Assembly (NCBI GenBank): GCA_001873625.1
Contig: MNZN01000012.1
Location: forward strand, 12,712 to 76,711
Length of the DNA: 64,000 bases
Direction: 5' to 3'
DNA from: Candidatus Saccharibacteria bacterium CG2_30_41_52
GTDB lineage: Bacteria; Patescibacteriota; Saccharimonadia; Saccharimonadales; Saccharimonadaceae
The position numbers were made by a program, and so were the translations under genes. The notes beneath the pieces are model-generated. The model was given only the letters and a program-made list of their open reading frames with translations, had not been told where the DNA came from and made no database searches. This document shows positions 1 to 64,000 of the stretch, one piece after another. How positions within the stretch are numbered: the first letter of the stretch is position 1; the number at the start of each line of letters is the position of its first letter.

Positions 1-105
1 GCTGGTGACTCCGTCTCAAGCCCAAGTTCTACGTCATCTTATACCATTCAACCAGGTCTAAACGAGTATAGCTTTAGCGTCGAAGTTACTTACGAACTAA
101 ACTAA
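1..105 (+). CDS. 3' end of an unidentified CDS that starts upstream of the window (partial)
   Basis: Frame 1 is open from base 1 to TAA at 103-105 (AGDSVSSPSSTSSYTIQPGLNEYSFSVEVTYELN*). No family recognised. It overlaps the 3' end of the convergent ATPase gene by 20 nt. Confidence 0.3.
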   Translation, partial: AGDSVSSPSSTSSYTIQPGLNEYSFSVEVTYELN

Positions 106-2401
106 TTTTAGTTCCGCTTCCATAAAACCTATTCTTGATAATTTCTGCAAATATCAGATATACTGCAACGACTAATATCAAGATTCCAATTTGAGCTGGC
201 GCCAAAAGTCCAAAATGGAATATATACCTAATTGGCAATAAAATCACTAGCAGTGCTACGACAACTACCATTATTGTACTGCCGACCAGTACAACTGATG
301 GTTTACTCTCTTTGAAAGGAATAAGCCTAGTGCGAATAATATAGATTACAAAAATCTGCGTCATGATTGATTCTATAAACCAACCGGCTTGAAAAACTGA
401 TTGATCGGCATGGAAAGCCAGCAACAGTATTCCAAAAGTTGTGAAGTCAAAAACTGAACTTAGTAAACCATACGACCACATGAAGTTCTTGATTTCTTTG
501 ATGCTGAGTGCATGTGGCTGCAACACCTCTGAATCATCAACATTATCAAGTGGAATTGCGAATTGTGATGTGTCATACAACAAATTATTCAATAAAATCT
601 GAGTCGCCAACATTGGCAAAAATGGCAAGAACAATGATGCACCAGCCATTGAAAACATGTTGCCAAAATTCGAACTAAGGCTCATACGCAGGTATTTCAT
701 AGTGTTAGCAAATGTCTTCCGACCTTCAATAATACCGTTGACTAGTTCATGCAAATTCTTGCGCAATAAAATAAAGTCAGCAGCATCTTTGGCGACATCA
801 ACTGCATTATTAACAGATATGCTAACGTCAGCCGTACGCAAACTTGGCGCGTCATTAATACCATCGCCCATGTAACCGACAATATGTCCGTTAACCTGCA
901 AAGCTTCGATAATTTGCATTTTTTGTTCTGGGTTAACTCGTGCAAAGATTGTCGTTTTTTCAACCGCTATCGCCAGTTCTTGTCGAGACATTTTTTCCAG
1001 TTGGTCACCAGTCAATACACCTTCAACAATCAAATTAATATCACGACAAATTTTTTCGGTTACGAACAAATTATCACCAGTAATTACTTTGGTGCTAATC
1101 CCCATTGACCGCATTCGCTCTAATGTTTCGGATACTGATGCTTTGGCTGGGTCCAAAAATGCCAAAAATCCATGGAAAGATAGTTCGGTTTCATCGCTTG
1201 GATCATAGTGTTTTTCGGGTTCAATTTCTTTGGATGCAACTGCTAAAACGCGAAAACCGTTTTTACTTAAATCGTCATAAGTCGCCTGAATTATACTACG
1301 AATAGATTTTGTTAGATGATTACGTCCGGTACGATATTTAGTCGATATACTTAGTATCTCTTCGGGTGCGCCTTCGACAATCAAAAAACGACGCTTGTCA
1401 TTTGTATGATGGACGACGACGGCTTCACGTTTGCGCTCAAAATCAAAAGGAATCTCATCAATCTTTTCGTACATTGATATATCAACACCGTTATGTGCCC
1501 TAATAGCTGCATCCAAAGGATTACCGAAACTGGTCGAAAATGCACTAGCTAAATATCCAAATTTTAAAACGTCGTCTGAACTTTTATTGCGTCCGTCGAC
1601 AAATTTAACTAAGGCAATTTTATTTTCGGTTAATGTGCCAGTTTTATCTGTACACAAAATATCCATGCTGCCAAAGTTTTGAACAGCCGATAATTGTTTT
1701 ACTATCACGCCTTCTTTGGCCATTTTGAGCGAACCTTTAGTTAGGTTTAAGGTAATAATTAATGGCAATAGTTCGGGTGTTAAGCCGACAGCTAAGGCTA
1801 AACTGAATAATATCGATTCCAACAAATCACGCTGTAATACTACGTTTATAAGAAGTACAAAAATCACCAAGAAAAAAGTAATCTTGATAATTAAAACGCT
1901 GAATTCTTTTATTTCATGTTCGAATTCAGTCACGCGATGGACAGATTGCAAATCCTGAGCAATATGTGAAAATTTTGTTTGATGACCAGTCAACGTTACG
2001 CGCATCATACCCGATCCGCTGATAACTCCACTACCCATAAATACTTCGGCATTAACTGGTTTAGCTGCAGGGAATGACTCACCCGTCAAGGCCGCCTCGT
2101 TAGTTGAGATGTCTTTGCCTTCGATTATTATGCCGTCTGCCGGAATGACTTTGCCGGCGGTCAACAAAACGATGTCGCCAGGCACCAATTCGCCGACTAA
2201 TATAATATGCTCTTTGCCTTCACGAATAACATGAGCTTTAACTCGAACTTTATCCTTCAATGCTTCGGCTGCCTTTTCAGAACGATATGTATTGCCAAAA
2301 TCCAAACCAACACTTAGCGCTACAATCGCGACAATAATAAAGAAACTGGCTTTATCACCAAAGAAAAGCGATAAAAACGCCGCTAGTAACAAGATAATCA
2401 C
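86..2401 (-). CDS. mgtA: Mg2+-importing P-type ATPase (MgtA/MgtB type); main ORF, 5' end frameshifted
   Basis: Carries the phosphorylation motif CTDKTGTLT, the actuator motif LTGESFP and the hinge GDGINDAPSL. The C-terminal block NNLLYDTSQFAIPLDNVD...SSVFDFTTF is typical of MgtA-type pumps. The conserved N-terminus (MVKSLSFKEVKKLRLQYGPNLL...) is encoded at 2412-2519 in a different frame. Confidence 0.85.
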   Translation of the reverse strand: MIILLLAAFLSLFFGDKASFFIIVAIVALSVGLDFGNTYRSEKAAEALKDKVRVKAHVIREGKEHIILVGELVPGDIVLLTAGKVIPADGIIIEGKDISTNEAALTGESFPAAKPVNAEVFMGSGVISGSGMMRVTLTGHQTKFSHIAQDLQSVHRVTEFEHEIKEFSVLIIKITFFLVIFVLLINVVLQRDLLESILFSLALAVGLTPELLPLIITLNLTKGSLKMAKEGVIVKQLSAVQNFGSMDILCTDKTGTLTENKIALVKFVDGRNKSSDDVLKFGYLASAFSTSFGNPLDAAIRAHNGVDISMYEKIDEIPFDFERKREAVVVHHTNDKRRFLIVEGAPEEILSISTKYRTGRNHLTKSIRSIIQATYDDLSKNGFRVLAVASKEIEPEKHYDPSDETELSFHGFLAFLDPAKASVSETLERMRSMGISTKVITGDNLFVTEKICRDINLIVEGVLTGDQLEKMSRQELAIAVEKTTIFARVNPEQKMQIIEALQVNGHIVGYMGDGINDAPSLRTADVSISVNNAVDVAKDAADFILLRKNLHELVNGIIEGRKTFANTMKYLRMSLSSNFGNMFSMAGASLFLPFLPMLATQILLNNLLYDTSQFAIPLDNVDDSEVLQPHALSIKEIKNFMWSYGLLSSVFDFTTFGILLLAFHADQSVFQAGWFIESIMTQIFVIYIIRTRLIPFKESKPSVVLVGSTIMVVVVALLVILLPIRYIFHFGLLAPAQIGILILVVAVYLIFAEIIKNRFYGSGTKISLVRK

Positions 2402-2570
2402 CAGGGGATTTTTAAAATGCCATCAATACTCTGCCACGGCTACCGCTTTCGTGTAATAAGTTTGGTCCATATTGAAGTCGAAGCTTTTTGACCTCCTTAA
2501 AAGAAAGGCTTTTTACCATAAGTATTATTATAGCTTACATTTCACTAGTAGATCGATGAAACTCATAAAA

Positions 2571-2831
2571 CTAAATACCGTATTTTGCTTTGATTCGATC
2601 TTTGTTAATGCCGTTGGTAATATTTGTATAACCCATAGATTTCATAATATGAGCGCTAACGGCTGATCGACTGCCAGTGCGACAATATAAAACAACTTCA
2701 GCGTCTTTGGGGACCTCATTTAGCTTTTTATCGCCACTCATAAGTTTTGCTGGTGGAATGTTAATTGCGCCTTTAACGTGTCCAGTCGCAAATTCATAAG
2801 GCTCTCGTACGTCAATAAATACTATGTTCAT
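2571..2831 (-). CDS. single-domain rhodanese-like sulfurtransferase
   Basis: 86 aa. Has the active-site loop YCRTGSRS and a rhodanese N-terminal pattern (IDVREPYEFATGHVKGAINIP). Confidence 0.8.
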   Translation of the reverse strand: MNIVFIDVREPYEFATGHVKGAINIPPAKLMSGDKKLNEVPKDAEVVLYCRTGSRSAVSAHIMKSMGYTNITNGINKDRIKAKYGI

Positions 2832-2842
2832 ATGTTATTATT

Positions 2843-2865
2843 CTAATGTAAATTGTTTACATTAG
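2843..2865. promoter_or_regulatory. perfect 10-3-10 palindrome, candidate operator for the adjacent Fur-family regulator
   Basis: CTAATGTAAA-ttg-TTTACATTAG lies in the 61-bp divergent intergenic region between the rhodanese gene and the Fur-like gene. It is AT-rich and dyad-symmetric like Fur/PerR boxes. Confidence 0.5.
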
Positions 2866-2892
2866 CAAGCAAACCAATTATAATAATAGTTA

Positions 2893-3282
2893 ATGATTAC
2901 GGCGCCAATTAAACGACAAACAAAATACTGCCAAGCAATTGAGCATACATTAAAAATGTTAGGTCATGCAACTAATGCCGAATTACTTACTTCCCTACGC
3001 AAATCTTACCCGGAATTAAGTGCAACAACCGTGCATCGTGCTACCACCAGACTAGCTTTACGTGATTCTATTGCCTCCGCACCTAAAGCCCTAGATGGTT
3101 CAATGCGCTATGACGCCAATATGACGCCTCATGACCATTTTGAATGTTCGTCATGTGGATTACTGCAAGATACAAATGTAAAAGACAAAGTAATTCCTAT
3201 TTTGGAATCATCGATTGATGGCTGTAAGGTTTCAGGTCAATTAATAATAACGGGGGTATGCAAAAAATGTATGAAAGAATAA
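2893..3282 (+). CDS. Fur-family (Fur/Zur/PerR-like) transcriptional regulator
   Basis: 129 aa with a winged-helix N-terminal half. Metal-site pattern HDHFECSSCG ... CKKC (two CxxC pairs) at the C-terminus. Confidence 0.7.
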   Translation: MITAPIKRQTKYCQAIEHTLKMLGHATNAELLTSLRKSYPELSATTVHRATTRLALRDSIASAPKALDGSMRYDANMTPHDHFECSSCGLLQDTNVKDKVIPILESSIDGCKVSGQLIITGVCKKCMKE

Positions 3283-3686
3283 AAAACTTTAAGTTATTGA
3301 TAATTGTCGTCGTTATAATGATTAGTTTTGGCGGTCTAGTATTTGTTGCAAATAATAATCAACCGAAAAATACTGCTGCTACTTTATCAATGCAAACAAT
3401 AAAAAATGACATCGCAGTCGGCGGACAACTTATCGACGTTCGAACGCCCGAAGAATTTGCAATTTCACATATCGATGGAGCAATTAATTTATCGTCGGTA
3501 GATATATTGGCCGGATCAATTCCATCGGGGCCCAAAGACAAACCTATCTATCTGTATTGCCATAGTGGCAATCGTTCGGGACAATCCACCACAGTCCTAA
3601 AAGCTGCTGGGTTTACTAATATCATTAATCTTGGCGCCATGACACATGTTCAGTCGCTGGGGGGAAATCTAATAACCAAGGAGTAA
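3258..3686 (+). CDS. membrane-anchored rhodanese-domain protein
   Basis: N-terminal TM helix (LLIIVVVIMISFGGLVFV) followed by a rhodanese domain with active-site loop YCHSGNRSGQS. Overlaps the Fur-like stop; the start could instead be 3267. Confidence 0.75.
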   Translation: MQKMYERIKNFKLLIIVVVIMISFGGLVFVANNNQPKNTAATLSMQTIKNDIAVGGQLIDVRTPEEFAISHIDGAINLSSVDILAGSIPSGPKDKPIYLYCHSGNRSGQSTTVLKAAGFTNIINLGAMTHVQSLGGNLITKE

Positions 3687-3691
3687 CATTT

Positions 3692-3949
3692 ATGATAATA
3701 ACAATTTATAGCACCAGATCTTGCCCATATTGCACTATGTTAAAACGCTGGCTTGATGAAAAGTCAGTCGAATATACAAATTACAATGTCGACGAAAACC
3801 CAATTGCCGCTCAGAATATGGTCAGACTAAGCGGTCAAATGGGCGTTCCGTTCAGCACGGTTGAGTACGGCGATAAACAAGTAGAAATGATTCTTGGTTT
3901 TGATAGGCCAAAATTTGAAGCAGTCTTTAAAGCCGCTCAATCTAAATAG
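3692..3949 (+). CDS. glutaredoxin/NrdH-like small redox protein
   Basis: 85 aa with a CPYC motif after beta1 and GVPF later, a thioredoxin-fold pattern. Paralogue of the ORF at 42282-42533. Confidence 0.75.
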   Translation: MIITIYSTRSCPYCTMLKRWLDEKSVEYTNYNVDENPIAAQNMVRLSGQMGVPFSTVEYGDKQVEMILGFDRPKFEAVFKAAQSK

Positions 3950-3955
3950 TTTTAT

Positions 3956-4924
3956 CTATTCCCAACTAAAGTTTTTGTGACCAAAGTGACCCCACTGGGC
4001 AGTCTCTTCATAAATTGGTCGTTTTAGATTAAGGGTTTTTATAATACCATTTGGTGACAAGTCATAGCCGACAACATTTTCTTGAACACCATCAACAATC
4101 ACTGATGCTTCAAGTGGTTGGTCATAACCAATTGCATATGCTAAACGTACAAAGACCTCTGTGGCTTTACGCTTTTTCAAATAATCAACGGCAATCTTGC
4201 GTGCAATATATGCAGCTGATCGGTCAACTTTGCTAGGATCTTTGCCGCTAAATGCACCGCCACCAATTGGAATGCGTGGACCATAATTATCAACGATAAG
4301 TTTGCGGCCAGTTAAGCCAGCGTCGGCTTCAAAACCACCGATTTGCCAATCACCTGCTGGATTAATATGAAAATCAACTTTATCGTATTTGGCAAGTTTT
4401 TCGGTTTTTAGCCAAGCCTCAACACTTTTCAGTAATTCATCGTGTTTTGCATTTTGAAAACTAACGACAATTGATGCAATTTTATCGCCTTCTAAAGTGA
4501 CTTGGGTCTTGCCATCAAATGGCCAAGTTTTATAAATATATTGGCACAATCGACGAGACAATACAGTTTCTAGGGGTAGCATTTCGGGCGTTTCGCTGCA
4601 TGCATAACCTACCATAATTCCCTGGTCGCCAGCTCCACCAATATCAACTCCTTGGGCAATCTCGGAACTTTGGGTTGCAATATGTTCGATAACTACAACG
4701 CTGCCAGCGATTCGCTTGACTATACCTTTGACATCAATACCAGTCGCTTTGGATGTGACTTCACCGGTTACGAACACAACACCGTGTCCACCAGCAATAT
4801 CAATACCAGCCCTAGCGTTCGGGTCCTGCGCAAAATGCGCATCCAAAATTGCGTCTGATATTTGATCGCAGATTTTGTCCGGATGCTTCGGCGAAACACT
4901 CTCGGCGGTTCTAAAATTTGACAT
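3956..4924 (-). CDS. metK: S-adenosylmethionine synthetase (short form, about 322 aa)
   Basis: Motifs TAESVSPKHPDKICDQISDAILD, GAGDQGIMVGYA and GGGAFSGKDPSKVDRSAAY. Start chosen at ATG 4922-4924, 8 nt after an AGGAG RBS; the ORF track start at 4954 is probably too long. Confidence 0.9.
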   Translation of the reverse strand: MSNFRTAESVSPKHPDKICDQISDAILDAHFAQDPNARAGIDIAGGHGVVFVTGEVTSKATGIDVKGIVKRIAGSVVVIEHIATQSSEIAQGVDIGGAGDQGIMVGYACSETPEMLPLETVLSRRLCQYIYKTWPFDGKTQVTLEGDKIASIVVSFQNAKHDELLKSVEAWLKTEKLAKYDKVDFHINPAGDWQIGGFEADAGLTGRKLIVDNYGPRIPIGGGAFSGKDPSKVDRSAAYIARKIAVDYLKKRKATEVFVRLAYAIGYDQPLEASVIVDGVQENVVGYDLSPNGIIKTLNLKRPIYEETAQWGHFGHKNFSWE

Positions 4925-4990
4925 GAAAATAACTCCTTTCGCGTATCTTTTCACCCATTAGGGAAAGATGGAAGAAGTTTTAACCTACAT

Positions 4991-5090
4991 TTATCTTTCC
5001 CGTTAGGGCTAGAATTGGCACCGCTTCCACATGATTGTGGTCGGTTGCCGGCAGGTCATAAAGCTAGATCTCTCGCTGCACTCTGGATAC
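4991..5090 (-). promoter_or_regulatory. SAM-I (S-box) riboswitch aptamer in the metK leader
   Basis: The minus-strand RNA reads UAUCCAGAG-UGCAGCGAGAGAUCUAGCUUUAUGACCUGCC-GGCAACC-GACCACAAUCAUGUGGAAGCG-GUGCCAAUUCU-AGCCCUAACGGGAA-AGAUAA. This matches the S-box layout: P1 UAUC/GAUA, a GA-rich kink-turn in P2, the GGCAACC and GUGCCAAUUC junction strings, and P3 and P4 hairpins. Confidence 0.85.
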
Positions 5091-5126
5091 TATTAAATTA
5101 ATGTACTGAAAAGTAGTATACCGTGA

Positions 5127-5939
5127 CTAATTATTATTGGCAATAATTCTATTCATCAAATCCAAAGCCGCAATTCCCGACAGAAGTTGAAGTTGTCGCA
5201 AATATTCTGGACCACCATCCCAAATAAGGCTTGGTGGCAGCATGTAACCAAAAACCAGCGATCCAATGCAAAGCATCAGCATCCAATCTATTGGCATATG
5301 TAGGTAAAACATCTAGCCCAGATCGGTATACATACGTTAACATTGCCGCTAAATCTGTTCTTCTATCGCCTATTTGGACCCAATTCCAATCTACCAAGCA
5401 AATTTCATTAGTCGTTTGGTTCCAAGCGCAATTATCGGCACGAATATCGTTATGGACTAACGTGCCATTTTAAAATACAAATTGTTTACTTTTGATTGCA
5501 CTTTTATCAAAATCGACATTGTCTGCCAAATTGTGTCGTCCTGCGTCACAAAGTTTTTCAATCAAACTTCGCTGCAGTTTAATCGACTGAGACAAAGGCT
5601 CCCATCCATCATTGCTTTCATCGAGTGACTTTTCAGAAAAATAATCCTCGTCATCTCCAACTGTCTTAATCAACGCCAAATCATCCATAGCATTCAGTGT
5701 CTGGGCTAGTCGTTCGTGCGACCAGTTATTTTTCCAGTCCCAACTATCACTAGACGAATGAGAAGTTATACGAGTATTATCACTTGTCCCAATTTTGACA
5801 AATACTTAACTGCCGTCGTCTAAATCCAAAAACCCTTTTTCACCTGACTAAAACCGCCCTCGGCGCTGCGAATGCTATCCAATTTTTTTTCTATATCTTG
5901 CCAATTAATAATTGGACCGAATGATTGAAGTTCAGACAT
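5127..5939 (-). pseudogene. aminoglycoside/choline-kinase-type phosphotransferase (APH family), multiply disrupted
   Basis: Kinase motifs are spread over three frames: ...SAEGGFSQVKKGF / LDLDDGS*VFVKIG ... LVHNDIRADNCAWN ... LVDWNWVQIGDRRTDLA. There are frameshifts in an A8 run (about 5883-5890) and a T5 run, plus in-frame TAA stops (one at 5470-5472). Confidence 0.65.
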
Positions 5940-5958
5940 AACGCTTTAAACCCACAAT

Positions 5959-6066
5959 TTAGTTACTAAAAGAGAAAGCAATTATCGCAAAAATAATAAT
6001 CACGACAACTACTATTACTAGTTCCAAAACCGTAAAACCATCTTGATGCTTGTGCAATTTTGACAT
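5959..6066 (-). CDS. 35-codon type IV prepilin-like stub (N-terminal leader and hydrophobic helix only)
   Basis: Translation is MSKLHKHQDG/FTVLELVIVVVVIIIFAIIAFSFSN*. It has the class III signal pattern G-F-T-x-x-E with Glu at +5. It is too short for a pilin head domain and too short to appear in the ORF track. Confidence 0.45.
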   Translation of the reverse strand: MSKLHKHQDGFTVLELVIVVVVIIIFAIIAFSFSN

Positions 6067-6114
6067 AAAAGATCTCATTTATTAATAGTTATATAATAAC
6101 ACGAACTAGGTAGC

Positions 6115-7038
6115 TTGATGATGGCTTTTTTGTTATACTTAAGCATTATAAGGAGTATTGTAATATCTATGGTGGAACCATGCACGATTAAAGCAAGTCA
6201 TAACAGACATGTTAGCACCCGTCGTCACTTACGATATATTCCGCTACTCCTAGCCGTAATGGTCATATATAGCCTTTTCTTATCTATATATGCCAGTGCC
6301 AAAACATCTATTTCTCAAAGTTACGCTACGACTGACAAATTATCGCTTGGCTCAATTGTCAGTTTAAAAAATAATACAACCGACCAAGTCGTCGCTGCCT
6401 CAACCTATAATATCGATAGCATTCTGGGTGTAGTCATTAACAATGGTAGCTCTATATTATCACTGACGAATGGCCAAGAAGACCAAGTCCAAGTCGCCAC
6501 TAGCGAATTAGCTTCCGTATTGGTATCTAACATCAATGGTGATATTGTTCAGGGCGATCAGATAACAGCATCACCAATTAAGGGTGTTGGTATGAGAGCC
6601 ACCAATAATACAAAGGTTATTGGAGTTGCTCAGGACATTCCCACAAACAGCAACAAACAACAATTTTACACCGATAGCGACGGCAAAAAACAATCCGTTG
6701 TTTTAGGTGAAGTTCCAATCCTGGTAAACGTTTCATTCTTTTTCAAAGAGCCAGAAAAAACATTGATTCCATCCGCACTACAAAACATAGCCAATGCTCT
6801 TGCCGGAAAACAAGTTAGTACACTTCCGATAGTTATTAGTGCAGCTATTTTTATCATAACAATCATAGTAGTTGTAAGTATTGTTTTTGCGATGGTTCGC
6901 AGCAGTATTATCTCTGTCGGCCGCAACCCAATGTCACAATCAGCAATTTATCGCGATCTTATCCAATTATCGGCCTTAGTATTGGCAATTTTGTCGGTCG
7001 GTATGATAGCAATTTATTTAGTGCTGACAAAGATGTAA
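6115..7038 (+). CDS. membrane protein: N-terminal anchor, about 200-aa extracytoplasmic S/T/N-rich domain, C-terminal helix-loop-helix resembling an ATP synthase c-subunit hairpin without the ion-binding carboxylate
   Basis: Lies directly upstream of the atp genes (4-nt gap). The C-terminus is ...IVFAMVRSSIISVGRNPMSQSAIYRDLIQLSALVLAILSVGMIAIYLVLTKM. The start may be the ATG at 6169. Confidence 0.55.
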   Translation: MMMAFLLYLSIIRSIVISMVEPCTIKASHNRHVSTRRHLRYIPLLLAVMVIYSLFLSIYASAKTSISQSYATTDKLSLGSIVSLKNNTTDQVVAASTYNIDSILGVVINNGSSILSLTNGQEDQVQVATSELASVLVSNINGDIVQGDQITASPIKGVGMRATNNTKVIGVAQDIPTNSNKQQFYTDSDGKKQSVVLGEVPILVNVSFFFKEPEKTLIPSALQNIANALAGKQVSTLPIVISAAIFIITIIVVVSIVFAMVRSSIISVGRNPMSQSAIYRDLIQLSALVLAILSVGMIAIYLVLTKM

Positions 7039-7042
7039 CCAT

Positions 7043-7699
7043 ATGAACAATATATTATTACAATCATTTATACTACTGAATGTATTTATCATGGGAATAC
7101 TAGTATCTGTTGCTGTCCGTCATGCGTATGCTCATTTCAGACCTAGAGAGAACGATGAGATTGAAAAGTCACATCCACATATTCAAGCTCAAAGCGCTCA
7201 CCTACCACCAGCCGTAAAAGAACGATTACTACAAGCATCTCAAGCTCATTTTCAAGCTGTTTTGAATCATTCGGCTGCAGAGTTACAACAAGATCTAAAG
7301 TCTACTGCCTTTCATTTAAATAAACAACTAGGGAAACTAGGGACTGACATTATTAGCGACGAGATGAAACGTTATCATGCTAGTCTTGATCAACTACGCA
7401 AACAAACAGAAACGACCATGCTTAACGCCCAAGCTGAAATTGCATTACATCAAACTGAAATCAAAGAAAAACTAACAAAACGCCAAACTGAATTAGAAAC
7501 TCAAATGGCTGAAGATATTACTGCTGAAAAACAAATGTTAATACAAAATATTGACACTAAACTAGCCGATGCGGTTGCATCATTCTTGACTGAAACTCTG
7601 CAACACAATGTCGATTTGGGTGCACAAAATGCATATTTGACGTCAATGCTCGAGGAACACAAAGCCGAAATTATAAAAGGCGTCAACGATGAAGCTTAG
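7043..7699 (+). CDS. atpF: ATP synthase peripheral-stalk subunit b-like protein
   Basis: One N-terminal TM helix followed by about 180 aa of predicted continuous charged helix. It sits immediately before delta and overlaps it by 11 nt. Sequence similarity to canonical b is weak; the call rests on architecture and synteny. Confidence 0.5.
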   Translation: MNNILLQSFILLNVFIMGILVSVAVRHAYAHFRPRENDEIEKSHPHIQAQSAHLPPAVKERLLQASQAHFQAVLNHSAAELQQDLKSTAFHLNKQLGKLGTDIISDEMKRYHASLDQLRKQTETTMLNAQAEIALHQTEIKEKLTKRQTELETQMAEDITAEKQMLIQNIDTKLADAVASFLTETLQHNVDLGAQNAYLTSMLEEHKAEIIKGVNDEA

Positions 7700-8174
7700 A
7701 CTGCCAGATAGTGTCGCTTCACCACAGGATTTAAATGCCCTATTGATTGAAGTTAGACAATATCAAAAATGGCTTGCTCACGAGTCTATAAAAAAGCAGG
7801 TTAATGTCAAACATATATCCGAACAGCCGGTTATGTCATCATCCATCAAAGAGCTTTTCCGTAATTACGATTTAAAAAAAATCATCGACCAGCATAGTAT
7901 TGAATCATTAATTGAGACCTTGGAAAAATACAAAAACTCCGCGCCATCAATTACCCTGACACTAGCAGCTACTCCAACAACTACCGTCAAATCAACTTTG
8001 GTAAGTTGGTGTCGCGATAATATTGCGCCCGACATATTAGTTGCCTTTCAATTTAATACCACTCTACTAGGCGGCATAGTAGTTCGACATGGCAGCCATA
8101 TTTTCGATTGGTCATTCAGACGTCAAATACTAGCTGCTCGTGAACATTTCCCAGAGGTACTGCGTAATGTTTGA
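7689..8174 (+). CDS. atpH: ATP synthase subunit delta (OSCP)
   Basis: C-terminal OSCP pattern ...LTLAATP...ILVAFQFNTTLLGGIVVRHGSHIFDWSFRRQI. Located between the b-like gene and alpha. Confidence 0.7.
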   Translation: MKLRLPDSVASPQDLNALLIEVRQYQKWLAHESIKKQVNVKHISEQPVMSSSIKELFRNYDLKKIIDQHSIESLIETLEKYKNSAPSITLTLAATPTTTVKSTLVSWCRDNIAPDILVAFQFNTTLLGGIVVRHGSHIFDWSFRRQILAAREHFPEVLRNV

Positions 8175-9609
8175 TAACCCAACTTTTCAAAAACTAGTCG
8201 AAGCTGACAACCTAACCGGCGAAGTAGTTGCTGTCAATAGTTTCATTATTGAAGTCCGCGGCCTAGAAGGCGTGCGTTTAGGCGCAAGTATTCTATTCCA
8301 AGACGGCCAACATGGAATGGTTCGTGAAGCCTATGGCAACAAAGTGATCTTATTCAACATTGACTCCGAAACAATGGCGCTAGGCACACTGGCGGTCGTA
8401 GAAAGCGACATGTTAAACATACCTGTTGGCAAAAAACTAGTTGGACGAGTAGTTTCGCCTATGGGACAACCGCTAGACGGCAAAGGCGCAATCCGAACAA
8501 CTGCAACTAGCGGTATCTTTAACGCCGCTCCGGGCATTATGGCCCGCAGCATGCTAAACGAACAACTAGCCAGTGGTGTTTCAGCAGTTGATAGTTTCTT
8601 CCCAGTGGTCCTAGGTCAGCGTATCGCCATCTTGGGCGATAGTAAATCAGGTAAAAGTACTTTTTTAAGCCAACTCAGCGCCAACCAAAAAGGTACCGAC
8701 CGCATCGTCGTTTACGTTTTGATTGGTAAACGTAAAGTCGACATTGAACAATTATTAACTGGCCTAAAAGATTCAGGTGCTATGGATCACACTATCGTAG
8801 TTTTGGCTGACATTTTTGATTCGCTTTCGCAATCATACCTGGCCCCATATGCCGGATGTGCCATGGCTGAATACCTATGGAATAGTGGCGAGGACGTAAT
8901 TATTATGTACGACGACCTTAGTAGCCATGCCGAAGCTTACCGACAGCTATCATTATTGCAAGAGGTCGACCCAGGGCGTGATTCTTATCCTGGCGATATG
9001 TTCTATTCACACTCAAGTCTACTAGAACGCGCTGGCAAATTATTGTCTAATGGCAAAACCTTAACTGCCCTACCAGTAGTATTGACGCCAAATGACGATA
9101 TTACCGCTTACCTATCAACCAACATTATGTCGATTACTGACGGACAGATTATCTTTGACCTTCGCGTTTTTCGACAAGGTATTCGTCCAGCCGTCAACGC
9201 CGGCCTATCTGTTTCGCGTGTTGGTGGCCAGGCCCAAACCAATCGTCAAAAACGGCTGTCAACGACATTATTTAAGACACTGGCAAAATATCACCAAGCT
9301 GAAGAGTTTTCACACTTTAGTTCCCAATTATCCAAAGAAACTACTATCGACCTAATCACTGGTAAATATATTTACGCAGCACTTCAACAACCGCCCGAAG
9401 AGCTTCACTCATTAGTCGAACAGCAATTAATTCTCGAAACCGTGATATTAAGCGGTGGCGAAATCGAAATCGATGTTCCTGGCATAAAGGAGTCTGCTAA
9501 ATCAGTCAGCTCTAAAGTCAAAGAAGAGAAAGATTTCGATCGAATTGAAGCCGAATTGTTAAAAAAGCATACCGTTAAATCCGAAGGTGGCGACCATGCG
9601 ACGAGCTAG
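8167..9609 (+). CDS. atpA: ATP synthase F1 subunit alpha
   Basis: Motifs YLAPYAGCAMAEY, IIMYDDLSSHAEAYRQLSLL, PGDMFYSHSSLLERA, LTALPVV, ITDGQIIF and GIRPAVNAGLSVSRVGGQAQT. The P-loop is GDSKSGKS. Start taken at ATG 8167, which overlaps the delta stop. Confidence 0.9.
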   Translation: MFDNPTFQKLVEADNLTGEVVAVNSFIIEVRGLEGVRLGASILFQDGQHGMVREAYGNKVILFNIDSETMALGTLAVVESDMLNIPVGKKLVGRVVSPMGQPLDGKGAIRTTATSGIFNAAPGIMARSMLNEQLASGVSAVDSFFPVVLGQRIAILGDSKSGKSTFLSQLSANQKGTDRIVVYVLIGKRKVDIEQLLTGLKDSGAMDHTIVVLADIFDSLSQSYLAPYAGCAMAEYLWNSGEDVIIMYDDLSSHAEAYRQLSLLQEVDPGRDSYPGDMFYSHSSLLERAGKLLSNGKTLTALPVVLTPNDDITAYLSTNIMSITDGQIIFDLRVFRQGIRPAVNAGLSVSRVGGQAQTNRQKRLSTTLFKTLAKYHQAEEFSHFSSQLSKETTIDLITGKYIYAALQQPPEELHSLVEQQLILETVILSGGEIEIDVPGIKESAKSVSSKVKEEKDFDRIEAELLKKHTVKSEGGDHATS

Positions 9610-10468
9610 TGCAATTGAGCGCGAGGCTGAACAAATTACGACTGTTCAGGATTTGACCAGTGTTTTTGAGAGCCTGGCTAGTACTCAGGTTGCAAAAATT
9701 AAGAACAAAGTTACACTTTCCGAAGAATTTTTCCAATTATTATGGAAGCGTTACAGCTCTATCAGGATCGACCCTAGTTTGCGTATTACTAATCGTGACG
9801 CCAATGGCGAACAAGCAAAAAAAGTCTTTGTTATCATTTCAGCCGAAGCAGGTCTAAGCGGCGACATCGACCAGCACCTTATCGAAACCATGCAACAAGA
9901 TTTAGATATGAATACAACTGACATTATTGTGTTGGGATCGCACGGCGCCAATCAGTTAGCTCAACGAAATATACCTTACGTTAGATTCTTTCAGGTTCCA
10001 GAATCCGACCATTATATTGATGTAAGTCCAGTCATTGACGCAATTTTGCCATATTCTAAAACAATCGTTTATTATGAGGAATACGTATCGCTAGGCGTTC
10101 AGGAAATAAAATCTATCGACTTAATTTCAAGTGTCCGTTCAATGAGCGAAGACGTGGATGACAATGTCGAAGAAGACGTTATGACCGCTGGAAATACTAT
10201 TTTTGAACCATCACTAGACGAGATTGCTGATCAGATGGAAGTAACCATGATGACACTGGCATTAAGTCAAACTATTTTGGAGTCCAGTCTTGCTCAGGCC
10301 GCTAGCCGATTTAACGCCATGGCAGTTGCAAAAAAGCGCGCCGGTGAATTATTGAATGATTACATGCTAGAGTTTCACCGAGCAAAACGAAGCGAAAGTG
10401 ACGGCCGTATGCGCGAAATCATGGTAAGCCTCAAGAAAAAACGAAAACATGCAGGAGTAAATCGATGA
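9587..10468 (+). CDS. atpG: ATP synthase F1 subunit gamma
   Basis: Lies between alpha and beta. N- and C-terminal helices are gamma-like (C-terminus ...SRFNAMAVAKKRAGELLNDYMLEFHRAKRSE). Alternative start at ATG 9596. Confidence 0.75.
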   Translation: MATMRRASAIEREAEQITTVQDLTSVFESLASTQVAKIKNKVTLSEEFFQLLWKRYSSIRIDPSLRITNRDANGEQAKKVFVIISAEAGLSGDIDQHLIETMQQDLDMNTTDIIVLGSHGANQLAQRNIPYVRFFQVPESDHYIDVSPVIDAILPYSKTIVYYEEYVSLGVQEIKSIDLISSVRSMSEDVDDNVEEDVMTAGNTIFEPSLDEIADQMEVTMMTLALSQTILESSLAQAASRFNAMAVAKKRAGELLNDYMLEFHRAKRSESDGRMREIMVSLKKKRKHAGVNR

Positions 10469-11817
10469 GAACTAATGCCGTCAAAATAGCAGGATCCGAA
10501 GTTGGAGTTATCAAGTCGCTTAGAGGTTTGATGGTTGAAATTCAAATAACTGGTGAGAGGCCTGACGTAAAAGAACTATTGATTGTCGAAAATCACCCAG
10601 AAGTATTTTTGGAAGTTAGCTTATTCAAAACCGATACAGCTGTATGTATTAATCTTACTAATAGCCAAGTTCTTTGTTGCGGCCAAAAAGTGTCACGCAG
10701 CAACACCAAAGTCACCGTTCCGGTCGGACCAAAAACTCTGGGACGAGTCTTTAGTGCCCTAGGCGAACCGCTTGATAATGGTCCAGCTCTTAATGACAAT
10801 CGACGCGCCATTAGCGAACCGTCAGGTACAAAAAACTATCACAAAGGCAAAAAGCTTGAACTGCTAGAGACAGGTATCAAAGTTATCGACTTTTTGACAC
10901 CATTCGTCAAGGGACGCAAAATTGGAATTGTCGGTGGTGCCGGTGTCGGTAAAACAGTCCTTACAATGGAGATGATTCACAACGTTACACGCAGTGAAAA
11001 AAGCTTGTCAATTTATTGTGGAGTTGGTGAACGTATCCGCGAAGGTAATGAATTATACGAAACATTAAAAGAAACCGAAGTGTTGAAAAATACAGTCATG
11101 TTCTTTGGACAAATGGACTCGACACCAGCAATTCGTTCAATGGTTGGACCAGCCGCTGCCACCAGCGCCGAATACTTCCGCGACGTTGAAGGCCGCGACA
11201 TTCTATTCTTCGTGGACAACATCTATCGCCATATTCAAGCCTTAACTGAACTTTCAACTAACCTGGGACTTATTCCTTCCGAAGGTGGCTATTCACCTAC
11301 CGTCTTTGCCGAACTGCGACGCCTCGAAGATCGACTCAGTTCCACCGACAAAGGAAGTATTACATCAGTTCAGGCCGTGTACATCCCTGCCGATGACCTT
11401 TCCGACCCTGCCGTGCAAGCAATTTCGCAACAGCTAGATTCAGTTTTGGTTTTGTCGCGTTCCGTTGCTGAAAACGGTATACGTCCAGCCGTCGACTTGC
11501 TTAAAACTACATCTTCGCTACTGACATCGACAATCGTTGGTGAGCGCCATTATCAATTGGCAGGCAAAGTCCAAGCTATCATGCAAAAATATGACTCTTT
11601 GAAAAACATTATCGCCATCGTTGGTGAAAACGAGTTATCACCTGCCGACCGCACCGATTATCAAAATGCTAAAAGATTAATCCAGTTCTTTTCACAAGAT
11701 TTCGCCGTTGCCGAACGTTACAACGGACGACCTGGCGAATATTACACTATCGATCAAACCTTGGATGGTATCGAAAAAATTCTTTTAGGCAAGGCAGCGG
11801 AAGAGGAAAAGAAATAA
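10465..11817 (+). CDS. atpD: ATP synthase F1 subunit beta
   Basis: Walker A GGAGVGKTV, GVGERIREGNE, FFVDNIYRHIQA, GSITSVQAVYIPADDLSDPA and GIRPAVDLL. ATGA overlap with gamma. Confidence 0.9.
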   Translation: MRTNAVKIAGSEVGVIKSLRGLMVEIQITGERPDVKELLIVENHPEVFLEVSLFKTDTAVCINLTNSQVLCCGQKVSRSNTKVTVPVGPKTLGRVFSALGEPLDNGPALNDNRRAISEPSGTKNYHKGKKLELLETGIKVIDFLTPFVKGRKIGIVGGAGVGKTVLTMEMIHNVTRSEKSLSIYCGVGERIREGNELYETLKETEVLKNTVMFFGQMDSTPAIRSMVGPAAATSAEYFRDVEGRDILFFVDNIYRHIQALTELSTNLGLIPSEGGYSPTVFAELRRLEDRLSSTDKGSITSVQAVYIPADDLSDPAVQAISQQLDSVLVLSRSVAENGIRPAVDLLKTTSSLLTSTIVGERHYQLAGKVQAIMQKYDSLKNIIAIVGENELSPADRTDYQNAKRLIQFFSQDFAVAERYNGRPGEYYTIDQTLDGIEKILLGKAAEEEKK

Positions 11818-11823
11818 TAAAAT

Positions 11824-12087
11824 ATGCGCCAGCCAGATAGTACATCTCGCTTGAACGTAATTGCTCGCGCACCTTTTAACGTTTATTACGAAGGCCCGGC
11901 CGAGGCTGTGACTGCCGTGAACAAAGTTGGCAAATTTGACGTTTTACCAGGTCACGCTGACTTTTTTTCGATATTAAATCCTGGTGAAATAATCATTGAA
12001 ACCGCGACTAATCCTGTCAGCTTTAATGTCACCAACGGCATCATCACAGTCCGAGACGACGAAGTATATCTTTTCGTTAATATCTAA
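11824..12087 (+). CDS. atpC: ATP synthase F1 subunit epsilon (short, beta-sandwich domain only)
   Basis: 87 aa. Pattern ...VTAVNKVGKFDVLPGHADFFSILNPGEIII... There is no C-terminal helical hairpin. Confidence 0.7.
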   Translation: MRQPDSTSRLNVIARAPFNVYYEGPAEAVTAVNKVGKFDVLPGHADFFSILNPGEIIIETATNPVSFNVTNGIITVRDDEVYLFVNI

Positions 12088-13134
12088 TTATTGCATTACC
12101 ATGTAATCGAATGCGTAGCCACCAGGCGCCAATGAACCGTTGATTCCTATACTAAATCCGCTTGCATCGCGATTAACATACGCACTACCTGTAACATGTC
12201 CAACTGCAGTAACAACAACGTGAGGTATATTACTATATTGATTGATAAAGGCTACGTAAGCCACAATGCCATTACCGCCGCCAACTCCGATATTAATAGC
12301 TACTGTCCCCGAAGCATCATTACCACTAATCGATATAGTACCGTTACTGCCAAGCGCTGGCCCAGGACCAACGCCGGGCGCTACGCCGCGAGTAATCACG
12401 TGACCACCGATAGTCAGTGTAGTATCTGATACCAGACTGCTAGCCTGAAATCCCCTGGCCGATAAAGTTCCACCAACAGCCAAATTACCTATTATATTAA
12501 CGTTATTATTAACAGTTAATAACTGGCTCATGGTTACCGGACCTTGCAAACTAGAAGACCCAGCAACTATTAAATTATTACGCAAATTCATGTTAGATAC
12601 CGTGCCATCACCACTGATGTTTACTTGACTAAGCGTTGTGTCACCTGCTTCTAGTTTAGTTATGCTAGCATCACCGGCCGAGAATTTACTACTAAGGTTA
12701 AATAGTCCAGCCACACTGACGTCACCGCCAACCGTAACTTTGCCTTTAAATGTCGAATTAGGACCGACAATCAGTTCGGTATTAGAATCACCTACTGGAT
12801 TGCGGCTGACCCCTAGCGTATCCAAAACATCAGAACTAATCGTCACCTCACCCTGAGTTGTTTTTTGCTCATTTTGAACTTGAGTATTCATCAAATAAAT
12901 AATAATGCCGGCATTTGCAGCCAAAATAACTGCAACTACAGCCAGACCTACGAAAGTTGCCTTGTGGCTAGGACGATACGTTGCATGACGAGGACGCAAA
13001 GCCGCCCGTGGAGACGCCGCAGCAGCAGAAGATTCTGGTTCAGAAGATTTATTATCGGTTTGAACTCGTAATAACTCAGGAGCTGGCGGCTCCGTTGATT
13101 TATTCTTGTTATCAGTTGATGGATGATTATTCAT
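12088..13134 (-). CDS. type II membrane-anchored protein with extracytoplasmic beta-helix-like repeats
   Basis: Charged N-terminus, one TM helix (FVGLAVVAVILAANAGIIIYL), then repetitive G/V/S/T/N-rich short strands (VTVGGDVSVAG, NISGDGTVSN, NIIGNLAVGG ...). Its stop codon abuts the atpC stop with 0 nt between them. Confidence 0.5.
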   Translation of the reverse strand: MNNHPSTDNKNKSTEPPAPELLRVQTDNKSSEPESSAAAASPRAALRPRHATYRPSHKATFVGLAVVAVILAANAGIIIYLMNTQVQNEQKTTQGEVTISSDVLDTLGVSRNPVGDSNTELIVGPNSTFKGKVTVGGDVSVAGLFNLSSKFSAGDASITKLEAGDTTLSQVNISGDGTVSNMNLRNNLIVAGSSSLQGPVTMSQLLTVNNNVNIIGNLAVGGTLSARGFQASSLVSDTTLTIGGHVITRGVAPGVGPGPALGSNGTISISGNDASGTVAINIGVGGGNGIVAYVAFINQYSNIPHVVVTAVGHVTGSAYVNRDASGFSIGINGSLAPGGYAFDYMVMQ

Positions 13135-13249
13135 AATTACCTAAATTAACTGATGTATAGTATATCGCTTATACTTACCGTAGGCAAACAATAATCATTA
13201 CCCATAGTGTCAACTTGCAAAATCTATCTATTTAATCAACAATAGAACT

Positions 13250-13981
13250 ATGTCAAAGAGGTTAATTTGGTGGGTGCGTATGTCGGTTATTTTGACATAT
13301 TTTATTGTTTGCGGTGCAACCACCGTATATGCCGAAACCCTCCAATCAAACAATTATAAATTCGACGAAAGTGTCGTCGGCGCTGGTGGATTAGTTGATT
13401 CGTCATCAAGCAGCTATCAAGGCAGCAGTTCAACCGGTGATTTAGTAGTCGGCAATACTGCTTCTGGCGGTTATCAAATCGATACTGGATCAAAAACAAC
13501 TCCTGACCCGACATTATCATTTGCGATTAATAATAGCGACGTTGATTTTCCGGATTTTACACCAACTGGAACATCCGTAAAGTCTATGACATTTTCAGTA
13601 TTGAACTACACCAGCTATGGTTACGCAGTCCAAATATTCGGCAATCCGCCCACTAACGGAGCCCATACGATTACACCAATGCTAGCAACCGACACATCAC
13701 AAATCGGCCAAGAACAATTTGGGATTAATCTGGTTGCCAATACTCTACCATCTTCTATCGGTGCCAACCCAGACAATGGACAATTCGGGTTTGGAGCTGT
13801 CGAAACGAATTACAATACTCCGAATAGCTATCGTTATGTCGCTGGTGAAACGATTGCATCAGCCCCTAAAAGTTCTGGTATAACCGTCTACACAATTAGC
13901 TACATAGTTAACGTTGCCAGTATTACTCCTGGTGGAAAATATACCAGCGATCAAACAATTATAATAACTGGTACGTATTAA
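13250..13981 (+). CDS. secreted beta-rich protein, distant paralogue of the two following proteins (putative minor surface-fibre subunit)
   Basis: Signal peptide ...TTVYA/ETLQ. Shares QFGINLVANT and the C-terminal YTISYIVNVASITPGGKYTSDQTIIITGTY* pattern with ORFs 14117 and 15340. Confidence 0.5.
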   Translation: MSKRLIWWVRMSVILTYFIVCGATTVYAETLQSNNYKFDESVVGAGGLVDSSSSSYQGSSSTGDLVVGNTASGGYQIDTGSKTTPDPTLSFAINNSDVDFPDFTPTGTSVKSMTFSVLNYTSYGYAVQIFGNPPTNGAHTITPMLATDTSQIGQEQFGINLVANTLPSSIGANPDNGQFGFGAVETNYNTPNSYRYVAGETIASAPKSSGITVYTISYIVNVASITPGGKYTSDQTIIITGTY

Positions 13982-14038
13982 TTGTCCACTATTTTGGCAT
14001 AGTTATCCACAATTTAGCAATAAAGATAGCCCAACCTG

Positions 14039-14067
14039 TTGACATGTTATAACGCTAGTGCTATTGT
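14039..14067 (+). promoter_or_regulatory. sigma70-like promoter candidate (TTGACA-17-TATTGT)
   Basis: TTGACA at 14039-14044, a 17-nt spacer, and TATTGT at 14062-14067. It lies about 50 nt upstream of the 14117 start. Confidence 0.4.
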
Positions 14068-14116
14068 TATCTTAACAAAACCAATTTAATAGATTGAGAA
14101 AACGAAAACAAAAACA

Positions 14117-15253
14117 ATGGCAACAAAACAAAAATTATCAACGAAAATTATAAGTATAGCTGTATTGGTTTCAATATTGCTATCACAAGTACTACCCTTC
14201 AGTACCGCATCAGCTGCCCAAATTACAGCTCGTAAATTAACCCTTCAAGCAGGTGCCGCCGACGGCGGTTCAATGGCTGGTGGTGTCGTAAACCATTTGT
14301 TTGATTTTGCCCTACCAAGTGGTACTACTGTTGGATCAATCGAATTTGAATATTGTACACTTGCCGCTGGCGTTCCTAACCCAGACACCTGCGTAACACC
14401 AACTGGTCTTAATACTACTTCAGCTACTATAGGTAGCCAAAGCGGTGCTGCAACCGGATTTACAATGGTCAACACGACCAATGGTGCTCCATATTTAACT
14501 CGCACTACAGCAGTTATTACTCCGGGTGTCGCCCAATACCGATTAGATACAATCACTAACCCAACTACCGAAAATGAAACTTTCTTTGTCCGTGTATCTA
14601 CCTTTGCTTCTACGGATGCTACTGGTACTAAGACCGATACAGGTACGGTAGCTGCTAGCACTACAACTCAGATTATCCTATCGGGTATCATGCCAGAATC
14701 ACTAGTCTTTTGTACAGGAGCAACAATTTCTGCCCCAATCGCAAACGTTCCTGACTGTTCAACTGCAACTAGCGGCGCAATCAGCTTTAACCAATTGTTC
14801 TCTCCTGTCGATACTGCATATGCAACATCACAAATGGCTGCATCAACTAATGCTGGGTCAGGATATAACATTACTGTAAATGGTCCAACCTTAACATCAG
14901 GATCAAATACCGTAGTAGCAATGAACGCTGCCGACATCAGCCGACGCGGTGTTAGCCAATTCGGACTAAACCTAGTCGATAACACACCTGACCTTGTTAC
15001 TCCAGACGTTGGTGCTGCAATCTCGCTAGCCTCAAACGGAACAAACTTCCGCGCTCAGGCCCTAGCAGGATACAACACAGACGCAACCTTCAAGTTTACC
15101 CCTGGTGATAGCGTCGCCGACAGTGCAAGCGGCGGAGCCGGTGGAACAGACGCACAGATTATGACCGTATCATACATTGTGAACGTAACTGGTAGTCAAC
15201 CAGCTGGTACCTACACCTCGACTCTTACTTACATCTGTACACCAACATTCTAA
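14117..15253 (+). CDS. secreted T/S/G/A-rich beta protein, putative major surface-fibre subunit (paralogue 1)
   Basis: Signal peptide ...STASA/AQITARKL. The C-terminus is QIMTVSYIVNVTGSQPAGTYTSTLTYICTPTF*. High identity to 15340-16464 in the C-terminal half. Confidence 0.55.
   Translation: MATKQKLSTKIISIAVLVSILLSQVLPFSTASAAQITARKLTLQAGAADGGSMAGGVVNHLFDFALPSGTTVGSIEFEYCTLAAGVPNPDTCVTPTGLNTTSATIGSQSGAATGFTMVNTTNGAPYLTRTTAVITPGVAQYRLDTITNPTTENETFFVRVSTFASTDATGTKTDTGTVAASTTTQIILSGIMPESLVFCTGATISAPIANVPDCSTATSGAISFNQLFSPVDTAYATSQMAASTNAGSGYNITVNGPTLTSGSNTVVAMNAADISRRGVSQFGLNLVDNTPDLVTPDVGAAISLASNGTNFRAQALAGYNTDATFKFTPGDSVADSASGGAGGTDAQIMTVSYIVNVTGSQPAGTYTSTLTYICTPTF
14750..14883 (+). repeat. 134-bp tract identical to 15961-16094 (copy 1)
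   Basis: Compared base by base: cctgactgttcaactgcaac...attactgtaaatgg is identical in both paralogues. Flanking DNA is only about 75-80% identical. Confidence 0.9.
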
Positions 15254-15266
15254 TAAAACTGTGGAT

Positions 15267-15297
15267 AAATAGCCGTCAATATCATTGACGGCTATTT
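15267..15297 (+). terminator. perfect 14-bp stem hairpin between the two paralogues
   Basis: AAATAGCCGTCAAT-atc-ATTGACGGCTATTT lies 14 nt after the stop. It is followed by AAAG rather than a long U tract, so it may attenuate rather than fully terminate. Confidence 0.5.
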
Positions 15298-15314
15298 AAA
15301 GCTTATGTTACAAT
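15285..15314 (+). promoter_or_regulatory. promoter candidate TTGACG-18-TACAAT with TG extended -10
   Basis: The -35 element lies in the 3' arm of the preceding hairpin. TGtTACAAT is at 15306-15314, 25 nt before ATG 15340. Confidence 0.4.
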
Positions 15315-15339
15315 CCTCTTAATGAGAGTGAGGGGTAAC

Positions 15340-16464
15340 ATGAGTGGAAAATATAAATTACTAAGATTATTTGTCAGCGTTCTATTATTAGTAACTACTG
15401 TTAGTACCGCATTTGGAGGCCAATCGGCTTTAGCTGCGCAGATTACAGCTCGTAGTCTTCAGCTTCAGGCTGGTGTTGCTGATGGGGGCTCAAAAGCCAG
15501 TGGTGTCGTAAATCACTTCTACACATTCACTATACCTACCACTGGAAACGTTGGATCTATTCAATTCTTATACTGCACAACAGCTAGCGGTACTTGTACT
15601 ACCCCTACAGGCCTAGCTACTACCGCAGCTACTTTAAACGGAACACAAACTGGTGCGACAGGATTTACACTTGGCACCACACCTACGGTTGATGGTGCCC
15701 CATATATAACACGCGCTCCATCCAGCGTTACAGGTCCCCAAGTTGTTACATATAAATTAGATGGCATAACAAACCCATCAACAGCAAACCAAACCTTTTA
15801 TGTCCGTATATCTACTTGGACACTAGCAGACCTAGGTGGCGCCAGTACTGACGCCGGCGTCGTGGCCGCCAGTACCGCATCACAGATTATCCTAACTGGA
15901 CAAATGCCAGAATCTCTAATCTTTTGTGCTGGTGCAACTATATCAGCTCCAGGCGGAATCCCTGACTGTTCAACTGCAACTAGCGGCGCAATCAGCTTTA
16001 ACCAATTGTTCTCTCCTGTCGATACTGCATATGCAACATCACAAATGGCTGCATCAACTAATGCTGGGTCAGGATATAACATTACTGTAAATGGCACTAC
16101 AATGACATCCGGTTCAAATACAGTTACCGCTATGAACTCAGCTGATATCAGCCGACGAAGCGTTAGCCAATTCGGTCTTAACTTGATGGATAACACACCA
16201 GATGCCGTCACTCCAGACGTAGGTACTGCAATTACAGCAGCGTCTAACGGTACAGATTTACGAGCGCAAGCCCTAGCAGGATATAGCACAGATGGCACAT
16301 TCAAATTCACACCAGGTGAAAGTGTCGCTGACAGCGCAAACGGTGGAGCGGGCCCTACAAACGCCCAGATCATGACCGTATCTTATATCGTCAACGTAGC
16401 AGGTAGCCAGGCAGCCGGTACATACACAACTACCCTAACCTACATCTGTACAGCAACTTTCTAG
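15340..16464 (+). CDS. secreted T/S/G/A-rich beta protein, putative major surface-fibre subunit (paralogue 2)
   Basis: Signal peptide ...GQSALA/AQITARSL. The C-terminus is QIMTVSYIVNVAGSQAAGTYTTTLTYICTATF*. Start taken at ATG 15340 after a GAGGGG RBS; the ORF track start is 15322. Confidence 0.55.
   Translation: MSGKYKLLRLFVSVLLLVTTVSTAFGGQSALAAQITARSLQLQAGVADGGSKASGVVNHFYTFTIPTTGNVGSIQFLYCTTASGTCTTPTGLATTAATLNGTQTGATGFTLGTTPTVDGAPYITRAPSSVTGPQVVTYKLDGITNPSTANQTFYVRISTWTLADLGGASTDAGVVAASTASQIILTGQMPESLIFCAGATISAPGGIPDCSTATSGAISFNQLFSPVDTAYATSQMAASTNAGSGYNITVNGTTMTSGSNTVTAMNSADISRRSVSQFGLNLMDNTPDAVTPDVGTAITAASNGTDLRAQALAGYSTDGTFKFTPGESVADSANGGAGPTNAQIMTVSYIVNVAGSQAAGTYTTTLTYICTATF
15961..16094 (+). 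repeat. 134-bp tract identical to 14750-14883 (copy 2)
   Basis: See copy 1. Confidence 0.9.
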
Positions 16465-16467
16465 CCT

Positions 16468-17472
16468 ATGAAAAAGAACCAAATACTTATTACAGCTTGT
16501 CTAAGCTTTACAGCTCTAGCCTTCGGATTGATATATTCAACACCTCAAGTTGCCGCTCAGACTAATGCAACTGGGCAAGGGCTTGAAATTGCACCACCAG
16601 TTATTACACTAACAGCTGATCCAGGACAAACAATTAATACAAAGATTAGTCTACGCGACGTTTCAGGTGGAGATTTAGTTGTAACCGGTCAAATTAATGA
16701 CTTCGTAGCTAGCGGCGAAGGTGGCGCACCAAAAGTGTTGCTAGAAGAAACCGATAAAAGTCCTTACTCAATTAAGGATTGGATTAGTCCTCTTCCAGAA
16801 TTAACATTAAAACCTAAACAGATAGAAAACCTTCCAGTAACTATAACTGTGCCGACAAATGCAGCACCTGGTGGTTATTATGGCGTAATTCGTTTTACGG
16901 CCACACCCCCCGAACTAAAAGATACAGGCGTATCACTATCAGCTAGCTTAGGGGCATTGATATTGCTGAGAGTTAATGGCGACGTAAAAGAAGAACTATC
17001 AATTGAAGAGTTTTTTGTTAGTAAAAATGGCGGCAAAGGGACCTTGTTTGAAACAGCTCCATTGCAATTTTCTGAACGTTTAAAAAATGATGGTACTATT
17101 CACGAAAAACCAAGTGGCCTAGTAACTATAACTGACATGTTCGGTAATAAAACTGCTACTTTAGGTATTAATCAACCGCCAACCAATATTTTGCCAGGCA
17201 GTATTCGTAAATACGATCAAACATTAGATAGTTCGGTAATTGGCAACAAGATATTATTTGGGCTATATACAGCTGACCTCAGCATTACATATGGTGCAAA
17301 TAACACCGTATTAAATCAAAAGATTACATTCTGGGTTATACCATATACGCTAATTGGCGCAACAATTGCCGCACTAATCATTGCATTCCTTGGTCTACGC
17401 TATGCAATCAAACGTTACAACAAACACATTCGCGACCAAGTACTCGGCACTACTAAAAAGTCAAAAAAGTAA
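16468..17472 (+). CDS. signal peptide + beta-sandwich (Ig-like) domains + C-terminal TM anchor; DUF916/DUF3324 (CscA)-like layout
   Basis: Signal ...PQVAA/QT. Strands LEIAPPVITLTADPGQTINTKISLRDVSG and PVTITVPTNAAPGGYYGVIRFTA. C-terminal TM helix LIGATIAALIIAFLGL with a basic tail RYAIKRYNKH...KKSKK. There is a 3-nt gap to the upstream gene. Confidence 0.5.
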   Translation: MKKNQILITACLSFTALAFGLIYSTPQVAAQTNATGQGLEIAPPVITLTADPGQTINTKISLRDVSGGDLVVTGQINDFVASGEGGAPKVLLEETDKSPYSIKDWISPLPELTLKPKQIENLPVTITVPTNAAPGGYYGVIRFTATPPELKDTGVSLSASLGALILLRVNGDVKEELSIEEFFVSKNGGKGTLFETAPLQFSERLKNDGTIHEKPSGLVTITDMFGNKTATLGINQPPTNILPGSIRKYDQTLDSSVIGNKILFGLYTADLSITYGANNTVLNQKITFWVIPYTLIGATIAALIIAFLGLRYAIKRYNKHIRDQVLGTTKKSKK

Positions 17473-17513
17473 TACTATAATCAAGTCGTTTTACACTTAC
17501 GGCACGGTGTATA

Positions 17514-18500
17514 TTGCCTAGTATGCGTGATATAATACAGATTATGCTAACATGGTTGAAATTAAGTCAACATCATCATAGCGGTCGTTTAAGGCCTCAT
17601 GAACATACCTCTTATGCCCTACTAGGACTGATACTGATAATAGTCGGCCTTGCTTTGACTGCTTATACTGCATACGCCTCAACGCCATATACAGGACCCG
17701 AAGCTGGATCAATAAGCTTGACCGGCGTTATGCCTGGCAAACCGCCGACAATTGCCGCAACAATCAAATCCACAAATGACCAGGAACGTTTTACCAATTC
17801 ACCCGTTATATTTACTGGAACTTGTCCAGCTAATACATTGGTAGAAATATTTAAAAATGATATTTTTGCAGGATCAACTCCGTGTACTGACGCTGGGATT
17901 TATTCGGTTAGTATTGATTTGATGATTGGGCAAAACATTCTAAAAGCCCGGGTTTATGATGCTTTGAACCAACCAGGCCCTGATTCAACACCGCTAATAG
18001 CGTTCTACGACGCTTTGCCTCCACAAGCTGGCCCATTAACGTCGCTAAATTTTGGTGGCTCACAATTATTGTTAAATACTGATGCAGCCTTTCGTGGAAT
18101 TTTTCCTAACCAAGAATTGAACATTCCTATCGATATCCTCGGTGGTACTGCCCCATACGCATTCAACATTCAATGGGGAGATGCTACTAACAAAGTCGTA
18201 TCGCGTAGTGACAATATGACATTTAAAGTCGGACACACTTACCTAAAAGCAGGTACATACCAGATTTCAATCCAAGCAACCGACGCAATGGGTCGTGTTG
18301 CCTTTCTGACAGTCGCCTCAATCGTAAACGGACAACCTATTATTGCAGCTGCTACTGGCACTGGAAGTGCGGCTGAAAACAAACTATTGGTATTATGGCC
18401 ACTTTATGTCAGCGCAGTTGCTGTTGTTATGAGCTTTTTCATTGGCGAAAAACGCGAAAAACGCGTTCTGATAAAGCATGGTTTACTACAGACCCTATAG
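17514..18500 (+). CDS. membrane protein with PKD-type domain, anchored at both ends
   Basis: N-terminus is His-rich (HHHSGRLRPHEHTSY) followed by a TM helix. PKD-like block APYAFNIQWGDATNKVVSRSDNMTFKVGHTYLKAGTYQISIQATDAMGRVAF. C-terminal TM helix LLVLWPLYVSAVAVVMSFFIG. Start may be ATG 17544. Confidence 0.55.
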   Translation: MPSMRDIIQIMLTWLKLSQHHHSGRLRPHEHTSYALLGLILIIVGLALTAYTAYASTPYTGPEAGSISLTGVMPGKPPTIAATIKSTNDQERFTNSPVIFTGTCPANTLVEIFKNDIFAGSTPCTDAGIYSVSIDLMIGQNILKARVYDALNQPGPDSTPLIAFYDALPPQAGPLTSLNFGGSQLLLNTDAAFRGIFPNQELNIPIDILGGTAPYAFNIQWGDATNKVVSRSDNMTFKVGHTYLKAGTYQISIQATDAMGRVAFLTVASIVNGQPIIAAATGTGSAAENKLLVLWPLYVSAVAVVMSFFIGEKREKRVLIKHGLLQTL

Positions 18501-18536
18501 TTAACAAAAAGACAATCAAAAAATGCGCATTTACCC

Positions 18537-18565
18537 TTGTAAAAATACCTTATAGCGTTTATGAT
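18537..18565 (+). promoter_or_regulatory. promoter candidate TTGTAA-17-TATGAT
   Basis: The hexamers are separated by 17 nt and lie about 75 nt upstream of the 18641 start. Confidence 0.3.
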
Positions 18566-18640
18566 TAGACTAGGTAAAGAGCATGTGTGAGACAATCGGT
18601 TTTTGCCATTAACAGATAGTATAGGGACAAAAACAAAACA

Positions 18641-21600
18641 GTGTATTTTGGTGTGTTAAAAGTTTGCCGCAAGCTAACTGCATATGCCCTCTTATTGGGC
18701 TTGTTGGCTGGCGGCTTCATTTTAATTTCCAACCCTGTTAAAGCTGCTCCTGGTATAAACAAGCAAATTAATTTCCAAGGTCGTTTATTGAATTCTCAGG
18801 GTGCAACTGTTCCCGATGGATACTACAACATCGAATTTAAAATCTACCAAGACGGCGATGGCTTAACTGTAGCCTCTACTGGTACACCTGCTGGCACACC
18901 AGAATGGACTGAGGATTGGCTAAACAACAACGGCGACGGCGTTATGGTTAAAAATGGTTTTATGTCAGTTGAACTAGGTTCTGTAACAGCTTTTGGAACA
19001 AGCATTGACTGGAACCAAGACACGCTATACCTATCAATGAACATTGCAGGCATCAATCCAACATGCGCAACCTTTGCTGCTTGTACACCTGACGGTGAAA
19101 TGCTACCTATGAAACGTTTGTCATCAACACCCTACTCTCTAAATTCTGGGTTACTAGGCGGACTATCGAGTGCTCAGTTTTTACAGCTTGCTCAAGGCGT
19201 TCAAACTGATGCTTCAACCAACACCAGCAGCATCTATGTCAACAAGACCGGAACTGGCAATTTGGTTACATTACAATCTGGCAGCAATGATTCATTCGTC
19301 ATCAACAACACAGGTGACATCAATTTTGGTGCCAACGCCAATCACACCGTTTCAGTAACTACAGCCGCTGCGAGTACAGCTGGAAAATCATTGACCATTA
19401 CCGGTGGTGCAGCTGGTACCGGCGCTACCGCACTAGCTGGTGGCGATTTGGTATTACAAGGTGGTGCAGCTGGTGGAACAAACAGCGACGGCGGCAACGT
19501 AACAATCGATGCTGGGCTTAAAAATGGCAGTGGTGCTGACGGCACAATCAGTATCGGCAATAGTTTAGCTAGTACAATCCAGATTGGTAATGCAACATTA
19601 GCTACCGGCACTCAGACAATTAACGTCGGTAACGCCAACACAGCTGGTGGTACGACCAACGTTACTGTTGGTAACGGCGGAACTGCAACTGGCGGTACTA
19701 CTACGATACAAGCCAAAGGCAACGTTATGATCAGCACCAACGGCATAACCCGTGCAACTTTTGATACAACAAACGATTTATACCTGGGTAACGGTACAAT
19801 CGCAGCAGCCCCAAATGACTTTACAATCATCGGAACTGCCAGCAGCACAACAGCTGTCGCCGGTGGATCAATCAATGTTCAAGGCGGAAACGCTACTGTT
19901 GGTGATGCCAATGGCGGTAACGTAGCAATTAACTCTGGTACACTGTTTGGTTCTGGCACCGATGGAACTGTAAGTATCGGTAATACTCACGCATCTACCG
20001 TGCAGATTGGTAACCCTACTCTTGCAGTTGGCACCCAAACTATCAATGTCGGTAACGGCGATACTGCCGGTGGAACAACTAACGTTACTGTTGGTGCCGG
20101 CAGCACAGCAGCTGGCGGTATAACAACTGTTCGCTCAAAAGACGATTTAACCGTAACTACCAGCAATGGAAATATGGGATTAACAGCAGGTGCTGGCACA
20201 ATGACAGTCAGCAGCAGCGGAAACTCATCTCTGACTAGCACCGGTGGAACTATTGCCCTTAGCAGTAACGGAAACACAACTATCACTAGCACCGCTGGAA
20301 CAGTTGGCATAGTAAGCAACGGTGCCACTACCATCACAACCAACGGCGCTGTTCGTGGAACTTTTGACTCAGCATCATATGGACTTTATCTAGGTGCTGG
20401 AGTAACCGGAGCTTTGAATCCATTCACAGTAAGCGCAACTAATGGCTCTGCTGGAGTCGCCGGTAGCGCATTGACTGTCAAAGGTGGCATTGGTGGATCA
20501 AGTTCAGCTGGTGGTGCATTGAATTTGCAAGGTGGTGCCGGTGGAACAACATCAGGCGCTGGTGGTGCAGTCGGCGTTCAGGGTGGAAATGCAACCGCTG
20601 GAAACTCAAACGGCGGAGACCTTTCACTTAACGCTGGTACTAAATTTGGCGCTGGTGTTGATGGCAACATAAATATTGGAAATCTGAATACTAATACTAT
20701 CCAAGTTGGCAATACCGCACTTGCAGCTGGTACTCAAACCATCAATATTGGCAATAACAATACCGCTGGTGGAACAACAAACGTCACAATCGGATCTGGA
20801 AATACTGCAACTACCGGCACAACTGCATTACAAGCCAAAGGGAATATCACAATTAGCACCGCCGGTGTTGCCCGCGGTACATTTGATAGTGCAACCGGGA
20901 ATCTATATCTAGGCAACGGCGTAACAGCTGGCGCTCCAAGCAATTTCACTATTAGCGGCACTGGTAGTTCTACAACCGCAGTTGCAGGTGGCACAATTAC
21001 CGTTCAAGGTGGAAACGCTACCGTTGGTAATGCCAACGGCGGCAATTTAACACTAAGCGGTGGTACTGGTTTTGGTACAGGGTCTAACGGTTTAGTGGTC
21101 ATGAGTACGCCTACCTTCTCGACAACAGCAAACGACGCCAACTGTTACACTGGCGGAGCATTGGTTGCTGCTACTTGTACATTCACAAATGCATCTGTTA
21201 ATAACTCAGCCGCTATTTTGGCTGGCTTTAGTGCTACTGGCCAAACTGCTAATTTACCAGACCCTACAATTTCTACGGCTGGACGAGTTATATACATTAC
21301 CGCTGCTAATTCCAGCAAAGACTTTATTTTATCAGTAAACGGTGGTGGCGTTGGTGATACAATCGCCATGCGTCAAAATACTACTGCAACCATGATTTGG
21401 AACGGCTCAGATTGGACTGCAGCCGGTGCATCCAGTTCGACAACTTTGCAATCTGCATACGACAACACTTTGACGACAGCTGGTGGTGCCGAGTTAGTTC
21501 TAAGCAACAGCGCTAATGCAAACGGATTAACAATTCGTGATAATCCAACTACGCCAATTAATGGCGCATTATTGGAAGTACAAACCTCCACCGCAGGTCA

Positions 21601-23371
21601 ATTATTCTCGATTAATAACAATACAACTGAATATGCCAAGGATGGTGGTGCTGAGACTGGCGGCGGTACCAGCGATACAACCGATGCAACTTTCCCTGCA
21701 ACAACTTGGTCACAAACTGCAACCGGTAGTACTGTTTCACGTACAACAACCACTATCAATGCCAATGCCCAGATTTCAACTGGTATGGCATCTGTTTCAG
21801 TTGTTACAACCGGTACAGCAAACGCCGGCGCAATTAATCGCCTATCGACAACATTGACACAAAACATGCGCTACAACGTGTCGTTCACTTCTAAGCTATT
21901 ATCAACCAGCAATGCCTTCCAGGATCTAGCCGTTTATTATTCAGTCAACGGTTCAACTTTGACGACACAGTGTGTCAATTATAGTACGCAAACTATACAA
22001 GTTAGTGCTTGGTCTAAAATAAACTGTACAGTTTCAATTCCAGCAGGAGCAACGTCAACAAACTCAATTATTATCGTCCAAACCGGTGCAACTGCCCACA
22101 CATTCTATATCGACAACCTTAGCGTTTCACTAAGCGCTGACGTCAACTATGCAACTGACGGTGGTGCAGATGATACTGCGAACTTTGCTACTAACTGGAC
22201 TGCTGTTGGTAGCGCATCAGTAGCAGCCGATGCATCTGTAGGAAATGAACGAAATACTAGCGCCAGAGTAACTGCAGGTACAGCAGCGGGAAATGGAATA
22301 CGCAATATTTTATCCATTAATCCATTCACAGGTAGTACGCTTTATCGAGTAACTGTCTATGCATACATATCTGCCGGAACCACTCCATTTAATGATTTCA
22401 CGATTCGTTATTCACCAAACGCAGGTACTAACTTTATCAGCTGTAAAGATTATAATACTCAAATAGTCAGCACTTCGCCTGGTGATTTTGCCAAGATAAC
22501 TTGCTACATAACGACTGACAATACTGCCATAACAACACCTTACGTTTATTTCACACAAACAGCCGCAGCCGGCAGCGCTCGAACATGGTATGTTGATACG
22601 TTCTCGATGAACCTATCCAGCAACACCGTTCCAAACGTTCAAATCGGTGGCGGTTTAGCTGGTAGCCCACTAACACTATTCACTTTGGACCGAGGTGCGT
22701 CTGCGCCAATCGCAGCCAACAATGATGCCCTACTAGGTTCAATGTACTACGATACAACATTGGGCAAATTGCAATGTTACGAATCTGATGGTTGGGGTGC
22801 TTGTGGTTCAAGCCCTGATAACGTTATTACAATCTCGCCAGAATACACCAATGCCGTATTACACGGAACTGGTGTCGGTACAATGACATCAGACCTATGT
22901 TCTGATACTTTGGATATCAATGACGGTAGCTCATCTCAAGCAACAATCTGCGGAACAAACGAAACATACAACTTCTATAAATGGACATCTCCACAAGCTA
23001 GTGCACAAACATACAGCATCTATGTTACCTACCAATTACCAAGCACATTCAAGTCATTTACTTCTGGACAAACGTCACTCATGGGACGTACTGATAATGG
23101 TCCTTCGTCAGGTACTGGCACAGTTCAATATTCTATTTTCAGAAACTCTACCGGATCTGTTCTAACGCAATGCGGATCCGCAATTACAGTTTCAACCGGA
23201 ACATCTACTGCATGGGAAATCGGTACAACAACTGGCGAAAATGGCGCAGCCGATCCGTCAGCCTGTGGATTTAACGCTGGTGATAGTATTGTGTTCAAAA
23301 TTGATATGATCGCTAACCAAAACGCAAATGCATACGTCGGCAACCTTAACTTCACCTTCACAAATAAGTAG
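18641..23371 (+). CDS. giant secreted surface protein (1576 aa): conserved N-terminal module, three G/T/N-rich solenoid-like modules, two CBM4_9-like beta-sandwich domains, Cys-containing C-terminal domain
   Basis: Signal/anchor LLLGLLAGGFILISNPVKA/AP. N-terminal module INFQGRLLNSQGATVPDGYYNIEFKIY. Repeats of TIQIGNxxLAxGTQTINVGNxxTAGGTTNVT. The FYIDNLSVSL and WYVDTFSMNL endings are typical of carbohydrate-binding-module-like domains. Confidence 0.6.
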   Translation: MYFGVLKVCRKLTAYALLLGLLAGGFILISNPVKAAPGINKQINFQGRLLNSQGATVPDGYYNIEFKIYQDGDGLTVASTGTPAGTPEWTEDWLNNNGDGVMVKNGFMSVELGSVTAFGTSIDWNQDTLYLSMNIAGINPTCATFAACTPDGEMLPMKRLSSTPYSLNSGLLGGLSSAQFLQLAQGVQTDASTNTSSIYVNKTGTGNLVTLQSGSNDSFVINNTGDINFGANANHTVSVTTAAASTAGKSLTITGGAAGTGATALAGGDLVLQGGAAGGTNSDGGNVTIDAGLKNGSGADGTISIGNSLASTIQIGNATLATGTQTINVGNANTAGGTTNVTVGNGGTATGGTTTIQAKGNVMISTNGITRATFDTTNDLYLGNGTIAAAPNDFTIIGTASSTTAVAGGSINVQGGNATVGDANGGNVAINSGTLFGSGTDGTVSIGNTHASTVQIGNPTLAVGTQTINVGNGDTAGGTTNVTVGAGSTAAGGITTVRSKDDLTVTTSNGNMGLTAGAGTMTVSSSGNSSLTSTGGTIALSSNGNTTITSTAGTVGIVSNGATTITTNGAVRGTFDSASYGLYLGAGVTGALNPFTVSATNGSAGVAGSALTVKGGIGGSSSAGGALNLQGGAGGTTSGAGGAVGVQGGNATAGNSNGGDLSLNAGTKFGAGVDGNINIGNLNTNTIQVGNTALAAGTQTINIGNNNTAGGTTNVTIGSGNTATTGTTALQAKGNITISTAGVARGTFDSATGNLYLGNGVTAGAPSNFTISGTGSSTTAVAGGTITVQGGNATVGNANGGNLTLSGGTGFGTGSNGLVVMSTPTFSTTANDANCYTGGALVAATCTFTNASVNNSAAILAGFSATGQTANLPDPTISTAGRVIYITAANSSKDFILSVNGGGVGDTIAMRQNTTATMIWNGSDWTAAGASSSTTLQSAYDNTLTTAGGAELVLSNSANANGLTIRDNPTTPINGALLEVQTSTAGQLFSINNNTTEYAKDGGAETGGGTSDTTDATFPATTWSQTATGSTVSRTTTTINANAQISTGMASVSVVTTGTANAGAINRLSTTLTQNMRYNVSFTSKLLSTSNAFQDLAVYYSVNGSTLTTQCVNYSTQTIQVSAWSKINCTVSIPAGATSTNSIIIVQTGATAHTFYIDNLSVSLSADVNYATDGGADDTANFATNWTAVGSASVAADASVGNERNTSARVTAGTAAGNGIRNILSINPFTGSTLYRVTVYAYISAGTTPFNDFTIRYSPNAGTNFISCKDYNTQIVSTSPGDFAKITCYITTDNTAITTPYVYFTQTAAAGSARTWYVDTFSMNLSSNTVPNVQIGGGLAGSPLTLFTLDRGASAPIAANNDALLGSMYYDTTLGKLQCYESDGWGACGSSPDNVITISPEYTNAVLHGTGVGTMTSDLCSDTLDINDGSSSQATICGTNETYNFYKWTSPQASAQTYSIYVTYQLPSTFKSFTSGQTSLMGRTDNGPSSGTGTVQYSIFRNSTGSVLTQCGSAITVSTGTSTAWEIGTTTGENGAADPSACGFNAGDSIVFKIDMIANQNANAYVGNLNFTFTNK
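19488..21040 (+). repeat. three diverged copies of a roughly 140-aa coding module inside the 1576-aa gene
   Basis: Module starts are at about 19488, 19914 (copy diverges after about 75 aa) and 20612. Each begins GG(N/D)(V/L)..(D/N)(A/S)G..(N/F)GSG.DG.(I/V)SIGN...T(I/V)QIGN..LA.GTQTINVGN..TAGGTTNVT. Confidence 0.7.
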
Positions 23372-23487
23372 TCGTCAACTCACGATTATCATTTGTATTT
23401 AGGTTTATTCTATTCTTCTATACTAGGGGCATCACAATACTACTCTGCTTCTTAAATTCTTAACATAACTATGATAAAATAACAGTA

Positions 23488-26400
23488 GTGAAATATGGAA
23501 ATATGAATAAAATAAAAGACATAAAATCCGAATGGCGTAAGCGTCTGTCTGGAATGCGATGTTATGTTAAATCTTTGCTAAAAAAATCAACTATATTCTA
23601 TAACAAACAAAAAAACGCCAACTTCTTTTGCCTAAAGAAATGGTCGGTCAGATTTGGGGTTGGCGGTTCTGCTGTCGCCTTGGTATTTACGATAGTTTTC
23701 TTTATTGTGATACCTATACTTACGCCACCTTCGTACAAACTCGGCACTGCTAGATTGTTGCTGACCGAAGTAAATGATATTATGGCCAAGAAGCTGACTT
23801 TTGACTCGCTAAAACGACAATTTAATTTTGCTAATGGCCAAGATTCATACAATTCAGTCTCTGTTGCCAATAACACTCAAAAAATAGCTGCGACTATTGA
23901 TCAAGACCCATCAAAAGGCGTTACAGTCACCGATTCAACTAACAAAGTTGATTTCATCGCAACACCAAATTATGGCTTAACTGGTGGCCAACAAAGTGAC
24001 AACCGCATTGTTTTTCCGTTAACCAACAAAAAAGGCTGGTTAGTATACACCGTTGAGGGAACTGGCGTTAAAGAAGACATATTATTGACTAAATCTGATA
24101 GCGATACTCAGACATTCGGATACACGCTAAAATTAGGTGACAATTTAGAAGCTCGCATAGAATCAGATGGTGGAATTGGTGTTTATGGCAATACTTTGTT
24201 AAGTGGTAACATCACTACCTCAAGTGATAGCGATGCTGCTTTGTTACAAAAAGCTAGACAAAATGCTGCCAAAAACACTTTATTGTTTGTTATTCCAAAA
24301 CCAGTAATTATCGAAAAAGATAGCAAAACCTCATCTGCTAAAGCCACATATGAGTTAAATGGAAACAATTTAAGGATTAAAATTACTGGTTTAAATAAAG
24401 CCACTTACCCACTTTCAATTGACCCAAGCATTTATGTTGTGACCGCCCAACAGTTCATGAACGGAAATAATGAAACCAACATCGACTTTGATGTAGCGAA
24501 TAAATTAATCAAAAAAGGTCGCACCACTGGCGCGCGATTTGACGCGTGGAATACTACGACTAGTCTCCCCGCTCCTTCATGGGGTAGCGGCACAGTTGCA
24601 GCCGGCGGCAAGATTTATTCAGTCGGTGGAACTTCATTTAGTGGACAGATATATAGCACTCAAGGTTCCGACACATACACTGTACCAAGCGGAGTAACCA
24701 GTGTATCAGTCAAAATATGGGGTGGTGGTGCAGGTGGTGGTGCAGGTGGTGGTGGCGGAGTTGGTGGTGCAGGTGGTGGTGCAGGCGCAGTAGCAGGTAC
24801 TATTTCAGTAACACCCGGTGAGACTCTAGATATTTATGTTGGTGGTGGTGGTATAGCGGGTGCCAGAAATACTGCTGGTGGTGGTGGCGGCGGTGGTGGA
24901 TCGTCGACAATAAATCGTAATTCTGATTCAAGTCTTCTAGCTATTGCGGCCGGTGGTGGTGGTGGCGGCGGTGGTCTTAATAACTCATCCCGCTTTGGCA
25001 CAGCTGGTGGTGCTGGTGGTGGAATTAACGGTGTAGCCGGCACTAACTTTTCAGGCAGTATAACTGGTGGTGGTGGTGGTACACAAACTGGCGGTGGTGG
25101 CGCTGGCGGTGGAGGTAGTAACATTGGAACAGCCGGCACATCATTAACAGGAGGATTAGGTGGTGATGGTCGTACTAGCGGCGGAAATGATGGCAGCGGT
25201 GCTGCCGGTGGATTAGCTAATGGTGGTGACGGTGGCCTAGTAATAAATACCTCTCGTGCCGGTGGCGGTGGTGGCGGCGCTGGATACTTTGGTGGTGGTG
25301 GTGGTACAGGATCTACCAGTAATAGCGGTGGTACTGGCGCAGGTGGTGGATCAAGCTATGCTCCCTCTGGTCTTACATCATATGCCGGTAGCGGCACATC
25401 ACCAGGACAATCTGGCGATTCTTATCGCAACGGCGCCGGCACTGGCGGCAATGGTGGTGCTGTTGGTGGCGTCGGCACTAGCGGTACTAACGGATTAGTC
25501 GTTATAACCTACGGGTCTGGTAGTGAAGTTGTTTCTCAGTCTGTCAACTGGGCACAATTTAATACTACGACTGGCTCAATCGACAGCCCAAATCCAGGCG
25601 GCGGTACGTGTAGTGGCTGGTGCACAACCGCCGCATATAACTTACCCTCTGCTCGGTCAAACTTTTCACTAGTTGCCTATAACGGTTTCTTATACGCCAT
25701 GGGAGGTATCAATACGGTCGGCGGCACTGCACAAAATTCAGTCTATGTAGCTAAGATTGGTGCCAACGGTGAACCTCAATTATGGCATCCGACCGATTCA
25801 AACAAAAGCAATTGGGTATATTGGTACCAGGATACAAATCTAAGTTCGATTCGTTCTAATATGGGCGCCGTTGCCTATAATAACCGAATGTATTTGTTGG
25901 GCGGACAGTCCACCAGTGGCAACGCGGTTAACACTGTTGAGATTGCCGACATTAAACCAACAGGTGTATTAGGCGCATGGACGGCTTCGACTGATCTTCC
26001 ATACACTGGCTTGTTTGGCGAGGGCGTTCAAGTATATAACGATCGGCTATATATTCTGGGCGGTTCTACTAGCTTGACCGGTGCCCCATTAGACGATGTG
26101 TATTACAACAAGATTAATAGCGATGGAACGCTAAACAGCTGGGTACTAAACCCTACTAGTTTCTCGACTGGGCGTATTACTAATGGCGGAAACTTCTCGG
26201 TTGTTTGGGGTGCATATATGTATATTTCTGGTGGGTGTAATACGGTAAACGGTAGCGGGTACTGTAGCGCTATAAGTTCAGATACACAGGTCGCCAGTAT
26301 TAATGCTGACGGAAGTATAGATGCATGGAACACAGTTGGAGGTGTCGCCAACCAGCGCATGGGCTTTGGTATGATAGCCTGGCGCGAAAGAATATATGAA

Positions 26401-29136
26401 GTTGGTGGTTGCTCGACTCAAAATGTATCAACTGGCGGGTGCACAACCGTGCTAAATGATATTGTATATGGCGAAATAAACCAAGACGGTGATGCATCAA
26501 CCGTCGCGCAATCAGTCGCAAATGGTACTGCGCCTTGCAGCGGGACATCTCCAATAGATTGCAACCTTCCGGGTACCTCTTATATTGGCAACTTGCTGAA
26601 CGAAACAATAATAACTAACGGATATCTTTATGTTATAGGTGGCTGCGTCAATGATGGTTGCAACACAATAGAAGGTGACACAGCATATGTAGCAATATCC
26701 TCTACAGGTGAAATGACAAAACCAGCAACCTGTCCAAATGGTGGCTACCAAGGCGGATCTTGGTGTGTAGACAATACACACTCAATAGCCGGAGGTATAG
26801 CTGGTTCCAGCCCGGTTGTCTTTGGCGGTCGATTGTATCTAATCGGTGGGTTTGGTGGTGCGGGTAATAAAGGCAACTGCTATTACACCACTTTAAATAA
26901 TGACGGAAGTATTGGTGGATGGACATTACAGACCATGTCAAGTATCGGAGCAACAAACGTTTCATATTCATTTGCCTACACCCGCGCCAACCCATCAGCA
27001 GCTAGCACAGCACCAGGTAATCTATTTATATTTGGTGGTTGTACAGTTACCTCGGGCGCAGACTGTTCGGGATATACTGATAATGTTTTCAAATGCAATA
27101 TCCTATCAAGTGGAGCTTTGGCAAGTTGCAGCACTAGTGGACAATTGCAAATTGGTATAGTACCAGGCGACACGCAATCCGGTCTAGCAATCCACAGCGG
27201 CACGTCATATGCAAACTACATATACTTAATTGGTGGCGTTACACCCAACCTTGTCGACATGGCAACAGTCAGATATGCAAAATTTGACGACAACAACAAC
27301 GTCGTAGCCGCTAGTGGAAGCTCTTGGGTTGAGTCACCAAACGAGATGGCCGTCGGTCGCCGACGCGCTTCATCGTTCGGGTATAACGGCTATATATACG
27401 TTGTTGGTGGATACGATGCAACCGCTGGTGTTTTACCAGATATCGAATTTATTAAAGTAAATGTCAGTGACGGTAGCCTAGGTAGTGCTACTGATGGGTT
27501 CAATGTCTCGGCCGTAGAGATTAACCAACGCTGGGGACTTAGCGTCCCGGTATCAAATTCATATGCATATGTCATAGGCGGCTGTACCAACGGATCTGCA
27601 CCGAGTGGTTGTACTGCACGCACCGATATCATTCAGACATTCCAGATTTACAATAACGACAGTGGTGCGCCGGCCGGATATTCAACATCAGCCAATACAT
27701 ACGGCACAAATCCAAATCGAATTGGTGCCAGTAGCACAATCCTAGATGGGTATATATATGTAGCTGGGGGCTGTACCAGTGCAACTGATTGTACGACTGC
27801 TATTAATACCGTCTCTTATGCGCCGATTGATGTCAACGGCGCGTTAGGTACATGGTCAAACACTACAGGCACATGGCCGTCCGGTGCCGTCAGAACATGG
27901 GGCAAATTAGAGGCAGCCGGAGGAACGCTCTATTATATTGGAGGCCAAAGCAGCACCGCAACAGATGAGCGATCCGAGATATATTATGGCACGCCATCTT
28001 CGGGAGACGTTGCTACTTGGGCAGCTGCAAGTAATGCCTTACCTTCCGCCCGAACAAAATTCGGAGCAACCGTCTGGAACGACAGGATTTATGTTGTAGG
28101 CGGGCTAAATTCTAGCGCCGCACCAACCGCAACGGTCTATGTTAGCCCTCAATTAAGTTCTGGTGGCGATATAACATCGGCCTGGTTAACCACCAGCACA
28201 TCATTTGATGTCGCTCGAAGTGAACTAACCGCTGTTGCCTACGCTAATAATCTCTATATATTTGGCGGTTATGATGGTACAAATTATCTTAGCGATAGCC
28301 AATATACCCAAATCATATCATCTGACGACGCTACCAACGGCACAGTTGGTAGTTGGACCTTTTCGACAAGCCTCCCTATGCCACTTTCTCAACCTGAGGG
28401 GTTTGCCGCCAACGGCTATATTTACCTAACCGGCGGCAGATCCAGCGCTACGACCTGTGATCCCATCACGCTCGTTTCACCAATTAGCGCAAATACGACT
28501 ATTGCTACTGGCAATAATCCTACCGGTATTGGTGAATGGTATGAAACAAACCAACGATTTACGGGTGCACGATATGGAGCAGCGGCAGCATATCATGACG
28601 GCAAAGCCTACGTTCTAGGTGGAGGTTGTGGTGCTACACTTACCTACGCTAGCCCTGTAACTCAACAAACTACATTATTGTCTCAGCCACAGGTAGCTAA
28701 ATATTCAATTATGATTGATACCGACTCGGATGTCTTTCCTAACCAATGGCTCCTAAACGGTGTCGACAACTCAATTGGTGCATATTGGCAATTGAAATAT
28801 CGATCAATGCCTAATACCACCACATCGTGCGTGTCACCCGCTATGACAACATGGGGAAGTGAAACAAACTTTGGCAACGTCACACTTGGACTGCCTGGGG
28901 TTTACACTCCAACAGATTCCAGTGGCGTCACTACAAACTGTGCTAGGTTCTATTACTTCGGAGTTACCGTCGACAGCTCGCAAGCGTTTGGATACCCAGA
29001 TGACGTGACTCGTGGACCGACTATTACCGACCTTACATTACAATTTACCGCCGACCCAAGCAAACGTCTAATGCACGGCCGTACATTTACTGGCGGGTTA
29101 CAACAACCAATCGATACCCCTTACTATACGCATTAG
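23488..29136 (+). CDS. giant membrane-anchored protein (1882 aa): N-terminal TM, glycine-rich domain, at least 17 Kelch-type blades
   Basis: TM helix GGSAVALVFTIVFFIVIPIL. Glycine-rich domain entry YTVPSGVTSVSVKIWGGGAGGG...PGETLDIYVGGGG. There are 17-18 occurrences of the hydrophobic-Y/F-x-x-GG Kelch signature (LYAMGGIN, MYLLGGQS, LYILGGST, IYVVGGYD ...). Confidence 0.6.
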   Translation: MKYGNMNKIKDIKSEWRKRLSGMRCYVKSLLKKSTIFYNKQKNANFFCLKKWSVRFGVGGSAVALVFTIVFFIVIPILTPPSYKLGTARLLLTEVNDIMAKKLTFDSLKRQFNFANGQDSYNSVSVANNTQKIAATIDQDPSKGVTVTDSTNKVDFIATPNYGLTGGQQSDNRIVFPLTNKKGWLVYTVEGTGVKEDILLTKSDSDTQTFGYTLKLGDNLEARIESDGGIGVYGNTLLSGNITTSSDSDAALLQKARQNAAKNTLLFVIPKPVIIEKDSKTSSAKATYELNGNNLRIKITGLNKATYPLSIDPSIYVVTAQQFMNGNNETNIDFDVANKLIKKGRTTGARFDAWNTTTSLPAPSWGSGTVAAGGKIYSVGGTSFSGQIYSTQGSDTYTVPSGVTSVSVKIWGGGAGGGAGGGGGVGGAGGGAGAVAGTISVTPGETLDIYVGGGGIAGARNTAGGGGGGGGSSTINRNSDSSLLAIAAGGGGGGGGLNNSSRFGTAGGAGGGINGVAGTNFSGSITGGGGGTQTGGGGAGGGGSNIGTAGTSLTGGLGGDGRTSGGNDGSGAAGGLANGGDGGLVINTSRAGGGGGGAGYFGGGGGTGSTSNSGGTGAGGGSSYAPSGLTSYAGSGTSPGQSGDSYRNGAGTGGNGGAVGGVGTSGTNGLVVITYGSGSEVVSQSVNWAQFNTTTGSIDSPNPGGGTCSGWCTTAAYNLPSARSNFSLVAYNGFLYAMGGINTVGGTAQNSVYVAKIGANGEPQLWHPTDSNKSNWVYWYQDTNLSSIRSNMGAVAYNNRMYLLGGQSTSGNAVNTVEIADIKPTGVLGAWTASTDLPYTGLFGEGVQVYNDRLYILGGSTSLTGAPLDDVYYNKINSDGTLNSWVLNPTSFSTGRITNGGNFSVVWGAYMYISGGCNTVNGSGYCSAISSDTQVASINADGSIDAWNTVGGVANQRMGFGMIAWRERIYEVGGCSTQNVSTGGCTTVLNDIVYGEINQDGDASTVAQSVANGTAPCSGTSPIDCNLPGTSYIGNLLNETIITNGYLYVIGGCVNDGCNTIEGDTAYVAISSTGEMTKPATCPNGGYQGGSWCVDNTHSIAGGIAGSSPVVFGGRLYLIGGFGGAGNKGNCYYTTLNNDGSIGGWTLQTMSSIGATNVSYSFAYTRANPSAASTAPGNLFIFGGCTVTSGADCSGYTDNVFKCNILSSGALASCSTSGQLQIGIVPGDTQSGLAIHSGTSYANYIYLIGGVTPNLVDMATVRYAKFDDNNNVVAASGSSWVESPNEMAVGRRRASSFGYNGYIYVVGGYDATAGVLPDIEFIKVNVSDGSLGSATDGFNVSAVEINQRWGLSVPVSNSYAYVIGGCTNGSAPSGCTARTDIIQTFQIYNNDSGAPAGYSTSANTYGTNPNRIGASSTILDGYIYVAGGCTSATDCTTAINTVSYAPIDVNGALGTWSNTTGTWPSGAVRTWGKLEAAGGTLYYIGGQSSTATDERSEIYYGTPSSGDVATWAAASNALPSARTKFGATVWNDRIYVVGGLNSSAAPTATVYVSPQLSSGGDITSAWLTTSTSFDVARSELTAVAYANNLYIFGGYDGTNYLSDSQYTQIISSDDATNGTVGSWTFSTSLPMPLSQPEGFAANGYIYLTGGRSSATTCDPITLVSPISANTTIATGNNPTGIGEWYETNQRFTGARYGAAAAYHDGKAYVLGGGCGATLTYASPVTQQTTLLSQPQVAKYSIMIDTDSDVFPNQWLLNGVDNSIGAYWQLKYRSMPNTTTSCVSPAMTTWGSETNFGNVTLGLPGVYTPTDSSGVTTNCARFYYFGVTVDSSQAFGYPDDVTRGPTITDLTLQFTADPSKRLMHGRTFTGGLQQPIDTPYYTH
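24719..25480 (+). repeat. GGN-codon low-complexity tract (mostly GGT GGT GGN) encoding poly-Gly segments
   Basis: Runs such as ggtggtggtgcaggtggtggtgcaggtggtggtggcgg. Several short direct repeats of 9-15 nt lie within the coding sequence. Confidence 0.8.
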
Positions 29137-29166
29137 GTCGCCATCACCTGATATACTATAGATAAT

Positions 29167-29880
29167 ATGGATATTAAGAGGGTTCCCAAAAAACGTGTTA
29201 TGTGGCAGGATATTAAACCTGCTTCTGCACCCGTTAAGCCTGTCGAGACACAACAGCCGATAATAAAACCCAAAAAAACAGCCAGAATAAAATCGCTGTT
29301 CAAGTTCCCTGCATTCAAAAAAATAAAAATAAGATTGCCAAAGATTACTCGAAAGACGGCAATCATCAGTTTGATAGTAATTATAGTTGTGATTGGTGGT
29401 GGTATTTATTACGCAATTAATTCTGGCTTATTCAAGCCAACTAATAATGTTTCCAATACCGACAACCAATCAACCGACACTTCAACTCCTGTTCTCGAAC
29501 ATGGAACGCCAGGATATACTACAATATCACCAACTGATAAAAAAGTTAATGATCTAGGCGGCTGGACTCGTATCAGTCCACCAGATTCAGACCCAGTATT
29601 CGCCTATTCAGACAAAATTGGTAATATCGGTATAAATGTCAGCGAGCAGCTCCTACCCGAAGATTTCAAAACTGATACTGACCGACAAATTGAATTATTA
29701 TCCCAGGGTTTCAAAGCCAGCGAGAAAATAACCGTCAACGGAATAATTGTTCACATCGGCACCTCTGCCAAAGGCCCACAATCTGTTATATTCACAAAAA
29801 ACAACCTATTGATTCTAATAAAATCAAATGCCCCAATTAGTAGTGATCAGTGGGTTAAATATATCAGTGCGATGCAATAG
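29167..29880 (+). CDS. bitopic membrane protein, unknown function
   Basis: Basic N-terminus, one TM helix (AIISLIVIIVVIGGGIYYAI), and a 150-aa C-terminal domain. No family recognised. Confidence 0.4.
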   Translation: MDIKRVPKKRVMWQDIKPASAPVKPVETQQPIIKPKKTARIKSLFKFPAFKKIKIRLPKITRKTAIISLIVIIVVIGGGIYYAINSGLFKPTNNVSNTDNQSTDTSTPVLEHGTPGYTTISPTDKKVNDLGGWTRISPPDSDPVFAYSDKIGNIGINVSEQLLPEDFKTDTDRQIELLSQGFKASEKITVNGIIVHIGTSAKGPQSVIFTKNNLLILIKSNAPISSDQWVKYISAMQ

Positions 29881-29881
29881 A

Positions 29882-30379
29882 TTACAGTTCGATCTGACTC
29901 ACAACTTTCAAATCACCGACAACAACCGCTGATTTCTTGTTGTGCGTACAGGTCACACTAACTGGCCATTTGCCTAGTGGCACTGAATCTTCAATCTTCC
30001 AGGACCAACTGACCATTCCATATTCATCAGCTGTCTTGTTATAAAGTCCCGAATCCGTACTGGCTGTTTTGTCATAAATAACTGATATTTTACAGATTGA
30101 ATCTGCTTTAGTTCTAACCGTTATAGTTGAGTTAGATCCAGACAAAACTGGCGAAACCAATGACTGAACAGATGCACTTTCTGGCGTATTTGCAGCTGGC
30201 AAAGTCTGTTTAACAACCACTGGTTCTGTGGATTTATTCTCTACTACTGATGCAGTCCCCGGCGAAGTATTCTGTCCCATATACCACGTATAGCCAATCC
30301 CAGCGCCAACAAACAACACCAATAATACTACGGCGCTTATTAATATATTACGGATTGACCTATTAGCTCGTGGCCTCAT
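29882..30379 (-). CDS. bitopic membrane protein with small beta-rich C-terminal domain
   Basis: TM helix ILISAVVLLVLFVGAGIGYTWY. The C-terminal domain has two Cys residues (SICKISV ... VSVTCTH). Confidence 0.4.
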   Translation of the reverse strand: MRPRANRSIRNILISAVVLLVLFVGAGIGYTWYMGQNTSPGTASVVENKSTEPVVVKQTLPAANTPESASVQSLVSPVLSGSNSTITVRTKADSICKISVIYDKTASTDSGLYNKTADEYGMVSWSWKIEDSVPLGKWPVSVTCTHNKKSAVVVGDLKVVSQIEL

Positions 30380-30404
30380 ATATCACCTTCCGTCACCACT
30401 AAGA

Positions 30405-30908
30405 TTATTGCTTGTGGTATTTATCAATAGATTTGGCAACAGTGCCATCTGCTTTGAGGTTTTCAAAAAACAATACCTGGTCTTTACTAATAATCATTTG
30501 ATCATCGGGACCATGAACTTCACTACCCAATTTAATCAATTGAACATCTGATGCGCTGCTAGTTTTTTGTGGGTTCTCTGATGCATCAGCAGCTTTGGTT
30601 TGTAAATAAAAGATATCGGTAAGCTTAATGTATTCGCTGTTAAGGGTTGATAGCTTACCAAAGTAAACCTGTCCGTTTGACAAGAACAATGCTTGGTATT
30701 TATTACTATCAATTGTCGATGTTGTACTTGATTTGAAAAAGAACAAACCACCGGCAGTTAGTATAGCTAGGGCTATGACAGCTGCAACAGCAATCGTAAT
30801 ATGTTTCATTTTGAACTTTTTAAATTTACCATGACGACCATTAGTTGGCGCGCCTGTTCGTCCTACAGGATTCACAACACTCGTTCGAGCTGATACGTTT
30901 TCATCCAT
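30405..30908 (-). CDS. bitopic membrane protein, unknown function
   Basis: TM helix ITIAVAAVIALAILTAGGLFFF. C-terminal domain YQALFLSNGQVYFGKLSTLNSEYIKLTDIFYLQ. Confidence 0.4.
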   Translation of the reverse strand: MDENVSARTSVVNPVGRTGAPTNGRHGKFKKFKMKHITIAVAAVIALAILTAGGLFFFKSSTTSTIDSNKYQALFLSNGQVYFGKLSTLNSEYIKLTDIFYLQTKAADASENPQKTSSASDVQLIKLGSEVHGPDDQMIISKDQVLFFENLKADGTVAKSIDKYHKQ

Positions 30909-31003
30909 AAAATATCTCCCTTATTCTCTGTTGTTTTCGTTAGATATATTATAGCATGAGGGTAATAGGCGGGCAATCGAAGAAATATATTAACTCGGAA
31001 AAA

Positions 31004-31258
31004 TTATAGATTAATTTCTGAATTTAGCTGAGTCGACTCAGTACCATCTATATTTGTAGCGTCTAGTACAGCTGCAGATTTATCTAGATCGGCAGTGTTA
31101 TTCACTACCGGTGCTTGGTCTACATTGACTGTTGTATCTGCGGTTTTATTGTTGGAAAAGGCATCCCATGCTTTCCAGCCAACGAACCCAACAAGAGCAA
31201 TGGCTGCGACTATTAGAATAATCTCGATAACTCCAAACCCTTTGCTATTACGATTCAT
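31004..31258 (-). CDS. mini prepilin-like protein (84 aa)
   Basis: MNRNSKG/FGVIEIILIVAAIALVGFVGW has a G-F-x-x-x-E prepilin-type leader plus a hydrophobic helix. The tail is short and acidic with no globular head. There is a 2-nt gap to the upstream gene. Confidence 0.5.
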   Translation of the reverse strand: MNRNSKGFGVIEIILIVAAIALVGFVGWKAWDAFSNNKTADTTVNVDQAPVVNNTADLDKSAAVLDATNIDGTESTQLNSEINL

Positions 31259-31260
31259 AA

Positions 31261-31887
31261 TTATTGTTCCTTTGTGCTATTAGTTGTTGTAGTCGTATCA
31301 GCTGCTTTCTGTTCGCCATTGGCTTTCTTTACGACCACAATCAGGTCTTTGATTGCAGTGCGGTACGCCGCCAATGCCGAGTGTCTCAATGTCATTGCTT
31401 CCTTAATAATACTTCCTGGGTTGGTACTGTCAGTTGTTGTGCAATCAAATGTCGTTTCGATTGAAACTTCAATTGCTGCAACTGCGTTAGCTTCCGCGGT
31501 GTCAGCGTTAGCAACTGCTGTCAAGTATCCATCACTCGAAAGTTTCTTATCTATGTAAAATTGTTTGACATTAGCTTCAATCTTCTGAAATACAGCCAGT
31601 TGTTTTTTATTTTGTTCAGTTCCGCGGGCAACAATATTGTTAATTTTTTGTTGGCGTTGTTGACACACTTCTAGACGCTTAGCTTCGAGCTTCACGGTGC
31701 GCGCTGCCTTCATCGTAGCGAGCTTTTGTTGAATCTCTGTTTTTTTATCTGTAACAACTTGATTTTGAGCTAGTGACATACCCGGACGACCGCTGTTCAT
31801 CGCATTAGCGAGCGTTTGAGTACCGAGCACCGTAACACCTATGACGGCAAAAAATGCGACGAATAGTATTATTTTTTTATGAATCAT
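31261..31887 (-). CDS. secreted helical (coiled-coil-like) protein
   Basis: Signal peptide ...TQTLANA/MN, followed by K/Q/A/E-rich heptad-like sequence. Confidence 0.4.
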   Translation of the reverse strand: MIHKKIILFVAFFAVIGVTVLGTQTLANAMNSGRPGMSLAQNQVVTDKKTEIQQKLATMKAARTVKLEAKRLEVCQQRQQKINNIVARGTEQNKKQLAVFQKIEANVKQFYIDKKLSSDGYLTAVANADTAEANAVAAIEVSIETTFDCTTTDSTNPGSIIKEAMTLRHSALAAYRTAIKDLIVVVKKANGEQKAADTTTTTNSTKEQ

Positions 31888-32028
31888 ATTGATAAATACC
31901 TGTTAAATTTATACGTATACTATTATAGTATTAGCACTATAAGAAATTAAAAGCAACCGGTAACGAGTTCCTGATTCGAGGCGCAAGGAGCGGAGACAAA
32001 CAAAAAAACCCGTATATCTTTATTTGAC

Positions 32029-33297
32029 TCACAACAATATAGGATAATCTCTTTTACCGACGCTAGATCCTGCCACGTAACCAGTCGACCAACATAATTG
32101 CAACGAGAATCCGCCAGATGGCCTATTGATATGTAACAAATCACCAGTTACAAAAAGATTATTCACCTTATTTGATCGCATAGTTTTCATATCTACTTCG
32201 GTTAGTGGCAAACCGCCATCAGCAATAATAGCCCGATCCAAACCCATCAGCCCTGTAATTGTAATCGGCAAAGCCTTGAATAAATTGACTATCTTTTTTC
32301 GATTATCTTTTGTTACTGAATGAACTTTTGTTTCCATATCCATATGCTCAGAAAGTAATAACAATACCCCTTTGGACATCCCCGCCGGCACTAATTCACT
32401 AACGATATTCTTAAGTGCCTTGTTTTTATTTACATCAAAAATACTAATTATTTGGCGCTCTAGTTCTCCAGAATCTGTTTTTGGAAACATATTGATCTGG
32501 GCAGTAACAATTCCTGTAAGTAATAATTTCGAAACCTTAGGTGCACTATTAATAATTAACGGGCCAGAAATACCAAAATGAGTGAATAATAATCTGCCAT
32601 TCAATTTAAATTCTTTTTCACCGTCAACAAAAAAAGTTATATTCATATCTTCCAGCGATATACCCGATAGCTCCTTCGCCCAACGTTCTTTAATCGCCAT
32701 AGGTACCAGACTTGGAGTTGGACTAATAACCGTGTGCCCTAGCTGTTCTAGCCATTTATAACCATCCCCTGTCGAGCCAGTTTCTGGATGAGACGTACCG
32801 CCGGTGGCAAAGATATAGTCCGTAGCAATCAGCGCTTCTTCTCCGCACAAAATAGATTCAATACTATCGTCTTTAATTTGCACACTTGAAACAACACACC
32901 CAGTTCGCACTTCTACATTACCTTTTCGCATATAGTCAGTTAAAAACTGCACAACATCAGCTGCACTTTGCGATTTTGGAAATACCCGATTATATGCCTC
33001 AACTACCAAAGGCAATCCGTGTGAATTAAAGAAATCAAATGCATCTTTTTCTCCAAACTGAGCAAAAAGCGAATACAAAAACTGCTTTGAACTGCCATAT
33101 TTTTCCAGCAGCATATGTTCATCTTTTATGGCATTTAATATATTACAGCGGCCATTACCAGATATAAGCAACTTACAACCAAGCTGTTTATTCTTCTCAA
33201 GCAGTAGCACGCTAAGTCCGCGCTCACCAGCACGCCCAGCCGCTATCATTCCTGATGCGCCACCGCCAACTACTATAAGATCATATCTTTTTGTCAT
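32029..33297 (-). CDS. HI0933/BaiN-family FAD-dependent oxidoreductase
   Basis: N-terminus YDLIVVGGGASGMIAAGRAGERGLSVLLLEKNKQLGCKLLISGNGRCN. Start taken at the MTKRYD methionine. Confidence 0.75.
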   Translation of the reverse strand: MTKRYDLIVVGGGASGMIAAGRAGERGLSVLLLEKNKQLGCKLLISGNGRCNILNAIKDEHMLLEKYGSSKQFLYSLFAQFGEKDAFDFFNSHGLPLVVEAYNRVFPKSQSAADVVQFLTDYMRKGNVEVRTGCVVSSVQIKDDSIESILCGEEALIATDYIFATGGTSHPETGSTGDGYKWLEQLGHTVISPTPSLVPMAIKERWAKELSGISLEDMNITFFVDGEKEFKLNGRLLFTHFGISGPLIINSAPKVSKLLLTGIVTAQINMFPKTDSGELERQIISIFDVNKNKALKNIVSELVPAGMSKGVLLLLSEHMDMETKVHSVTKDNRKKIVNLFKALPITITGLMGLDRAIIADGGLPLTEVDMKTMRSNKVNNLFVTGDLLHINRPSGGFSLQLCWSTGYVAGSSVGKRDYPILL

Positions 33298-33408
33298 TAT
33301 TATACTAAAAGCATAACACCGACACGGCACTTTTCGCTATTGTATATCTGATTGATAACTAGTTATAATAAAATAAGATACTGAAGAGAGGCGCGATCCA
33401 CAGTAAAA

Positions 33409-35187
33409 ATGGCGATAGAAAAAGGCGATACATTTGAATCATCTGTGGGGGGTAATTTTTTTCGTGCTCGTCATCCTCTGCCCGAAAACCAATGCGCCGA
33501 AGAAATCTTTTATATTAAGAACCTATTCGAGATTGGTAGTAGATTAAACTTAGAAACAGAACACGAACTTCTGCCGTGGCAGTCTGAGTGCCTAGAAAAA
33601 ATAAAAAACGAAAGAAACGTGATTTTATCATCACCGACTGGCTCGGGCAAGACCCGCGTCTTTTTGGAATGGGCAAACATCAGAAAATTTGATAAAGAGA
33701 ATGGTGGTCGCAAACACACAGCCTACATTACCGCACCCGTAAAAGCCCTATCCAACCAACGTTTTCGTGAACTCGAAAGACAGGGCTATAATGTCGGTCT
33801 TGAGACGGGCGATATAAAAAACATCCCAAATGGAGCCGATTATATTTGCTGCACCCAGGAAATCTATACTAACAAATATCTTAACGACGAAGACGCTTCT
33901 CTTATCATGGATGAGTTTCACTACGTTTTTGAGGATGGTAATCGCGCTCGAACCTATATAGATTCCCTGTATGGTTCTAAGGCAAGGAATATATTGTTAG
34001 CGTCGGCCACCTTCGGCAACACCGATCAGCTTAAGGGCTATGTTGATAAAGTGTCTGAGCGCGATACTTATAACTACGAGAATAAAGAGCGCATTACTGA
34101 ATTAGAATATAAAGGGAGAATCAATTCCGAAGATATTAGCGATGCTTTGGTAGTAACTTTTTCTGCTAAGAATTGTCAACATATTGCCGGCTCGCTTTTC
34201 CACGGTCGAAAGGACAAGGACCAAAAAGAAACAGATATTATCAATGACATCGCGGTAAAAATGAAAATCAAGAACAAGGACCTGCTGGCGCTTTGCAAGC
34301 GCGGCGTATCTTATTATTATGGTGCGCTGCTACCAAAAGAAAAGTTGATGGTTGAGCTACTCTTTGAAAAACGCCTGATTGATGCGGTCATTGGAACTGA
34401 CGCCCTAGCACTCGGCGTTAATTTTCCAGTTCAAAAAGTAGTTTTTGCACAATTAGCCAAATACTATGATGGCCCTATCAGTAAAAATCTATTTGAACAA
34501 CTATCCGGACGCGCTGGTCGTAAAGGTTATTTTGATAAAGGCGAGGTTTATTTTTGTAACTTTGGCGTAGAAAATAAGGAATACAGTATTGATAAATTAT
34601 TCGAATGGAATGTTGTAGAGCGAGAAAATGAAAATGCGACGATTCGTTTGACACCAAACATAAAAGAACTTTTGCTCAACAAAACAACGCCAGAAAAAGA
34701 GGCTCAATTTATTTGTCGATTCTCTACTGAAAGTTATGATAAACAAGATATAATCAGCCAGATAGAAAAAACTATCAACGATGTCCGGACTTATCAACCA
34801 TTTAATGATTATAAAACGATAAATTATGCAAAGAATTTTCTTACCCCTGAATTAAAGGATAGAATATGCATAGAGTTCAAAGATAACATCGCAAAAGCGT
34901 ACTTCGATGAATTCGATCAAAAACAAAACTGTGAAATATTTTCCTGGATCCTAATGGGAAAGACTACCGAACAAATCGTCAGTACTTTTTCGGAAAGCTT
35001 TTCTGACTTGCTCCAGTTTCGTAAATACTTTCGACATCTGCCAAAAGAATATAAAAAAGGTATAGACTTTCATAAACTAGAACGGACAATAAATAGCATC
35101 GACGACACGGCCTTAAACATAGACAGAGGTACGTTTACTATTGCCGAGATTATGAGGCAAAAAAAAGTAAACAAAGGCGAATGCTAA
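33409..35187 (+). CDS. Ski2-like DExH-box superfamily 2 helicase
   Basis: Motif I SSPTGSGKT, Ia APVKALSNQ, II MDEFH, III SAT, and VI QLSGRAGRKG. The roughly 190-aa C-terminal region was not recognised. Confidence 0.75.
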   Translation: MAIEKGDTFESSVGGNFFRARHPLPENQCAEEIFYIKNLFEIGSRLNLETEHELLPWQSECLEKIKNERNVILSSPTGSGKTRVFLEWANIRKFDKENGGRKHTAYITAPVKALSNQRFRELERQGYNVGLETGDIKNIPNGADYICCTQEIYTNKYLNDEDASLIMDEFHYVFEDGNRARTYIDSLYGSKARNILLASATFGNTDQLKGYVDKVSERDTYNYENKERITELEYKGRINSEDISDALVVTFSAKNCQHIAGSLFHGRKDKDQKETDIINDIAVKMKIKNKDLLALCKRGVSYYYGALLPKEKLMVELLFEKRLIDAVIGTDALALGVNFPVQKVVFAQLAKYYDGPISKNLFEQLSGRAGRKGYFDKGEVYFCNFGVENKEYSIDKLFEWNVVERENENATIRLTPNIKELLLNKTTPEKEAQFICRFSTESYDKQDIISQIEKTINDVRTYQPFNDYKTINYAKNFLTPELKDRICIEFKDNIAKAYFDEFDQKQNCEIFSWILMGKTTEQIVSTFSESFSDLLQFRKYFRHLPKEYKKGIDFHKLERTINSIDDTALNIDRGTFTIAEIMRQKKVNKGEC

Positions 35188-35436
35188 ATGGACTATTCCG
35201 CAGAAGTATGCGACGAAGTCGTAGAATTTTTGGAACAAATCCCAAAACCAGATTACGATAAGCTTCCACGAGAGATTATTAATTATTTTTATCAACACTG
35301 TAATTCCACAAGCGAAAAAAGTTTTACATATAATACAGCCCTCCCCGTTTCTCAGCAAAATTTACATCAAGAGACCAAGAACATTTTAACTTTCTTGATT
35401 CGAGTTTTTTTGGAATACGAAGACCAGTCTAAATAG
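35188..35436 (+). CDS. small hypothetical protein, translationally coupled to the helicase
   Basis: TAAATG junction with the helicase stop. 82 aa; no family recognised. Confidence 0.35.
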   Translation: MDYSAEVCDEVVEFLEQIPKPDYDKLPREIINYFYQHCNSTSEKSFTYNTALPVSQQNLHQETKNILTFLIRVFLEYEDQSK

Positions 35437-35528
35437 AACCCAGAGGACGTTCCTCTATAGGTTATACTTTGTGACAGTTTTTAATAGTTGACTAACCCAA
35501 AGGGTAAAGTATATAATACCATTTGTAT

Positions 35529-35603
35529 TCCGACGTAGCTCAATGGTGGAGCAAGAAGCTGTTAACTTCGAGGTTACTGGTTCGAGTCCAGTCGTCGGAG
35601 CCA
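35529..35603 (+). tRNA. tRNA-Asn(GTT): tRNA-Asn (anticodon GTT), CCA encoded
   Basis: The cloverleaf was folded by hand. Acceptor TCCGACG/CGTCGGA (7 bp), D stem GCTC/GAGC, anticodon loop CTGTTAA, 5-nt variable loop, T arm ACTGG-TTCGAGT-CCAGT, discriminator G, then CCA. Confidence 0.9.
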
Positions 35604-35604
35604 A
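35580..35604 (+). repeat. att-like direct repeat, copy 1 (3' end of tRNA-Asn)
   Basis: GTTCGAGTCCAGTCGTCGGAGCCAA matches 37550-37574 at 24 of 25 positions. Confidence 0.85.
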
Positions 35605-35708
35605 GCTGAGCAGTGAAAAAGGGTGACCAGGTTCCATGACCAGTTCCCCTAATTAACTCTTTAGCTAGACATAAAAAGAAGTCAGACTTAACAACTGGCG
35701 AAAAGGTT

Positions 35709-35740
35709 AGAACCGTCCAAAAGGGCGGTTCTTTCTATTT
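35709..35740 (+). terminator. rho-independent terminator downstream of the tRNA
   Basis: AGAACCGTCC-aaaa-GGGCGGTTCT followed by TTCTATTT. Confidence 0.6.
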
Positions 35741-36025
35741 CATCTCTGTTGTTTGGTTCTAAAGTCGACCAGTGTACTATATGGTGGCTGGACAGTTGAA
35801 AAGCTGACTCGGTTCCATGACTACTAAGTATGCTATTTTATAGCAAACGTAATAACGATTTAATATAAATACTGGAACCTATGATATATATGAGACGACG
35901 CGTCTACTTTTCTATATATGTAAGTATATAATACTAGTAAGAGCGATACCCTAGCGACACTTGTTGTTGCAACATAAAAAGAAGAGTATTATTAAGCGAA
36001 ATAATATCAGGAAAGGCAATAATAG

Positions 36026-36622
36026 ATGTTGATAAAGTTTAAGAACTTGATACTCACAGCCCTTAGTATTACCGTACTAAGTCTGTTATCCGTAACAAAT
36101 ACTTACGCGGCGACGCCTACTTTTGGGCACAAATATCAGAATGGCGTTGGCAATGTTACGGCATGGTTAAACTATAATTCAGGTGTTGGTTATTGGCAGT
36201 CGTACATCACGAACGGTGCAAATAATTGGATGTATCCCGGTTGGAGCAATCCTATCTATATAACTTTTGTTAGTAGTAACTATGGGTCTAATATGGATTT
36301 CCATCGAAATAATGATGCATATTTTGGTGGTGGTATGAATATATATGCATGGACGCAGTTCTATTCTAGTAATGGAACTCAGATAAGTCCAACTGCCTCA
36401 AATTGGTACTATACAGAAATTCACATTAATCATGATATGTATAGCAGCCCAAATTTCACCAATACACAAGCTAAGGGAACTACAATACATGAGATGGGCC
36501 ATGCCTTTGGGTTAGCTCACTACAACTCAAATCCAAACAGCATTATGTGTCAAACGGCATACGGAAGAATTGCGCAAACCGTACAAAAGGTCGATAATGA
36601 TGCAGTTAACGCTATTTATTAA
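36026..36622 (+). CDS. secreted metzincin-type zinc metalloprotease
   Basis: Signal peptide ...VTNTYA/AT. Zinc site HEMGHAFGLAH (HExxHxxGxxH) followed by a Met-turn candidate NSIM. Confidence 0.7.
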   Translation: MLIKFKNLILTALSITVLSLLSVTNTYAATPTFGHKYQNGVGNVTAWLNYNSGVGYWQSYITNGANNWMYPGWSNPIYITFVSSNYGSNMDFHRNNDAYFGGGMNIYAWTQFYSSNGTQISPTASNWYYTEIHINHDMYSSPNFTNTQAKGTTIHEMGHAFGLAHYNSNPNSIMCQTAYGRIAQTVQKVDNDAVNAIY

Positions 36623-36650
36623 ATATCTTTAGTATATAAGGAGTAGAAAT

Positions 36651-37418
36651 ATGTCGACAAGAAATAGTTATAAAATAGACAAAGTAAAAATCTATGGTAT
36701 TTTAGCTGCGATCGTGTTCGTCTCAGGAGTAGGTGTGGCATATAACCTCACGTCTACACCGTCTAACGGTATGTCTGAACAATTAAACCAGAATACTTTG
36801 GTAGGATCTAACAATGCATATGACAATATTCCAGTGAGCGAAATCCAGACAGCTAAAGTTGAGGGCGACTTTGCGTGGAATACGGTAGACCCGTACTATG
36901 GCTATGACAATTCGCCAATAGTAGCTCTCGTACATATTGATTCTATTAATGGAGGGCGTACATATAGTCCAGTCTATGAGCAATATGTTTTTCCGCAAAC
37001 TTTTGGCAAGTTAACTGTACAAAAGGTCTATAAAGGCGATATTAGACAAGGAGATCAACTCAACTATACTCGTCTTGGAGGTATAGTTAGCTACGACGAC
37101 TACTGGAGTAGTTTAAACAAGGAGCAACAAGATAAAATACTATACCTTAACAATGGAAAGAGGCCGAACGAAAAAAACTATATAAAAGATAAGTTCAAGG
37201 ATGATATAGACATCGAAACAGATAAATACTATATTGTTTTTCTAACGCCTCAATCCTCAAAAGATGGAAAGATTAAGGAATACTTCATAAACGGAATGCA
37301 ATATGGATTGAGAGAGGTTAATGGCTATACCGGTGGCTCGGATGCTCAAATAACAGTTCTCAATAATGAAACTGGAAAGTGGGATAAGCCTAGCAGCCTA
37401 CTGAAGAATTATAAGTAG
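36651..37418 (+). CDS. membrane-anchored hypothetical protein downstream of the metzincin
   Basis: One N-terminal TM helix (IYGILAAIVFVSGVGVAY). No family recognised. Confidence 0.4.
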   Translation: MSTRNSYKIDKVKIYGILAAIVFVSGVGVAYNLTSTPSNGMSEQLNQNTLVGSNNAYDNIPVSEIQTAKVEGDFAWNTVDPYYGYDNSPIVALVHIDSINGGRTYSPVYEQYVFPQTFGKLTVQKVYKGDIRQGDQLNYTRLGGIVSYDDYWSSLNKEQQDKILYLNNGKRPNEKNYIKDKFKDDIDIETDKYYIVFLTPQSSKDGKIKEYFINGMQYGLREVNGYTGGSDAQITVLNNETGKWDKPSSLLKNYK

Positions 37419-37525
37419 TATGAATTATTGATTACTGCGTGTACAAATAGGTTCTATTTTGATAAAGTGTACTGATTATTGAATTTGATTAATTAACGGA
37501 TGTAAGCTAAAGTACAGCGAGCCTT

Positions 37526-38347
37526 TTATGTAGGCGGTAGTTGTTCTTTGTTCGAGCCCAGTCGTCGGAGCCAATTTTGTGAATCGGCATTGGTAACGAA
37601 TGCCAGAAAAGGTTTCAACAGATTGAGTTGAAGCCTTTTTTTATCCAAAGTTGCGTTCGCAAGTAACATACGTAAAATCTTATTCCTTTTTGCTGGTTGC
37701 GAACTTTCAAAGATTTGTTTTGCTTTTGAAGCAAGTTGTAACAGATACTCACTAGTTACTTCAAAGCTTTTGTCGTTATTTGTGAACTCAACTAGTTTTC
37801 GATCTAGTTCGTCCATCTCTGCTTTGGTTTTTGTTACATATTTGTCATACTCATCGACAGTAATACGCCCATCAAGCCTATCTTCGTAAAGCACGTCTAG
37901 TTTTTTCTGAAGCTTGTTATATTCCGTGCGTGTTTGCGTGATGGCGTTTCTATAAAACATTTGTATGTTTTCATGTTCGGATTTTAGCGTATGAAGTACT
38001 TGATATACGGCTTTCTCTCCTATGCTTATTTTATCCAATAATTCAATAACTTGAGGCAGAAGTTCCTCTTCGGACGTGTGTGGTTAGTCACAGGGTATAT
38101 TTTTGGCTTTAGTACAGCGCATATAAACACGCCCTTTTTGTTCGTATGATGAAATACTACAACCACAATTAGCGCATTTTAGTATGCCACTAAATACGAA
38201 TGTCTGTTTCGTGTCTGTTTTATTTTTATCTCTTGTCCTATTTTCATTTACTAGCTGTACTGTATCGAACGTGTGTTTACTAATAATCGGTTCGTACTTA
38301 TGAGGGTATAAACTACCATCATATTTCATTACGCCATAATAGAAGGT
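37526..38347 (-). pseudogene. large serine recombinase remnant (recombinase domain, zinc ribbon, coiled coil); N-terminus removed by IS insertion, one in-frame TAA
   Basis: ...FYYGVMKYDGSLYPHKYEPIIS..., zinc ribbon CANCGCSISSYEQKGRVYMRC, then NIPCD*PHTSEEELLPQVIELL in the same frame, then a coiled-coil tail. The catalytic resolvase domain is absent and the reading frame runs straight into the IS end at 38348. Confidence 0.7.
37550..37574 (+). repeat. att-like direct repeat, copy 2 (displaced copy of the tRNA-Asn 3' end)
   Basis: GTTCGAGCCCAGTCGTCGGAGCCAA. It lies inside the last 17 codons of the recombinase remnant on the opposite strand. Confidence 0.85.
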
Positions 38348-38425
38348 TGTCAGGCTCCCATTAAACTGGACACATCGTCTATTCTAGAAATGACGTATAT
38401 ACTAGTTTAAATAAGGAGATTTATT

Positions 38426-38683
38426 ATGCCCCGAGGCATACCAGCAGATCGCACACATAAAGATGAAATCGTTGCTAAGATTCGTGATCACGGTTTGAGT
38501 GTGAGCGCAGCGAGCGCTCAATACCAACTGAGCAGTAAAACTATTTACGCATGGTTACGCGAGGGAGTTGTTGATGGTAATCGTAACTTAATCCTTGAAA
38601 ACAACAAGCTCAAAAAAGAGATTGAGCAGCTATATAAATTGCTCGGTCGAGCGACCGCTGAAATGCAACGGTCAAAAGATTAG
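38426..38683 (+). CDS. IS3-family transposase OrfA (HTH)
   Basis: 85 aa with a helix-turn-helix region (SKTIYAWLRE) and a leucine-zipper-like C-terminus. Contains the AAAAAAG site. Confidence 0.8.
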   Translation: MPRGIPADRTHKDEIVAKIRDHGLSVSAASAQYQLSSKTIYAWLREGVVDGNRNLILENNKLKKEIEQLYKLLGRATAEMQRSKD

Positions 38684-39575
38684 CCATCCTGGAGGAAGTC
38701 GACTCAGGATGGCAGAAGTACTTCGTGGCCAGGCTGGGTATCCCCGCAGTAGCTACTATGAGCAGCCACTAGTTCTACAAACCAGGGACAAACAAGCGGT
38801 TCAAGTTTTGTCATTGGCTCACGAGCAACATCCGCTATACGGTGTTCGCCGACTCGCTCTGCATCTCGGTTGGAGCCAGAATAAAACCAGGCGTATCCGC
38901 TCCCTGGCGGGCGTAGTCATTGTTCGACCCAGCAAAAAGAAGCGTTATGGCAGTAGCGCGCCAGCCGAAATCTTGGCAGCACCTAATGCCCTAAAACGCT
39001 TTGCACATTACCGTAATGAACATCGGCCACAAGATGGCATGAGTTATGCTGGCATGGTCGACTCTGGTGGTTGGGTACAGGACTTTACCTACTTATGGTT
39101 CCAGCGTAGCTGGCACTACCTAGCGGTAGTGCTCGATCTCAAGACTAGGCGGATTGTGGGTTGGAAGTTGGGGCTTAGGCACAGTAGCCAACTAACACTC
39201 GCCGCATTGCAAGACGCCCTCACAAAATACCCCGCTCCAACTATTTTGCACAGCGATCAAGGCACTGAATATCTAAGCTACAGACACCAACTCATCTGTG
39301 ACCAATATGAGATTACGCTCAGTTGCAGTAAACGAGCTAGCCCCTGGCAAAACGGCTTCATGGAACGCTTTTTTGGCAGTTTCAAACCAGAACTAGGCAA
39401 ACTGTCGCAGTACAAAGATTTAGGTCAATTACATGAAGCGATTGCACTAACTGTGCATTACTACAATACCGAACGTATCCACTTAGCATTAAAGATGAGT
39501 CCGGCAGCTTACGCTGCCAGCCTCATGCCAGCTACGCTGGAAAGAGACAAGGTGTCCGAGAAAGTGGGAGCTTGA
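38595..39575 (+). CDS. IS3-family transposase OrfB (DDE integrase core), probably made as an OrfAB fusion by -1 frameshifting
   Basis: Rve-type DDE context: WVQDFTYL, LHSDQGTEYLS, NGFMERFFGSFKPE. The Met at 38595 in the ORF track is not a credible independent start. Confidence 0.8.
   Translation: MKTTSSKKRLSSYINCSVERPLKCNGQKISHPGGSRLRMAEVLRGQAGYPRSSYYEQPLVLQTRDKQAVQVLSLAHEQHPLYGVRRLALHLGWSQNKTRRIRSLAGVVIVRPSKKKRYGSSAPAEILAAPNALKRFAHYRNEHRPQDGMSYAGMVDSGGWVQDFTYLWFQRSWHYLAVVLDLKTRRIVGWKLGLRHSSQLTLAALQDALTKYPAPTILHSDQGTEYLSYRHQLICDQYEITLSCSKRASPWQNGFMERFFGSFKPELGKLSQYKDLGQLHEAIALTVHYYNTERIHLALKMSPAAYAASLMPATLERDKVSEKVGA
38612..38618 (+). promoter_or_regulatory. A AAA AAG programmed -1 frameshift heptamer of the IS3 element
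   Basis: AAAAAAG lies in the orfA/orfB overlap, the classical IS3-family slippery motif. Confidence 0.6.
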
Positions 39576-39577
39576 CA

Positions 39578-39762
39578 ATGCCAAAGGCAATCGGATGATC
39601 AAGTGCGTATAGTTGTTCGACGTGAACGCCTTCTGCTTGCATGATTGAGGCGGATTTATCCATGAGCAGTTGGGTATGAGACTTAGATTTATCCTTCTTT
39701 ATCGAACAGTTTATATAGACTGCGGTTAGATCGCTAAAATCTGTCGTGTTGTCGTCTGTCAT
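39578..39762 (-). pseudogene. 5' fragment of a flavodoxin-like NAD(P)H-dependent oxidoreductase gene, truncated by the IS
   Basis: MTDDNTTDFSDLTAVYINCSIKKDKSKSHTQLLMDKSASIMQAEGVHVEQLYALDHPIAFG, after which the frame enters the IS right end. Confidence 0.45.
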
Positions 39763-39811
39763 TGTGATACTCCTTTGCTAGATAATTATGATTGTATTTC
39801 ACTCGTTCATT

Positions 39812-40486
39812 TTATCCCGATTGACGTCGGTAGGACCATGCATAATAAAGGCCTATACCGATGAGCAGGAGCAGGCTGGCACCTGCGGCATATTGGATAA
39901 GAGCGACACCGACCAGTACATAGGCGAGTGCTGATAGACTATTCGAAATCAGTGTGGCAGCAAAAAATGGTTTAATTTGCAGTTCACCGACCAGACCCGA
40001 AGCGTAGCTGAGAGCTATGTACGGCAACCGAGCCATGCGTAACAAAAATACCGTCTGAAACGGCTTGTCGGATAGGTTATTCTCAATTCTTGCTACTAGT
40101 ATGGGAATGAGCTTTTTGTTACGGGACGGTTTTGTCGCAGGCGTCAGTATGCCAACGTGCGAAGAGCGGGCGAGCATAAATGCAAACAAAGCTGAAAATG
40201 ATGCTCCTACAAGGATAACGAAAAATGCAGTGATAGGTTCAAATACGCCGAGTGCAATTAGCGTCAGTACCGTCACCGAGAAGCCTGTAAGACCAATGAC
40301 TATATAGGCCAGTGTATAGAGGAGTGGTCCCCAGAACCCAAGGTGTGTAATAATCTGCTGAACGCCGTGCTGCAGTTGCTCAATAGAATTTATACCTCTC
40401 GAAGATACGACAGCAACTACAATTAGTAGCAATACAGCTAGTATAATGCTGTTGCGCTTCGTCGGGTCGCTACTGAGATTGAGCAT
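39812..40486 (-). CDS. TVP38/TMEM64 (DedA-superfamily, VTT domain) membrane protein
   Basis: About 5-6 TM helices. Located directly downstream of a pyridine nucleotide-disulfide oxidoreductase, a pairing that is also known as a fusion protein. Confidence 0.5.
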   Translation of the reverse strand: MLNLSSDPTKRNSIILAVLLLIVVAVVSSRGINSIEQLQHGVQQIITHLGFWGPLLYTLAYIVIGLTGFSVTVLTLIALGVFEPITAFFVILVGASFSALFAFMLARSSHVGILTPATKPSRNKKLIPILVARIENNLSDKPFQTVFLLRMARLPYIALSYASGLVGELQIKPFFAATLISNSLSALAYVLVGVALIQYAAGASLLLLIGIGLYYAWSYRRQSG

Positions 40487-40493
40487 ATTTTGC

Positions 40494-41924
40494 CTAATGG
40501 TAAAGGAGCCTTAATATCCGTTTTGCGAATGGAGATTGTAACTTTTTGCCAGAATATTGGCGTGCCGCAGCTTGAATTACTCGTGAACCAATTGGATACG
40601 GAAAGGGTTTGCTGAGCACTGCATCTAACTTTATGCCTTCATACATCATAAGTATAAGCTCGCTCGTAATCTCGCCAGCACGTGGACCAACCATGGTTCC
40701 ACCAAGTACCAGGCCTTGCTTAGAGAGATAGAGCTTTAGGAACCCCTCCGTCGAGTCATCGGTAATGGCTCTATCATCTTCATCAAGATGAACAATAAGC
40801 TCATCATAGTTCGCAGCTTCGGTGCCCAATTGCAGTTTATTGATTCCGAACGTAGCCACTTCGGGGCTGGTGAATGTTGTCCACGCCATGTGTTTGGCAG
40901 TATATTTCTTTTTGAAAGGTGAAAAGAAGTTGCGTAGGACTACGCTGGCCTGAAGCTCAGCAGCGTGCGTGAACATATGTTGCCCAGCTGCATCACCTAC
41001 GGCACTCACGGCTTTGTTGGTTGTCCGCAAATACTTGTCGAGTTGCAAATTATTGTGATCGTCAAGTTTTATTCCTGCTGTTTCAAGAGCCAGAGAATCT
41101 ATATTTGGAACTCTACCTACACCCACAAAGACTGCATCGGCGGATATTTTTAATACTGAGCCGTCAGGGGTCTTCACGAAGACCTGCCCGTTCTCTATTT
41201 TTTCCACTGCTACTCCAGTACGTATACTTATGCCTTCTTTTTCAAGCAGGCGCTGTAGTAGGACTGATACTTCTGGTTCTTCTTTGGGGAGTATACGTTC
41301 TCCCGTTTGCAGAATTGTAACGTGCGAACCCAGACGCGAAAAAGCTTGTCCTAGTTCAATATTGATAGGACCGCCCCCGATGAATACAAAATCTTTTGGA
41401 AACCGTTTGATACTAAATATAGACTCGTTGGTATAATGCGGAATTGACTCAAGGCCTTCTAGTTCTAACGTCCTCGGCCTTGATCCTGTGGCGATGACAA
41501 TATGCTTAGCCGTGTAATGATTACCATCCACAATCACATCATGTTCCCCTGAGAAGCGTGCATTACCAATTGCAATGTCTATGCCTAGAGTCTTGATATA
41601 CTCAGGGTTCTCATGTTTGCGTATGACGGCTTGACGCTCCTTAATGTAGTCCATCACTTTCTGTATATCTACAGTATGGGCCTGATCATGAGAGCTGTAT
41701 TTTGATGATGTATCTATATCATGAAAAAGATTGGCGACATGTAGCAGTGCTTTAGAAGGGATACAACCGTAATTTAGACAATCACCGCCGAATGTTTCCG
41801 GTGCTTTATCTATGAGCAATACCCTAAAACCGGCTCGCTGCATGAAGATTGCACAGGTCAGGCCACCTGAGCCTGCGCCGATAACGATGATGTCGTGAGT
41901 GTATTTATTAGGCATAGCTTTCAT
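40494..41924 (-). CDS. class I pyridine nucleotide-disulfide oxidoreductase (mercuric reductase / dihydrolipoyl dehydrogenase-like)
   Basis: FAD site IIVIGAGSGGLTCA, redox disulfide GGDCLNYGCIPSK, NAD site FIGGGPINIELG, and a C-terminal dimerisation domain. Confidence 0.8.
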   Translation of the reverse strand: MKAMPNKYTHDIIVIGAGSGGLTCAIFMQRAGFRVLLIDKAPETFGGDCLNYGCIPSKALLHVANLFHDIDTSSKYSSHDQAHTVDIQKVMDYIKERQAVIRKHENPEYIKTLGIDIAIGNARFSGEHDVIVDGNHYTAKHIVIATGSRPRTLELEGLESIPHYTNESIFSIKRFPKDFVFIGGGPINIELGQAFSRLGSHVTILQTGERILPKEEPEVSVLLQRLLEKEGISIRTGVAVEKIENGQVFVKTPDGSVLKISADAVFVGVGRVPNIDSLALETAGIKLDDHNNLQLDKYLRTTNKAVSAVGDAAGQHMFTHAAELQASVVLRNFFSPFKKKYTAKHMAWTTFTSPEVATFGINKLQLGTEAANYDELIVHLDEDDRAITDDSTEGFLKLYLSKQGLVLGGTMVGPRAGEITSELILMMYEGIKLDAVLSKPFPYPIGSRVIQAAARQYSGKKLQSPFAKRILRLLYH

Positions 41925-41953
41925 TATAGTTAAGTGTTTGCTAAAATACTACA

Positions 41954-42268
41954 ATGAACTTATTTAGTAAAAAGACTGTGGACATCACACGCGAGGAAGA
42001 ACGTCTTATATCCGCCATGCAGTTGCTCGGCGATAAAAACCGCTATAAGATCTTTAAGTTGCTAATGTCGCATGATGAAATGTGCGTTACTGAGATTGCT
42101 GATGAACTTAAGATCACCGTATCGGCCATATCCCAGCAGTTTCGTAATTTTGAACTACTAGGGCTGGTTGACAAAGAGCGAATGGGGCAAAAGATTTGTT
42201 ATACGTTGAGGAGTGATGATGACCTCGTCAGCGAGCTCATTAAAGTAGCGAACAAACGTAAATCATAA
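41954..42268 (+). CDS. ArsR/SmtB-family transcriptional regulator
   Basis: LLGDKNRYKIFKLLMSHDEMCVTEIADELKITVSAISQQFRNFELLGLVDKERMGQKICYTL. Confidence 0.8.
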   Translation: MNLFSKKTVDITREEERLISAMQLLGDKNRYKIFKLLMSHDEMCVTEIADELKITVSAISQQFRNFELLGLVDKERMGQKICYTLRSDDDLVSELIKVANKRKS

Positions 42269-42281
42269 AAGGAATGGGTAT

Positions 42282-42533
42282 ATGTCAAAGATAACAATCT
42301 ACAGTACGGCGACATGCGGATACTGCAAAATGCTAAAAAGCTATTTACAGAGTAAGGATATTGATTACGATGAAAAGCACGCTGATCAAGACCAAAAACT
42401 TGCCGAAGAGCTTTACGAGAAGAGCGGTCAACTTGGCGTACCGTTTACGATCATAGAGAAGGAAGACGGTACTGTGGAAAAGGTACTTGGTTTTGACCGT
42501 AACAAGATCAACTCTGTACTAGGAATCGCCTAA
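42282..42533 (+). CDS. glutaredoxin/NrdH-like small redox protein
   Basis: CGYC motif, GVPF, and LGFDRNK. Paralogue of 3692-3949. Confidence 0.75.
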   Translation: MSKITIYSTATCGYCKMLKSYLQSKDIDYDEKHADQDQKLAEELYEKSGQLGVPFTIIEKEDGTVEKVLGFDRNKINSVLGIA

Positions 42534-42537
42534 ACAT

Positions 42538-42711
42538 ATGAAAGCCATCTGGGAGGAATTGGCCTGTTACTATGACATTGACGTTGAAGGTAACGTTAAT
42601 TCAGGCGGTGCTTGGTATTACCCCACCCCAATGGACGGCTCCGTTGAACGTGTAAAAAAAGATTTCACTAATTACGTAGCCGTCTGGCGCGGCGTGGAGG
42701 TTTCAGAATAA
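42538..42711 (+). CDS. 57-aa DUF427-like C-terminal fragment
   Basis: MKAIWEELACYYDIDVEGNVNSGGAWYYPTPMDGSVERVKKDFTNYVAVWRGVEVSE*. It resembles only the C-terminal half of DUF427 proteins. Not in the ORF track. Confidence 0.4.
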   Translation: MKAIWEELACYYDIDVEGNVNSGGAWYYPTPMDGSVERVKKDFTNYVAVWRGVEVSE

Positions 42712-42712
42712 T

Positions 42713-43282
42713 ATGTCAAAACTATATATACCCGTACTCGCAGGGACTACTCGTGAACAGCGTAAAAGTATTTTTGCCGCAAGGCTCGTCGCTGAAGTAG
42801 GAAGTACTTTCGAAGACGTAGAAACTGAAGTGATTGATCCTAAAGATTTCAATTTTCCAGGCGACGGCAATGACCCTGAAGGGAAAGATGCACGCTATAC
42901 GGCGATAACAGAGAAAGCACACGGCTTTTTTATTGTTACTCCCGAATACAACCATAGTTTTCCTGGTAGCTTAAAGCGCATGCTAGATAGCGAACTAAAA
43001 AACTATATACACAAACCTGTAGCTTTTGCGGGCGCATCATCTGGCCAGTGGGGTGGAGTCCGTGCAATCGAACAGCTAGTTGGCTCTGTTCGTGAAATGG
43101 GACTTGTCGCCACTTTTACCGATATGCAATTCCCTAAAGTCCAAGAACTTTTTGATGAAAATGGCGTTCTACAAAATGAGGCTTATCGTGAATACGTTAA
43201 GGGGGCGTGGGCAGAGCTTATTTGGATGGCAAAAGTACTTAAGACTGGTAGAGAAAATGAACCAAGCAAACACCACCAATAA
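42713..43282 (+). CDS. NADPH-dependent FMN reductase (flavodoxin-like fold)
   Basis: LAGTTREQRKS..., FFIVTPEYNHSFPGSLKRMLD. Confidence 0.75.
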   Translation: MSKLYIPVLAGTTREQRKSIFAARLVAEVGSTFEDVETEVIDPKDFNFPGDGNDPEGKDARYTAITEKAHGFFIVTPEYNHSFPGSLKRMLDSELKNYIHKPVAFAGASSGQWGGVRAIEQLVGSVREMGLVATFTDMQFPKVQELFDENGVLQNEAYREYVKGAWAELIWMAKVLKTGRENEPSKHHQ

Positions 43283-43658
43283 AAAACTACTGTTTGTTTA
43301 CAATGCTGATACAGGCTTCCTAAAAGGGGTGATGAATCTAGTGCATAAAACAGCTAGACCCGAAACCTATCCTTGCAAATTGTGTATGGTCACTTTTAGT
43401 GGAGCAAATATGAAAAAAATGTGGAAGCAGCATATCGAGAACTTAGGCATGTCCTCAACATTTCTGCACCGTAATGAATTTGCTAAGTCGTACCCAAATA
43501 TGGGCATTAAACTTCCCGCAGTATTAATCGAGGAAGGCAAATCCATATCGATATTGGTGAGTAGTAACGAATTCGAAAAAATTAATGATGTAACGGAACT
43601 TATTGATGTGATCGCTCGTAAGTTGCAAGAAGTACAGTCTACCAATAAGACACTTTAA
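43257..43658 (+). CDS. hypothetical protein with a CxxC motif
   Basis: MNQANTTNKKLLFVYNADTGFLKGV...YPCKLCMVTFSG... Start chosen at ATG 43257; the longer ORF from 43080 overlaps the FMN reductase out of frame. Confidence 0.4.
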   Translation: MNQANTTNKKLLFVYNADTGFLKGVMNLVHKTARPETYPCKLCMVTFSGANMKKMWKQHIENLGMSSTFLHRNEFAKSYPNMGIKLPAVLIEEGKSISILVSSNEFEKINDVTELIDVIARKLQEVQSTNKTL

Positions 43659-43710
43659 ATATATGTGTTCTGTGTCCCGCGACCCATGTAAATGTCCGTG
43701 ACCTGTATAG

Positions 43711-43756
43711 GGAGCCAAATAAAGAAGACCCGTATAGGTCTTTTTTATTTGGCTCC
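43711..43756. terminator. bidirectional rho-independent terminator between convergent genes
   Basis: GGAGCCAAATAAAGAAGACC-cgtata-GGTCTTTTTTATTTGGCTCC. It has a T-rich run on both strands. Confidence 0.65.
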
Positions 43757-43900
43757 GTAACTTCTGCCCTCGAACCAGTAACTCGCCAGCTTGTTTGGCG
43801 ATAGTTACTAGTTCGGCGTAGCGAAGAAACAAAAAATAGCTTGCTCATTTTTGTGACTGAGCGGAGGAGCCGAAGGCAATGTCCAGTCACTTATCAATTA

Positions 43901-44350
43901 TTACGTTTTAGATTGAGTTTTCAGATAATCAACCAGCCGCGCTTTCATAGAAACATGCGCACCATTTAACCCTAACACCTTCAATGCACCGACTAAAACG
44001 TATAGTTCGTCTAGCGCTTCGGGACTGCGTGTATTTTCAAAACTATTAAATTTATCGTTTACGGCGTTAATCAACCACTTTTCTTGTGCAGGGCTAGGAC
44101 CTTTTTTGGTTGGGACGTCATCAAAATGAGTCGTAACTACCTCGAGCGATCTGGCTGAACGATCACGTTTTTGTAAATACCCCTTGGCCATCAGCCCATC
44201 AATATGTACTGCAACAGTTGAAACAGATTTATAACCTAATGCGCGCATAATTTCACGATAGCTTGGACCATACCCATGACCTTGAATAAAAGTATCAACA
44301 AAATTCAACAATTCTCGTTGACGTTTACTAGACCGTACTTTATCTGTCAT
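43901..44350 (-). CDS. LexA-type winged-helix DNA-binding protein lacking the S24 peptidase domain
   Basis: N-terminus RQRELLNFVDTFIQGHGYGPSYREIMRALGYKSVSTVAVHIDGLMAKGYLQKR matches the LexA DNA-binding domain. The remaining roughly 75 aa are helical, with no GDSM or Ser-Lys dyad block. Confidence 0.6.
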   Translation of the reverse strand: MTDKVRSSKRQRELLNFVDTFIQGHGYGPSYREIMRALGYKSVSTVAVHIDGLMAKGYLQKRDRSARSLEVVTTHFDDVPTKKGPSPAQEKWLINAVNDKFNSFENTRSPEALDELYVLVGALKVLGLNGAHVSMKARLVDYLKTQSKT

Positions 44351-45678
44351 ATTTTCTCTGCATTTCTATTACCTACTATATATGACCTACTGCCTACCGC
44401 AATCCCTGCCAGCCCCCACCAGATAATCGACAAAGTATCGTCAACCCAAACCGGCAGCAACAGACCAATTAATGCCAGACCAATACCACTTGTAAATAGG
44501 CCTAATACAAACCAGTCTTTTCGTAATCTCCATAAACCAGCCATTACCATGCCAAATATAGCCACAAAATAGACTAATCCCAACCATCCAGCTTCGTGCG
44601 CTGTAAACAGATATTGATTTTCAATTATTGTTGGCTGGCTTCCAAATAATGACGCTGACCCAGTACTGCCAATTCCATCGCCCAACGGTTGACGAACCAT
44701 CTGTCCAAAACCATCTTGTAACGAACTAATATGTCCCTCGTTTGAGTTTTCACTGCTGCCACCATTTGGATTCTCGTGCAATATAACATTCGACACAAAT
44801 GATGAGTTATTTAATGCCAAATAACTGCCGACCGCGACAATTAAAACTGCGGCAATCGCAAACCAAGGCTTAAATAATATCTTATTTTTCACAGTCACTA
44901 CAGTCAATACAATAGCAATCGCAACGCTGGTTCCAATCAGTGCACTCCGTGAATAACTAGACCATAATGCGACCAACCCACCAACAGATAGGATACTAAC
45001 CAAAACTAAGGTTAATTTGTTCTTTTTGACCTTTCGACTGGCAACTGCAGCGACTATCAAAGTCAGTACCATACCAGCATATGCACCTAATGGGTTAGGG
45101 CCCCTAAATGTGCTGTTTATACGAATAAAATCTTGGTTTTGGTCAACTGCCAGATACGGACTAATTGTATTAATATTGTAACCAATATATTTCAATACAT
45201 CTTTTGGTAACAAGAAAATCTGCAACAGCGCGAATATCAATACTACCAATGCACCGGCTATACCAACCCGTATAAACATTTGATGATATTTTGGATATAA
45301 TCGCATCGCCAAATAAACCAGGCTAAAATAAAACACATAACGCAAATCAATTGCCAAACCAGCCAAACTAGACGCTAGCCCTGTGGGTTTATAAGCCAAT
45401 AACACCAGATGTAGCACCGCATAAGCACAGATTAATATCACAATTGGGTCACGCAAAATCTTGAATTGTTTAGTTTTATATAATGTAATCAATAATATAA
45501 CCCCAGCAACCAACATCAAAATTTCTTTCCAAGATTTAATCAACAAATCATAATCTGGCCACAAAGTACCAAAACCAACACTTATCGGAGCATGTAAAAT
45601 AATGCCACCAAATATAACCAACAAAATACTGATGTATATTTTTTCTAGTGTATTGCTTTGAGTTTTGCTAACTACCAT
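44347..45678 (-). CDS. O-antigen ligase/polymerase-like (Wzy_C-type) polytopic membrane protein
   Basis: About 10-12 TM helices with the central block ALWSSYSRSALIGTSVA. ATGA overlap with the downstream LexA-like gene. Confidence 0.6.
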   Translation of the reverse strand: MVVSKTQSNTLEKIYISILLVIFGGIILHAPISVGFGTLWPDYDLLIKSWKEILMLVAGVILLITLYKTKQFKILRDPIVILICAYAVLHLVLLAYKPTGLASSLAGLAIDLRYVFYFSLVYLAMRLYPKYHQMFIRVGIAGALVVLIFALLQIFLLPKDVLKYIGYNINTISPYLAVDQNQDFIRINSTFRGPNPLGAYAGMVLTLIVAAVASRKVKKNKLTLVLVSILSVGGLVALWSSYSRSALIGTSVAIAIVLTVVTVKNKILFKPWFAIAAVLIVAVGSYLALNNSSFVSNVILHENPNGGSSENSNEGHISSLQDGFGQMVRQPLGDGIGSTGSASLFGSQPTIIENQYLFTAHEAGWLGLVYFVAIFGMVMAGLWRLRKDWFVLGLFTSGIGLALIGLLLPVWVDDTLSIIWWGLAGIAVGSRSYIVGNRNAEKI

Positions 45679-45734
45679 CTGCTAACTACTATATACCATT
45701 TAACAACCCCAAAGATGTTATAATTAGCTTACTT

Positions 45735-47171
45735 ATGCCAGGCAAAAACACCAAATTTTACAGTCTTATACTAATAATTATAGACACTTTTGTACTGATT
45801 GGGGCTTTTACGATTGCTTACATCGCCCGTGTTCAATATGACCCACGTCCACTTTTGACCAATGTCCATGCCTATGATTACCTGAGGGCATTTATATTTA
45901 TTATTCCTTTTTGGATTTTAGTGTTTGCAATGTTGGGTTTATATCAGTCTGGTACTTATAACCGACGACTAGTTGAATGGGCAAAGATTGCGCTAGGTAC
46001 ATTTATTGGGATTTTGCTGGTTATTGGTTGGCAATACGCCAGTGGCGACGATATATTACCAGCACGTCTGGTCGCGGTTTATGGTATGTTGGCAGCATTT
46101 GGATTGATAGTTTTTGAACGAGAAGTAATGCGTTTGTCGCGCAGCATGATGTTCCGATACGGTAGGGGCGTAAACAGAGTACTATTAATTGGCACCACAG
46201 ATGCCACTAGTGATATCGCTCGTAATCTGGCTAACACGGTTAAAAGTGGTTACGAAATTATTGCTATTGCTGGCCCAAAGAAAATTGTTCCACCAGAACT
46301 TAACGTTCGTCATTATTCATTAGTCGAATCAGCGCTGCTGGATATAAAACTTAACAAGATTACTGCGATTATTCAGACTGATTTATATAATTCAACTGAA
46401 CGCAATCAAAAAATTTTAGGTGCTGCTCAATCACATCATATTGGGTATAGTTTTATCCCGGGTGAAGCAGAGTTTTATTCGGGCAAAAATACTGTCGATG
46501 TATTTTTGGGCTATCCAATAATAACTGTTCATCAGACGCCGTTAGTTGGTTGGGGCGCAATAATTAAGCGTATATTCGATTTCGTCGTTAGCCTAATTTT
46601 GCTAGTTATTTTGTCGCCAGTTTTACTGGTGATTTATATAATAAAAAAAAATGCGGACCCAGGGCCAGCTTTTTACATTAGTAAACGCCTAAGCCGTTTT
46701 TCGGAACCAATTGATTTGATTAAATTCCGCAGTATGGATGCTAAATATGGCAGTCGTGATGCCGCTGACGAGTTTCACCAAATGGGGCGTGATGATCTAG
46801 CGCGCGAATACGAAAAAAATCGTAAGGTAGAAAACGACCCACGCATTACCCGTATTGGAAAATTCTTGCGTGATACATCATTAGACGAACTGCCTCAGAT
46901 ATTAAATGTTATCAAAGGTGATTTAAGCCTAGTTGGTCCACGACCAATCTTGCCTCAAGAAACCAAATTAGCGCATGGACGCACAGCATTGTTACACAGT
47001 GTTAAATCTGGCGTAACTGGTATGTGGCAGGTATCAGGTCGTAGTGAATTGACGTTTGATGAGCGAATTGAATTGGAGCTGTTTTACGCTCAGAACTGGA
47101 CTTTCTGGCTAGATATAAAAATCTTGTTTAAGACGGTAGGCGTTGTTTTGCGTAAACGCGGAGCGAAATAG
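45735..47171 (+). CDS. polyprenyl glycosylphosphotransferase (WbaP/EpsB-type priming sugar transferase)
   Basis: N-terminal TM helices and a central Rossmann-like region. C-terminal bacterial sugar-transferase block PRITRIGKFLRDTSLDELPQILNVIKGDLSLVGPRP. Confidence 0.85.
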   Translation: MPGKNTKFYSLILIIIDTFVLIGAFTIAYIARVQYDPRPLLTNVHAYDYLRAFIFIIPFWILVFAMLGLYQSGTYNRRLVEWAKIALGTFIGILLVIGWQYASGDDILPARLVAVYGMLAAFGLIVFEREVMRLSRSMMFRYGRGVNRVLLIGTTDATSDIARNLANTVKSGYEIIAIAGPKKIVPPELNVRHYSLVESALLDIKLNKITAIIQTDLYNSTERNQKILGAAQSHHIGYSFIPGEAEFYSGKNTVDVFLGYPIITVHQTPLVGWGAIIKRIFDFVVSLILLVILSPVLLVIYIIKKNADPGPAFYISKRLSRFSEPIDLIKFRSMDAKYGSRDAADEFHQMGRDDLAREYEKNRKVENDPRITRIGKFLRDTSLDELPQILNVIKGDLSLVGPRPILPQETKLAHGRTALLHSVKSGVTGMWQVSGRSELTFDERIELELFYAQNWTFWLDIKILFKTVGVVLRKRGAK

Positions 47172-48290
47172 GTGAAAAATCCAAAGATTGTCATTGTCCA
47201 TGATTGGCTAACCAATATGGGCGGTGCCGAGAATGTAGTTTTGGCTATGCATGAGGCCTTTCCGTATGCTCCGATTTACACATCAACATTTACGCCCGAA
47301 AATATGCCAGCGTTTAAGGGTTTGGACGTTAGAATGACATCATTACAAAATCTGCCAAAGCCGCTGCGTAAACTTCACAAGTTCTTTCCAATGTTGCGCG
47401 CTAAAGCATTCCAAAAACTAGATTTGTCTGAATTCGACATAATTATCAGCAGTTCTAGCGCTGAATCAAAACAGATCCGTAAAACCAGCGGTAATCAAAT
47501 CCACATCTGTTATTGCCATACACCAATTCGATATTATTGGAGTCATTACAATGAATACAAGGCCGACCCTGGTTTTGGAAAACTCAATTGGCTAGTTCGT
47601 CTAGCAATGCCATTGATGATTCCAGCACTTAAGAAATCTGACTACAAAGCTGCACAAAAGGTTGATATTTTTGTTGCTAACAGTACCGAAGTTCAAAAAC
47701 GTATTCAAAAGTATTACAACAGAAATTCAACTGTAGTTCACCCGCCAGTTGATGTTGATCGTTTTGAACCAGCAAGGGAACGTGGTGATTATTATGTCGC
47801 ACTAGGCCGTCAGGTGCCGTACAAGCGTGTTGATTTAGCAGTTATGGCCGCAAATCGACTTGGTATAAAACTTCGCGTGTATGGCAGTGGCAGCGAGCAT
47901 CAAAAACTAGTTGAAATGGCTGGGCCAACAATTCAGTTTTTTACTGACAGATTTGGCGATGCATCAAATAATGCGGTAACGGCAGCTTTAAATAGTGCAA
48001 AGGGCTACATTTTCCCGGCCGAAGAGGACTTTGGAATTGTTGAAGTCGAAGCTTTGGCTGCTGGTGCGCCAGTAATTGCATTTGGCAAAGGTGGTGCATT
48101 GGATATTGTTCAGGACGGTGAAAGCGGAGTATTGTTTCATGAACAATCAGTCGAGTCGGTGGTTGATGCGATTAAACGTGCTGATAAAATAAATTTTTTG
48201 CCCGGCACACTACGTCGCAAGGCAAAAAGATTTGACAAAAGCTTATTTATTTCAAAAATTCACAAAATTATCTCTGATCAAATAATATAA
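47172..48290 (+). CDS. GT4-family (GT-B fold) glycosyltransferase
   Basis: EX7E region FPAEEDFGIVEVEALAAGAPVIAFGKGG. Confidence 0.8.
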   Translation: MKNPKIVIVHDWLTNMGGAENVVLAMHEAFPYAPIYTSTFTPENMPAFKGLDVRMTSLQNLPKPLRKLHKFFPMLRAKAFQKLDLSEFDIIISSSSAESKQIRKTSGNQIHICYCHTPIRYYWSHYNEYKADPGFGKLNWLVRLAMPLMIPALKKSDYKAAQKVDIFVANSTEVQKRIQKYYNRNSTVVHPPVDVDRFEPARERGDYYVALGRQVPYKRVDLAVMAANRLGIKLRVYGSGSEHQKLVEMAGPTIQFFTDRFGDASNNAVTAALNSAKGYIFPAEEDFGIVEVEALAAGAPVIAFGKGGALDIVQDGESGVLFHEQSVESVVDAIKRADKINFLPGTLRRKAKRFDKSLFISKIHKIISDQII

Positions 48291-48352
48291 AAATTATAAA
48301 TCCCCACCTCACTATCGTTAATAGAAAACCATATTAAAACATCTATTTTTAA

Positions 48353-49073
48353 TTTGCGAGGATAAACCTTGCAAATTATTTTGTAAGTGTATAATAAGCT
48401 TATGCCAAGCCGTAACGTTGTAAAGATTGACATACCTAACACTTTTTATCATGTATATGCACGAGGACATAACAAGGGGTTAATTTTTCGTGACGACGAG
48501 GATTATAGAGTGTTTTTAAATCTACTCAAACGATACCTAGATATCATAATCATAAATAACTCGAGTGGCCGACCCTATGCAAATCTATATGGACAGATCG
48601 AACTTAATTGTTATTGTTTGATGCCAAATCATTTTCATCTGTTACTATATCAAATCAATGAACATGCGATGACACAATTAATGAGGTTTATTATGACTGG
48701 CTATAGTCGATATTTTAATAAAAAGTACGAATTATCGGGCGCTTTGTTTGAGACAACATATAAAGCCTCAATAATTTCGATAAATAAGTATCTAATTCAT
48801 ATCTCTCGTTATATTCACATCAACCCCAAAGACTGGCGCACATATAAGTATTCAAGCCTTACGTATTACCTAGCCAAAACCCCACCAGAATGGCTACAAA
48901 CAAAAAGAATCATAGAACTCTTTTCATCGCCTAATGAATACGAATTATTTATTGCTGATTATGAAGACTACAAATATACACTTGACGATATCAAACACGA
49001 ACTAGCCAATAAATAACTCAAAAAAACACATTTATAACACATTATTTAAATTTGCGAGGATAAACCTCGCAAA
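48353..49073 (+). mobile_element. IS200/RAYT-like unit: Y1 (HUH) transposase flanked by two same-strand copies of a 23-nt hairpin
   Basis: TTTGCGAGG-ataaa-CCTTGCAAA at 48353-48375 and TTTGCGAGG-ataaa-CCTCGCAAA at 49051-49073. Both are preceded by a similar ATTT..AA context. Confidence 0.65.
48402..49016 (+). CDS. IS200-like / REP-associated tyrosine (Y1, HUH) transposase
   Basis: FYHVYARGHNKGLIFRDDEDY, HUH motif MPNHFHLLLY, and catalytic Tyr context SRYIHINP. Confidence 0.75.
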   Translation: MPSRNVVKIDIPNTFYHVYARGHNKGLIFRDDEDYRVFLNLLKRYLDIIIINNSSGRPYANLYGQIELNCYCLMPNHFHLLLYQINEHAMTQLMRFIMTGYSRYFNKKYELSGALFETTYKASIISINKYLIHISRYIHINPKDWRTYKYSSLTYYLAKTPPEWLQTKRIIELFSSPNEYELFIADYEDYKYTLDDIKHELANK

Positions 49074-49108
49074 GTTCATACAACCTACTAACTACAATCT
49101 ACAAAACA

Positions 49109-50149
49109 TCACGCCTGTAATTTTTTGGCGATTTCACCAGTCCTATGACTAACATCTTTTCGCGATACCAAAATACCATCAGGCGTATTTACTACCACAA
49201 CATTGTCCAAACCAATCACTGCAATTGGTTTGTCTTCTTCGTTGCGGATATAAACATTTGTACTATCCAAAACATGAATATTTTCACCACTAAAATAATT
49301 ACCAATTTCATCCTTCGGCACAACATCATGTAAATCTTTGAATGACCCTACGTCCATCCAGTCAAAGTTGGCTGCAACAACGGCTAGGCTTTTGGCTTTT
49401 TCGATTAAGGCAATATCAATTACTTGGTTATCTAATGCCAAATAAGTTTCTTTATATTTATCCGATCCAACTTTGGCAATTGACGCCAAACTTTCAAAAC
49501 TTTTCAACAAATCGGGCGCACTAAGTCGCATTTCACTCAAGAAAGTGTTAACTGAACCAACGAAATAGCCACAGTTCCACAAATAATCACCCGATTCGAC
49601 ATATTTCTTAGCCGTCTCAAAATCAGGTTTCTCTTTAAATGATTCAACGTTAAACACACCTTCATTCGCACTAATAACACCGTCGCGTTTAATATATCCA
49701 AATCCTGTTGATGGAAATGTTGGTTCGATACCGATTAGCGTAATCTGATTATCTTTTTGTGATACTTTGGCAGCCTTTGCAAATGATCGTGCAAATCCAC
49801 CGATATCTCGAACATGATGATCTGAGTGTATAAACGCAACTGGTTCGTCATGATCATGTTTGCGCGCAATAACATCCAACGCAAAAACAATACAATGCGC
49901 TGTACCACGTCGTCCTGGTTCAATCAAAAAAGCCGACTCAGGTAATTCTGGCAATTGTTTACGAATATGGTCTGAATGACTTGCCTCGGTAACTACATAA
50001 ATCGTATCACCTATTTTTAATGCCCTGTCATAGGCTGTTTGTAATAATGTTCGCTCACCAGTTAATTTTAATAAGTGTTTTGGATACTGTGGAGTTGAGA
50101 GTGGCCATAGGCGAGTCCCCGACCCACCGGCAATAATAACCGTAATCAT
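49109..50149 (-). CDS. manC: mannose-1-phosphate guanylyltransferase-like nucleotidyltransferase (no C-terminal isomerase domain)
   Basis: VIIAGGSGTRLWPLS N-terminus and GYIKRDG, IEKP-like FKEKPD, and NCGYFV blocks. Confidence 0.7.
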   Translation of the reverse strand: MITVIIAGGSGTRLWPLSTPQYPKHLLKLTGERTLLQTAYDRALKIGDTIYVVTEASHSDHIRKQLPELPESAFLIEPGRRGTAHCIVFALDVIARKHDHDEPVAFIHSDHHVRDIGGFARSFAKAAKVSQKDNQITLIGIEPTFPSTGFGYIKRDGVISANEGVFNVESFKEKPDFETAKKYVESGDYLWNCGYFVGSVNTFLSEMRLSAPDLLKSFESLASIAKVGSDKYKETYLALDNQVIDIALIEKAKSLAVVAANFDWMDVGSFKDLHDVVPKDEIGNYFSGENIHVLDSTNVYIRNEEDKPIAVIGLDNVVVVNTPDGILVSRKDVSHRTGEIAKKLQA

Positions 50150-50224
50150 ATGACGCTATTATAACTCATGACACTAATCTACCCCACCCGTAGCGTCATT
50201 TTATAAAAAACACGCTATAATTAA

Positions 50225-51226
<1,002 letters not shown>

Positions 51227-51231
51227 TCTAT

Positions 51232-52665
51232 ATGTCAGAAAAAACAGGTGAATTAGAATTCAGCAAAGAACTAAAATTTCAAACAACTACTATCCCCGGT
51301 CTTTTAATCGCTGACTTGCCTGTTCATGGCGATGCGCGTGGTTGGTTCAAAGAAAACTGGCAAAATGAAAAAATGTCCAATCTGGGTTTACCCGAATTTG
51401 GACCAATTCAAAATAATATATCATTTAATGCCGAAAAAGGCGTAACACGTGGTATTCACGCTGAGCCATGGGATAAATATATTTCAGTTGGTGCTGGTCG
51501 GATATTTGGTGCTTGGGTAGATCTTCGGGTTGGTGATAGTTTTGGAAATGTCTTTACTGCCGAACTTGATCCAACCAAAGCTATATTTGTTCCACGTGGC
51601 GTTGGTAATTCTTTTCAAGCGCTCGAAGACAACACAGTTTATACGTATTTAGTAAATGAACATTGGTCAGCCGAAGCTCAATCTAAATATACATTTGTAA
51701 ACCTTGCAGATAAAACGATCGACATTAAATGGCCAATCCCTCTTGATCAGGCTAGCCTGTCCGACAAAGACAAGATTCATCCTGGCCTAGCTAATGTTAT
51801 ACCAATGAAACCTAAACGAACATTAATCACTGGATCAAACGGACAACTTGGTCGTGCATTGCAGATTGAATTCCCTGACGCCGAATTTACCGATTCAGTC
51901 GAACTGGATATAACCAGCAAAAACCTAGATTCTGCCAGACCATGGCGCCAATATGGCACTATTATCAATGCCGCCGCCTTTACAGCTGTCGACAAAGCCG
52001 AAACACCTGAAGATCGCCCAATTGCCTGGGAAATCAATGCTCGTGCAGTTGCCAACCTTGGTAAAATTGCTACTAAATACAGCATCACGTTGATTCATAT
52101 ATCTAGTGATTATGTTTTTGACGGAACAATTGATAACCACACCGAGGACGAAAAATTTAGTCCATCAGGAGTTTATGCCGAGGCTAAAGCAGCCGGCGAT
52201 ATCGCTGCAGCAATGGCTCCAAAACACTACATTATGCGCACCAGTTGGGTAATCGGTGAAGGAAATAACTTCGTCCGTACAATGAAATCCTTAGCTGGAC
52301 GCGACATTAAACCAAGCGTCGTCAACGACCAAATTGGCCGATTGACGTTTACTTCTGATCTAGCAAAAGGAATTAAACATTTAATAACCAACAAATCACC
52401 TTTTGGTACATACAATCTATCTGGTGATGGTAAACCTGCCAGTTGGGCCGAAATCGCAGCTGATGTTTACGAATTATCTGGACACGGTCGGGATGAGATA
52501 ACAGGCGTTTCAACCGAAGAGTACTATCGTGGCAAAGAAGGTATCGCGCCTCGCCCACTTCAAAGCACACTTAATCTTGATAAAATCAAATCAACAGGCT
52601 TTCAACCAGCAGATTGGCAACAATCATTGGCTGAATACTTAAAGAACGAGGAGGCAAAAAAGTGA
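51232..52665 (+). CDS. rfbCD: fused dTDP-4-dehydrorhamnose 3,5-epimerase / dTDP-4-dehydrorhamnose reductase
   Basis: The N-terminal 190 aa are cupin epimerase ([33 protein letters not shown]). The C-terminal 285 aa are an SDR reductase ([35 protein letters not shown]). Confidence 0.85.
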
Positions 52666-53525
52666 AAGGTATAATTTTAGCAGGTGGTTCAGGCTCACGA
52701 CTTTGGCCAATAACTCAAGGTATTAGTAAACAGTTGATGCCAATTTATGACAAACCAATGATTTATTACCCCTTAACAACTTTGATGTTGTCTGGAATTA
52801 AAGACATTTTGATTATCACTACACCCGAAGACCAATCACAATTTCAACGCTTGTTAGGTGACGGTTCGCAGTGGGGTATTAAATTATCATACGAGGTTCA
52901 ACCATCACCCGATGGCCTAGCTCAAGCCTTTATTATTGGTGAAAAGTTTATTGGTCGTGACAAAGTCGCATTAGTCCTGGGCGACAATATATTCCACGGC
53001 AGCGACCTTGGCAAATCACTAAAGGGCTGCATTGATCCAAATGGAGGCACTGTGTTCGCATATCGCGTATCTGACCCCGAACGATACGGCGTGGTTGAAT
53101 TCGACAAGAATCACACTGCAATTTCGATCGAGGAAAAGCCAACCGATCCAAAATCTGATTATGCCGTAGTCGGACTTTATTATTACGATAATGATGTCGT
53201 CGGAATCGCAAAGAATGTCGAACCCAGTGAGCGCGGTGAATTAGAAATTACGTCTGTCAACGAAGAATATTTGAATCGCGGTAAATTGACGGTTACAACA
53301 CTTGATCGTAGTGATGTTTGGCTAGACACTGGGACTATCGACAGCATGACCGATGCTTCCGACTACGTCCGCGTAGTTCAAACCCGTACTGGCCAAATCA
53401 TCGGCAGTCCCGAAGAAGTTGCTTACCGCGAAGGTTTCATCACCCGCGACCAACTATCTGCCCTTGCTCAACCACTAAAAAAATCTGGTTACGGCGAATA
53501 CTTAATTGAACTAGTCAAAGAATAG
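52662..53525 (+). CDS. rfbA: glucose-1-phosphate thymidylyltransferase
   Basis: [43 protein letters not shown], and LGDNIF. Confidence 0.9.
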
Positions 53526-53533
53526 ATAATTGC

Positions 53534-54505
53534 TTATTTAAGCTTACGATGAGATAGACGTCGCAATTCTTCGTATGTTTTTTCTTGATTATTCAAAATA
53601 CGAACTTGCATGTCAGCCAAAATACCAAGCGACCACAAAAATATACCAAGTGTTATTAAATACAGACCAGTAAACCCAATGAATTTATATGGGGTAAATT
53701 CACCTGTGTTAAGCCAGTAAATACCCAAGAACAAATCACACGCCAGACCTACAAAGAATGGGACTGATCCAAGAATGATAAAGAACCTAAGCGGAGCAAA
53801 ATCCCTGAATGAACGTAATATGTTCATAATACTTAGAACCATATATTTTGGGATACTAGTAACAACGCGAGATTTGCGATCTTTGAAGTATTTCACTTCA
53901 ACTGGAATTGCCTTGATACGCATCTTGCGAGCCGCCAAGATCTGAAATGATTCCTGCGTATAAGTATGTGAGCCATTGATGTTTAGCGCATATAAAGCTT
54001 TTTGATTATATGCCCTAAAACCACAGGTTACATCTGGGAACTTTTCATCACTTAATTTACCGACAACCCACGCACCAACCTTGTTGCCATAGTATTTTAC
54101 AGGTGGCATATTAGCTGGTTTTCGAACTACACCAGTTTCAGCGTCAGTGAATCGATCAGCAGCTGTAAAATCAGCTTCATCTGCCACAATTGGGGCCACA
54201 AATTTTGAAATATCTTCAGGATTAAATTGTAAATCACCATCGATGTTTGTCATCGCATCAAAGCCACGTTCTAATACGATGTTAGTAATTTCACGAAACC
54301 TGAATGCCAAACCTCGTGATTTGTTATCCCCATAAACAGTTGCTCCCATTTTTGCCGCTAATTTGGCAGTATTATCAGTGCTGCCATCATTGACAATAAT
54401 GACTTCAATTGAAGACACACCTTTTATTTTTTTGGGCATTCTCCTAATTAGCTCTTCAATAGTCTTTTCTTCGTTTTTACAGATTGACACAATAGCAAGC
54501 TTCAT
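53534..54505 (-). CDS. GT2-family polyprenyl-phosphate glycosyltransferase (GtrB/ArnC-like) with two C-terminal TM helices
   Basis: SICKNEE, NDGSTDNT, DGDLQF (DxD), and C-terminal TM helices. Confidence 0.75.
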   Translation of the reverse strand: MKLAIVSICKNEEKTIEELIRRMPKKIKGVSSIEVIIVNDGSTDNTAKLAAKMGATVYGDNKSRGLAFRFREITNIVLERGFDAMTNIDGDLQFNPEDISKFVAPIVADEADFTAADRFTDAETGVVRKPANMPPVKYYGNKVGAWVVGKLSDEKFPDVTCGFRAYNQKALYALNINGSHTYTQESFQILAARKMRIKAIPVEVKYFKDRKSRVVTSIPKYMVLSIMNILRSFRDFAPLRFFIILGSVPFFVGLACDLFLGIYWLNTGEFTPYKFIGFTGLYLITLGIFLWSLGILADMQVRILNNQEKTYEELRRLSHRKLK

Positions 54506-54621
54506 AACACCTCCAATTTCCTATTTCGCAGTTTTTCTATATAATAGAAGTTGATAATAAAAACACTTCCATTTGATATACTTCCTATATCATATCAAGG
54601 AATAACTATAAGGTACAATTA

Positions 54622-55905
54622 ATGTCATCAATTAAATCAATTGCCATTATTGGCCTGGGTTATGTAGGTCTACCGATCGCTCTCCTAGCCAGCAAAAAAG
54701 GTTTTAATGTTATAGGTATTGATACGGATATCAAAAAAATTAAATCATTAGCATCAAATAAATCGTATATCGGCGACGTTGCAGATGATGAAATTATACA
54801 TACAAAAGCCTCATTCACTACTGACGCAACAAAAGTCAGCGAAGTTGACGCAGTTATTATATGCGTACCAACGCCTGTTAGTGCAGAAAAAATTCCGGAT
54901 CTTGGACCAGTTCGTGGAGCAGTTTCCGCCATCGCCCCTCATATCAAAAAGGAAACGCTTGTCGTCGTTGAATCTACTATTAATCCTGGCGTATGCGATG
55001 AGGTCGTAATACCTTTACTTGAAAAATTATCTGGTAAAAAAGTTGGCATCGACGTATATCTAGCCCACTGTCCTGAGCGTATTAATCCAGGCGATCCAAA
55101 ATGGAATGTCAGTAATATAAATCGCGTGGTAGGTGCCAACAGCAAGTTAGAGCTGGATATGGCTGTTGAATTATATAAAAAAATTATTGATGCCGAAATC
55201 AAGCCAATGGGAACAATCAAAGAGGCTGAGGCAGTCAAAATTGTCGAAAACTCATTTAGAAACATCAACATCGCATTCGTGAATGAACTTGCGATGTCTT
55301 TTCATAAACTTGGCATTAACCTTGAAAACGTCATCGATGGTGCTGCCACTAAACCATTTGCATTTATACCCCACCACCCAGGCTGTGGAGTTGGCGGACA
55401 CTGCATCCCAGTTGACCCTTACTATTTAATTGAATACGCTCACAACCACGGTTTCGAGCATGAGTTTTTACGCCTAGCCAGTAACATTAATGAATCAATG
55501 CCACGATTTACAGTCGACTTGCTAATCGAAGCTTTAAATGAAGTTGGTTTGCCACTAAAAGACACAAAAGTAACACTACTGGGTATGTCATACAAAGCGA
55601 ATGTTGGCGATGGACGCGAAAGCCCAGCCCATGTCATACGCGATCTACTTGTCGAGGCCGAGACCAACCTAACTATATATGACCCATATACGCCAGAAGA
55701 TTCAACAACTAACTCTCTAAACGAAGCCCTAGCTGGTGCTACAGCTGTAGTTATTGCCACAGGACATGATGAATTTAAAAATATCACACCTAGTTTATTA
55801 AAAAAGAATGGCAATTTAGTATTAATTGATGGCCGCAATATTCTACGTAGCCAAAAAGAAGCATTTAAAAATAACTCTATCATTTATACAGGTATAGGAA
55901 TCTAA
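54622..55905 (+). CDS. nucleotide-sugar dehydrogenase (UDP-glucose/GDP-mannose dehydrogenase family)
   Basis: IIGLGYVGLP N-terminus, catalytic Cys context GCGVGGHCIPVDP, and C-terminal UDP-binding domain pattern. Confidence 0.8.
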   Translation: MSSIKSIAIIGLGYVGLPIALLASKKGFNVIGIDTDIKKIKSLASNKSYIGDVADDEIIHTKASFTTDATKVSEVDAVIICVPTPVSAEKIPDLGPVRGAVSAIAPHIKKETLVVVESTINPGVCDEVVIPLLEKLSGKKVGIDVYLAHCPERINPGDPKWNVSNINRVVGANSKLELDMAVELYKKIIDAEIKPMGTIKEAEAVKIVENSFRNINIAFVNELAMSFHKLGINLENVIDGAATKPFAFIPHHPGCGVGGHCIPVDPYYLIEYAHNHGFEHEFLRLASNINESMPRFTVDLLIEALNEVGLPLKDTKVTLLGMSYKANVGDGRESPAHVIRDLLVEAETNLTIYDPYTPEDSTTNSLNEALAGATAVVIATGHDEFKNITPSLLKKNGNLVLIDGRNILRSQKEAFKNNSIIYTGIGI

Positions 55906-55908
55906 AAG

Positions 55909-56670
55909 ATGTCAAAAATAACTACGTTCTATAAAGCTCCTCGGTATTTATTCCGCAAACATAACATTTTATCGATGCTAAAAGATAAACCAGAAATAAA
56001 ATCATTTCTAGATGTTGGATGCGGTGCTGGTGAACTTGCTTGCACACTAGCCGAAAAAGGGATGAAGGGTTTTGCCGTTGATTTCTCAGAGGACGCCATT
56101 GAAGTTGCAAACGAAATGCGTGATAGCCGAGGCATCAATAAGTCGAATCTACAATTCAAATTAGGTGGGCTTGAACATGTATCTGGTAAAAAGTATGACC
56201 TTGTTTCCTGCTTCGAGGTTCTTGAACATGTCAAAAATGACAAAAAGCTCCTAAAAGAACTGGCTAGCCATAGTAAAAAATACGTTCTTATATCTGTACC
56301 CGCTAAACAAAGACTATTTGATTCATCTGATAAATCAGTAGGCCACTTCCGACGTTACGAAAAACCATCACTAATAAGAATGATTGATGATGCTAATTTA
56401 GATATAGTTAAATTCGTAAATTACGGCTATCCATTTACCGACATTGTACGTGTCGGGCGAAAAGCCGTTTTCAACAACCGACTACGAAAAAATAAAAATG
56501 AGTCTATGAATAATCGATCGAAAGATAGTGGTATTAACCCCGTAAAATTACCGAAAGCTTTAACTAAATTTGATATAGAAAAAGCAATTGTCCCCTTTTA
56601 TTATATGAGTCGAGCTTTTAACAGCTATGACCTATCTGAAGGTTACTTAGTACTTTGTAAAAAGAAGTAA
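55909..56670 (+). CDS. class I SAM-dependent methyltransferase
   Basis: Motif I LDVGCGAGE and post-I and motif II spacing (DLVSCFEVLEHV). Confidence 0.7.
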   Translation: MSKITTFYKAPRYLFRKHNILSMLKDKPEIKSFLDVGCGAGELACTLAEKGMKGFAVDFSEDAIEVANEMRDSRGINKSNLQFKLGGLEHVSGKKYDLVSCFEVLEHVKNDKKLLKELASHSKKYVLISVPAKQRLFDSSDKSVGHFRRYEKPSLIRMIDDANLDIVKFVNYGYPFTDIVRVGRKAVFNNRLRKNKNESMNNRSKDSGINPVKLPKALTKFDIEKAIVPFYYMSRAFNSYDLSEGYLVLCKKK

Positions 56671-56677
56671 TTTCCTC

Positions 56678-57631
56678 TTATTCTTTGGACATAGACAAAT
56701 ATAAGTTTTTGCCGTACGTAATCCAAAGCAGGAATAGCACAAAAAAAAGCGCTATCCTGTCTACTAGTGCGGCCGACAATATCTGCGAGGTACTTAGTCC
56801 AATTATGCTTGAAAAAGCAATATAAACTGCTTCTTTAACACCCAAATTACCTGGCGTTATATTAATAAATATACTTAGCGCACCAAGCATACTAAATAAT
56901 AATAGACTGGCCGGTGACAACGCTAGTCCAATAGAATTCATAATAAAATATGACCCTAATGTCATTATTGAAGCGTTAAATACAATAAGCCCCAAAAGCT
57001 GCATCGACACCTTTTTATCAGCTAGTATCAAAGACCAACCTTTTGATACACTCACTAGTATTTCCAACAACCGTCTTGCCCATTTGGAATTATATGCACT
57101 ATGTTGTTTTTTGACATTAACCCTAATAAAGAAAGCAGCCATAGACATTGTTAATAAAACAGTAAAGAACACCGCCAAAATAACAATGCTTACTGACGCA
57201 TGTCCCAAAAGCCCTAATATTGAAATTAGCCCAAGGGTAGAATAAACAAAAAATACCATTACATAATTACAATAAAGTGTAGATAGATAATCACTGTATG
57301 ATAAACCATGGCGCTTTTTAAGATATACCGCCCTAAAACCAAGACCGCTACCTGCTGGAGCAAAAAAATTTCCTGCAGATGATATTAACGATATTCTAAC
57401 ACTCTCGTTAAAATCTATTTTTTTACCAAAAAGAGAAATCGACAACTTCATAAATATGCCGTTAGCGGTAATAGCCAAGACATTAACCAGCATCAACAGT
57501 ATAACAAATACTGGGTTAATGGTTAATAATAATGAAAAATCCTTAATGTTAGCGATAAAATACCACAAGAATAGAACAACTACACCTACGGCAATTATTC
57601 TGCTAATTAATTTTTTATTTATTTTGATCAC
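56678..57631 (-). CDS. flippase-like polytopic membrane protein (LPG-synthase-TM / UPF0104-type)
   Basis: About 8 TM helices. Loop motif ITPGNLGVKEAV. Confidence 0.5.
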   Translation of the reverse strand: MIKINKKLISRIIAVGVVVLFLWYFIANIKDFSLLLTINPVFVILLMLVNVLAITANGIFMKLSISLFGKKIDFNESVRISLISSAGNFFAPAGSGLGFRAVYLKKRHGLSYSDYLSTLYCNYVMVFFVYSTLGLISILGLLGHASVSIVILAVFFTVLLTMSMAAFFIRVNVKKQHSAYNSKWARRLLEILVSVSKGWSLILADKKVSMQLLGLIVFNASIMTLGSYFIMNSIGLALSPASLLLFSMLGALSIFINITPGNLGVKEAVYIAFSSIIGLSTSQILSAALVDRIALFFVLFLLWITYGKNLYLSMSKE

Positions 57632-57673
57632 TCTATAAGTATAGCCGATAATGAACAGATTATTATTGAAACA

Positions 57674-58759
57674 TCACCTATATCTAATGGAATCTAATAA
57701 TTTTTCGATACTTTTGGCTACAACTTTGTTTGAAAAACAATCATTATAAAGTTTAATGCCATTTTTACCAATCTTTTTTATACTCTTTTTATTTTTATAA
57801 GCCCATACAATTGCTTTTTCTAACGATTTTGAACTAGCCTGATCAATAATTAATACGTTGATTTTATCTTTAAACACACCGCTCTCTTTATTTTTACCGA
57901 CAATAACCGGCTTACCCATTCGTAAAAATTGGATCGTCTTACCGGTAACTACAAATTGAGATTGTGTAGTGCCGCCAAATGGTCCGCCCAAACAAATATC
58001 AGCATCTGCTATAACTTGTGGTAGTTCAGCGTATGGCACCCACTTTTGATATTTTATATTTGCACCTTTAGAAATAGCCACATCGACACTTCGACGAAGT
58101 GCTGTTCCGCCACCAATTAGTGAAAATTCTATATCTTTTCGATTCTGTAGATTTACAGCTGACTCAATAACATAATCTATGCCATGTAGCGGCAACATAC
58201 TGCCGTAATATAACACCTGAAACTTGCCGTTATCTTTACGCAAGCTTTTTAAGCTATTGAATACCTCTTCGTCAGTCCCAACTGGTACAGATTGATACTT
58301 ACCGATTGGTAATTTCATTAATGATGCCGAGTATTCGGCATGTGATTTTGTATCTAAAATAATCCTAGTTGTCCTTTTCAATAAAAACCTATACCCAGAG
58401 GTTAATGACCTTGTGGCAAATGAATTTTGTTTAAGTTTTTTATGCTCAAAAACAGTCCAACCAATTAGATTAACAAATTCGTCAAAAACAACTTTCTTGC
58501 CAATTCCTACTAATAATACAATCGGCAAAATTTCATAACCTCTAAATGTGACAAAATAGATATCTGGATTTACAAAAATTCTGTTCTTTATTAGTTTCAA
58601 GGCAACTTCAATATATCTTAAACAACTCCGTTGTTTGTTTCTTACAATAGATAAATCAACGTCATTAGCCAAAAGTCCGGCCTCGAGTGATTTAACACGA
58701 ACGTAACCGGGAGTCCGATAGCAAGTCACTAAACAAACAGATAACTTATTGTATGTCAT
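57674..58759 (-). CDS. GT-B fold glycosyltransferase (GT4-like)
   Basis: Two Rossmann-like halves. The C-terminal half has VLYYGSMLPLHGIDYVIE ... GKTIQFLRMGKPVIV. Confidence 0.55.
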   Translation of the reverse strand: MTYNKLSVCLVTCYRTPGYVRVKSLEAGLLANDVDLSIVRNKQRSCLRYIEVALKLIKNRIFVNPDIYFVTFRGYEILPIVLLVGIGKKVVFDEFVNLIGWTVFEHKKLKQNSFATRSLTSGYRFLLKRTTRIILDTKSHAEYSASLMKLPIGKYQSVPVGTDEEVFNSLKSLRKDNGKFQVLYYGSMLPLHGIDYVIESAVNLQNRKDIEFSLIGGGTALRRSVDVAISKGANIKYQKWVPYAELPQVIADADICLGGPFGGTTQSQFVVTGKTIQFLRMGKPVIVGKNKESGVFKDKINVLIIDQASSKSLEKAIVWAYKNKKSIKKIGKNGIKLYNDCFSNKVVAKSIEKLLDSIRYR

Positions 58760-58908
58760 AACATTAATTCTTTTATATACGGGCCCAATTAGCCCTTACT
58801 TTATTACTATCGACTAAGTTGCATCATTTTACTGTCTCAATGCTGATAAAAACCCTAGTTTAGAATGTATTACCACTCCAAATTATAACACCACTTTGTC
58901 TATCGATG

Positions 58909-60438
58909 TTATTTTTCTATCACAAACGGTTGTAATATTTTTCTTACAGTTTGATTGGCTTCAATGACCTTTGAGTTATGCCAATACCACGAATCCTTAC
59001 TTTGTAAAACATACGTAATCATACCACCCCCCTGAGTGAATAGGAGCAAGGTAACTAATAGTATAAGCAACTTTAAATACATTCTATTTTTAAGTATAGA
59101 ATTAAAAGCAACAACAATCATCACAATAATTACTGGAACAACGCTTAAAATATACCTTGGCTGAATTGCAACATATGTATGAAGTTCTAAATAGCCCAAG
59201 TAGTTTTGCAAAAAAACCACGAAAATCAATGCGACCGACACTGTTATTAAAAAATACCAACTTGGCTTCTTCTTAATCGATCGCCATGAGTAAAACAACG
59301 ACAACAACCCAACAATAGAACAAGTAAATATCATCATGTAAACAACGGGAAGCGGTTGGCGTAAACTAGACGATATTCTGTCCCTCCCCCCGCCAGTCAT
59401 AGCAGCCCAATCCACCATCTGAAGAGACCAGTGGGATATGTAATCTGGGGTTTGAACTAAACGCGTAGCACTATTCGTAGAGATGGCTTGATCGGAAAAA
59501 TATGTTATATAAACACTATTCTTCTCACATCTATCTTTACTCATAACCTTTTCACAATTTGGCCGAGGTGATCCATACATTACAAGACTCTGTAGATAAA
59601 CCAAAGAAAACATTCCGATTGCCAGTATAACTAGCGACATAATACCAATAATCTTCAATCTATTTACCGATTTAAACGAAATTAATAGTTTTGAAAATAT
59701 ACTTTTGCCATGTCGCTTATAAGACATAACGACTAGATATATTACCCCGATTGCAAATACTGGCAAAAATGCATATTTAACCAAGGATGCAAAACAGCCA
59801 ATTATCAAAAACCATGCATACTGTGACCATATTATCTTTTTACTAGATAATACATCCACACAAATAATCAAAAAAAGCGGAGTTAATAAAAATAACATAT
59901 TATCATAATTAATTGTCGCCGCCAAAAAAGGCACTATTGGCAATAGAACAAACAATAACATCCCGACATTGATGAACGCTTGTTTTATGCCAATCTTTTT
60001 AAATAGCTTATTAAACAACCCTATCCCGACGGCGACCATAATAATACATAATAATCTGAGCGATATCACCTGCACCGCAAGATTATTCGTGAATAAAGAT
60101 ACGATACGACATGGAAAGCTCATTAAATAGTGAAACAAAGTAGCGTCACCATGTGCTAAATTTCCATATATATCATACTCAGTCGGTTGATCTAATATGA
60201 ATGGTGACCATTGATGCCCGAATATATTTATTACTCCAAAATGAAACCTTTCATCATACGGCATACTATACGCCGCGCTAAACGCAATCCAGATCGATTG
60301 CAATAGAAATAGGAGTATAATTCCCCAAAAGAAATATTTGCTTGCAATAATCCGGATAATTTTATTAGCAATTTTATTAATCTTCTCGCGCATAACTGCA
60401 TAAAAGTATACCAGAAGGAATTGTTTTATAGTAGTCAC
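58909..60438 (-). CDS. polytopic membrane protein, candidate GT-C-fold glycosyltransferase (DUF2142/ArnT-like), paralogue A
   Basis: About 12 TM helices. Has the first-loop motif YDERFH. The central 130 aa are about 80% identical to 62026-63498. Confidence 0.5.
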   Translation of the reverse strand: MTTIKQFLLVYFYAVMREKINKIANKIIRIIASKYFFWGIILLFLLQSIWIAFSAAYSMPYDERFHFGVINIFGHQWSPFILDQPTEYDIYGNLAHGDATLFHYLMSFPCRIVSLFTNNLAVQVISLRLLCIIMVAVGIGLFNKLFKKIGIKQAFINVGMLLFVLLPIVPFLAATINYDNMLFLLTPLFLIICVDVLSSKKIIWSQYAWFLIIGCFASLVKYAFLPVFAIGVIYLVVMSYKRHGKSIFSKLLISFKSVNRLKIIGIMSLVILAIGMFSLVYLQSLVMYGSPRPNCEKVMSKDRCEKNSVYITYFSDQAISTNSATRLVQTPDYISHWSLQMVDWAAMTGGGRDRISSSLRQPLPVVYMMIFTCSIVGLLSLFYSWRSIKKKPSWYFLITVSVALIFVVFLQNYLGYLELHTYVAIQPRYILSVVPVIIVMIVVAFNSILKNRMYLKLLILLVTLLLFTQGGGMITYVLQSKDSWYWHNSKVIEANQTVRKILQPFVIEK

Positions 60439-60439
60439 A

Positions 60440-61318
60440 CTACGACTGGTGTTTTATTATATTTAGTCTAATCTTGATATAAACAACGGCGGTAAACCCA
60501 ACAATCATATCTGCAGTAAAGGTTAATAGCCGCCACATTATAACTGCCGAGTTTTGGACGGCAAACAACGATAATGTAAGTTCGCGAACACCAATACCAC
60601 CAGGTGCAAAAACAGCCAAAATACTAACGACGAAAGCAGCTGCACTAGCACTAATCGCCAGCCCTAAATCAATCGTATAATTAAGCGAGTTGCCTACCAA
60701 CCAAAACGACAAACCGCTAATAACCCAGGCGCAAGTAATCAATAAAAAGCTTGGCACCAGTTTATATATACATATTGTCTGCTTGCCTTTAGTAAGCGGC
60801 ACTTTAGACTCAATCTTGAATCTTACGGATAAATAAGCCGCCATGGCAAAAACAATCAAGCACAAAATACCCAGTATTAACGATCGAGTAAAAACAAAGA
60901 ATGTTACTGAAACTATCAACCCTGAACCGAGTATATTGAAATTTTCTAACAATTGAGCATACGTGCTTTTTTTAATTGACATGCCTAATTGTTTGGCATA
61001 TTTGGCTCTGAATGAAAACGAGAAAATACTACTGGGCAAGTATTTAAATGGTTGGGACGCAAAATAAGCCAAGGCTTGAACGGACTTGATGTCTGGGTCG
61101 ATAATTTTGCATATCATAAACCAATGAAATGATAAAATAATATAAAACAACACGAAACATATAAAGGCTAGCACCAAAATCCACCAGTTGTTATCTAACC
61201 CCGAAAAATCAGCTTCTCTTATAAGAGAAGTACCGTACGTATAGGCAAAATAAAATACACCAGCCATCAAAACTACATTAATAGCTTTATATACGGTTTT
61301 TAACCAATTACTTTTCAT
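60440..61318 (-). CDS. flippase-like polytopic membrane protein (LPG-synthase-TM / UPF0104-type)
   Basis: About 8 TM helices. Loop motif FAPGGIGVRELT. Overlaps the methyltransferase gene by 11 nt. Confidence 0.5.
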   Translation of the reverse strand: MKSNWLKTVYKAINVVLMAGVFYFAYTYGTSLIREADFSGLDNNWWILVLAFICFVLFYIILSFHWFMICKIIDPDIKSVQALAYFASQPFKYLPSSIFSFSFRAKYAKQLGMSIKKSTYAQLLENFNILGSGLIVSVTFFVFTRSLILGILCLIVFAMAAYLSVRFKIESKVPLTKGKQTICIYKLVPSFLLITCAWVISGLSFWLVGNSLNYTIDLGLAISASAAAFVVSILAVFAPGGIGVRELTLSLFAVQNSAVIMWRLLTFTADMIVGFTAVVYIKIRLNIIKHQS

Positions 61319-61964
61319 GTTTTTTTGCTAATACAAGCGTCCAAGGCAATGGGTTTCTTTTTGCAATAACCGGCCCAAAGTTCGTCTCTACGAAGTCAAT
61401 CAAACTATTTGTCGACCAATGGTTTAAATGTCCTGGGGTATTACCTAAATCATCCCAGTATTTGCCTCGGGCTACATTTAAAACGCGCCAGATAGGCTCA
61501 CGCGGTACACCCAGTATTAAATATCCGTCATCTTTTAATACGCGCTTTAGCTCTGTTAGTGCTTTGTCTGGATAATCTAGATGTTCAAGCACTTCCAATA
61601 AATATATCAAATCAAAACTATTATCTGCATGCTTAAGTTCATAGATACTTTCTTGAGTAATTTTTGTGTTTGGATTATTTTTCTTTGCAAAATTAATTTG
61701 ATGATCAACGTATTCAGATGCCTCCATAGTAATGTTTTCTGGAAGAAAGGAGTTGATACGTTTTGTTGACAGACCTTCACCGCAGCCTATTTCGATTGCG
61801 GCTGCTTTTTTATGTTTAATCCTTGCGATTTCGGTTAAACCACGAACAGCCAAAAAATAACCATCAAGCAGTCTATTCGCAATTTTACCACTTTCATACT
61901 TCCCTCGAAAATCTTCATCTTCGGGAGTTGCTTTTAGATTCAATCTGTTATTATTTTCATTCAT
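61308..61964 (-). CDS. class I SAM-dependent methyltransferase
   Basis: IEIGCGEGLS motif I and DLIYLLEVLEHL. Confidence 0.7.
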   Translation of the reverse strand: MNENNNRLNLKATPEDEDFRGKYESGKIANRLLDGYFLAVRGLTEIARIKHKKAAAIEIGCGEGLSTKRINSFLPENITMEASEYVDHQINFAKKNNPNTKITQESIYELKHADNSFDLIYLLEVLEHLDYPDKALTELKRVLKDDGYLILGVPREPIWRVLNVARGKYWDDLGNTPGHLNHWSTNSLIDFVETNFGPVIAKRNPLPWTLVLAKKHEK

Positions 61965-62025
61965 TGCCTATCCTACTGTTCTACTTCTATCATTATAACT
62001 TAGTTAATTGACTTATTATCATTCT

Positions 62026-63498
62026 TTATAAGTGTGTCAGAAAATCTCTTGTCGAATTATTTATTTGACGCACTATGTGACTGTCCCAATTCCAGCCCTC
62101 ATCACTGCAGATAATATGGGTAATTAATCCACCACCTTGCAAAAAAAGTACCAATGCGCAAAATAAAATGAGTAGTTTTATTGTATTTCTTTTCCTGACA
62201 ATATAATTAACAGCTACAACCGTCATCACTATCAAGATCGGCATAATAGTCAACAAATACCTAGGCTGTATAGTATAGGCCGCATGGAGCCTAATATAAT
62301 AAGCGTAGTTCTGCATAAATACCGCCAATACTAGAATTAGTGATACCACCAGCAAGAAGTACCAATTTTTATTCTTATCCAAAAAATTCCATGAATAAAT
62401 CATAGATAATAACCCTATAAAACCACCGAAAAAAACTACCGAATAAATAACTGGCAACGGTTCACCTACAACCGTTCCATAGGCGACCGTACGAGCACCA
62501 GACATAGTAGTCCAGTCGGCCATTTGGACAAACCATAATGATACATAATCTGGAGTCTGAATTAGAGGTCGAGTATCTTTTGTGGCTTCGGCTTGTTCAT
62601 CCCTAACCAACAAGCTATTATCATCGCACCTTTCTTGGCTCATAACCTTTTGACAATTCGGCTGAAGTGCCCCAAACAAGATTATGTTTTGAATATAAAC
62701 CACAGAAAACATTCCTACCGCAACAATAATCAATCCAGCCAAACCAATAGCTACTTGTTTGGTGGTTGCTTGAAATGATTCTATTGCTTTAAAGAATATG
62801 CCTCTACCGTATTGTTTATACAAAACAACCGCTAAATATATCGTACTGACTGCAAATATCGGTAAAAATGTATACTTAACAAGCGAGGCAAAACAACCGA
62901 TAATTATAAACCAAGCGTATTGAGTCCATACTATTTTTTTACTAGATAATATATCCACACAGATAATAAAGAATAGTGCAGTCAATGGGAACAGCATATT
63001 ATCATAATTTACAGTAGCGGCTACAAACGGAACGATCGGCAACAGCACAAATAATAACAACGCAACGTTTATAAATACTTGTTTGATGCCAATCTTTTGA
63101 AATAGTTTATTAAATAACACTATTCCTACAGCCGTAAAAGCAATACATACCAATCTCATCGATATTACTTGGATCGCAAGGTTGTCTGTGAATACAGAGA
63201 TAGCACGATATGGGAAGCTCATTAAATAATGGAAAAGAGTAGCCACTCCATATGAAAGAACCCCGAATATATCATACGATGTTGGCTGACTAGTTATAAA
63301 CGGCGATAACTGTTGGCTAAACAGTTTTATGACATTTACATGAAAGTATTCGTCATACAACATCGGGTAACGAAAGCTAAATGCGATCCATGCTGACTGA
63401 AAAGCAAATAATATAATAATAAAAACAAGAAAACCACGGCTACCCAAAACCCTGCGGATAAAGTTATGTGTATTTTGAAAATTAAACTTCATAAACAA
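62026..63498 (-). CDS. polytopic membrane protein, candidate GT-C-fold glycosyltransferase, paralogue B
   Basis: Has the first-loop motif YDEYFH. Same topology as 58909-60438, with a long block of near identity. Confidence 0.5.
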   Translation of the reverse strand: MFMKFNFQNTHNFIRRVLGSRGFLVFIIILFAFQSAWIAFSFRYPMLYDEYFHVNVIKLFSQQLSPFITSQPTSYDIFGVLSYGVATLFHYLMSFPYRAISVFTDNLAIQVISMRLVCIAFTAVGIVLFNKLFQKIGIKQVFINVALLLFVLLPIVPFVAATVNYDNMLFPLTALFFIICVDILSSKKIVWTQYAWFIIIGCFASLVKYTFLPIFAVSTIYLAVVLYKQYGRGIFFKAIESFQATTKQVAIGLAGLIIVAVGMFSVVYIQNIILFGALQPNCQKVMSQERCDDNSLLVRDEQAEATKDTRPLIQTPDYVSLWFVQMADWTTMSGARTVAYGTVVGEPLPVIYSVVFFGGFIGLLSMIYSWNFLDKNKNWYFLLVVSLILVLAVFMQNYAYYIRLHAAYTIQPRYLLTIMPILIVMTVVAVNYIVRKRNTIKLLILFCALVLFLQGGGLITHIICSDEGWNWDSHIVRQINNSTRDFLTHL

Positions 63499-63532
63499 TA
63501 GTCCTATTATACATTAGATACTACCTTTGAAT

Positions 63533-64000
63533 TTAAACAGCAGGACCATCAACAATCGTATTTAATACTCGGTTTGATACTATTAACATGTTATTAGACA
63601 AACCACCTAATGCATCGTATCTTGCCATACTGCTTATTGGATGCTTTTTACCGTCTTTTATTAAATATATAGTTTTGCTATCATCTTCTTTTACAAATGA
63701 GTACGTTGATAATAGCCTTGATGACATGTCAAGATTTACACATCCTATATCATCCCATAAGCTTCCGACAGCTGAACTATAACCATACATAGTGCTAGCT
63801 TTTGCATCAATCTCATAAATAACACCGCGATTAGCTAAATATTTTTTATTATCACACACAACAAAATTATTCAATTTGTCATTATCGGTCGCATATATAT
63901 TCACATAATCCTGGGGTATAGTTATAACGCCTTTTATCCCAAAATCATCACTAACAGCAAACGACGATAAAGCAATTTTTTGTAATAAACCATTGATTAC
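63533..64000 (-). CDS. 3' part of a CDS that continues beyond the window end (partial), unknown function
   Basis: The frame stays open from 63904 up to base 64000 (...VINGLLQKIALSSFAVSDDFGIKGVITIPQDYVNIYATDND...). The GTG at 63904 in the ORF track is therefore probably internal. Confidence 0.4.
   Translation of the reverse strand, partial: VINGLLQKIALSSFAVSDDFGIKGVITIPQDYVNIYATDNDKLNNFVVCDNKKYLANRGVIYEIDAKASTMYGYSSAVGSLWDDIGCVNLDMSSRLLSTYSFVKEDDSKTIYLIKDGKKHPISSMARYDALGGLSNNMLIVSNRVLNTIVDGPAV

Follow-up and report, generated by a model that had tools for sequence, protein, structure and literature searches.

An F1-like ATPase gene cluster of Saccharibacteria with a carboxylate-free hairpin protein in the subunit c slot and Pam pilus genes downstream

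The F1-like X0 ATPases of mollicutes, which serve systems of the cell surface, include the Type 2 enzyme, which is the G1 gliding motor (MMOB1610-1670 of Mycoplasma mobile), and the MIB-MIP associated Type 3 enzyme (MMCAP2_0575-0581); in the clusters of both types, one encoded protein combines a signal peptide and an ectodomain with two transmembrane (TM) helices at the C-terminus (PMC12994834). The canonical F1Fo operon (atpIBEFHAGDC) is found in Southlakia epibionticum, RAAC3 and two of the loci compared here (L088 and L089), and the N-ATPase, or alternate F1Fo (atpDCQRBEFAG), is a second F-type operon located beside the canonical one. An atypical operon has been described by Kantor et al. 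(2013, PMC3812714), who reported that the a, b and c subunits are not recognisable in the sole ATP synthase operon of a closed WWE3 genome, assigned as the putative c of WWE3 RAAC2 and OP11 a transmembrane protein common to CPR ATPase operons and, in two sentences, considered the operon a possible ion-translocating synthase. In passages of a preprint on the Pam pilus (Troman et al., bioRxiv 10.64898/2026.03.03.709456), ATP synthase and tail-fibre-like genes are reported to co-localise with pam operons across CPR, the former are taken as ATP-producing metabolism, and no specialised trans-envelope assembly machinery is said to exist; neither “subunit c” nor “F-type” turned up in a term search of the preprint.

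Here, we analyze an ATPase cluster of Candidatus Saccharibacteria bacterium CG2_30_41_52, encoded in a 64-kb stretch of DNA (the window, to which all positions refer). Like the mollicute F1-like X0 ATPases, it appears to be derived from F1 and to accompany a canonical F1Fo as a second cluster in a host-dependent bacterium with a small genome, encodes alpha-, beta-, gamma- and epsilon-like subunits without a or c, and is genomically tied to a cell-surface machine. In contrast to them, it retains delta and a b-like stalk and encodes neither the 12-TM protein nor the small cytoplasmic one, and its ectodomain protein, hereafter C307, is of ~29 kDa rather than 87-127 kDa, with no detectable sequence similarity to the mollicute proteins. 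Its alpha and beta are nearer to canonical F1 than to the mollicute models, scoring under the cutoffs of the latter (263/320 vs 520/600 and 390/348 vs 570/850), and an independent origin of the two systems is likely. With canonical F1Fo the cluster shares the b-to-epsilon gene order, the catalytic motifs and the Pfam families of delta, gamma and epsilon, but it has no a, a carboxylate-free protein of 289 aa with an ectodomain fills its c slot, its epsilon lacks the C-terminal helices, its alpha P-loop is altered, and its F1 subunits score under the equivalog cutoffs. The N-ATPase differs from it in having a and c subunits, AtpQ, AtpR, another gene order and no delta; the alt_F1F0 (N-ATPase) models give sizeable partial scores on the cluster. 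By its published description, the WWE3 RAAC2/OP11 operon can be likened to the cluster, and PamT, Pam pilins and PamR of the CPR Pam system are encoded directly downstream of it.

The seven-gene cluster and its F1 subunits

The cluster (6115-12087) consists of seven co-directional, packed ORFs on the + strand, in the order C307, b-like, delta, alpha, gamma, beta and short epsilon (Table 1). A gap of 4 nt (7038 to 7043) separates the C307 and b-like genes and one of 6 nt (11818-11823) precedes epsilon; the b/delta (7689-7699), delta/alpha, alpha/gamma and gamma/beta (10465-10468) pairs overlap. This order, with its gaps and overlaps, had been described in an earlier, sequence-only reading of the window and is reproduced by the ORF coordinates, all of which were recovered, although gene callers choose later starts for C307, alpha and gamma. 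The arrangement is far beyond chance, being identical in 80/80 Saccharibacteria species-representative loci whose contigs reach far enough. The same order recurs in L087, L090, L091 and L106 and, with extra genes inserted, in L086; the linkage of C307 to the b-like gene, which that reading had proposed to check in relatives, is kept in all 80 species as well as in four or more deeper clades of Patescibacteria, marking C307 as a fixed partner of the ATPase genes.

Table 1. Features of the ATPase cluster and its flanks (positions in the 64-kb window)
Feature	Position	Strand	Evidence
Prepilin-like micro-gene, 39 aa	5959..6078	-	leader, G|FTVLE motif and hydrophobic helix only; divergent from the cluster
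Promoter-like site TTGACA-18-AATAGT	6060..6089	+	ahead of the cluster; consensus scan, 10/12 matches, pattern match only
C307, membrane subunit specific to this ATPase type	6115..7038	+	probable start ATG 6169 (289 aa); signal peptide/anchor, beta ectodomain, C-terminal helical hairpin
C307 ectodomain	6301..6804	+	beta-rich, phage capsid cement/decoration-like fold; invariant motif N-x-N-G-x4-G-D
C307 two-helix membrane hairpin, c-subunit-like	6823..7032	+	AF2 helices pLDDT 82-96; no membrane carboxylate
C307 R-N-P loop, predicted cytoplasmic	6922..6930	+	invariant in all clades (alignments A1, A5, A7, A8)
b-like peripheral-stalk candidate	7043..7699	+	N-terminal TM helix, then long helical region; position between C307 and delta kept in 82 loci
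Delta (OSCP) subunit	7689..8174	+	PF00213 27.1 bits, cutoff 22.3
Alpha-like subunit	8140..9609 (gene callers: 8167)	+	P-loop GDSKSGKS, Arg-finger motif SVSRVG; NCBIfam 406 bits, cutoff 554
Gamma subunit	9587..10468 (gene callers: 9596)	+	PF00231 94.6 bits
Beta-like catalytic subunit	10465..11817	+	GGAGVGKT, GERIREGNE, DNIYRH, PADDLSDPA; NCBIfam 450 bits, cutoff 462.85
Epsilon subunit	11824..12087	+	PF02823 47.4 bits; 87 aa, too short for PF00401
Conserved convergent neighbour	12088..13134	-	single-pass membrane protein, repetitive beta-helix-like ectodomain; directly after epsilon in 60 loci; weak Bactofilin/WxLIP_HBD matches only
PamT, tip pilin of the CPR Pam pilus	13250..13981	+	NF058579 (NCBIfam) 278.7 bits, cutoff 240
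Two Pam pilin genes	14117..16464 (14117-15253, 15322-16464)	+	NF058581 CPR_Pam_pilin_C 140 and 134.6 bits, cutoff 55
Candidate membrane-anchored PamC/PamD-type pilus chaperone	16468..17472	+	two-domain, C-terminal TM helix, weak WxLIP_PGBD match
PamR, RbmA-like pilus anchor/terminator	17514..18500	+	NF058578 313.4 bits, cutoff 300

Judging by its conserved residues, the F1 head is catalytically intact and under strong constraint. Walker A, GER..E, Walker B and PADD are kept in beta and the Arg finger in alpha, both proteins match PF00006 (E ~1e-66), and beta aligns to solved F1 beta chains (381 bits for that of Bacillus PS3). Identity across the 80 species amounts to 73-85% for alpha, 74-86% for beta, 51-77% for C307 and 30-67% for b. 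The comparison also points to a distinct type of ATPase: alpha, beta, gamma, delta and epsilon all score under the NCBIfam equivalog cutoffs, alpha and beta are only 41-47% identical to the canonical alpha and beta of a small genome, and GDxK[ST]GK[ST] replaces the canonical GDRQTGKT in all of the nearest alpha clusters. The sequence-only reading had correctly identified GDSKSGKS as the alpha P-loop and the lack of a helical domain in epsilon, which comprises the N-terminal beta-sandwich only. The b-like protein (218 aa) resembles b in architecture only; it has no Pfam or NCBIfam match, hhalign against canonical b yields a probability of 12%, and its TM helix contains no conserved intramembrane Arg.

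A search with HMMs derived from genuine a and c subunits (those of L088 and L089, plus E. coli), which detected the positive controls, identified no a or c gene in the window, in the 10 kb further upstream or in ~105 related loci, in agreement with the earlier observation that neither gene is linked to the cluster. The KO counts available for relatives, in which the extra alpha, beta and gamma are not split by cluster type, assign to the closed genomes of S. aalborgensis, GWC2_44_17 and Mycosynbacter amalyticus one atpB, atpE, atpF and atpC each and two copies each of atpA, atpD and atpG; for some CAILAD01 bins they list alpha, beta, gamma and epsilon, with a, b and c missing (PMC12592800 Table S5). 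Because the closed relatives combine one a, b, c and epsilon with two alpha, beta and gamma, the cluster is most likely a second ATPase beside a canonical F1Fo encoded elsewhere in the genome. Among the options raised by the sequence-only reading, loss of Fo is unlikely for the lineage, given the single atpB, atpE and atpF of these relatives, and the Fo genes would be unlinked only in the sense that a separate enzyme is probably encoded elsewhere by a complete canonical operon.

The membrane protein in the c slot

C307 (307 aa) matches no Pfam or NCBIfam family; 1751 homologues were found, and its AF2 monomer model has a mean pLDDT of 83. The N-terminus, previously described as an anchor, resembles a Sec-type signal peptide carrying an AxA site. 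Foldseek comparison of the ectodomain with the PDB (E 1e-4, TM(target) 0.43-0.57) matched the cement proteins of Borrelia phage BB1, Pam3 gp6, Sf11 and XM1, and some family members show weak matches to PF23982/PF22758. The phage cement-like fold is usually trimeric, so a small bundle of C307 fits as well as a ring. The ectodomain motif is also present in ~1430-aa proteins adjoining Pam pilin and chaperone genes.

The carboxylate-less R-N-P hairpin protein reported in the slot before the b-like gene is indeed encoded there, with the hairpin as originally quoted. Its R-N-P loop corresponds to the R-Q/N-P loop through which subunit c touches gamma and epsilon. The position equivalent to the c-subunit carboxylate (loop Pro +18) is L/I/V/M in 85/85 Saccharibacteria homologues, and in 0/85 does the membrane stretch of helix 2 contain an Asp or Glu at any position. 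In hhalign comparisons with c subunits, the hairpin scores 25.8-26 (P 1.3e-4, probability ~50%) versus a shuffled null with a mean of 8.8 +/- 2.2 and a maximum of 25.3, with 0/300 shuffles reaching 25.8, and the register puts the carboxylate on the L/I/V/M position. No significant similarity to subunit c was detected in Pfam, NCBIfam or PDB sequence searches. The earlier designation “c-like” is consequently retained at the profile-profile level and has no counterpart among database sequence matches; the hairpin may be described as weakly c-like in topology and register, with a similarity to subunit c above shuffled controls.

Flanking genes

The upstream flank of the cluster is not conserved, whereas the downstream Pam flank is kept in ~60 loci. 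The convergent neighbour of epsilon may correspond to the “tail fibre-like protein” gene that accompanies pam operons in the Pam preprint, comparison with which also underlies the chaperone role assigned to the gene at 16468..17472. The chaperone candidate is 28% identical (E 7e-28) to a gene inside the ATPase cluster of L086, a distant clade in which this chaperone-like gene and one for a Pam-type pilin separate the C307 gene from the b-like gene. The cluster has no Pam genes within 10 kb in L087, L090, L091 and L106, which implies that Pam is not a universal client; clades without Pam still have giant surface proteins adjoining the cluster. The link to the adjoining Pam operon did not figure in the sequence-only reading.

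The DNA upstream, earlier described as gene debris, holds the conserved prepilin-like micro-gene. In 57/84 related loci, an equivalent ORF precedes the C307 gene by 30-288 nt, and 57 of the 59 motif matches in 1365 kb fall at this position. Pfam N_methyl was recorded for the equivalents in L001 and L004, comparison with NCBIfam gave weak prepilin matches only, and the gene is absent from distant clades. It is uncertain whether the micro-gene is part of the ATPase system.

Possible function of the ATPase

Gene content, conservation, topology features, carboxylate absence and genomic linkage can be read directly from the data. Combining them, we consider it reasonably probable that the cluster encodes a second F1-like rotary ATPase with C307 as its membrane part, which sends ATP-driven work to the cell surface, Pam being a likely client. 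We infer that C307 binds gamma and epsilon and forms a ring, that the enzyme is an ATPase only, and that it serves Pam. The cytoplasmic part would be a catalytically intact alpha3beta3-gamma-epsilon head held by a peripheral stalk of delta and the b-like protein, and the membrane part an oligomer of C307, neither subunit a nor a proton-binding c-ring. The two C-terminal helices of C307 would form the c-like hairpin, with the R-N-P loop facing the cytoplasm, where gamma and epsilon would dock, and the N-terminal beta domain sitting outside the cell. Since the hairpin has no membrane carboxylate and there is no a subunit, the canonical ion path is not usable; ATP would be hydrolysed, and torque or a conformational change would pass via C307 to the exterior. 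The external client is likely the adjacent donor-strand-exchange Pam pilus together with related surface proteins, on which the ATPase might act through assembly, resetting of the membrane-anchored chaperones or fibre movement.

Of the alternatives, it is rather unlikely that this is a second F1-like enzyme with a cytoplasmic or membrane role unrelated to Pam, the adjacency of pam genes being historical. The loci without Pam genes are compatible with this explanation, as are the 80 Saccharibacteria loci, which form one fairly close clade and may have inherited a shared order, but it does not readily account for a flank conserved downstream and not upstream, for Pam-type genes inside the cluster of the distant L086 clade, for the recurrence of the C307 ectodomain module in large proteins adjoining Pam genes, or for giant surface proteins beside the cluster in clades without Pam.

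It is unlikely that the cluster provides an alternative F1 head for a canonical a and c-ring encoded elsewhere, with C307 an unrelated or accessory neighbour. The KO counts of the closed relatives, with one a and one c for two sets of alpha, beta and gamma, would suit such an arrangement, as would the retained delta and b-like stalk and a beta near the canonical atpD cutoff (450 vs 462.85 bits). However, in every clade the C307 and b-like genes are translationally packed together, the cytoplasmic R-N-P loop of C307 never varies, and some CAILAD01 bins encode the head subunits without a, b or c. Canonical b normally binds subunit a, and the TM helix of the b-like protein has diverged from canonical b beyond recognition.

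An unconventional ion pump appears very unlikely. A C307 oligomer would in this case carry ions via a non-canonical site, such as a polar residue at loop Pro +12, and another membrane protein, of which the b-like helix and the Glu5-bearing mini-prepilin are candidates, would serve as the stator channel. The Pro +12 residue is Gln in the Saccharibacteria clade, L087 and L090, Glu in L092 and Asp in L093 and L095, so that an unconventional ion site is possible in the sister clades with Asp or Glu, and the micro-gene adjoining the cluster is conserved and encodes a single membrane helix with Glu5. Against this, Pro +12 is Phe or Arg in other clades, the b-like TM helix is devoid of a conserved intramembrane Arg, the mini-prepilin is absent from distant clades, and no half-channel protein is present.

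Least probable is a sole, degenerate ATP synthase, in which the organism has lost or dispersed its Fo genes and the cluster encodes either a remnant or its sole F-type enzyme: the lack of a and c in the 64 kb plus 10 kb and beside the cluster in ~105 loci, and the closed WWE3 genome (PMC3812714), would fit, but the purifying selection is strong and the catalytic motifs are intact, which speaks against decay, and the closest closed genomes, those of S. aalborgensis, GWC2_44_17 and M. amalyticus, also possess atpB, atpE and atpF (PMC12592800 Table S5).

The sequence-only reading had named, as jointly telling against its proposal, intact atpB and atpE elsewhere, a hairpin with no profile or structural similarity to subunit c, and no conserved linkage to atpF. 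Intact atpB and atpE probably do exist elsewhere, according to the KO counts of relatives, but the linkage of C307 to the atpF-like gene is conserved and profile similarity to subunit c exists. Its third option, an F1 and stalk docked on a non-canonical membrane partner, is favoured, given the kept C307-b linkage and the mollicute protein of the same architecture. By analogy, the ATPase cluster is best read as the equivalent, in CPR, of the F1-like X0 ATPases of mollicutes, and it probably powers a cell-surface process instead of ATP synthesis.

An F1 head and stalk in a cluster without subunits a and c

The ORF listing bears out the arrangement described in the sequence-only reading: seven co-directional genes, with four overlaps and gaps of 4 nt and 6 nt between neighbors. 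On identical public contigs (one of them in GCA_002795915.1), gene callers place starts at ATG 6169 for the first protein, C307 (289 aa), at 8167 for alpha and at 9596 for gamma. Pfam identifies delta as OSCP (27.1 bits against a cutoff of 22.3), alpha and beta as PF00006 (E ~1e-66) and gamma as PF00231, and it agrees with the earlier statement that epsilon lacks its helical domain, the 87-aa protein consisting of the N-terminal beta-sandwich alone. The 307-aa and 218-aa (b-like) proteins have no match in Pfam or NCBIfam; in the comparison of the b-like protein with canonical b (PF00430), hhalign gives Prob 12%, and the architecture and position fit. The best NCBIfam models of every F1 subunit are those of canonical F1, yet all scores fall under the curated equivalog cutoffs (score/cutoff: alpha 406/554, beta 450/462.85, gamma 73/194, delta 30/57.5, epsilon 39/67). 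The Walker A, catalytic Glu, Walker B and alpha Arg finger of alpha3beta3 are all found in the cluster (GGAGVGKT, GERIREGNE, FFVDNI and PADDLSDPA in beta; SVSRVG as the Arg finger in alpha), and, judged by sequence, the F1 head looks catalytically competent.

HMMs for subunits a and c were built from the genuine subunits of two canonical ATP synthase operons, L088 and L089, and recover these controls. They detect no subunit a (PF00119) or c in the window, in the 10 kb further upstream or in ~105 related loci, and no ORF for a free 70-90-aa subunit c with a mid-helix-2 carboxylate is present in the window or these ~105 loci, C307 occupying the slot. The earlier description of F1 and stalk genes with no a or c, and with a membrane protein ending in a carboxylate-less hairpin in their place, was right.

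A scan of one genome per species identified a C307 relative in 154 species, and in the best 80 of these the order C307-b-delta-alpha-gamma-beta-epsilon is intact wherever the contig reaches; across the 80 loci alpha and beta are 73-86% identical. The linkage of the C307 gene to the b-like gene (the atpF slot) is kept in these relatives and also in deeper loci: the distant loci L087, L090, L091 and L106 have the same cluster with a C307 homologue (25-37% identity) as its first gene, and so does L086, with insertions. The distant alpha relatives carry a common altered P-loop, GDxK[ST]GK[ST]. A metagenome scan from a two-sequence alignment yielded 16 loci, and a profile search with distant alpha sequences, swamped by canonical alpha, found the variant type in only 7 among the 120 matches listed. 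Since the same cluster, with the altered alpha P-loop, recurs at distant loci, the enzyme type is old and widespread in Patescibacteria, and the WWE3 and OP11 ATPase of Kantor et al. 2013 (PMC3812714) may be an earlier glimpse of it. The cluster represents a genuine F-type ATPase variant that is conserved and for the most part undescribed.

Gene counts in relatives bear on whether it is a second enzyme or the only one. The closed genome of Southlakia epibionticum encodes PF00006 just twice, both within a canonical atpIBEFHAGDC operon. Five closed genomes carry one copy each of atpB, atpE, atpF and atpC; atpA, atpD and atpG are present in one copy each in TM7x and RAAC3 and in two copies each in S. 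aalborgensis, GWC2_44_17 and Ca. Mycosynbacter amalyticus, and alpha, beta, gamma and epsilon are counted in several CAILAD01 bins that have no a, b or c (PMC12592800 Table S5). We infer that the extra alpha, beta and gamma copies in S. aalborgensis, GWC2_44_17 and M. amalyticus belong to the present cluster type. The simplest reading, with KO counts that come from relatives, is that in the lineage of the window the cluster encodes a second enzyme alongside canonical F1Fo; it may be the sole F-type ATPase of some other lineages.

The membrane protein C307 and its hairpin

C307 has 1751 database relatives, whose source names, where given, are Saccharibacteria or Patescibacteria. Alignments and models show that the protein begins at its N terminus with a signal-peptide-like segment bearing an AxA site, and continues with a beta-rich ectodomain containing the motif N-x-N-G-x4-G-D and a highly conserved C-terminal hairpin (...SSIISVGRNPMSQSAIYRD...) with an R-N-P loop that is invariant in all clades examined. 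AlphaFold with 19 close sequences only gave an ectodomain pLDDT <50; the run with a deeper alignment of 63 sequences, used instead, reached a mean pLDDT of 83, and a Foldseek search matches the ectodomain of this model to phage capsid cement/decoration proteins (E 1e-4). The hairpin helices, H218-252 and H254-288, are predicted by AF2 with pLDDT 82-96 and flank the R-N-P loop; the topology is that of subunit c, with two helices, termini outside and a polar loop in the cytoplasm; the basic residues beside the loop would agree with the positive-inside rule.

The carboxylate-less nature of the hairpin, noticed in a single sequence, extends to its Saccharibacteria homologues: L/I/V/M occupies the position of the c carboxylate in 85/85 Saccharibacteria members, and none of the 85 has Asp/Glu in the membrane part of helix 2. 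Helix 1 contains Ser/Ala in place of the Gly-rich GxGxGxG packing motif of subunit c. When hairpin and subunit c are compared by hhalign, the loop and all of helix 2 are aligned in the expected register, with a score of 25.8 (Prob 46-54%) against 8.8 +/- 2.2 for 300 column shuffles (maximum 25.3; 0/300 at or above the real score). A usable signal was obtained solely with broader profiles including the real c subunits of L088 and L089, shallow alignments giving Prob 3%. Neither phmmer nor profile searches of solved structures (PDB) with the hairpin returned anything at E <= 10, and no direct similarity between C307 and subunit c was detected in Pfam or NCBIfam. Descent of the hairpin from subunit c is plausible, not established.

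Several further observations concern this family. Twelve positions past the loop Pro, the clade of the window has Gln, and a sister Saccharimonadales clade has Glu or Asp (L092 6884-7726, L093 2011-2802, L095 1215-2000), a possible polar or ionisable site in the inner leaflet. The canonical atpIBEFHAGDC operon of L088 (7593-14278, on a 941-kb contig) encodes a c subunit with the loop G-R-N-P (AMEAIGRNPEAASK...AFAEAIAIY), the same loop tetrapeptide as in C307. Paralogues of C307 are also encoded outside the ATPase slot, in L086 (13848-14600, minus strand) directly past epsilon on the opposite strand, and in L107 (10001-10840) alone on a 1.31-Mb contig, where its neighbor encodes a 4506-aa CBM/Kelch protein and no F1 genes lie within 10 kb.

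The Pam pilus operon and other neighbors

Directly downstream of the ATPase cluster, the region 13250-18500 is a complete-looking operon for the Pam pilus, the donor-strand-exchange pilus system of CPR (see table). The corresponding NCBIfam models stem from a June 2026 preprint on such pili of M. amalyticus (Troman et al., bioRxiv 10.64898/2026.03.03.709456). In its accessible portion, the preprint reports that across CPR pam operons co-localize with ATP synthase genes and a tail-fibre-like gene, reads the proximity to ATP synthase as a tie to ATP production, and describes the Pam pilus as lacking dedicated trans-envelope machinery.

Features of the window around and including the ATPase cluster
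Feature	Position	NCBIfam score/cutoff or other basis	Remark
39-aa "headless pilin"	5959-6078 (minus strand)		prepilin leader, G|FTVLE, hydrophobic helix only; divergent from the cluster
Promoter-like site	6060-6089	pattern scan	ahead of the cluster
ATPase cluster, seven genes	6115-12087	ORF listing	
348-aa single-pass membrane protein	12088-13134 (minus strand)		repetitive beta-helix-like ectodomain; convergent, stop codon abuts that of epsilon with no spacer
PamT	13250-13981	NF058579, 278.7/240	
Two Pam pilins	14117-16464	NF058581, 140 and 135 vs 55	
PamC/PamD-like membrane-anchored chaperone candidate	16468-17472	architecture fit	
PamR	17514-18500	NF058578, 313/300	
Two giant predicted surface proteins, 1576 and 1882 aa	18641-29136		after the pam genes; second with many Kelch repeats

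In ~60 loci the genes downstream of the cluster are kept, and those upstream differ among relatives. The convergent gene for the 348-aa protein is kept at the same spot in 60 loci, and its product is a candidate for the Pam preprint's "tail fibre-like protein". A description of the downstream genes as WxL/Csc-like surface proteins, based on weak Pfam matches and a C-terminal motif, was dropped in favor of the NCBIfam Pam assignments. The C307 and b-like genes of L086 have a Pam-type pilin gene and a chaperone-like gene between them, all within a single tight co-directional array. Furthermore, the C307 ectodomain motif VSNINGDIKxGD, without the R-N-P hairpin, is found in ~1430-aa proteins (L097 7370-11665, L101 2297-6589, L103 7241-11524); those of L101 and L103 adjoin Pam-type pilin and chaperone-like genes, and L097 has only a weaker chaperone-like blastp match. 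The 411-441-aa "alpha-like" matches near the ~1430-aa proteins read, by their sequence, like the transcription terminator Rho and were set aside as unrelated. No Pam genes were found near the cluster in L087, L090, L091 and L106, where giant surface proteins come next. C307-type genes in L087, L106 and L107 are also flanked by giant Kelch, CBM, DUF4082 or Peptidase_S74 proteins.

An ORF equivalent to the headless pilin is located on the opposite strand 30-288 nt upstream of the C307 gene in 57/84 related loci, with 57/59 of the motif matches in those loci at that position; it was not found in distant clades. The upstream region (window 86-4954, L108 12297-15876) encodes a P-type cation ATPase, rhodanese, FUR, glutaredoxin and MetK. 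Beyond these lie a solitary MazE antitoxin gene and two CNNM/CorB-like genes; the CorB and MazE genes agree with the "ATP/PMF sensing" flank described for the pam region of M. amalyticus, a sign of close kinship.

Comparison with known rotary ATPases and a proposed mode of action

To our knowledge, F1-like ATPases that serve a surface machine without ion translocation are known only from mollicutes. Of the systems known, the mollicute Type 2 and Type 3 F1-like X0 ATPases come closest; they coexist with canonical F1Fo and serve gliding legs or MIB-MIP (PMC12994834). Common to these and the present cluster is a protein with a signal peptide, an ectodomain and two C-terminal TM helices (MMCAP2_0577 and MMOB1650 in mollicutes, C307 here), with no sequence similarity detected between C307 and either mollicute protein. 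The cluster misses the Type 2/3 family models (score/cutoff 390/570, 263/520, 320/600 and 348/850), and whereas the mollicute clusters have genes for a 12-TM protein plus a small cytoplasmic one and none for delta and b, the present one is the opposite on each point. It is a cluster with a proposed way of working like that of mollicute Type 2/3, yet not a member of those families, and it probably arose independently. Among the three interpretations in the sequence-only reading, the third, in which F1 and the stalk dock on a non-canonical membrane partner in the manner of the mollicute F1-like X0 ATPases, is the best supported. N-ATPase, which has AtpQ/AtpR, a and c, lacks delta and follows the order atpDCQRBEFAG, differs in gene order and content, and the alt_F1F0 models score far under their cutoffs. 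A canonical synthase disagrees with the lack of a and c in the cluster and with F1 subunits under equivalog cutoffs, and V/A-type and FliI/T3SS ATPases are ruled out by scores and gene content.

With a competent F1 and a retained stator, real torque would be generated between gamma/epsilon and alpha3beta3. Lacking both subunit a and the carboxylate, the cluster has no canonical ion path. An epsilon cut down to its c-ring-binding domain and the conserved R-N-P loop on the cytoplasmic side suggest a C307 oligomer as the docking site of gamma and epsilon; its outside domains would move relative to the stator. Taken together, the missing ion path and the suggested docking lead us to propose an ATP-driven device that would deliver mechanical work to the cell surface; all steps from the binding of gamma and epsilon by C307 onward are ones that we infer. 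In the lineage of the window, the Pam pilus is the likely client of the ATPase. A more specific version, which we advance as a speculative idea and consider rather unlikely in its full form, places the F1-like ATPase at the pilus base as the missing machine: a ring of C307 hairpins, turned by gamma/epsilon, would bear an external crown of cement-like domains that takes pilin-chaperone complexes and drives donor-strand-exchange polymerization, rotation or extrusion of the helical fibre.

Metabolic reconstructions of Saccharibacteria that count "F-type ATPase" genes probably mix a real synthase with a second enzyme, and many existing genome annotations would have to be reinterpreted accordingly. 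The metabolic reading of the neighboring ATP synthase genes and the view of the Pam pilus as having no membrane machine, as put forward in the accessible portion of the preprint (bioRxiv 10.64898/2026.03.03.709456), are challenged. The CPR solution is similar to the mollicute surface ATPases and more readable, with a full stator and a small membrane partner, and C307 still resembles a c-subunit hairpin fused to an outside domain; these properties provide a concrete, testable model for torque export. If the pilus-base machine is true, it would, in a single-membrane bacterium, take the functional place of the outer-membrane usher as a rotary device powered by ATP, and the signal-peptide/two-TM proteins of mollicutes would be c-ring derivatives working likewise. 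Since Ca. Mycosynbacter amalyticus is cultivable and cryo-ET and proteomics data exist for it, the question is directly addressable.

Follow-up and report, generated by a model that had tools for sequence, protein, structure and literature searches.

The 64 kb stretch of DNA analysed here (the window) contains five genes which very probably constitute a compact operon for a Pam pilus in a Candidatus Saccharibacteria bacterium, comprising pamT, two pilin genes, one chaperone gene and pamR (probability roughly 0.85). The Pam pilus is a CPR-specific donor-strand surface filament from ultra-small bacteria, which is formed without usher and without sortase (bioRxiv 10.64898/2026.03.03.709456). In an NCBIfam profile search, genes 1, 2, 3 and 5 scored above the curated cut-offs of Pam family models, all of which date from 2026. 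According to these names, gene 1 is PamT (tip), genes 2 and 3 are Pam pilins and gene 5 is PamR (anchor/terminator). The models for PamT (NF058579, CPR_pilus_PamT; cut-off 240 bits) and PamR (NF058578, CPR_pilus_PamR; 300 bits) are of equivalog level, and the Pam pilin C-domain (NF058581; 55 bits) was found in three genes with 134.6-150.3 bits. All five open reading frames are located on the plus strand, as reported in a first-pass annotation, which had also suspected a CPR-type bacterium; indeed, genes 2 to 4 are 100 % identical to COV88_00160, COV88_00165 and COV88_00170 of a Candidatus Saccharibacteria MAG. The features of the locus are as follows:

12088..13134, minus strand: conserved divergent neighbour, putative system member, 348 aa; between atpC and pamT in 65/80 loci
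13250..13981, plus strand: pamT, tip subunit, 243 aa; NF058579 278.7 bits, NF058581 150.3 bits
14117..15253, plus strand: Pam pilin 1 (COV88_00160), 378 aa; NF058581 140 bits
14663..14716, plus strand: predicted donor strand/linker of pilin 1 (TTQIILSGIMPESLVFCT, aa 183-200), from conservation in 150 pilins; coordinates verified
15340..16464, plus strand: Pam pilin 2 (COV88_00165), 374 aa from ATG 15340; NF058581 134.6 bits
15877..15930, plus strand: predicted donor strand/linker of pilin 2 (ASQIILTGQMPESLIFCA), from linker conservation and HMM; coordinates verified
16468..17472, plus strand: membrane-anchored chaperone, PamC/PamD-type, WxLIP superfamily (COV88_00170), 334 aa; from AF2, Foldseek, PF06030 and hhalign
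16708..16767, plus strand: candidate complementing strand, a conserved low-confidence loop in the chaperone N-domain (ASGEGGAPKVLLEETDKSPY, aa 81-100); pLDDT 53-62
17544..18500, plus strand: pamR, RbmA-like terminator/anchor; NF058578 313.4 bits, only just over the cut-off of 300
17712..17735, plus strand: linker-like segment ISLTGVMP at the PamR mature N-terminus; pilin-linker HMM 6.6 bits
18641..23371, plus strand: giant T/S/G/A-rich surface protein, putative system member, 1576 aa; directly 3' of pamR in 68/80 loci

Homologues from Ca. Mycosynbacter amalyticus form donor-strand filaments by cryo-EM, and the combined cryo-EM and AlphaFold model of PamA/B/T/C/D/R includes a donor linker strand and TM-anchored chaperones but no usher; the roles of the chaperones, PamT and PamR in this preprint are themselves AlphaFold-based (Troman et al., bioRxiv 10.64898/2026.03.03.709456). 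The first-pass annotation had proposed a remote fibre module of chaperone-subunit type, independent of sortase and usher and with a partner resembling DUF916/DUF3324 proteins, which is right in substance given these filaments, the NCBIfam matches and the WxLIP homology of the chaperone (see below), while its remark that no such module had been described in Saccharibacteria is out of date since the preprint and the models of 2026. Also in line with its reading, neither an LPXTG-type C-terminus nor the sortase signature TLxTC was found among window ORFs of 80 aa or more. No further pam paralogues were found within the 64 kb (phmmer, in-window), and scans of the locus for promoters and terminators yielded chance level only.

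As judged from their sequences, the three subunits are true paralogues, as had been claimed, and chance is excluded: PamT matches the two pilins with E-values of 8.9e-14 and 2.2e-11, and the pilins match each other with 5e-149 (phmmer, in-window), pilin 2 (P0140) being 69 % identical to pilin 1. The subunits are rich in T, S, G and A (combined content 0.42-0.51), and N-terminal hydrophobic segments, annotated before as signal peptides for genes 1 to 4, are present in 5/5 proteins of the operon. Both previously described motifs are visible in the subunit alignment, the internal one as QFGINLVANT, QFGLNLVDNT and QFGLNLMDNT, and the terminal pattern SYIVNV...G(K/T)YT...T.T(F/Y), which stops exactly at the stop codon. 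The first in-frame ATG of pilin 2 is located at 15322 (ORF 15322-16464, 380 aa); the 374 aa given earlier correspond to the second ATG, the deposited start of COV88_00165.

In detail, the signal peptide of PamT is followed by an N-terminal region rich in S and G and by the C-terminal (acceptor) domain of Pam pilins, whereas an N-terminal domain (NTD) and a linker/donor strand are missing. In pilin 1, a signal peptide precedes an NTD (about 36-183), which a linker (about 183-217) connects to the Pam pilin C-domain (CTD, 218-378). The NTD was modelled by AF2 as a nine-strand beta-sandwich with pLDDT 80-90; the nine strands match the nine-strand NTD of PamA/B, and similarity to domains of EbpB, SpaD and RrgB is weak and generic (Foldseek, E 2.5e-4 to 1e-2). 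With the same alignment, the CTD is unfolded as a monomer (pLDDT about 25), so that its incomplete Ig fold is assigned from family membership only.

The donated strand is most likely the inter-domain linker I-x-L-x-G-x-M-P-E-S-L-x-F-C, because in the cryo-EM structures of PamA/PamB the NTD-CTD linker is donated and the CTD is the acceptor (bioRxiv 10.64898/2026.03.03.709456). In 150 pilins, the linker ranks with the most highly conserved blocks (0.87), G, P, E, F and C being found in 126/126 distinct segments and M in 124/126. PamT shows an alignment gap at this position, and the linker HMM had zero matches among 72 PamT proteins. The first-pass annotation had instead pointed to the C-terminal strand as the donated one. 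A Pam-type filament donating this strand would agree with the conservation of the last 28 residues, which form the most conserved subunit block (0.80-0.92), end exactly at the stop and carry a terminal F or Y in 150/150 pilins and 72/72 PamT proteins (222/222; 80 related loci). We consider it highly improbable, however, since it is at odds with the PamA/PamB structures, and since PamT as the tip needs no donor strand, yet retains the C-terminal strands and is without the linker. In chaperone-usher pilins, furthermore, the conserved C-terminal strand with its free carboxylate borders the acceptor groove and is in contact with the chaperone, which also counts against donation of this strand. The conserved C-terminal strands of the Pam subunits most likely belong to the acceptor domain.

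The pamR ORF opens at TTG 17514 (17514-18500, 328 aa), and ATG 17544 gives a protein of 318 aa; the latter is the likely start because conservation across 70 orthologues begins there (M11). Between an N-terminal hydrophobic segment (35-53) and a C-terminal TM segment (292-310; both by hydropathy), the protein has two Ig/FnIII-like domains. Of the doubly anchored PKD protein annotated before, the two hydrophobic segments were found again, whereas the PKD match was weak and sub-threshold (E 1.9e-4, 21.8 vs 23.5 bits). The segment ISLTGVMP is a candidate donor strand capping the last pilin. This linker mimic is short (8 residues), and across 70 PamR proteins the best pilin-linker HMM score per protein has a median of 2.85; scores of shuffled controls have a median of -5, reach -1.0 at the 95th percentile and do not exceed 2.9.

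In the chaperone, two Ig-like beta-sandwich domains (39-146, 160-290) lie between a signal peptide and a C-terminal TM helix with a basic tail. The beta-sandwich-like segments picked out in the first pass are located in confident strands of the AF2 model (mean pLDDT 82.3), and the single C-terminal TM helix was recovered as well (290-308 by hydropathy; helix 293-325 in the model). No NCBIfam model was matched by the chaperone, which is presumably of PamC/PamD type. The best Foldseek match is 9i25_C, a WxLIP bound to long WxL (9.8e-11); the chaperone-usher chaperones CfaA, YadV, Caf1M, DraB, CsuC and FimC match at fold level (E 5e-9 to 2e-7), and other structural neighbours include RbmA. According to profile comparisons, the chaperone family and WxLIP (DUF916+DUF3324), a protein encoded in the Csc/WxL clusters of Firmicutes, are homologous in sequence. 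Across both domains, hhalign gave 95.9 %, 96.4 % and 99.0 %, the best with E 3.3e-18, compared to 0.9 % for E. coli FimC as a control. PF06030 is matched by 82/110 family members, the window chaperone itself reaching 20.2 bits and thus staying under the Pfam gathering score of 27.3, and PapD Pfam models are matched by 0/110. This homology is a new result and is not mentioned in the Pam preprint (bioRxiv 10.64898/2026.03.03.709456). The earlier description of the locus as Csc/WxL-like hence holds for the chaperone but not for the subunits, as hhalign detected no homology of the Pam pilin C-domain to the WxL domain (1.6 %) and PF13731 was unmatched.

For WxLIP and WxL in enterococci, one-to-one docking at the surface has been proposed. 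In a static complex of this kind, the WxLIP-like protein would dock the three secreted proteins individually and no filament would be formed. The chaperone homology across both domains and its best PDB match would suit such a complex, as would the gene composition, which parallels WxL clusters in a domain-only small subunit, large subunits with N- and C-domains and one TM-anchored partner. It nevertheless appears improbable, as the subunits have the Pam pilin C-domain, whose homologues form filaments by cryo-EM, and no WxL domain was detected in them. Moreover, the linker is invariant in the pilins, missing from PamT and mimicked in PamR, as would be predicted for subunits polymerising head to tail between a defined tip and a defined base. 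For the Pam filament, the chaperone loop aa 81-100 is a candidate for the strand completing the acceptor domain of the subunit, a role suggested by the analogous hairpin of WxLIP, which completes WxL. In alignments with WxLIP, this loop is matched by the segment that lies between the same strands, and the invariant residues D78, F79, E84, G86, P88, S101 and W105 flank and occupy it.

As the first-pass annotation would have expected, the five genes are co-conserved in relatives. The exact order T-P-P-C-R is the commonest layout in Saccharibacteria (64/80 loci) and T-(P)n-C-R occurs in 67/80, the other 13/80 being interrupted by contig ends or fragmented. This order is kept across 43-70 % chaperone identity which, along with the matches to curated equivalog models and the motifs common to subunits and PamR, makes it extremely improbable that unrelated secreted adhesins or S-layer-like proteins are merely adjacent to a generic Ig-domain membrane protein encoded by gene 4, even though tandem Ig-like proteins give generic Foldseek matches (near 1e-9 for RbmA, ciliary proteins and transglutaminase alike) and TM-scores are low (0.25-0.46). 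[quoted passage not shown] The 348-aa neighbour has a TM segment (61-79) and a beta-helix/bactofilin-like ectodomain, its only Pfam matches being weak. The 1576-aa protein has an N-terminal anchor or signal and about three internal repeats, with no Pfam, NCBIfam or PHROG match and no Pam pilin domain (phmmer, in-window).

With the Pam system of M. amalyticus the locus shares the CPR host, PamT, PamR and pilin C-domain models over the cut-offs, two-domain pilins whose NTD has nine strands and whose linker is conserved, a TM-anchored chaperone with two Ig-like domains, the lack of usher, sortase and ATPase, and ATP synthase and a fibre-like protein as conserved neighbours. It is simpler, a single chaperone taking the place of PamC and PamD, and two pilins (~35 kDa, ~70 % identity) that of PamA (55 kDa), PamB (39 kDa) and PamE; a second module of PamB/PamC type is absent within 64 kb. 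We infer that the window corresponds to the T-A-E-D-R part of the M. amalyticus order T-A-E-D-R-B-C, which was read off accession numbers.

The poorly understood Csc/WxL clusters of Lactobacillales, Listeria and Bacillus encode WxL proteins, both small and large, together with WxLIP (DUF916+DUF3324+TM). Beyond the homologous partner with signal peptide, two Ig domains and TM helix, the logic is parallel, but there is no LPXTG protein here, and WxL proteins extend past the last strand, where Pam subunits end, and have been described not as filaments but as surface proteins bound to peptidoglycan. An analogy with the chaperone-usher pili of diderm bacteria (Pap/Fim, CFA/I, Caf1, Csu) is also drawn in the Pam preprint, which describes the Pam filament as an extended one-start helix and not a coiled rod (bioRxiv 10.64898/2026.03.03.709456). 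Common to both would be donor-strand complementation and exchange on incomplete Ig-like subunits, in addition to a two-Ig-domain chaperone and a tip subunit without donor strand. In contrast, the Pam chaperone is membrane-anchored and not of the PapD family by sequence, usher and outer membrane are missing, the predicted donor is an internal linker rather than an N-terminal extension, and the pilins carry an additional NTD. Ig-like pilins and a monoderm envelope are also found with the sortase-assembled pili of Gram-positive bacteria, whereas the locus offers no LPXTG motif, sortase signature or pilin-motif evidence and Pam assembly would proceed by non-covalent strand exchange.

The analysis has established the gene identities, the domain architectures, synteny across the family, linker conservation, the linker mimic in PamR and the WxLIP homology of the chaperone. 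How strands are exchanged, in which order the parts assemble and what the Pam-type locus does are proposed from its homology to the system of Ca. Mycosynbacter amalyticus characterised by cryo-EM. All five proteins would be exported by Sec, and the incomplete Ig-like barrel of each subunit's C-terminal domain would be kept assembly-competent by a strand inserted by the membrane-anchored two-domain chaperone. PamT, with an acceptor domain only, would start the filament at the distal tip. The NTD-CTD linker of each incoming pilin would then displace the chaperone strand, so that the fibre could grow at its base without ATP, usher or sortase. Finally, the linker-like strand following the signal sequence of PamR may plug the last pilin, its C-terminal TM helix tying the fibre to the membrane. 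Owing to the single chaperone and the absent PamB/PamC module, assembly details may differ from those in M. amalyticus. The likely role of the fibre would be long-range contact with, or adhesion to, a host bacterium. The locus is an ordinary member of a newly known family, and its moderate interest stems solely from the connection between Pam and WxL.

The locus is a member of the Pam pilus family. Its five co-directional ORFs were found exactly at the positions assigned to them in the first-pass annotation:

13250-13981, + strand: gene 1, pamT, 243 aa
14117-15253, + strand: gene 2, pilin 1, 378 aa
15322-16464, + strand: gene 3, pilin 2, 380 aa from the first ATG
16468-17472, + strand: gene 4, chaperone, 334 aa
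17514-18500, + strand: gene 5, pamR, 328 aa counted from a TTG

For gene 3, the ATG at 15340 gives a protein of 374 aa and is also the start in the database deposit, and for gene 5 the part conserved in 70 orthologues starts with the ATG at 17544 and excludes the stretch opened by the TTG at 17514. A Pfam scan of the five genes gave almost no matches. The assignment comes from NCBIfam (release 20), in which the models for PamT, the pilin C-domain and PamR derive from Troman et al. 2026 (bioRxiv 10.64898/2026.03.03.709456). Gene 1 is a PamT equivalog (NF058579, 278.7 bits with a cut-off of 240), gene 5 is a PamR equivalog (NF058578, 313.4 bits with a cut-off of 300), and genes 1-3 all match the C-domain of the "Pam pilus system pilin subunit" (NF058581; 150.3, 140 and 134.6 bits with a cut-off of 55). 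The products of genes 2-4 are 100 % identical to COV88_00160, COV88_00165 and COV88_00170 of a Candidatus Saccharibacteria MAG, where they are deposited as hypothetical proteins; names can now be given to all five "hypothetical proteins" of this MAG.

The three subunits are rich in T, S, G and A (combined fraction 0.42-0.51), and their description as paralogues was borne out by phmmer searches within the window (8.9e-14 and 2.2e-11 for the 243-aa protein against the larger two, 5e-149 between the larger two). The shared motif QFG(I/L)NL(V/M)(A/D)NT and the terminal pattern SYIVNV...GxYT...T.T(F/Y) reaching the stop codon are both there, and the last residue is F or Y in all 222 homologous subunits from related loci. 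Three antisense ORFs of 105-191 aa within the pilin genes (14245-14661, 14668-14985 and 15798-16373, all on the - strand) are most likely a side effect of biased T/S/G/A codon usage and not genes. Scans for promoter and terminator consensus sequences between 11.8 and 24.5 kb remained at chance level.

The reference for this family is the Pam pilus of Ca. Mycosynbacter amalyticus, of which two filaments, built of PamA and PamB, have been determined by cryo-EM (Troman et al. 2026). In each of these pilins a linker strand joins a nine-strand beta-sandwich N-terminal domain (NTD) to a truncated Ig-like C-terminal domain (CTD), which is completed by the linker of an adjacent subunit (Troman et al. 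2026). On the basis of AlphaFold models, PamC and PamD were proposed as two TM-anchored PapD/FimC-like chaperones, PamT as a tip subunit consisting of the CTD only, and PamR as an RbmA-like membrane anchor and terminator with an additional strand at the N-terminus and a TM helix at the C-terminus; the system has no usher (Troman et al. 2026). While the reference operon comprises seven genes, the operon studied here has five and a single chaperone. Judging from the order of accessions, we infer that it corresponds to the T-A-E-D-R part of the M. amalyticus operon, without the PamB/PamC module, and a paralogue search of the 64 kb revealed no second chaperone, no PamB-like protein and no further pilin.

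A scan of reference genomes yielded 80 related loci, all of them from Saccharibacteria or Patescibacteria, with chaperone identities of 43-67 %. In the following, T, P, C and R denote pamT, pilin, chaperone and pamR. The five genes are co-conserved in these relatives, with the order T-(P)n-C-R in 67 of the 80 loci and exactly T-P-P-C-R in 64; the 13 loci lacking the order T-(P)n-C-R are fragmented or cut at contig ends. Complete operons carry two pilin genes in 64 loci and one, three or four in one locus each (L013, L038 and L050), and two further loci (L070 and L078) seem to be broken up by frameshifts or to have extra copies. The single-chaperone arrangement T-P-P-C-R is thus the common minimal form of the Pam system. 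The locus itself is ordinary, being another copy of an operon that occurs in most Saccharimonadales and was already described and modelled in 2026; the call made in the first-pass annotation was correct and perceptive, but has been overtaken by that description.

The neighbourhood is conserved as well. The F1 ATP synthase genes delta, alpha, gamma, beta and epsilon (7689-12087, + strand) lie directly upstream of the pilus locus, and this adjacency is kept in related loci. ATP synthase genes and a tail-fibre-like gene were reported as conserved Pam neighbours, the former being left unexplained by the authors (Troman et al. 2026). Between atpC and pamT, a divergent gene of 348 aa (f; 12088-13134, - strand) is found in 65/80 loci; its product has a cytoplasmic N-terminus, a TM segment at residues 61-79 and a beta-helix-like ectodomain, and probably represents the tail fibre-like neighbour reported for the published system. 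Directly after pamR, 68/80 loci carry a giant gene (G; 18641-23371, + strand) for a T/S/G/A-rich protein of 1576 aa, which has an anchor or signal at its N-terminus and contains about three repeats of ~190 aa (..SIGN..ST.Q.GN..LA.GTQTIN.GN..TAGGTTNVT.G..). Its position makes it a possible functional partner of the pilus, or else an independent fibre. The complete string atpC-f-T-P..-C-R-G is present in 58/80 loci. Neither neighbour had an informative match in PHROGs, Pfam or NCBIfam; for the 348-aa protein, Pfam gave weak matches to bactofilin (E 0.017) and WxLIP_HBD (E 0.013). A further gene (23488-29136, + strand) encodes a protein of 1882 aa that combines an N-terminal TM segment with numerous Kelch/beta-propeller repeats (Kelch_1, E 4e-31), so that the 1576-aa and 1882-aa genes form a block of ~10.5 kb for very large surface proteins downstream of the operon.

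The AF2 monomer model of pilin 1 shows nine strands in the NTD (residues 40-181, pLDDT 80-90), and from residue 184 on the chain is unfolded (pLDDT ~25) with the same alignment as the NTD. This behaviour of the C-domain is compatible with an incomplete Ig-like fold in need of a complementing strand. As the C-domain was not modelled in the monomer, Foldseek returned only generic matches to Ig-like adhesins and pilins, all for the NTD. The pilin sequence and the pilin profile found no match among PDB sequences, in a set without the PamA/PamB entries 25PZ/25QA. The segment that would be donated, by homology with PamA and PamB, is strongly conserved in 150 pilins of the 80 loci:

residues 183-200 of pilin 1: predicted linker/donor strand, TTQIILSGIMPESLVFCT

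The block 191-200 within it reaches a conservation of 0.87 and ranks among the highest blocks of these pilins, with G, P, E, F and C present in 126/126 distinct sequences and M in 124/126; the QFGLNL block and the C-terminal strands stand out as well. PamT shows an alignment gap where the pilins have the linker, and an HMM of the linker found no match in 72 PamT proteins (maximum -1.0 bits) or in 77 chaperones. Together with the equivalog assignment, PamT is an acceptor domain without a donor linker. Donation of the C-terminal strand, as suggested in the first-pass annotation, is unlikely, since PamT retains this strand although it needs no donor, and since the structurally solved homologues PamA and PamB donate the linker.

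The mature pilins contain five cysteines each (C80, C92, C199, C214 and C374 in pilin 1), four of which are invariant across homologues and the fifth nearly so. C199 is located within the predicted donor linker, and mature PamT has no cysteine. The odd number in the pilins leaves room for an intermolecular disulfide between linker and acceptor or for a free thiol.

Hydropathy analysis of PamR agrees with its earlier description as doubly anchored, with hydrophobic segments at either end, the C-terminal TM segment comprising residues 292-310. Just past the N-terminal hydrophobic stretch, a linker-like segment, ISLTGVMP (residues 67-74), scores 6.6 bits with the linker HMM. The best scores in 70 PamR proteins have a median of 2.85, compared to shuffled controls, for which the median is -5, the 95th percentile -1.0 and the highest score 2.9. 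This lends independent, modest support to a putative N-terminal strand that would cap the last pilin. Before the hydrophobic segment, on the cytoplasmic side, a His-rich motif ((M)..W.KL.HH.HSG.LRPHEHTSY, window positions 17544-17650) is conserved in the 70 orthologues. Such conservation is unusual for the n-region of a plain signal peptide and raises the question of whether this part of PamR is cleaved or serves as a second anchor or sorting signal.

Hydropathy and the AF2 model (mean pLDDT 82.3) agree with the layout noted earlier for the 334-aa protein: a signal-like helix at the N-terminus is followed by two beta-sandwich domains (39-146 and 160-290) and a TM helix at the C-terminus (293-325). 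By architecture, hydropathy and fold match, the protein is predicted to be a membrane-anchored chaperone with two Ig-like domains, of the PamC/PamD type. A conserved yet low-confidence loop at residues 81-100 suggests itself as a candidate for the strand lent to subunits.

Two well-known classes of pili were considered for comparison. Sortase pili carry an LPXTG signal on their pilins and depend on a pilin-specific sortase, and, in agreement with the first-pass annotation, signatures of neither were found: when the window ORFs of 80 aa or more were searched by regular expression, no C-terminus had an LPXTG nearby and TLxTC did not occur. Chaperone-usher pili are similar in their working principle, but the operon is not a member of their family: their chaperones belong to the PapD family by sequence, and the likeness of the window chaperone is confined to the fold. 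None of 110 diverse members of the chaperone family matched the PapD models of Pfam, and hhalign of the family profile with E. coli FimC gave 0.9 %. The absence of an usher, also noted before, extends to the operon, the conserved neighbours in the 80 loci and the scanned neighbouring ORFs. Lacking an usher and a PapD-family chaperone, the operon stands outside the chaperone-usher family.

The sequence relationships of the chaperone point to WxLIP, the protein of Firmicute Csc/WxL clusters with DUF916, DUF3324 and a TM helix. The 334-aa protein itself matches WxLIP_PGBD (DUF916, PF06030) with E 6.4e-4 and 20.2 bits, which is below the gathering score of 27.3, and 82 of the 110 family members match this model, the best with E 3.8e-9. 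In hhalign comparisons covering both domains, the family profile reached 95.9 % with a WxLIP of E. faecium (E 5.9e-9, 229 columns), 96.4 % with one of E. gilvus (E 1.4e-9, 234 columns) and 99.0 % with an alignment from eight genera (E 3.3e-18, 231 columns). The top Foldseek match in the PDB was 9i25_C, "WxLIP from E. faecium bound to long WxL" (E 9.8e-11), ahead of RbmA and chaperone-usher chaperones, with low TM-scores throughout; searches of PDB sequences with the chaperone and with its profile gave only a weak match, of the profile to EfmWxLIP1 (E 0.04). For this protein the Csc/WxL-like label of the first-pass annotation is therefore correct at the sequence level, and by remote homology the chaperone is a bona fide relative of WxLIP, within the WxLIP superfamily, and not of PapD.

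For the subunits the same label is unsupported. The WxL domain (PF13731) was not matched in the Pam subunits at E <= 1, and when the Pam C-domain, including or excluding PamT, was compared by hhalign with WxL alignments of 10 and 16 sequences, the results were 0.1 % and 1.6 %, respectively. The sole aligned piece, the terminal hairpin (IVNV..G.YTTTLTY.IC in Pam, L.VP......Y.TTL.W.L in WxL), was not significant; an HMM of the Pam hairpin scored above the 99th percentile of shuffled sequences in 4/16 WxL proteins, at the second WxL motif, but the median did not differ. Csc/WxL clusters on Firmicute plasmids also contain an LPXTG protein, in contrast to the window, where no ORF has the LPXTG-like C-terminus of a small CscD-type protein. 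On plasmids of E. faecium, B. thuringiensis and E. mundtii (L082, L085 and L087), the gene for a small LPXTG-anchored protein overlaps the small WxL gene, with the order LPXTG protein, small WxL, WxLIP in the latter two species, followed by large WxL in E. mundtii. It is speculation that this protein is the functional counterpart of PamR as an anchor. Chaperone aside, the locus is not a Csc/WxL cluster.

The reading that we consider best, with a probability of roughly 85 %, is a Sec-dependent, ATP-independent donor-strand pilus growing from its base. PamT would make the tip of the fibre, and the two similar pilins would polymerise through their linkers, a donor-strand exchange for which the basis in sequence is indirect. 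A single membrane-anchored chaperone of the WxLIP type would serve both pilins, and PamR would end the fibre and anchor it. The presumed role is to reach or hold a host bacterium. Since T-P-P-C-R is simpler than the seven-gene reference operon, it is the better template for reconstitution.

A typical WxL cluster comprises one WxLIP, a small WxL protein consisting of the domain only and a large one in which N-terminal domains precede the WxL domain at the C-terminus (PMC10599100). The same logic is seen in chaperone, PamT and pilin. Tentatively, and with the odds somewhat against it, Pam pili and Csc/WxL clusters could be regarded as divergent branches of one monoderm, usher-less superfamily that pairs a membrane-anchored chaperone with subunits completed by a strand, and in which the Pam chaperone and WxLIP have a common ancestor, the Pam C-domain and the WxL domain are equivalent acceptors, and PamT and the pilins correspond to small and large WxL proteins. 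The common ancestry of chaperone and WxLIP is supported; the equivalences of the subunits are hypothetical. The Pam preprint (bioRxiv 10.64898/2026.03.03.709456) does not mention WxL or DUF916, and we found no paper joining WxL/DUF916 to CPR bacteria, or WxL to donor strands.

The interest of the locus rests on this homology between Pam and WxLIP, which connects a CPR pilus with the Csc/WxL clusters that are widespread in lactobacilli, enterococci, Listeria and Bacillus, and points to a broader monoderm donor-strand superfamily. It opens a concrete and testable route to the question of "evolutionary origin" left by the Pam authors. If true, the superfamily would give Pam pili such an origin, and would lead one to expect donor-strand complementation in the assembly, and perhaps the oligomerisation, of WxL proteins.
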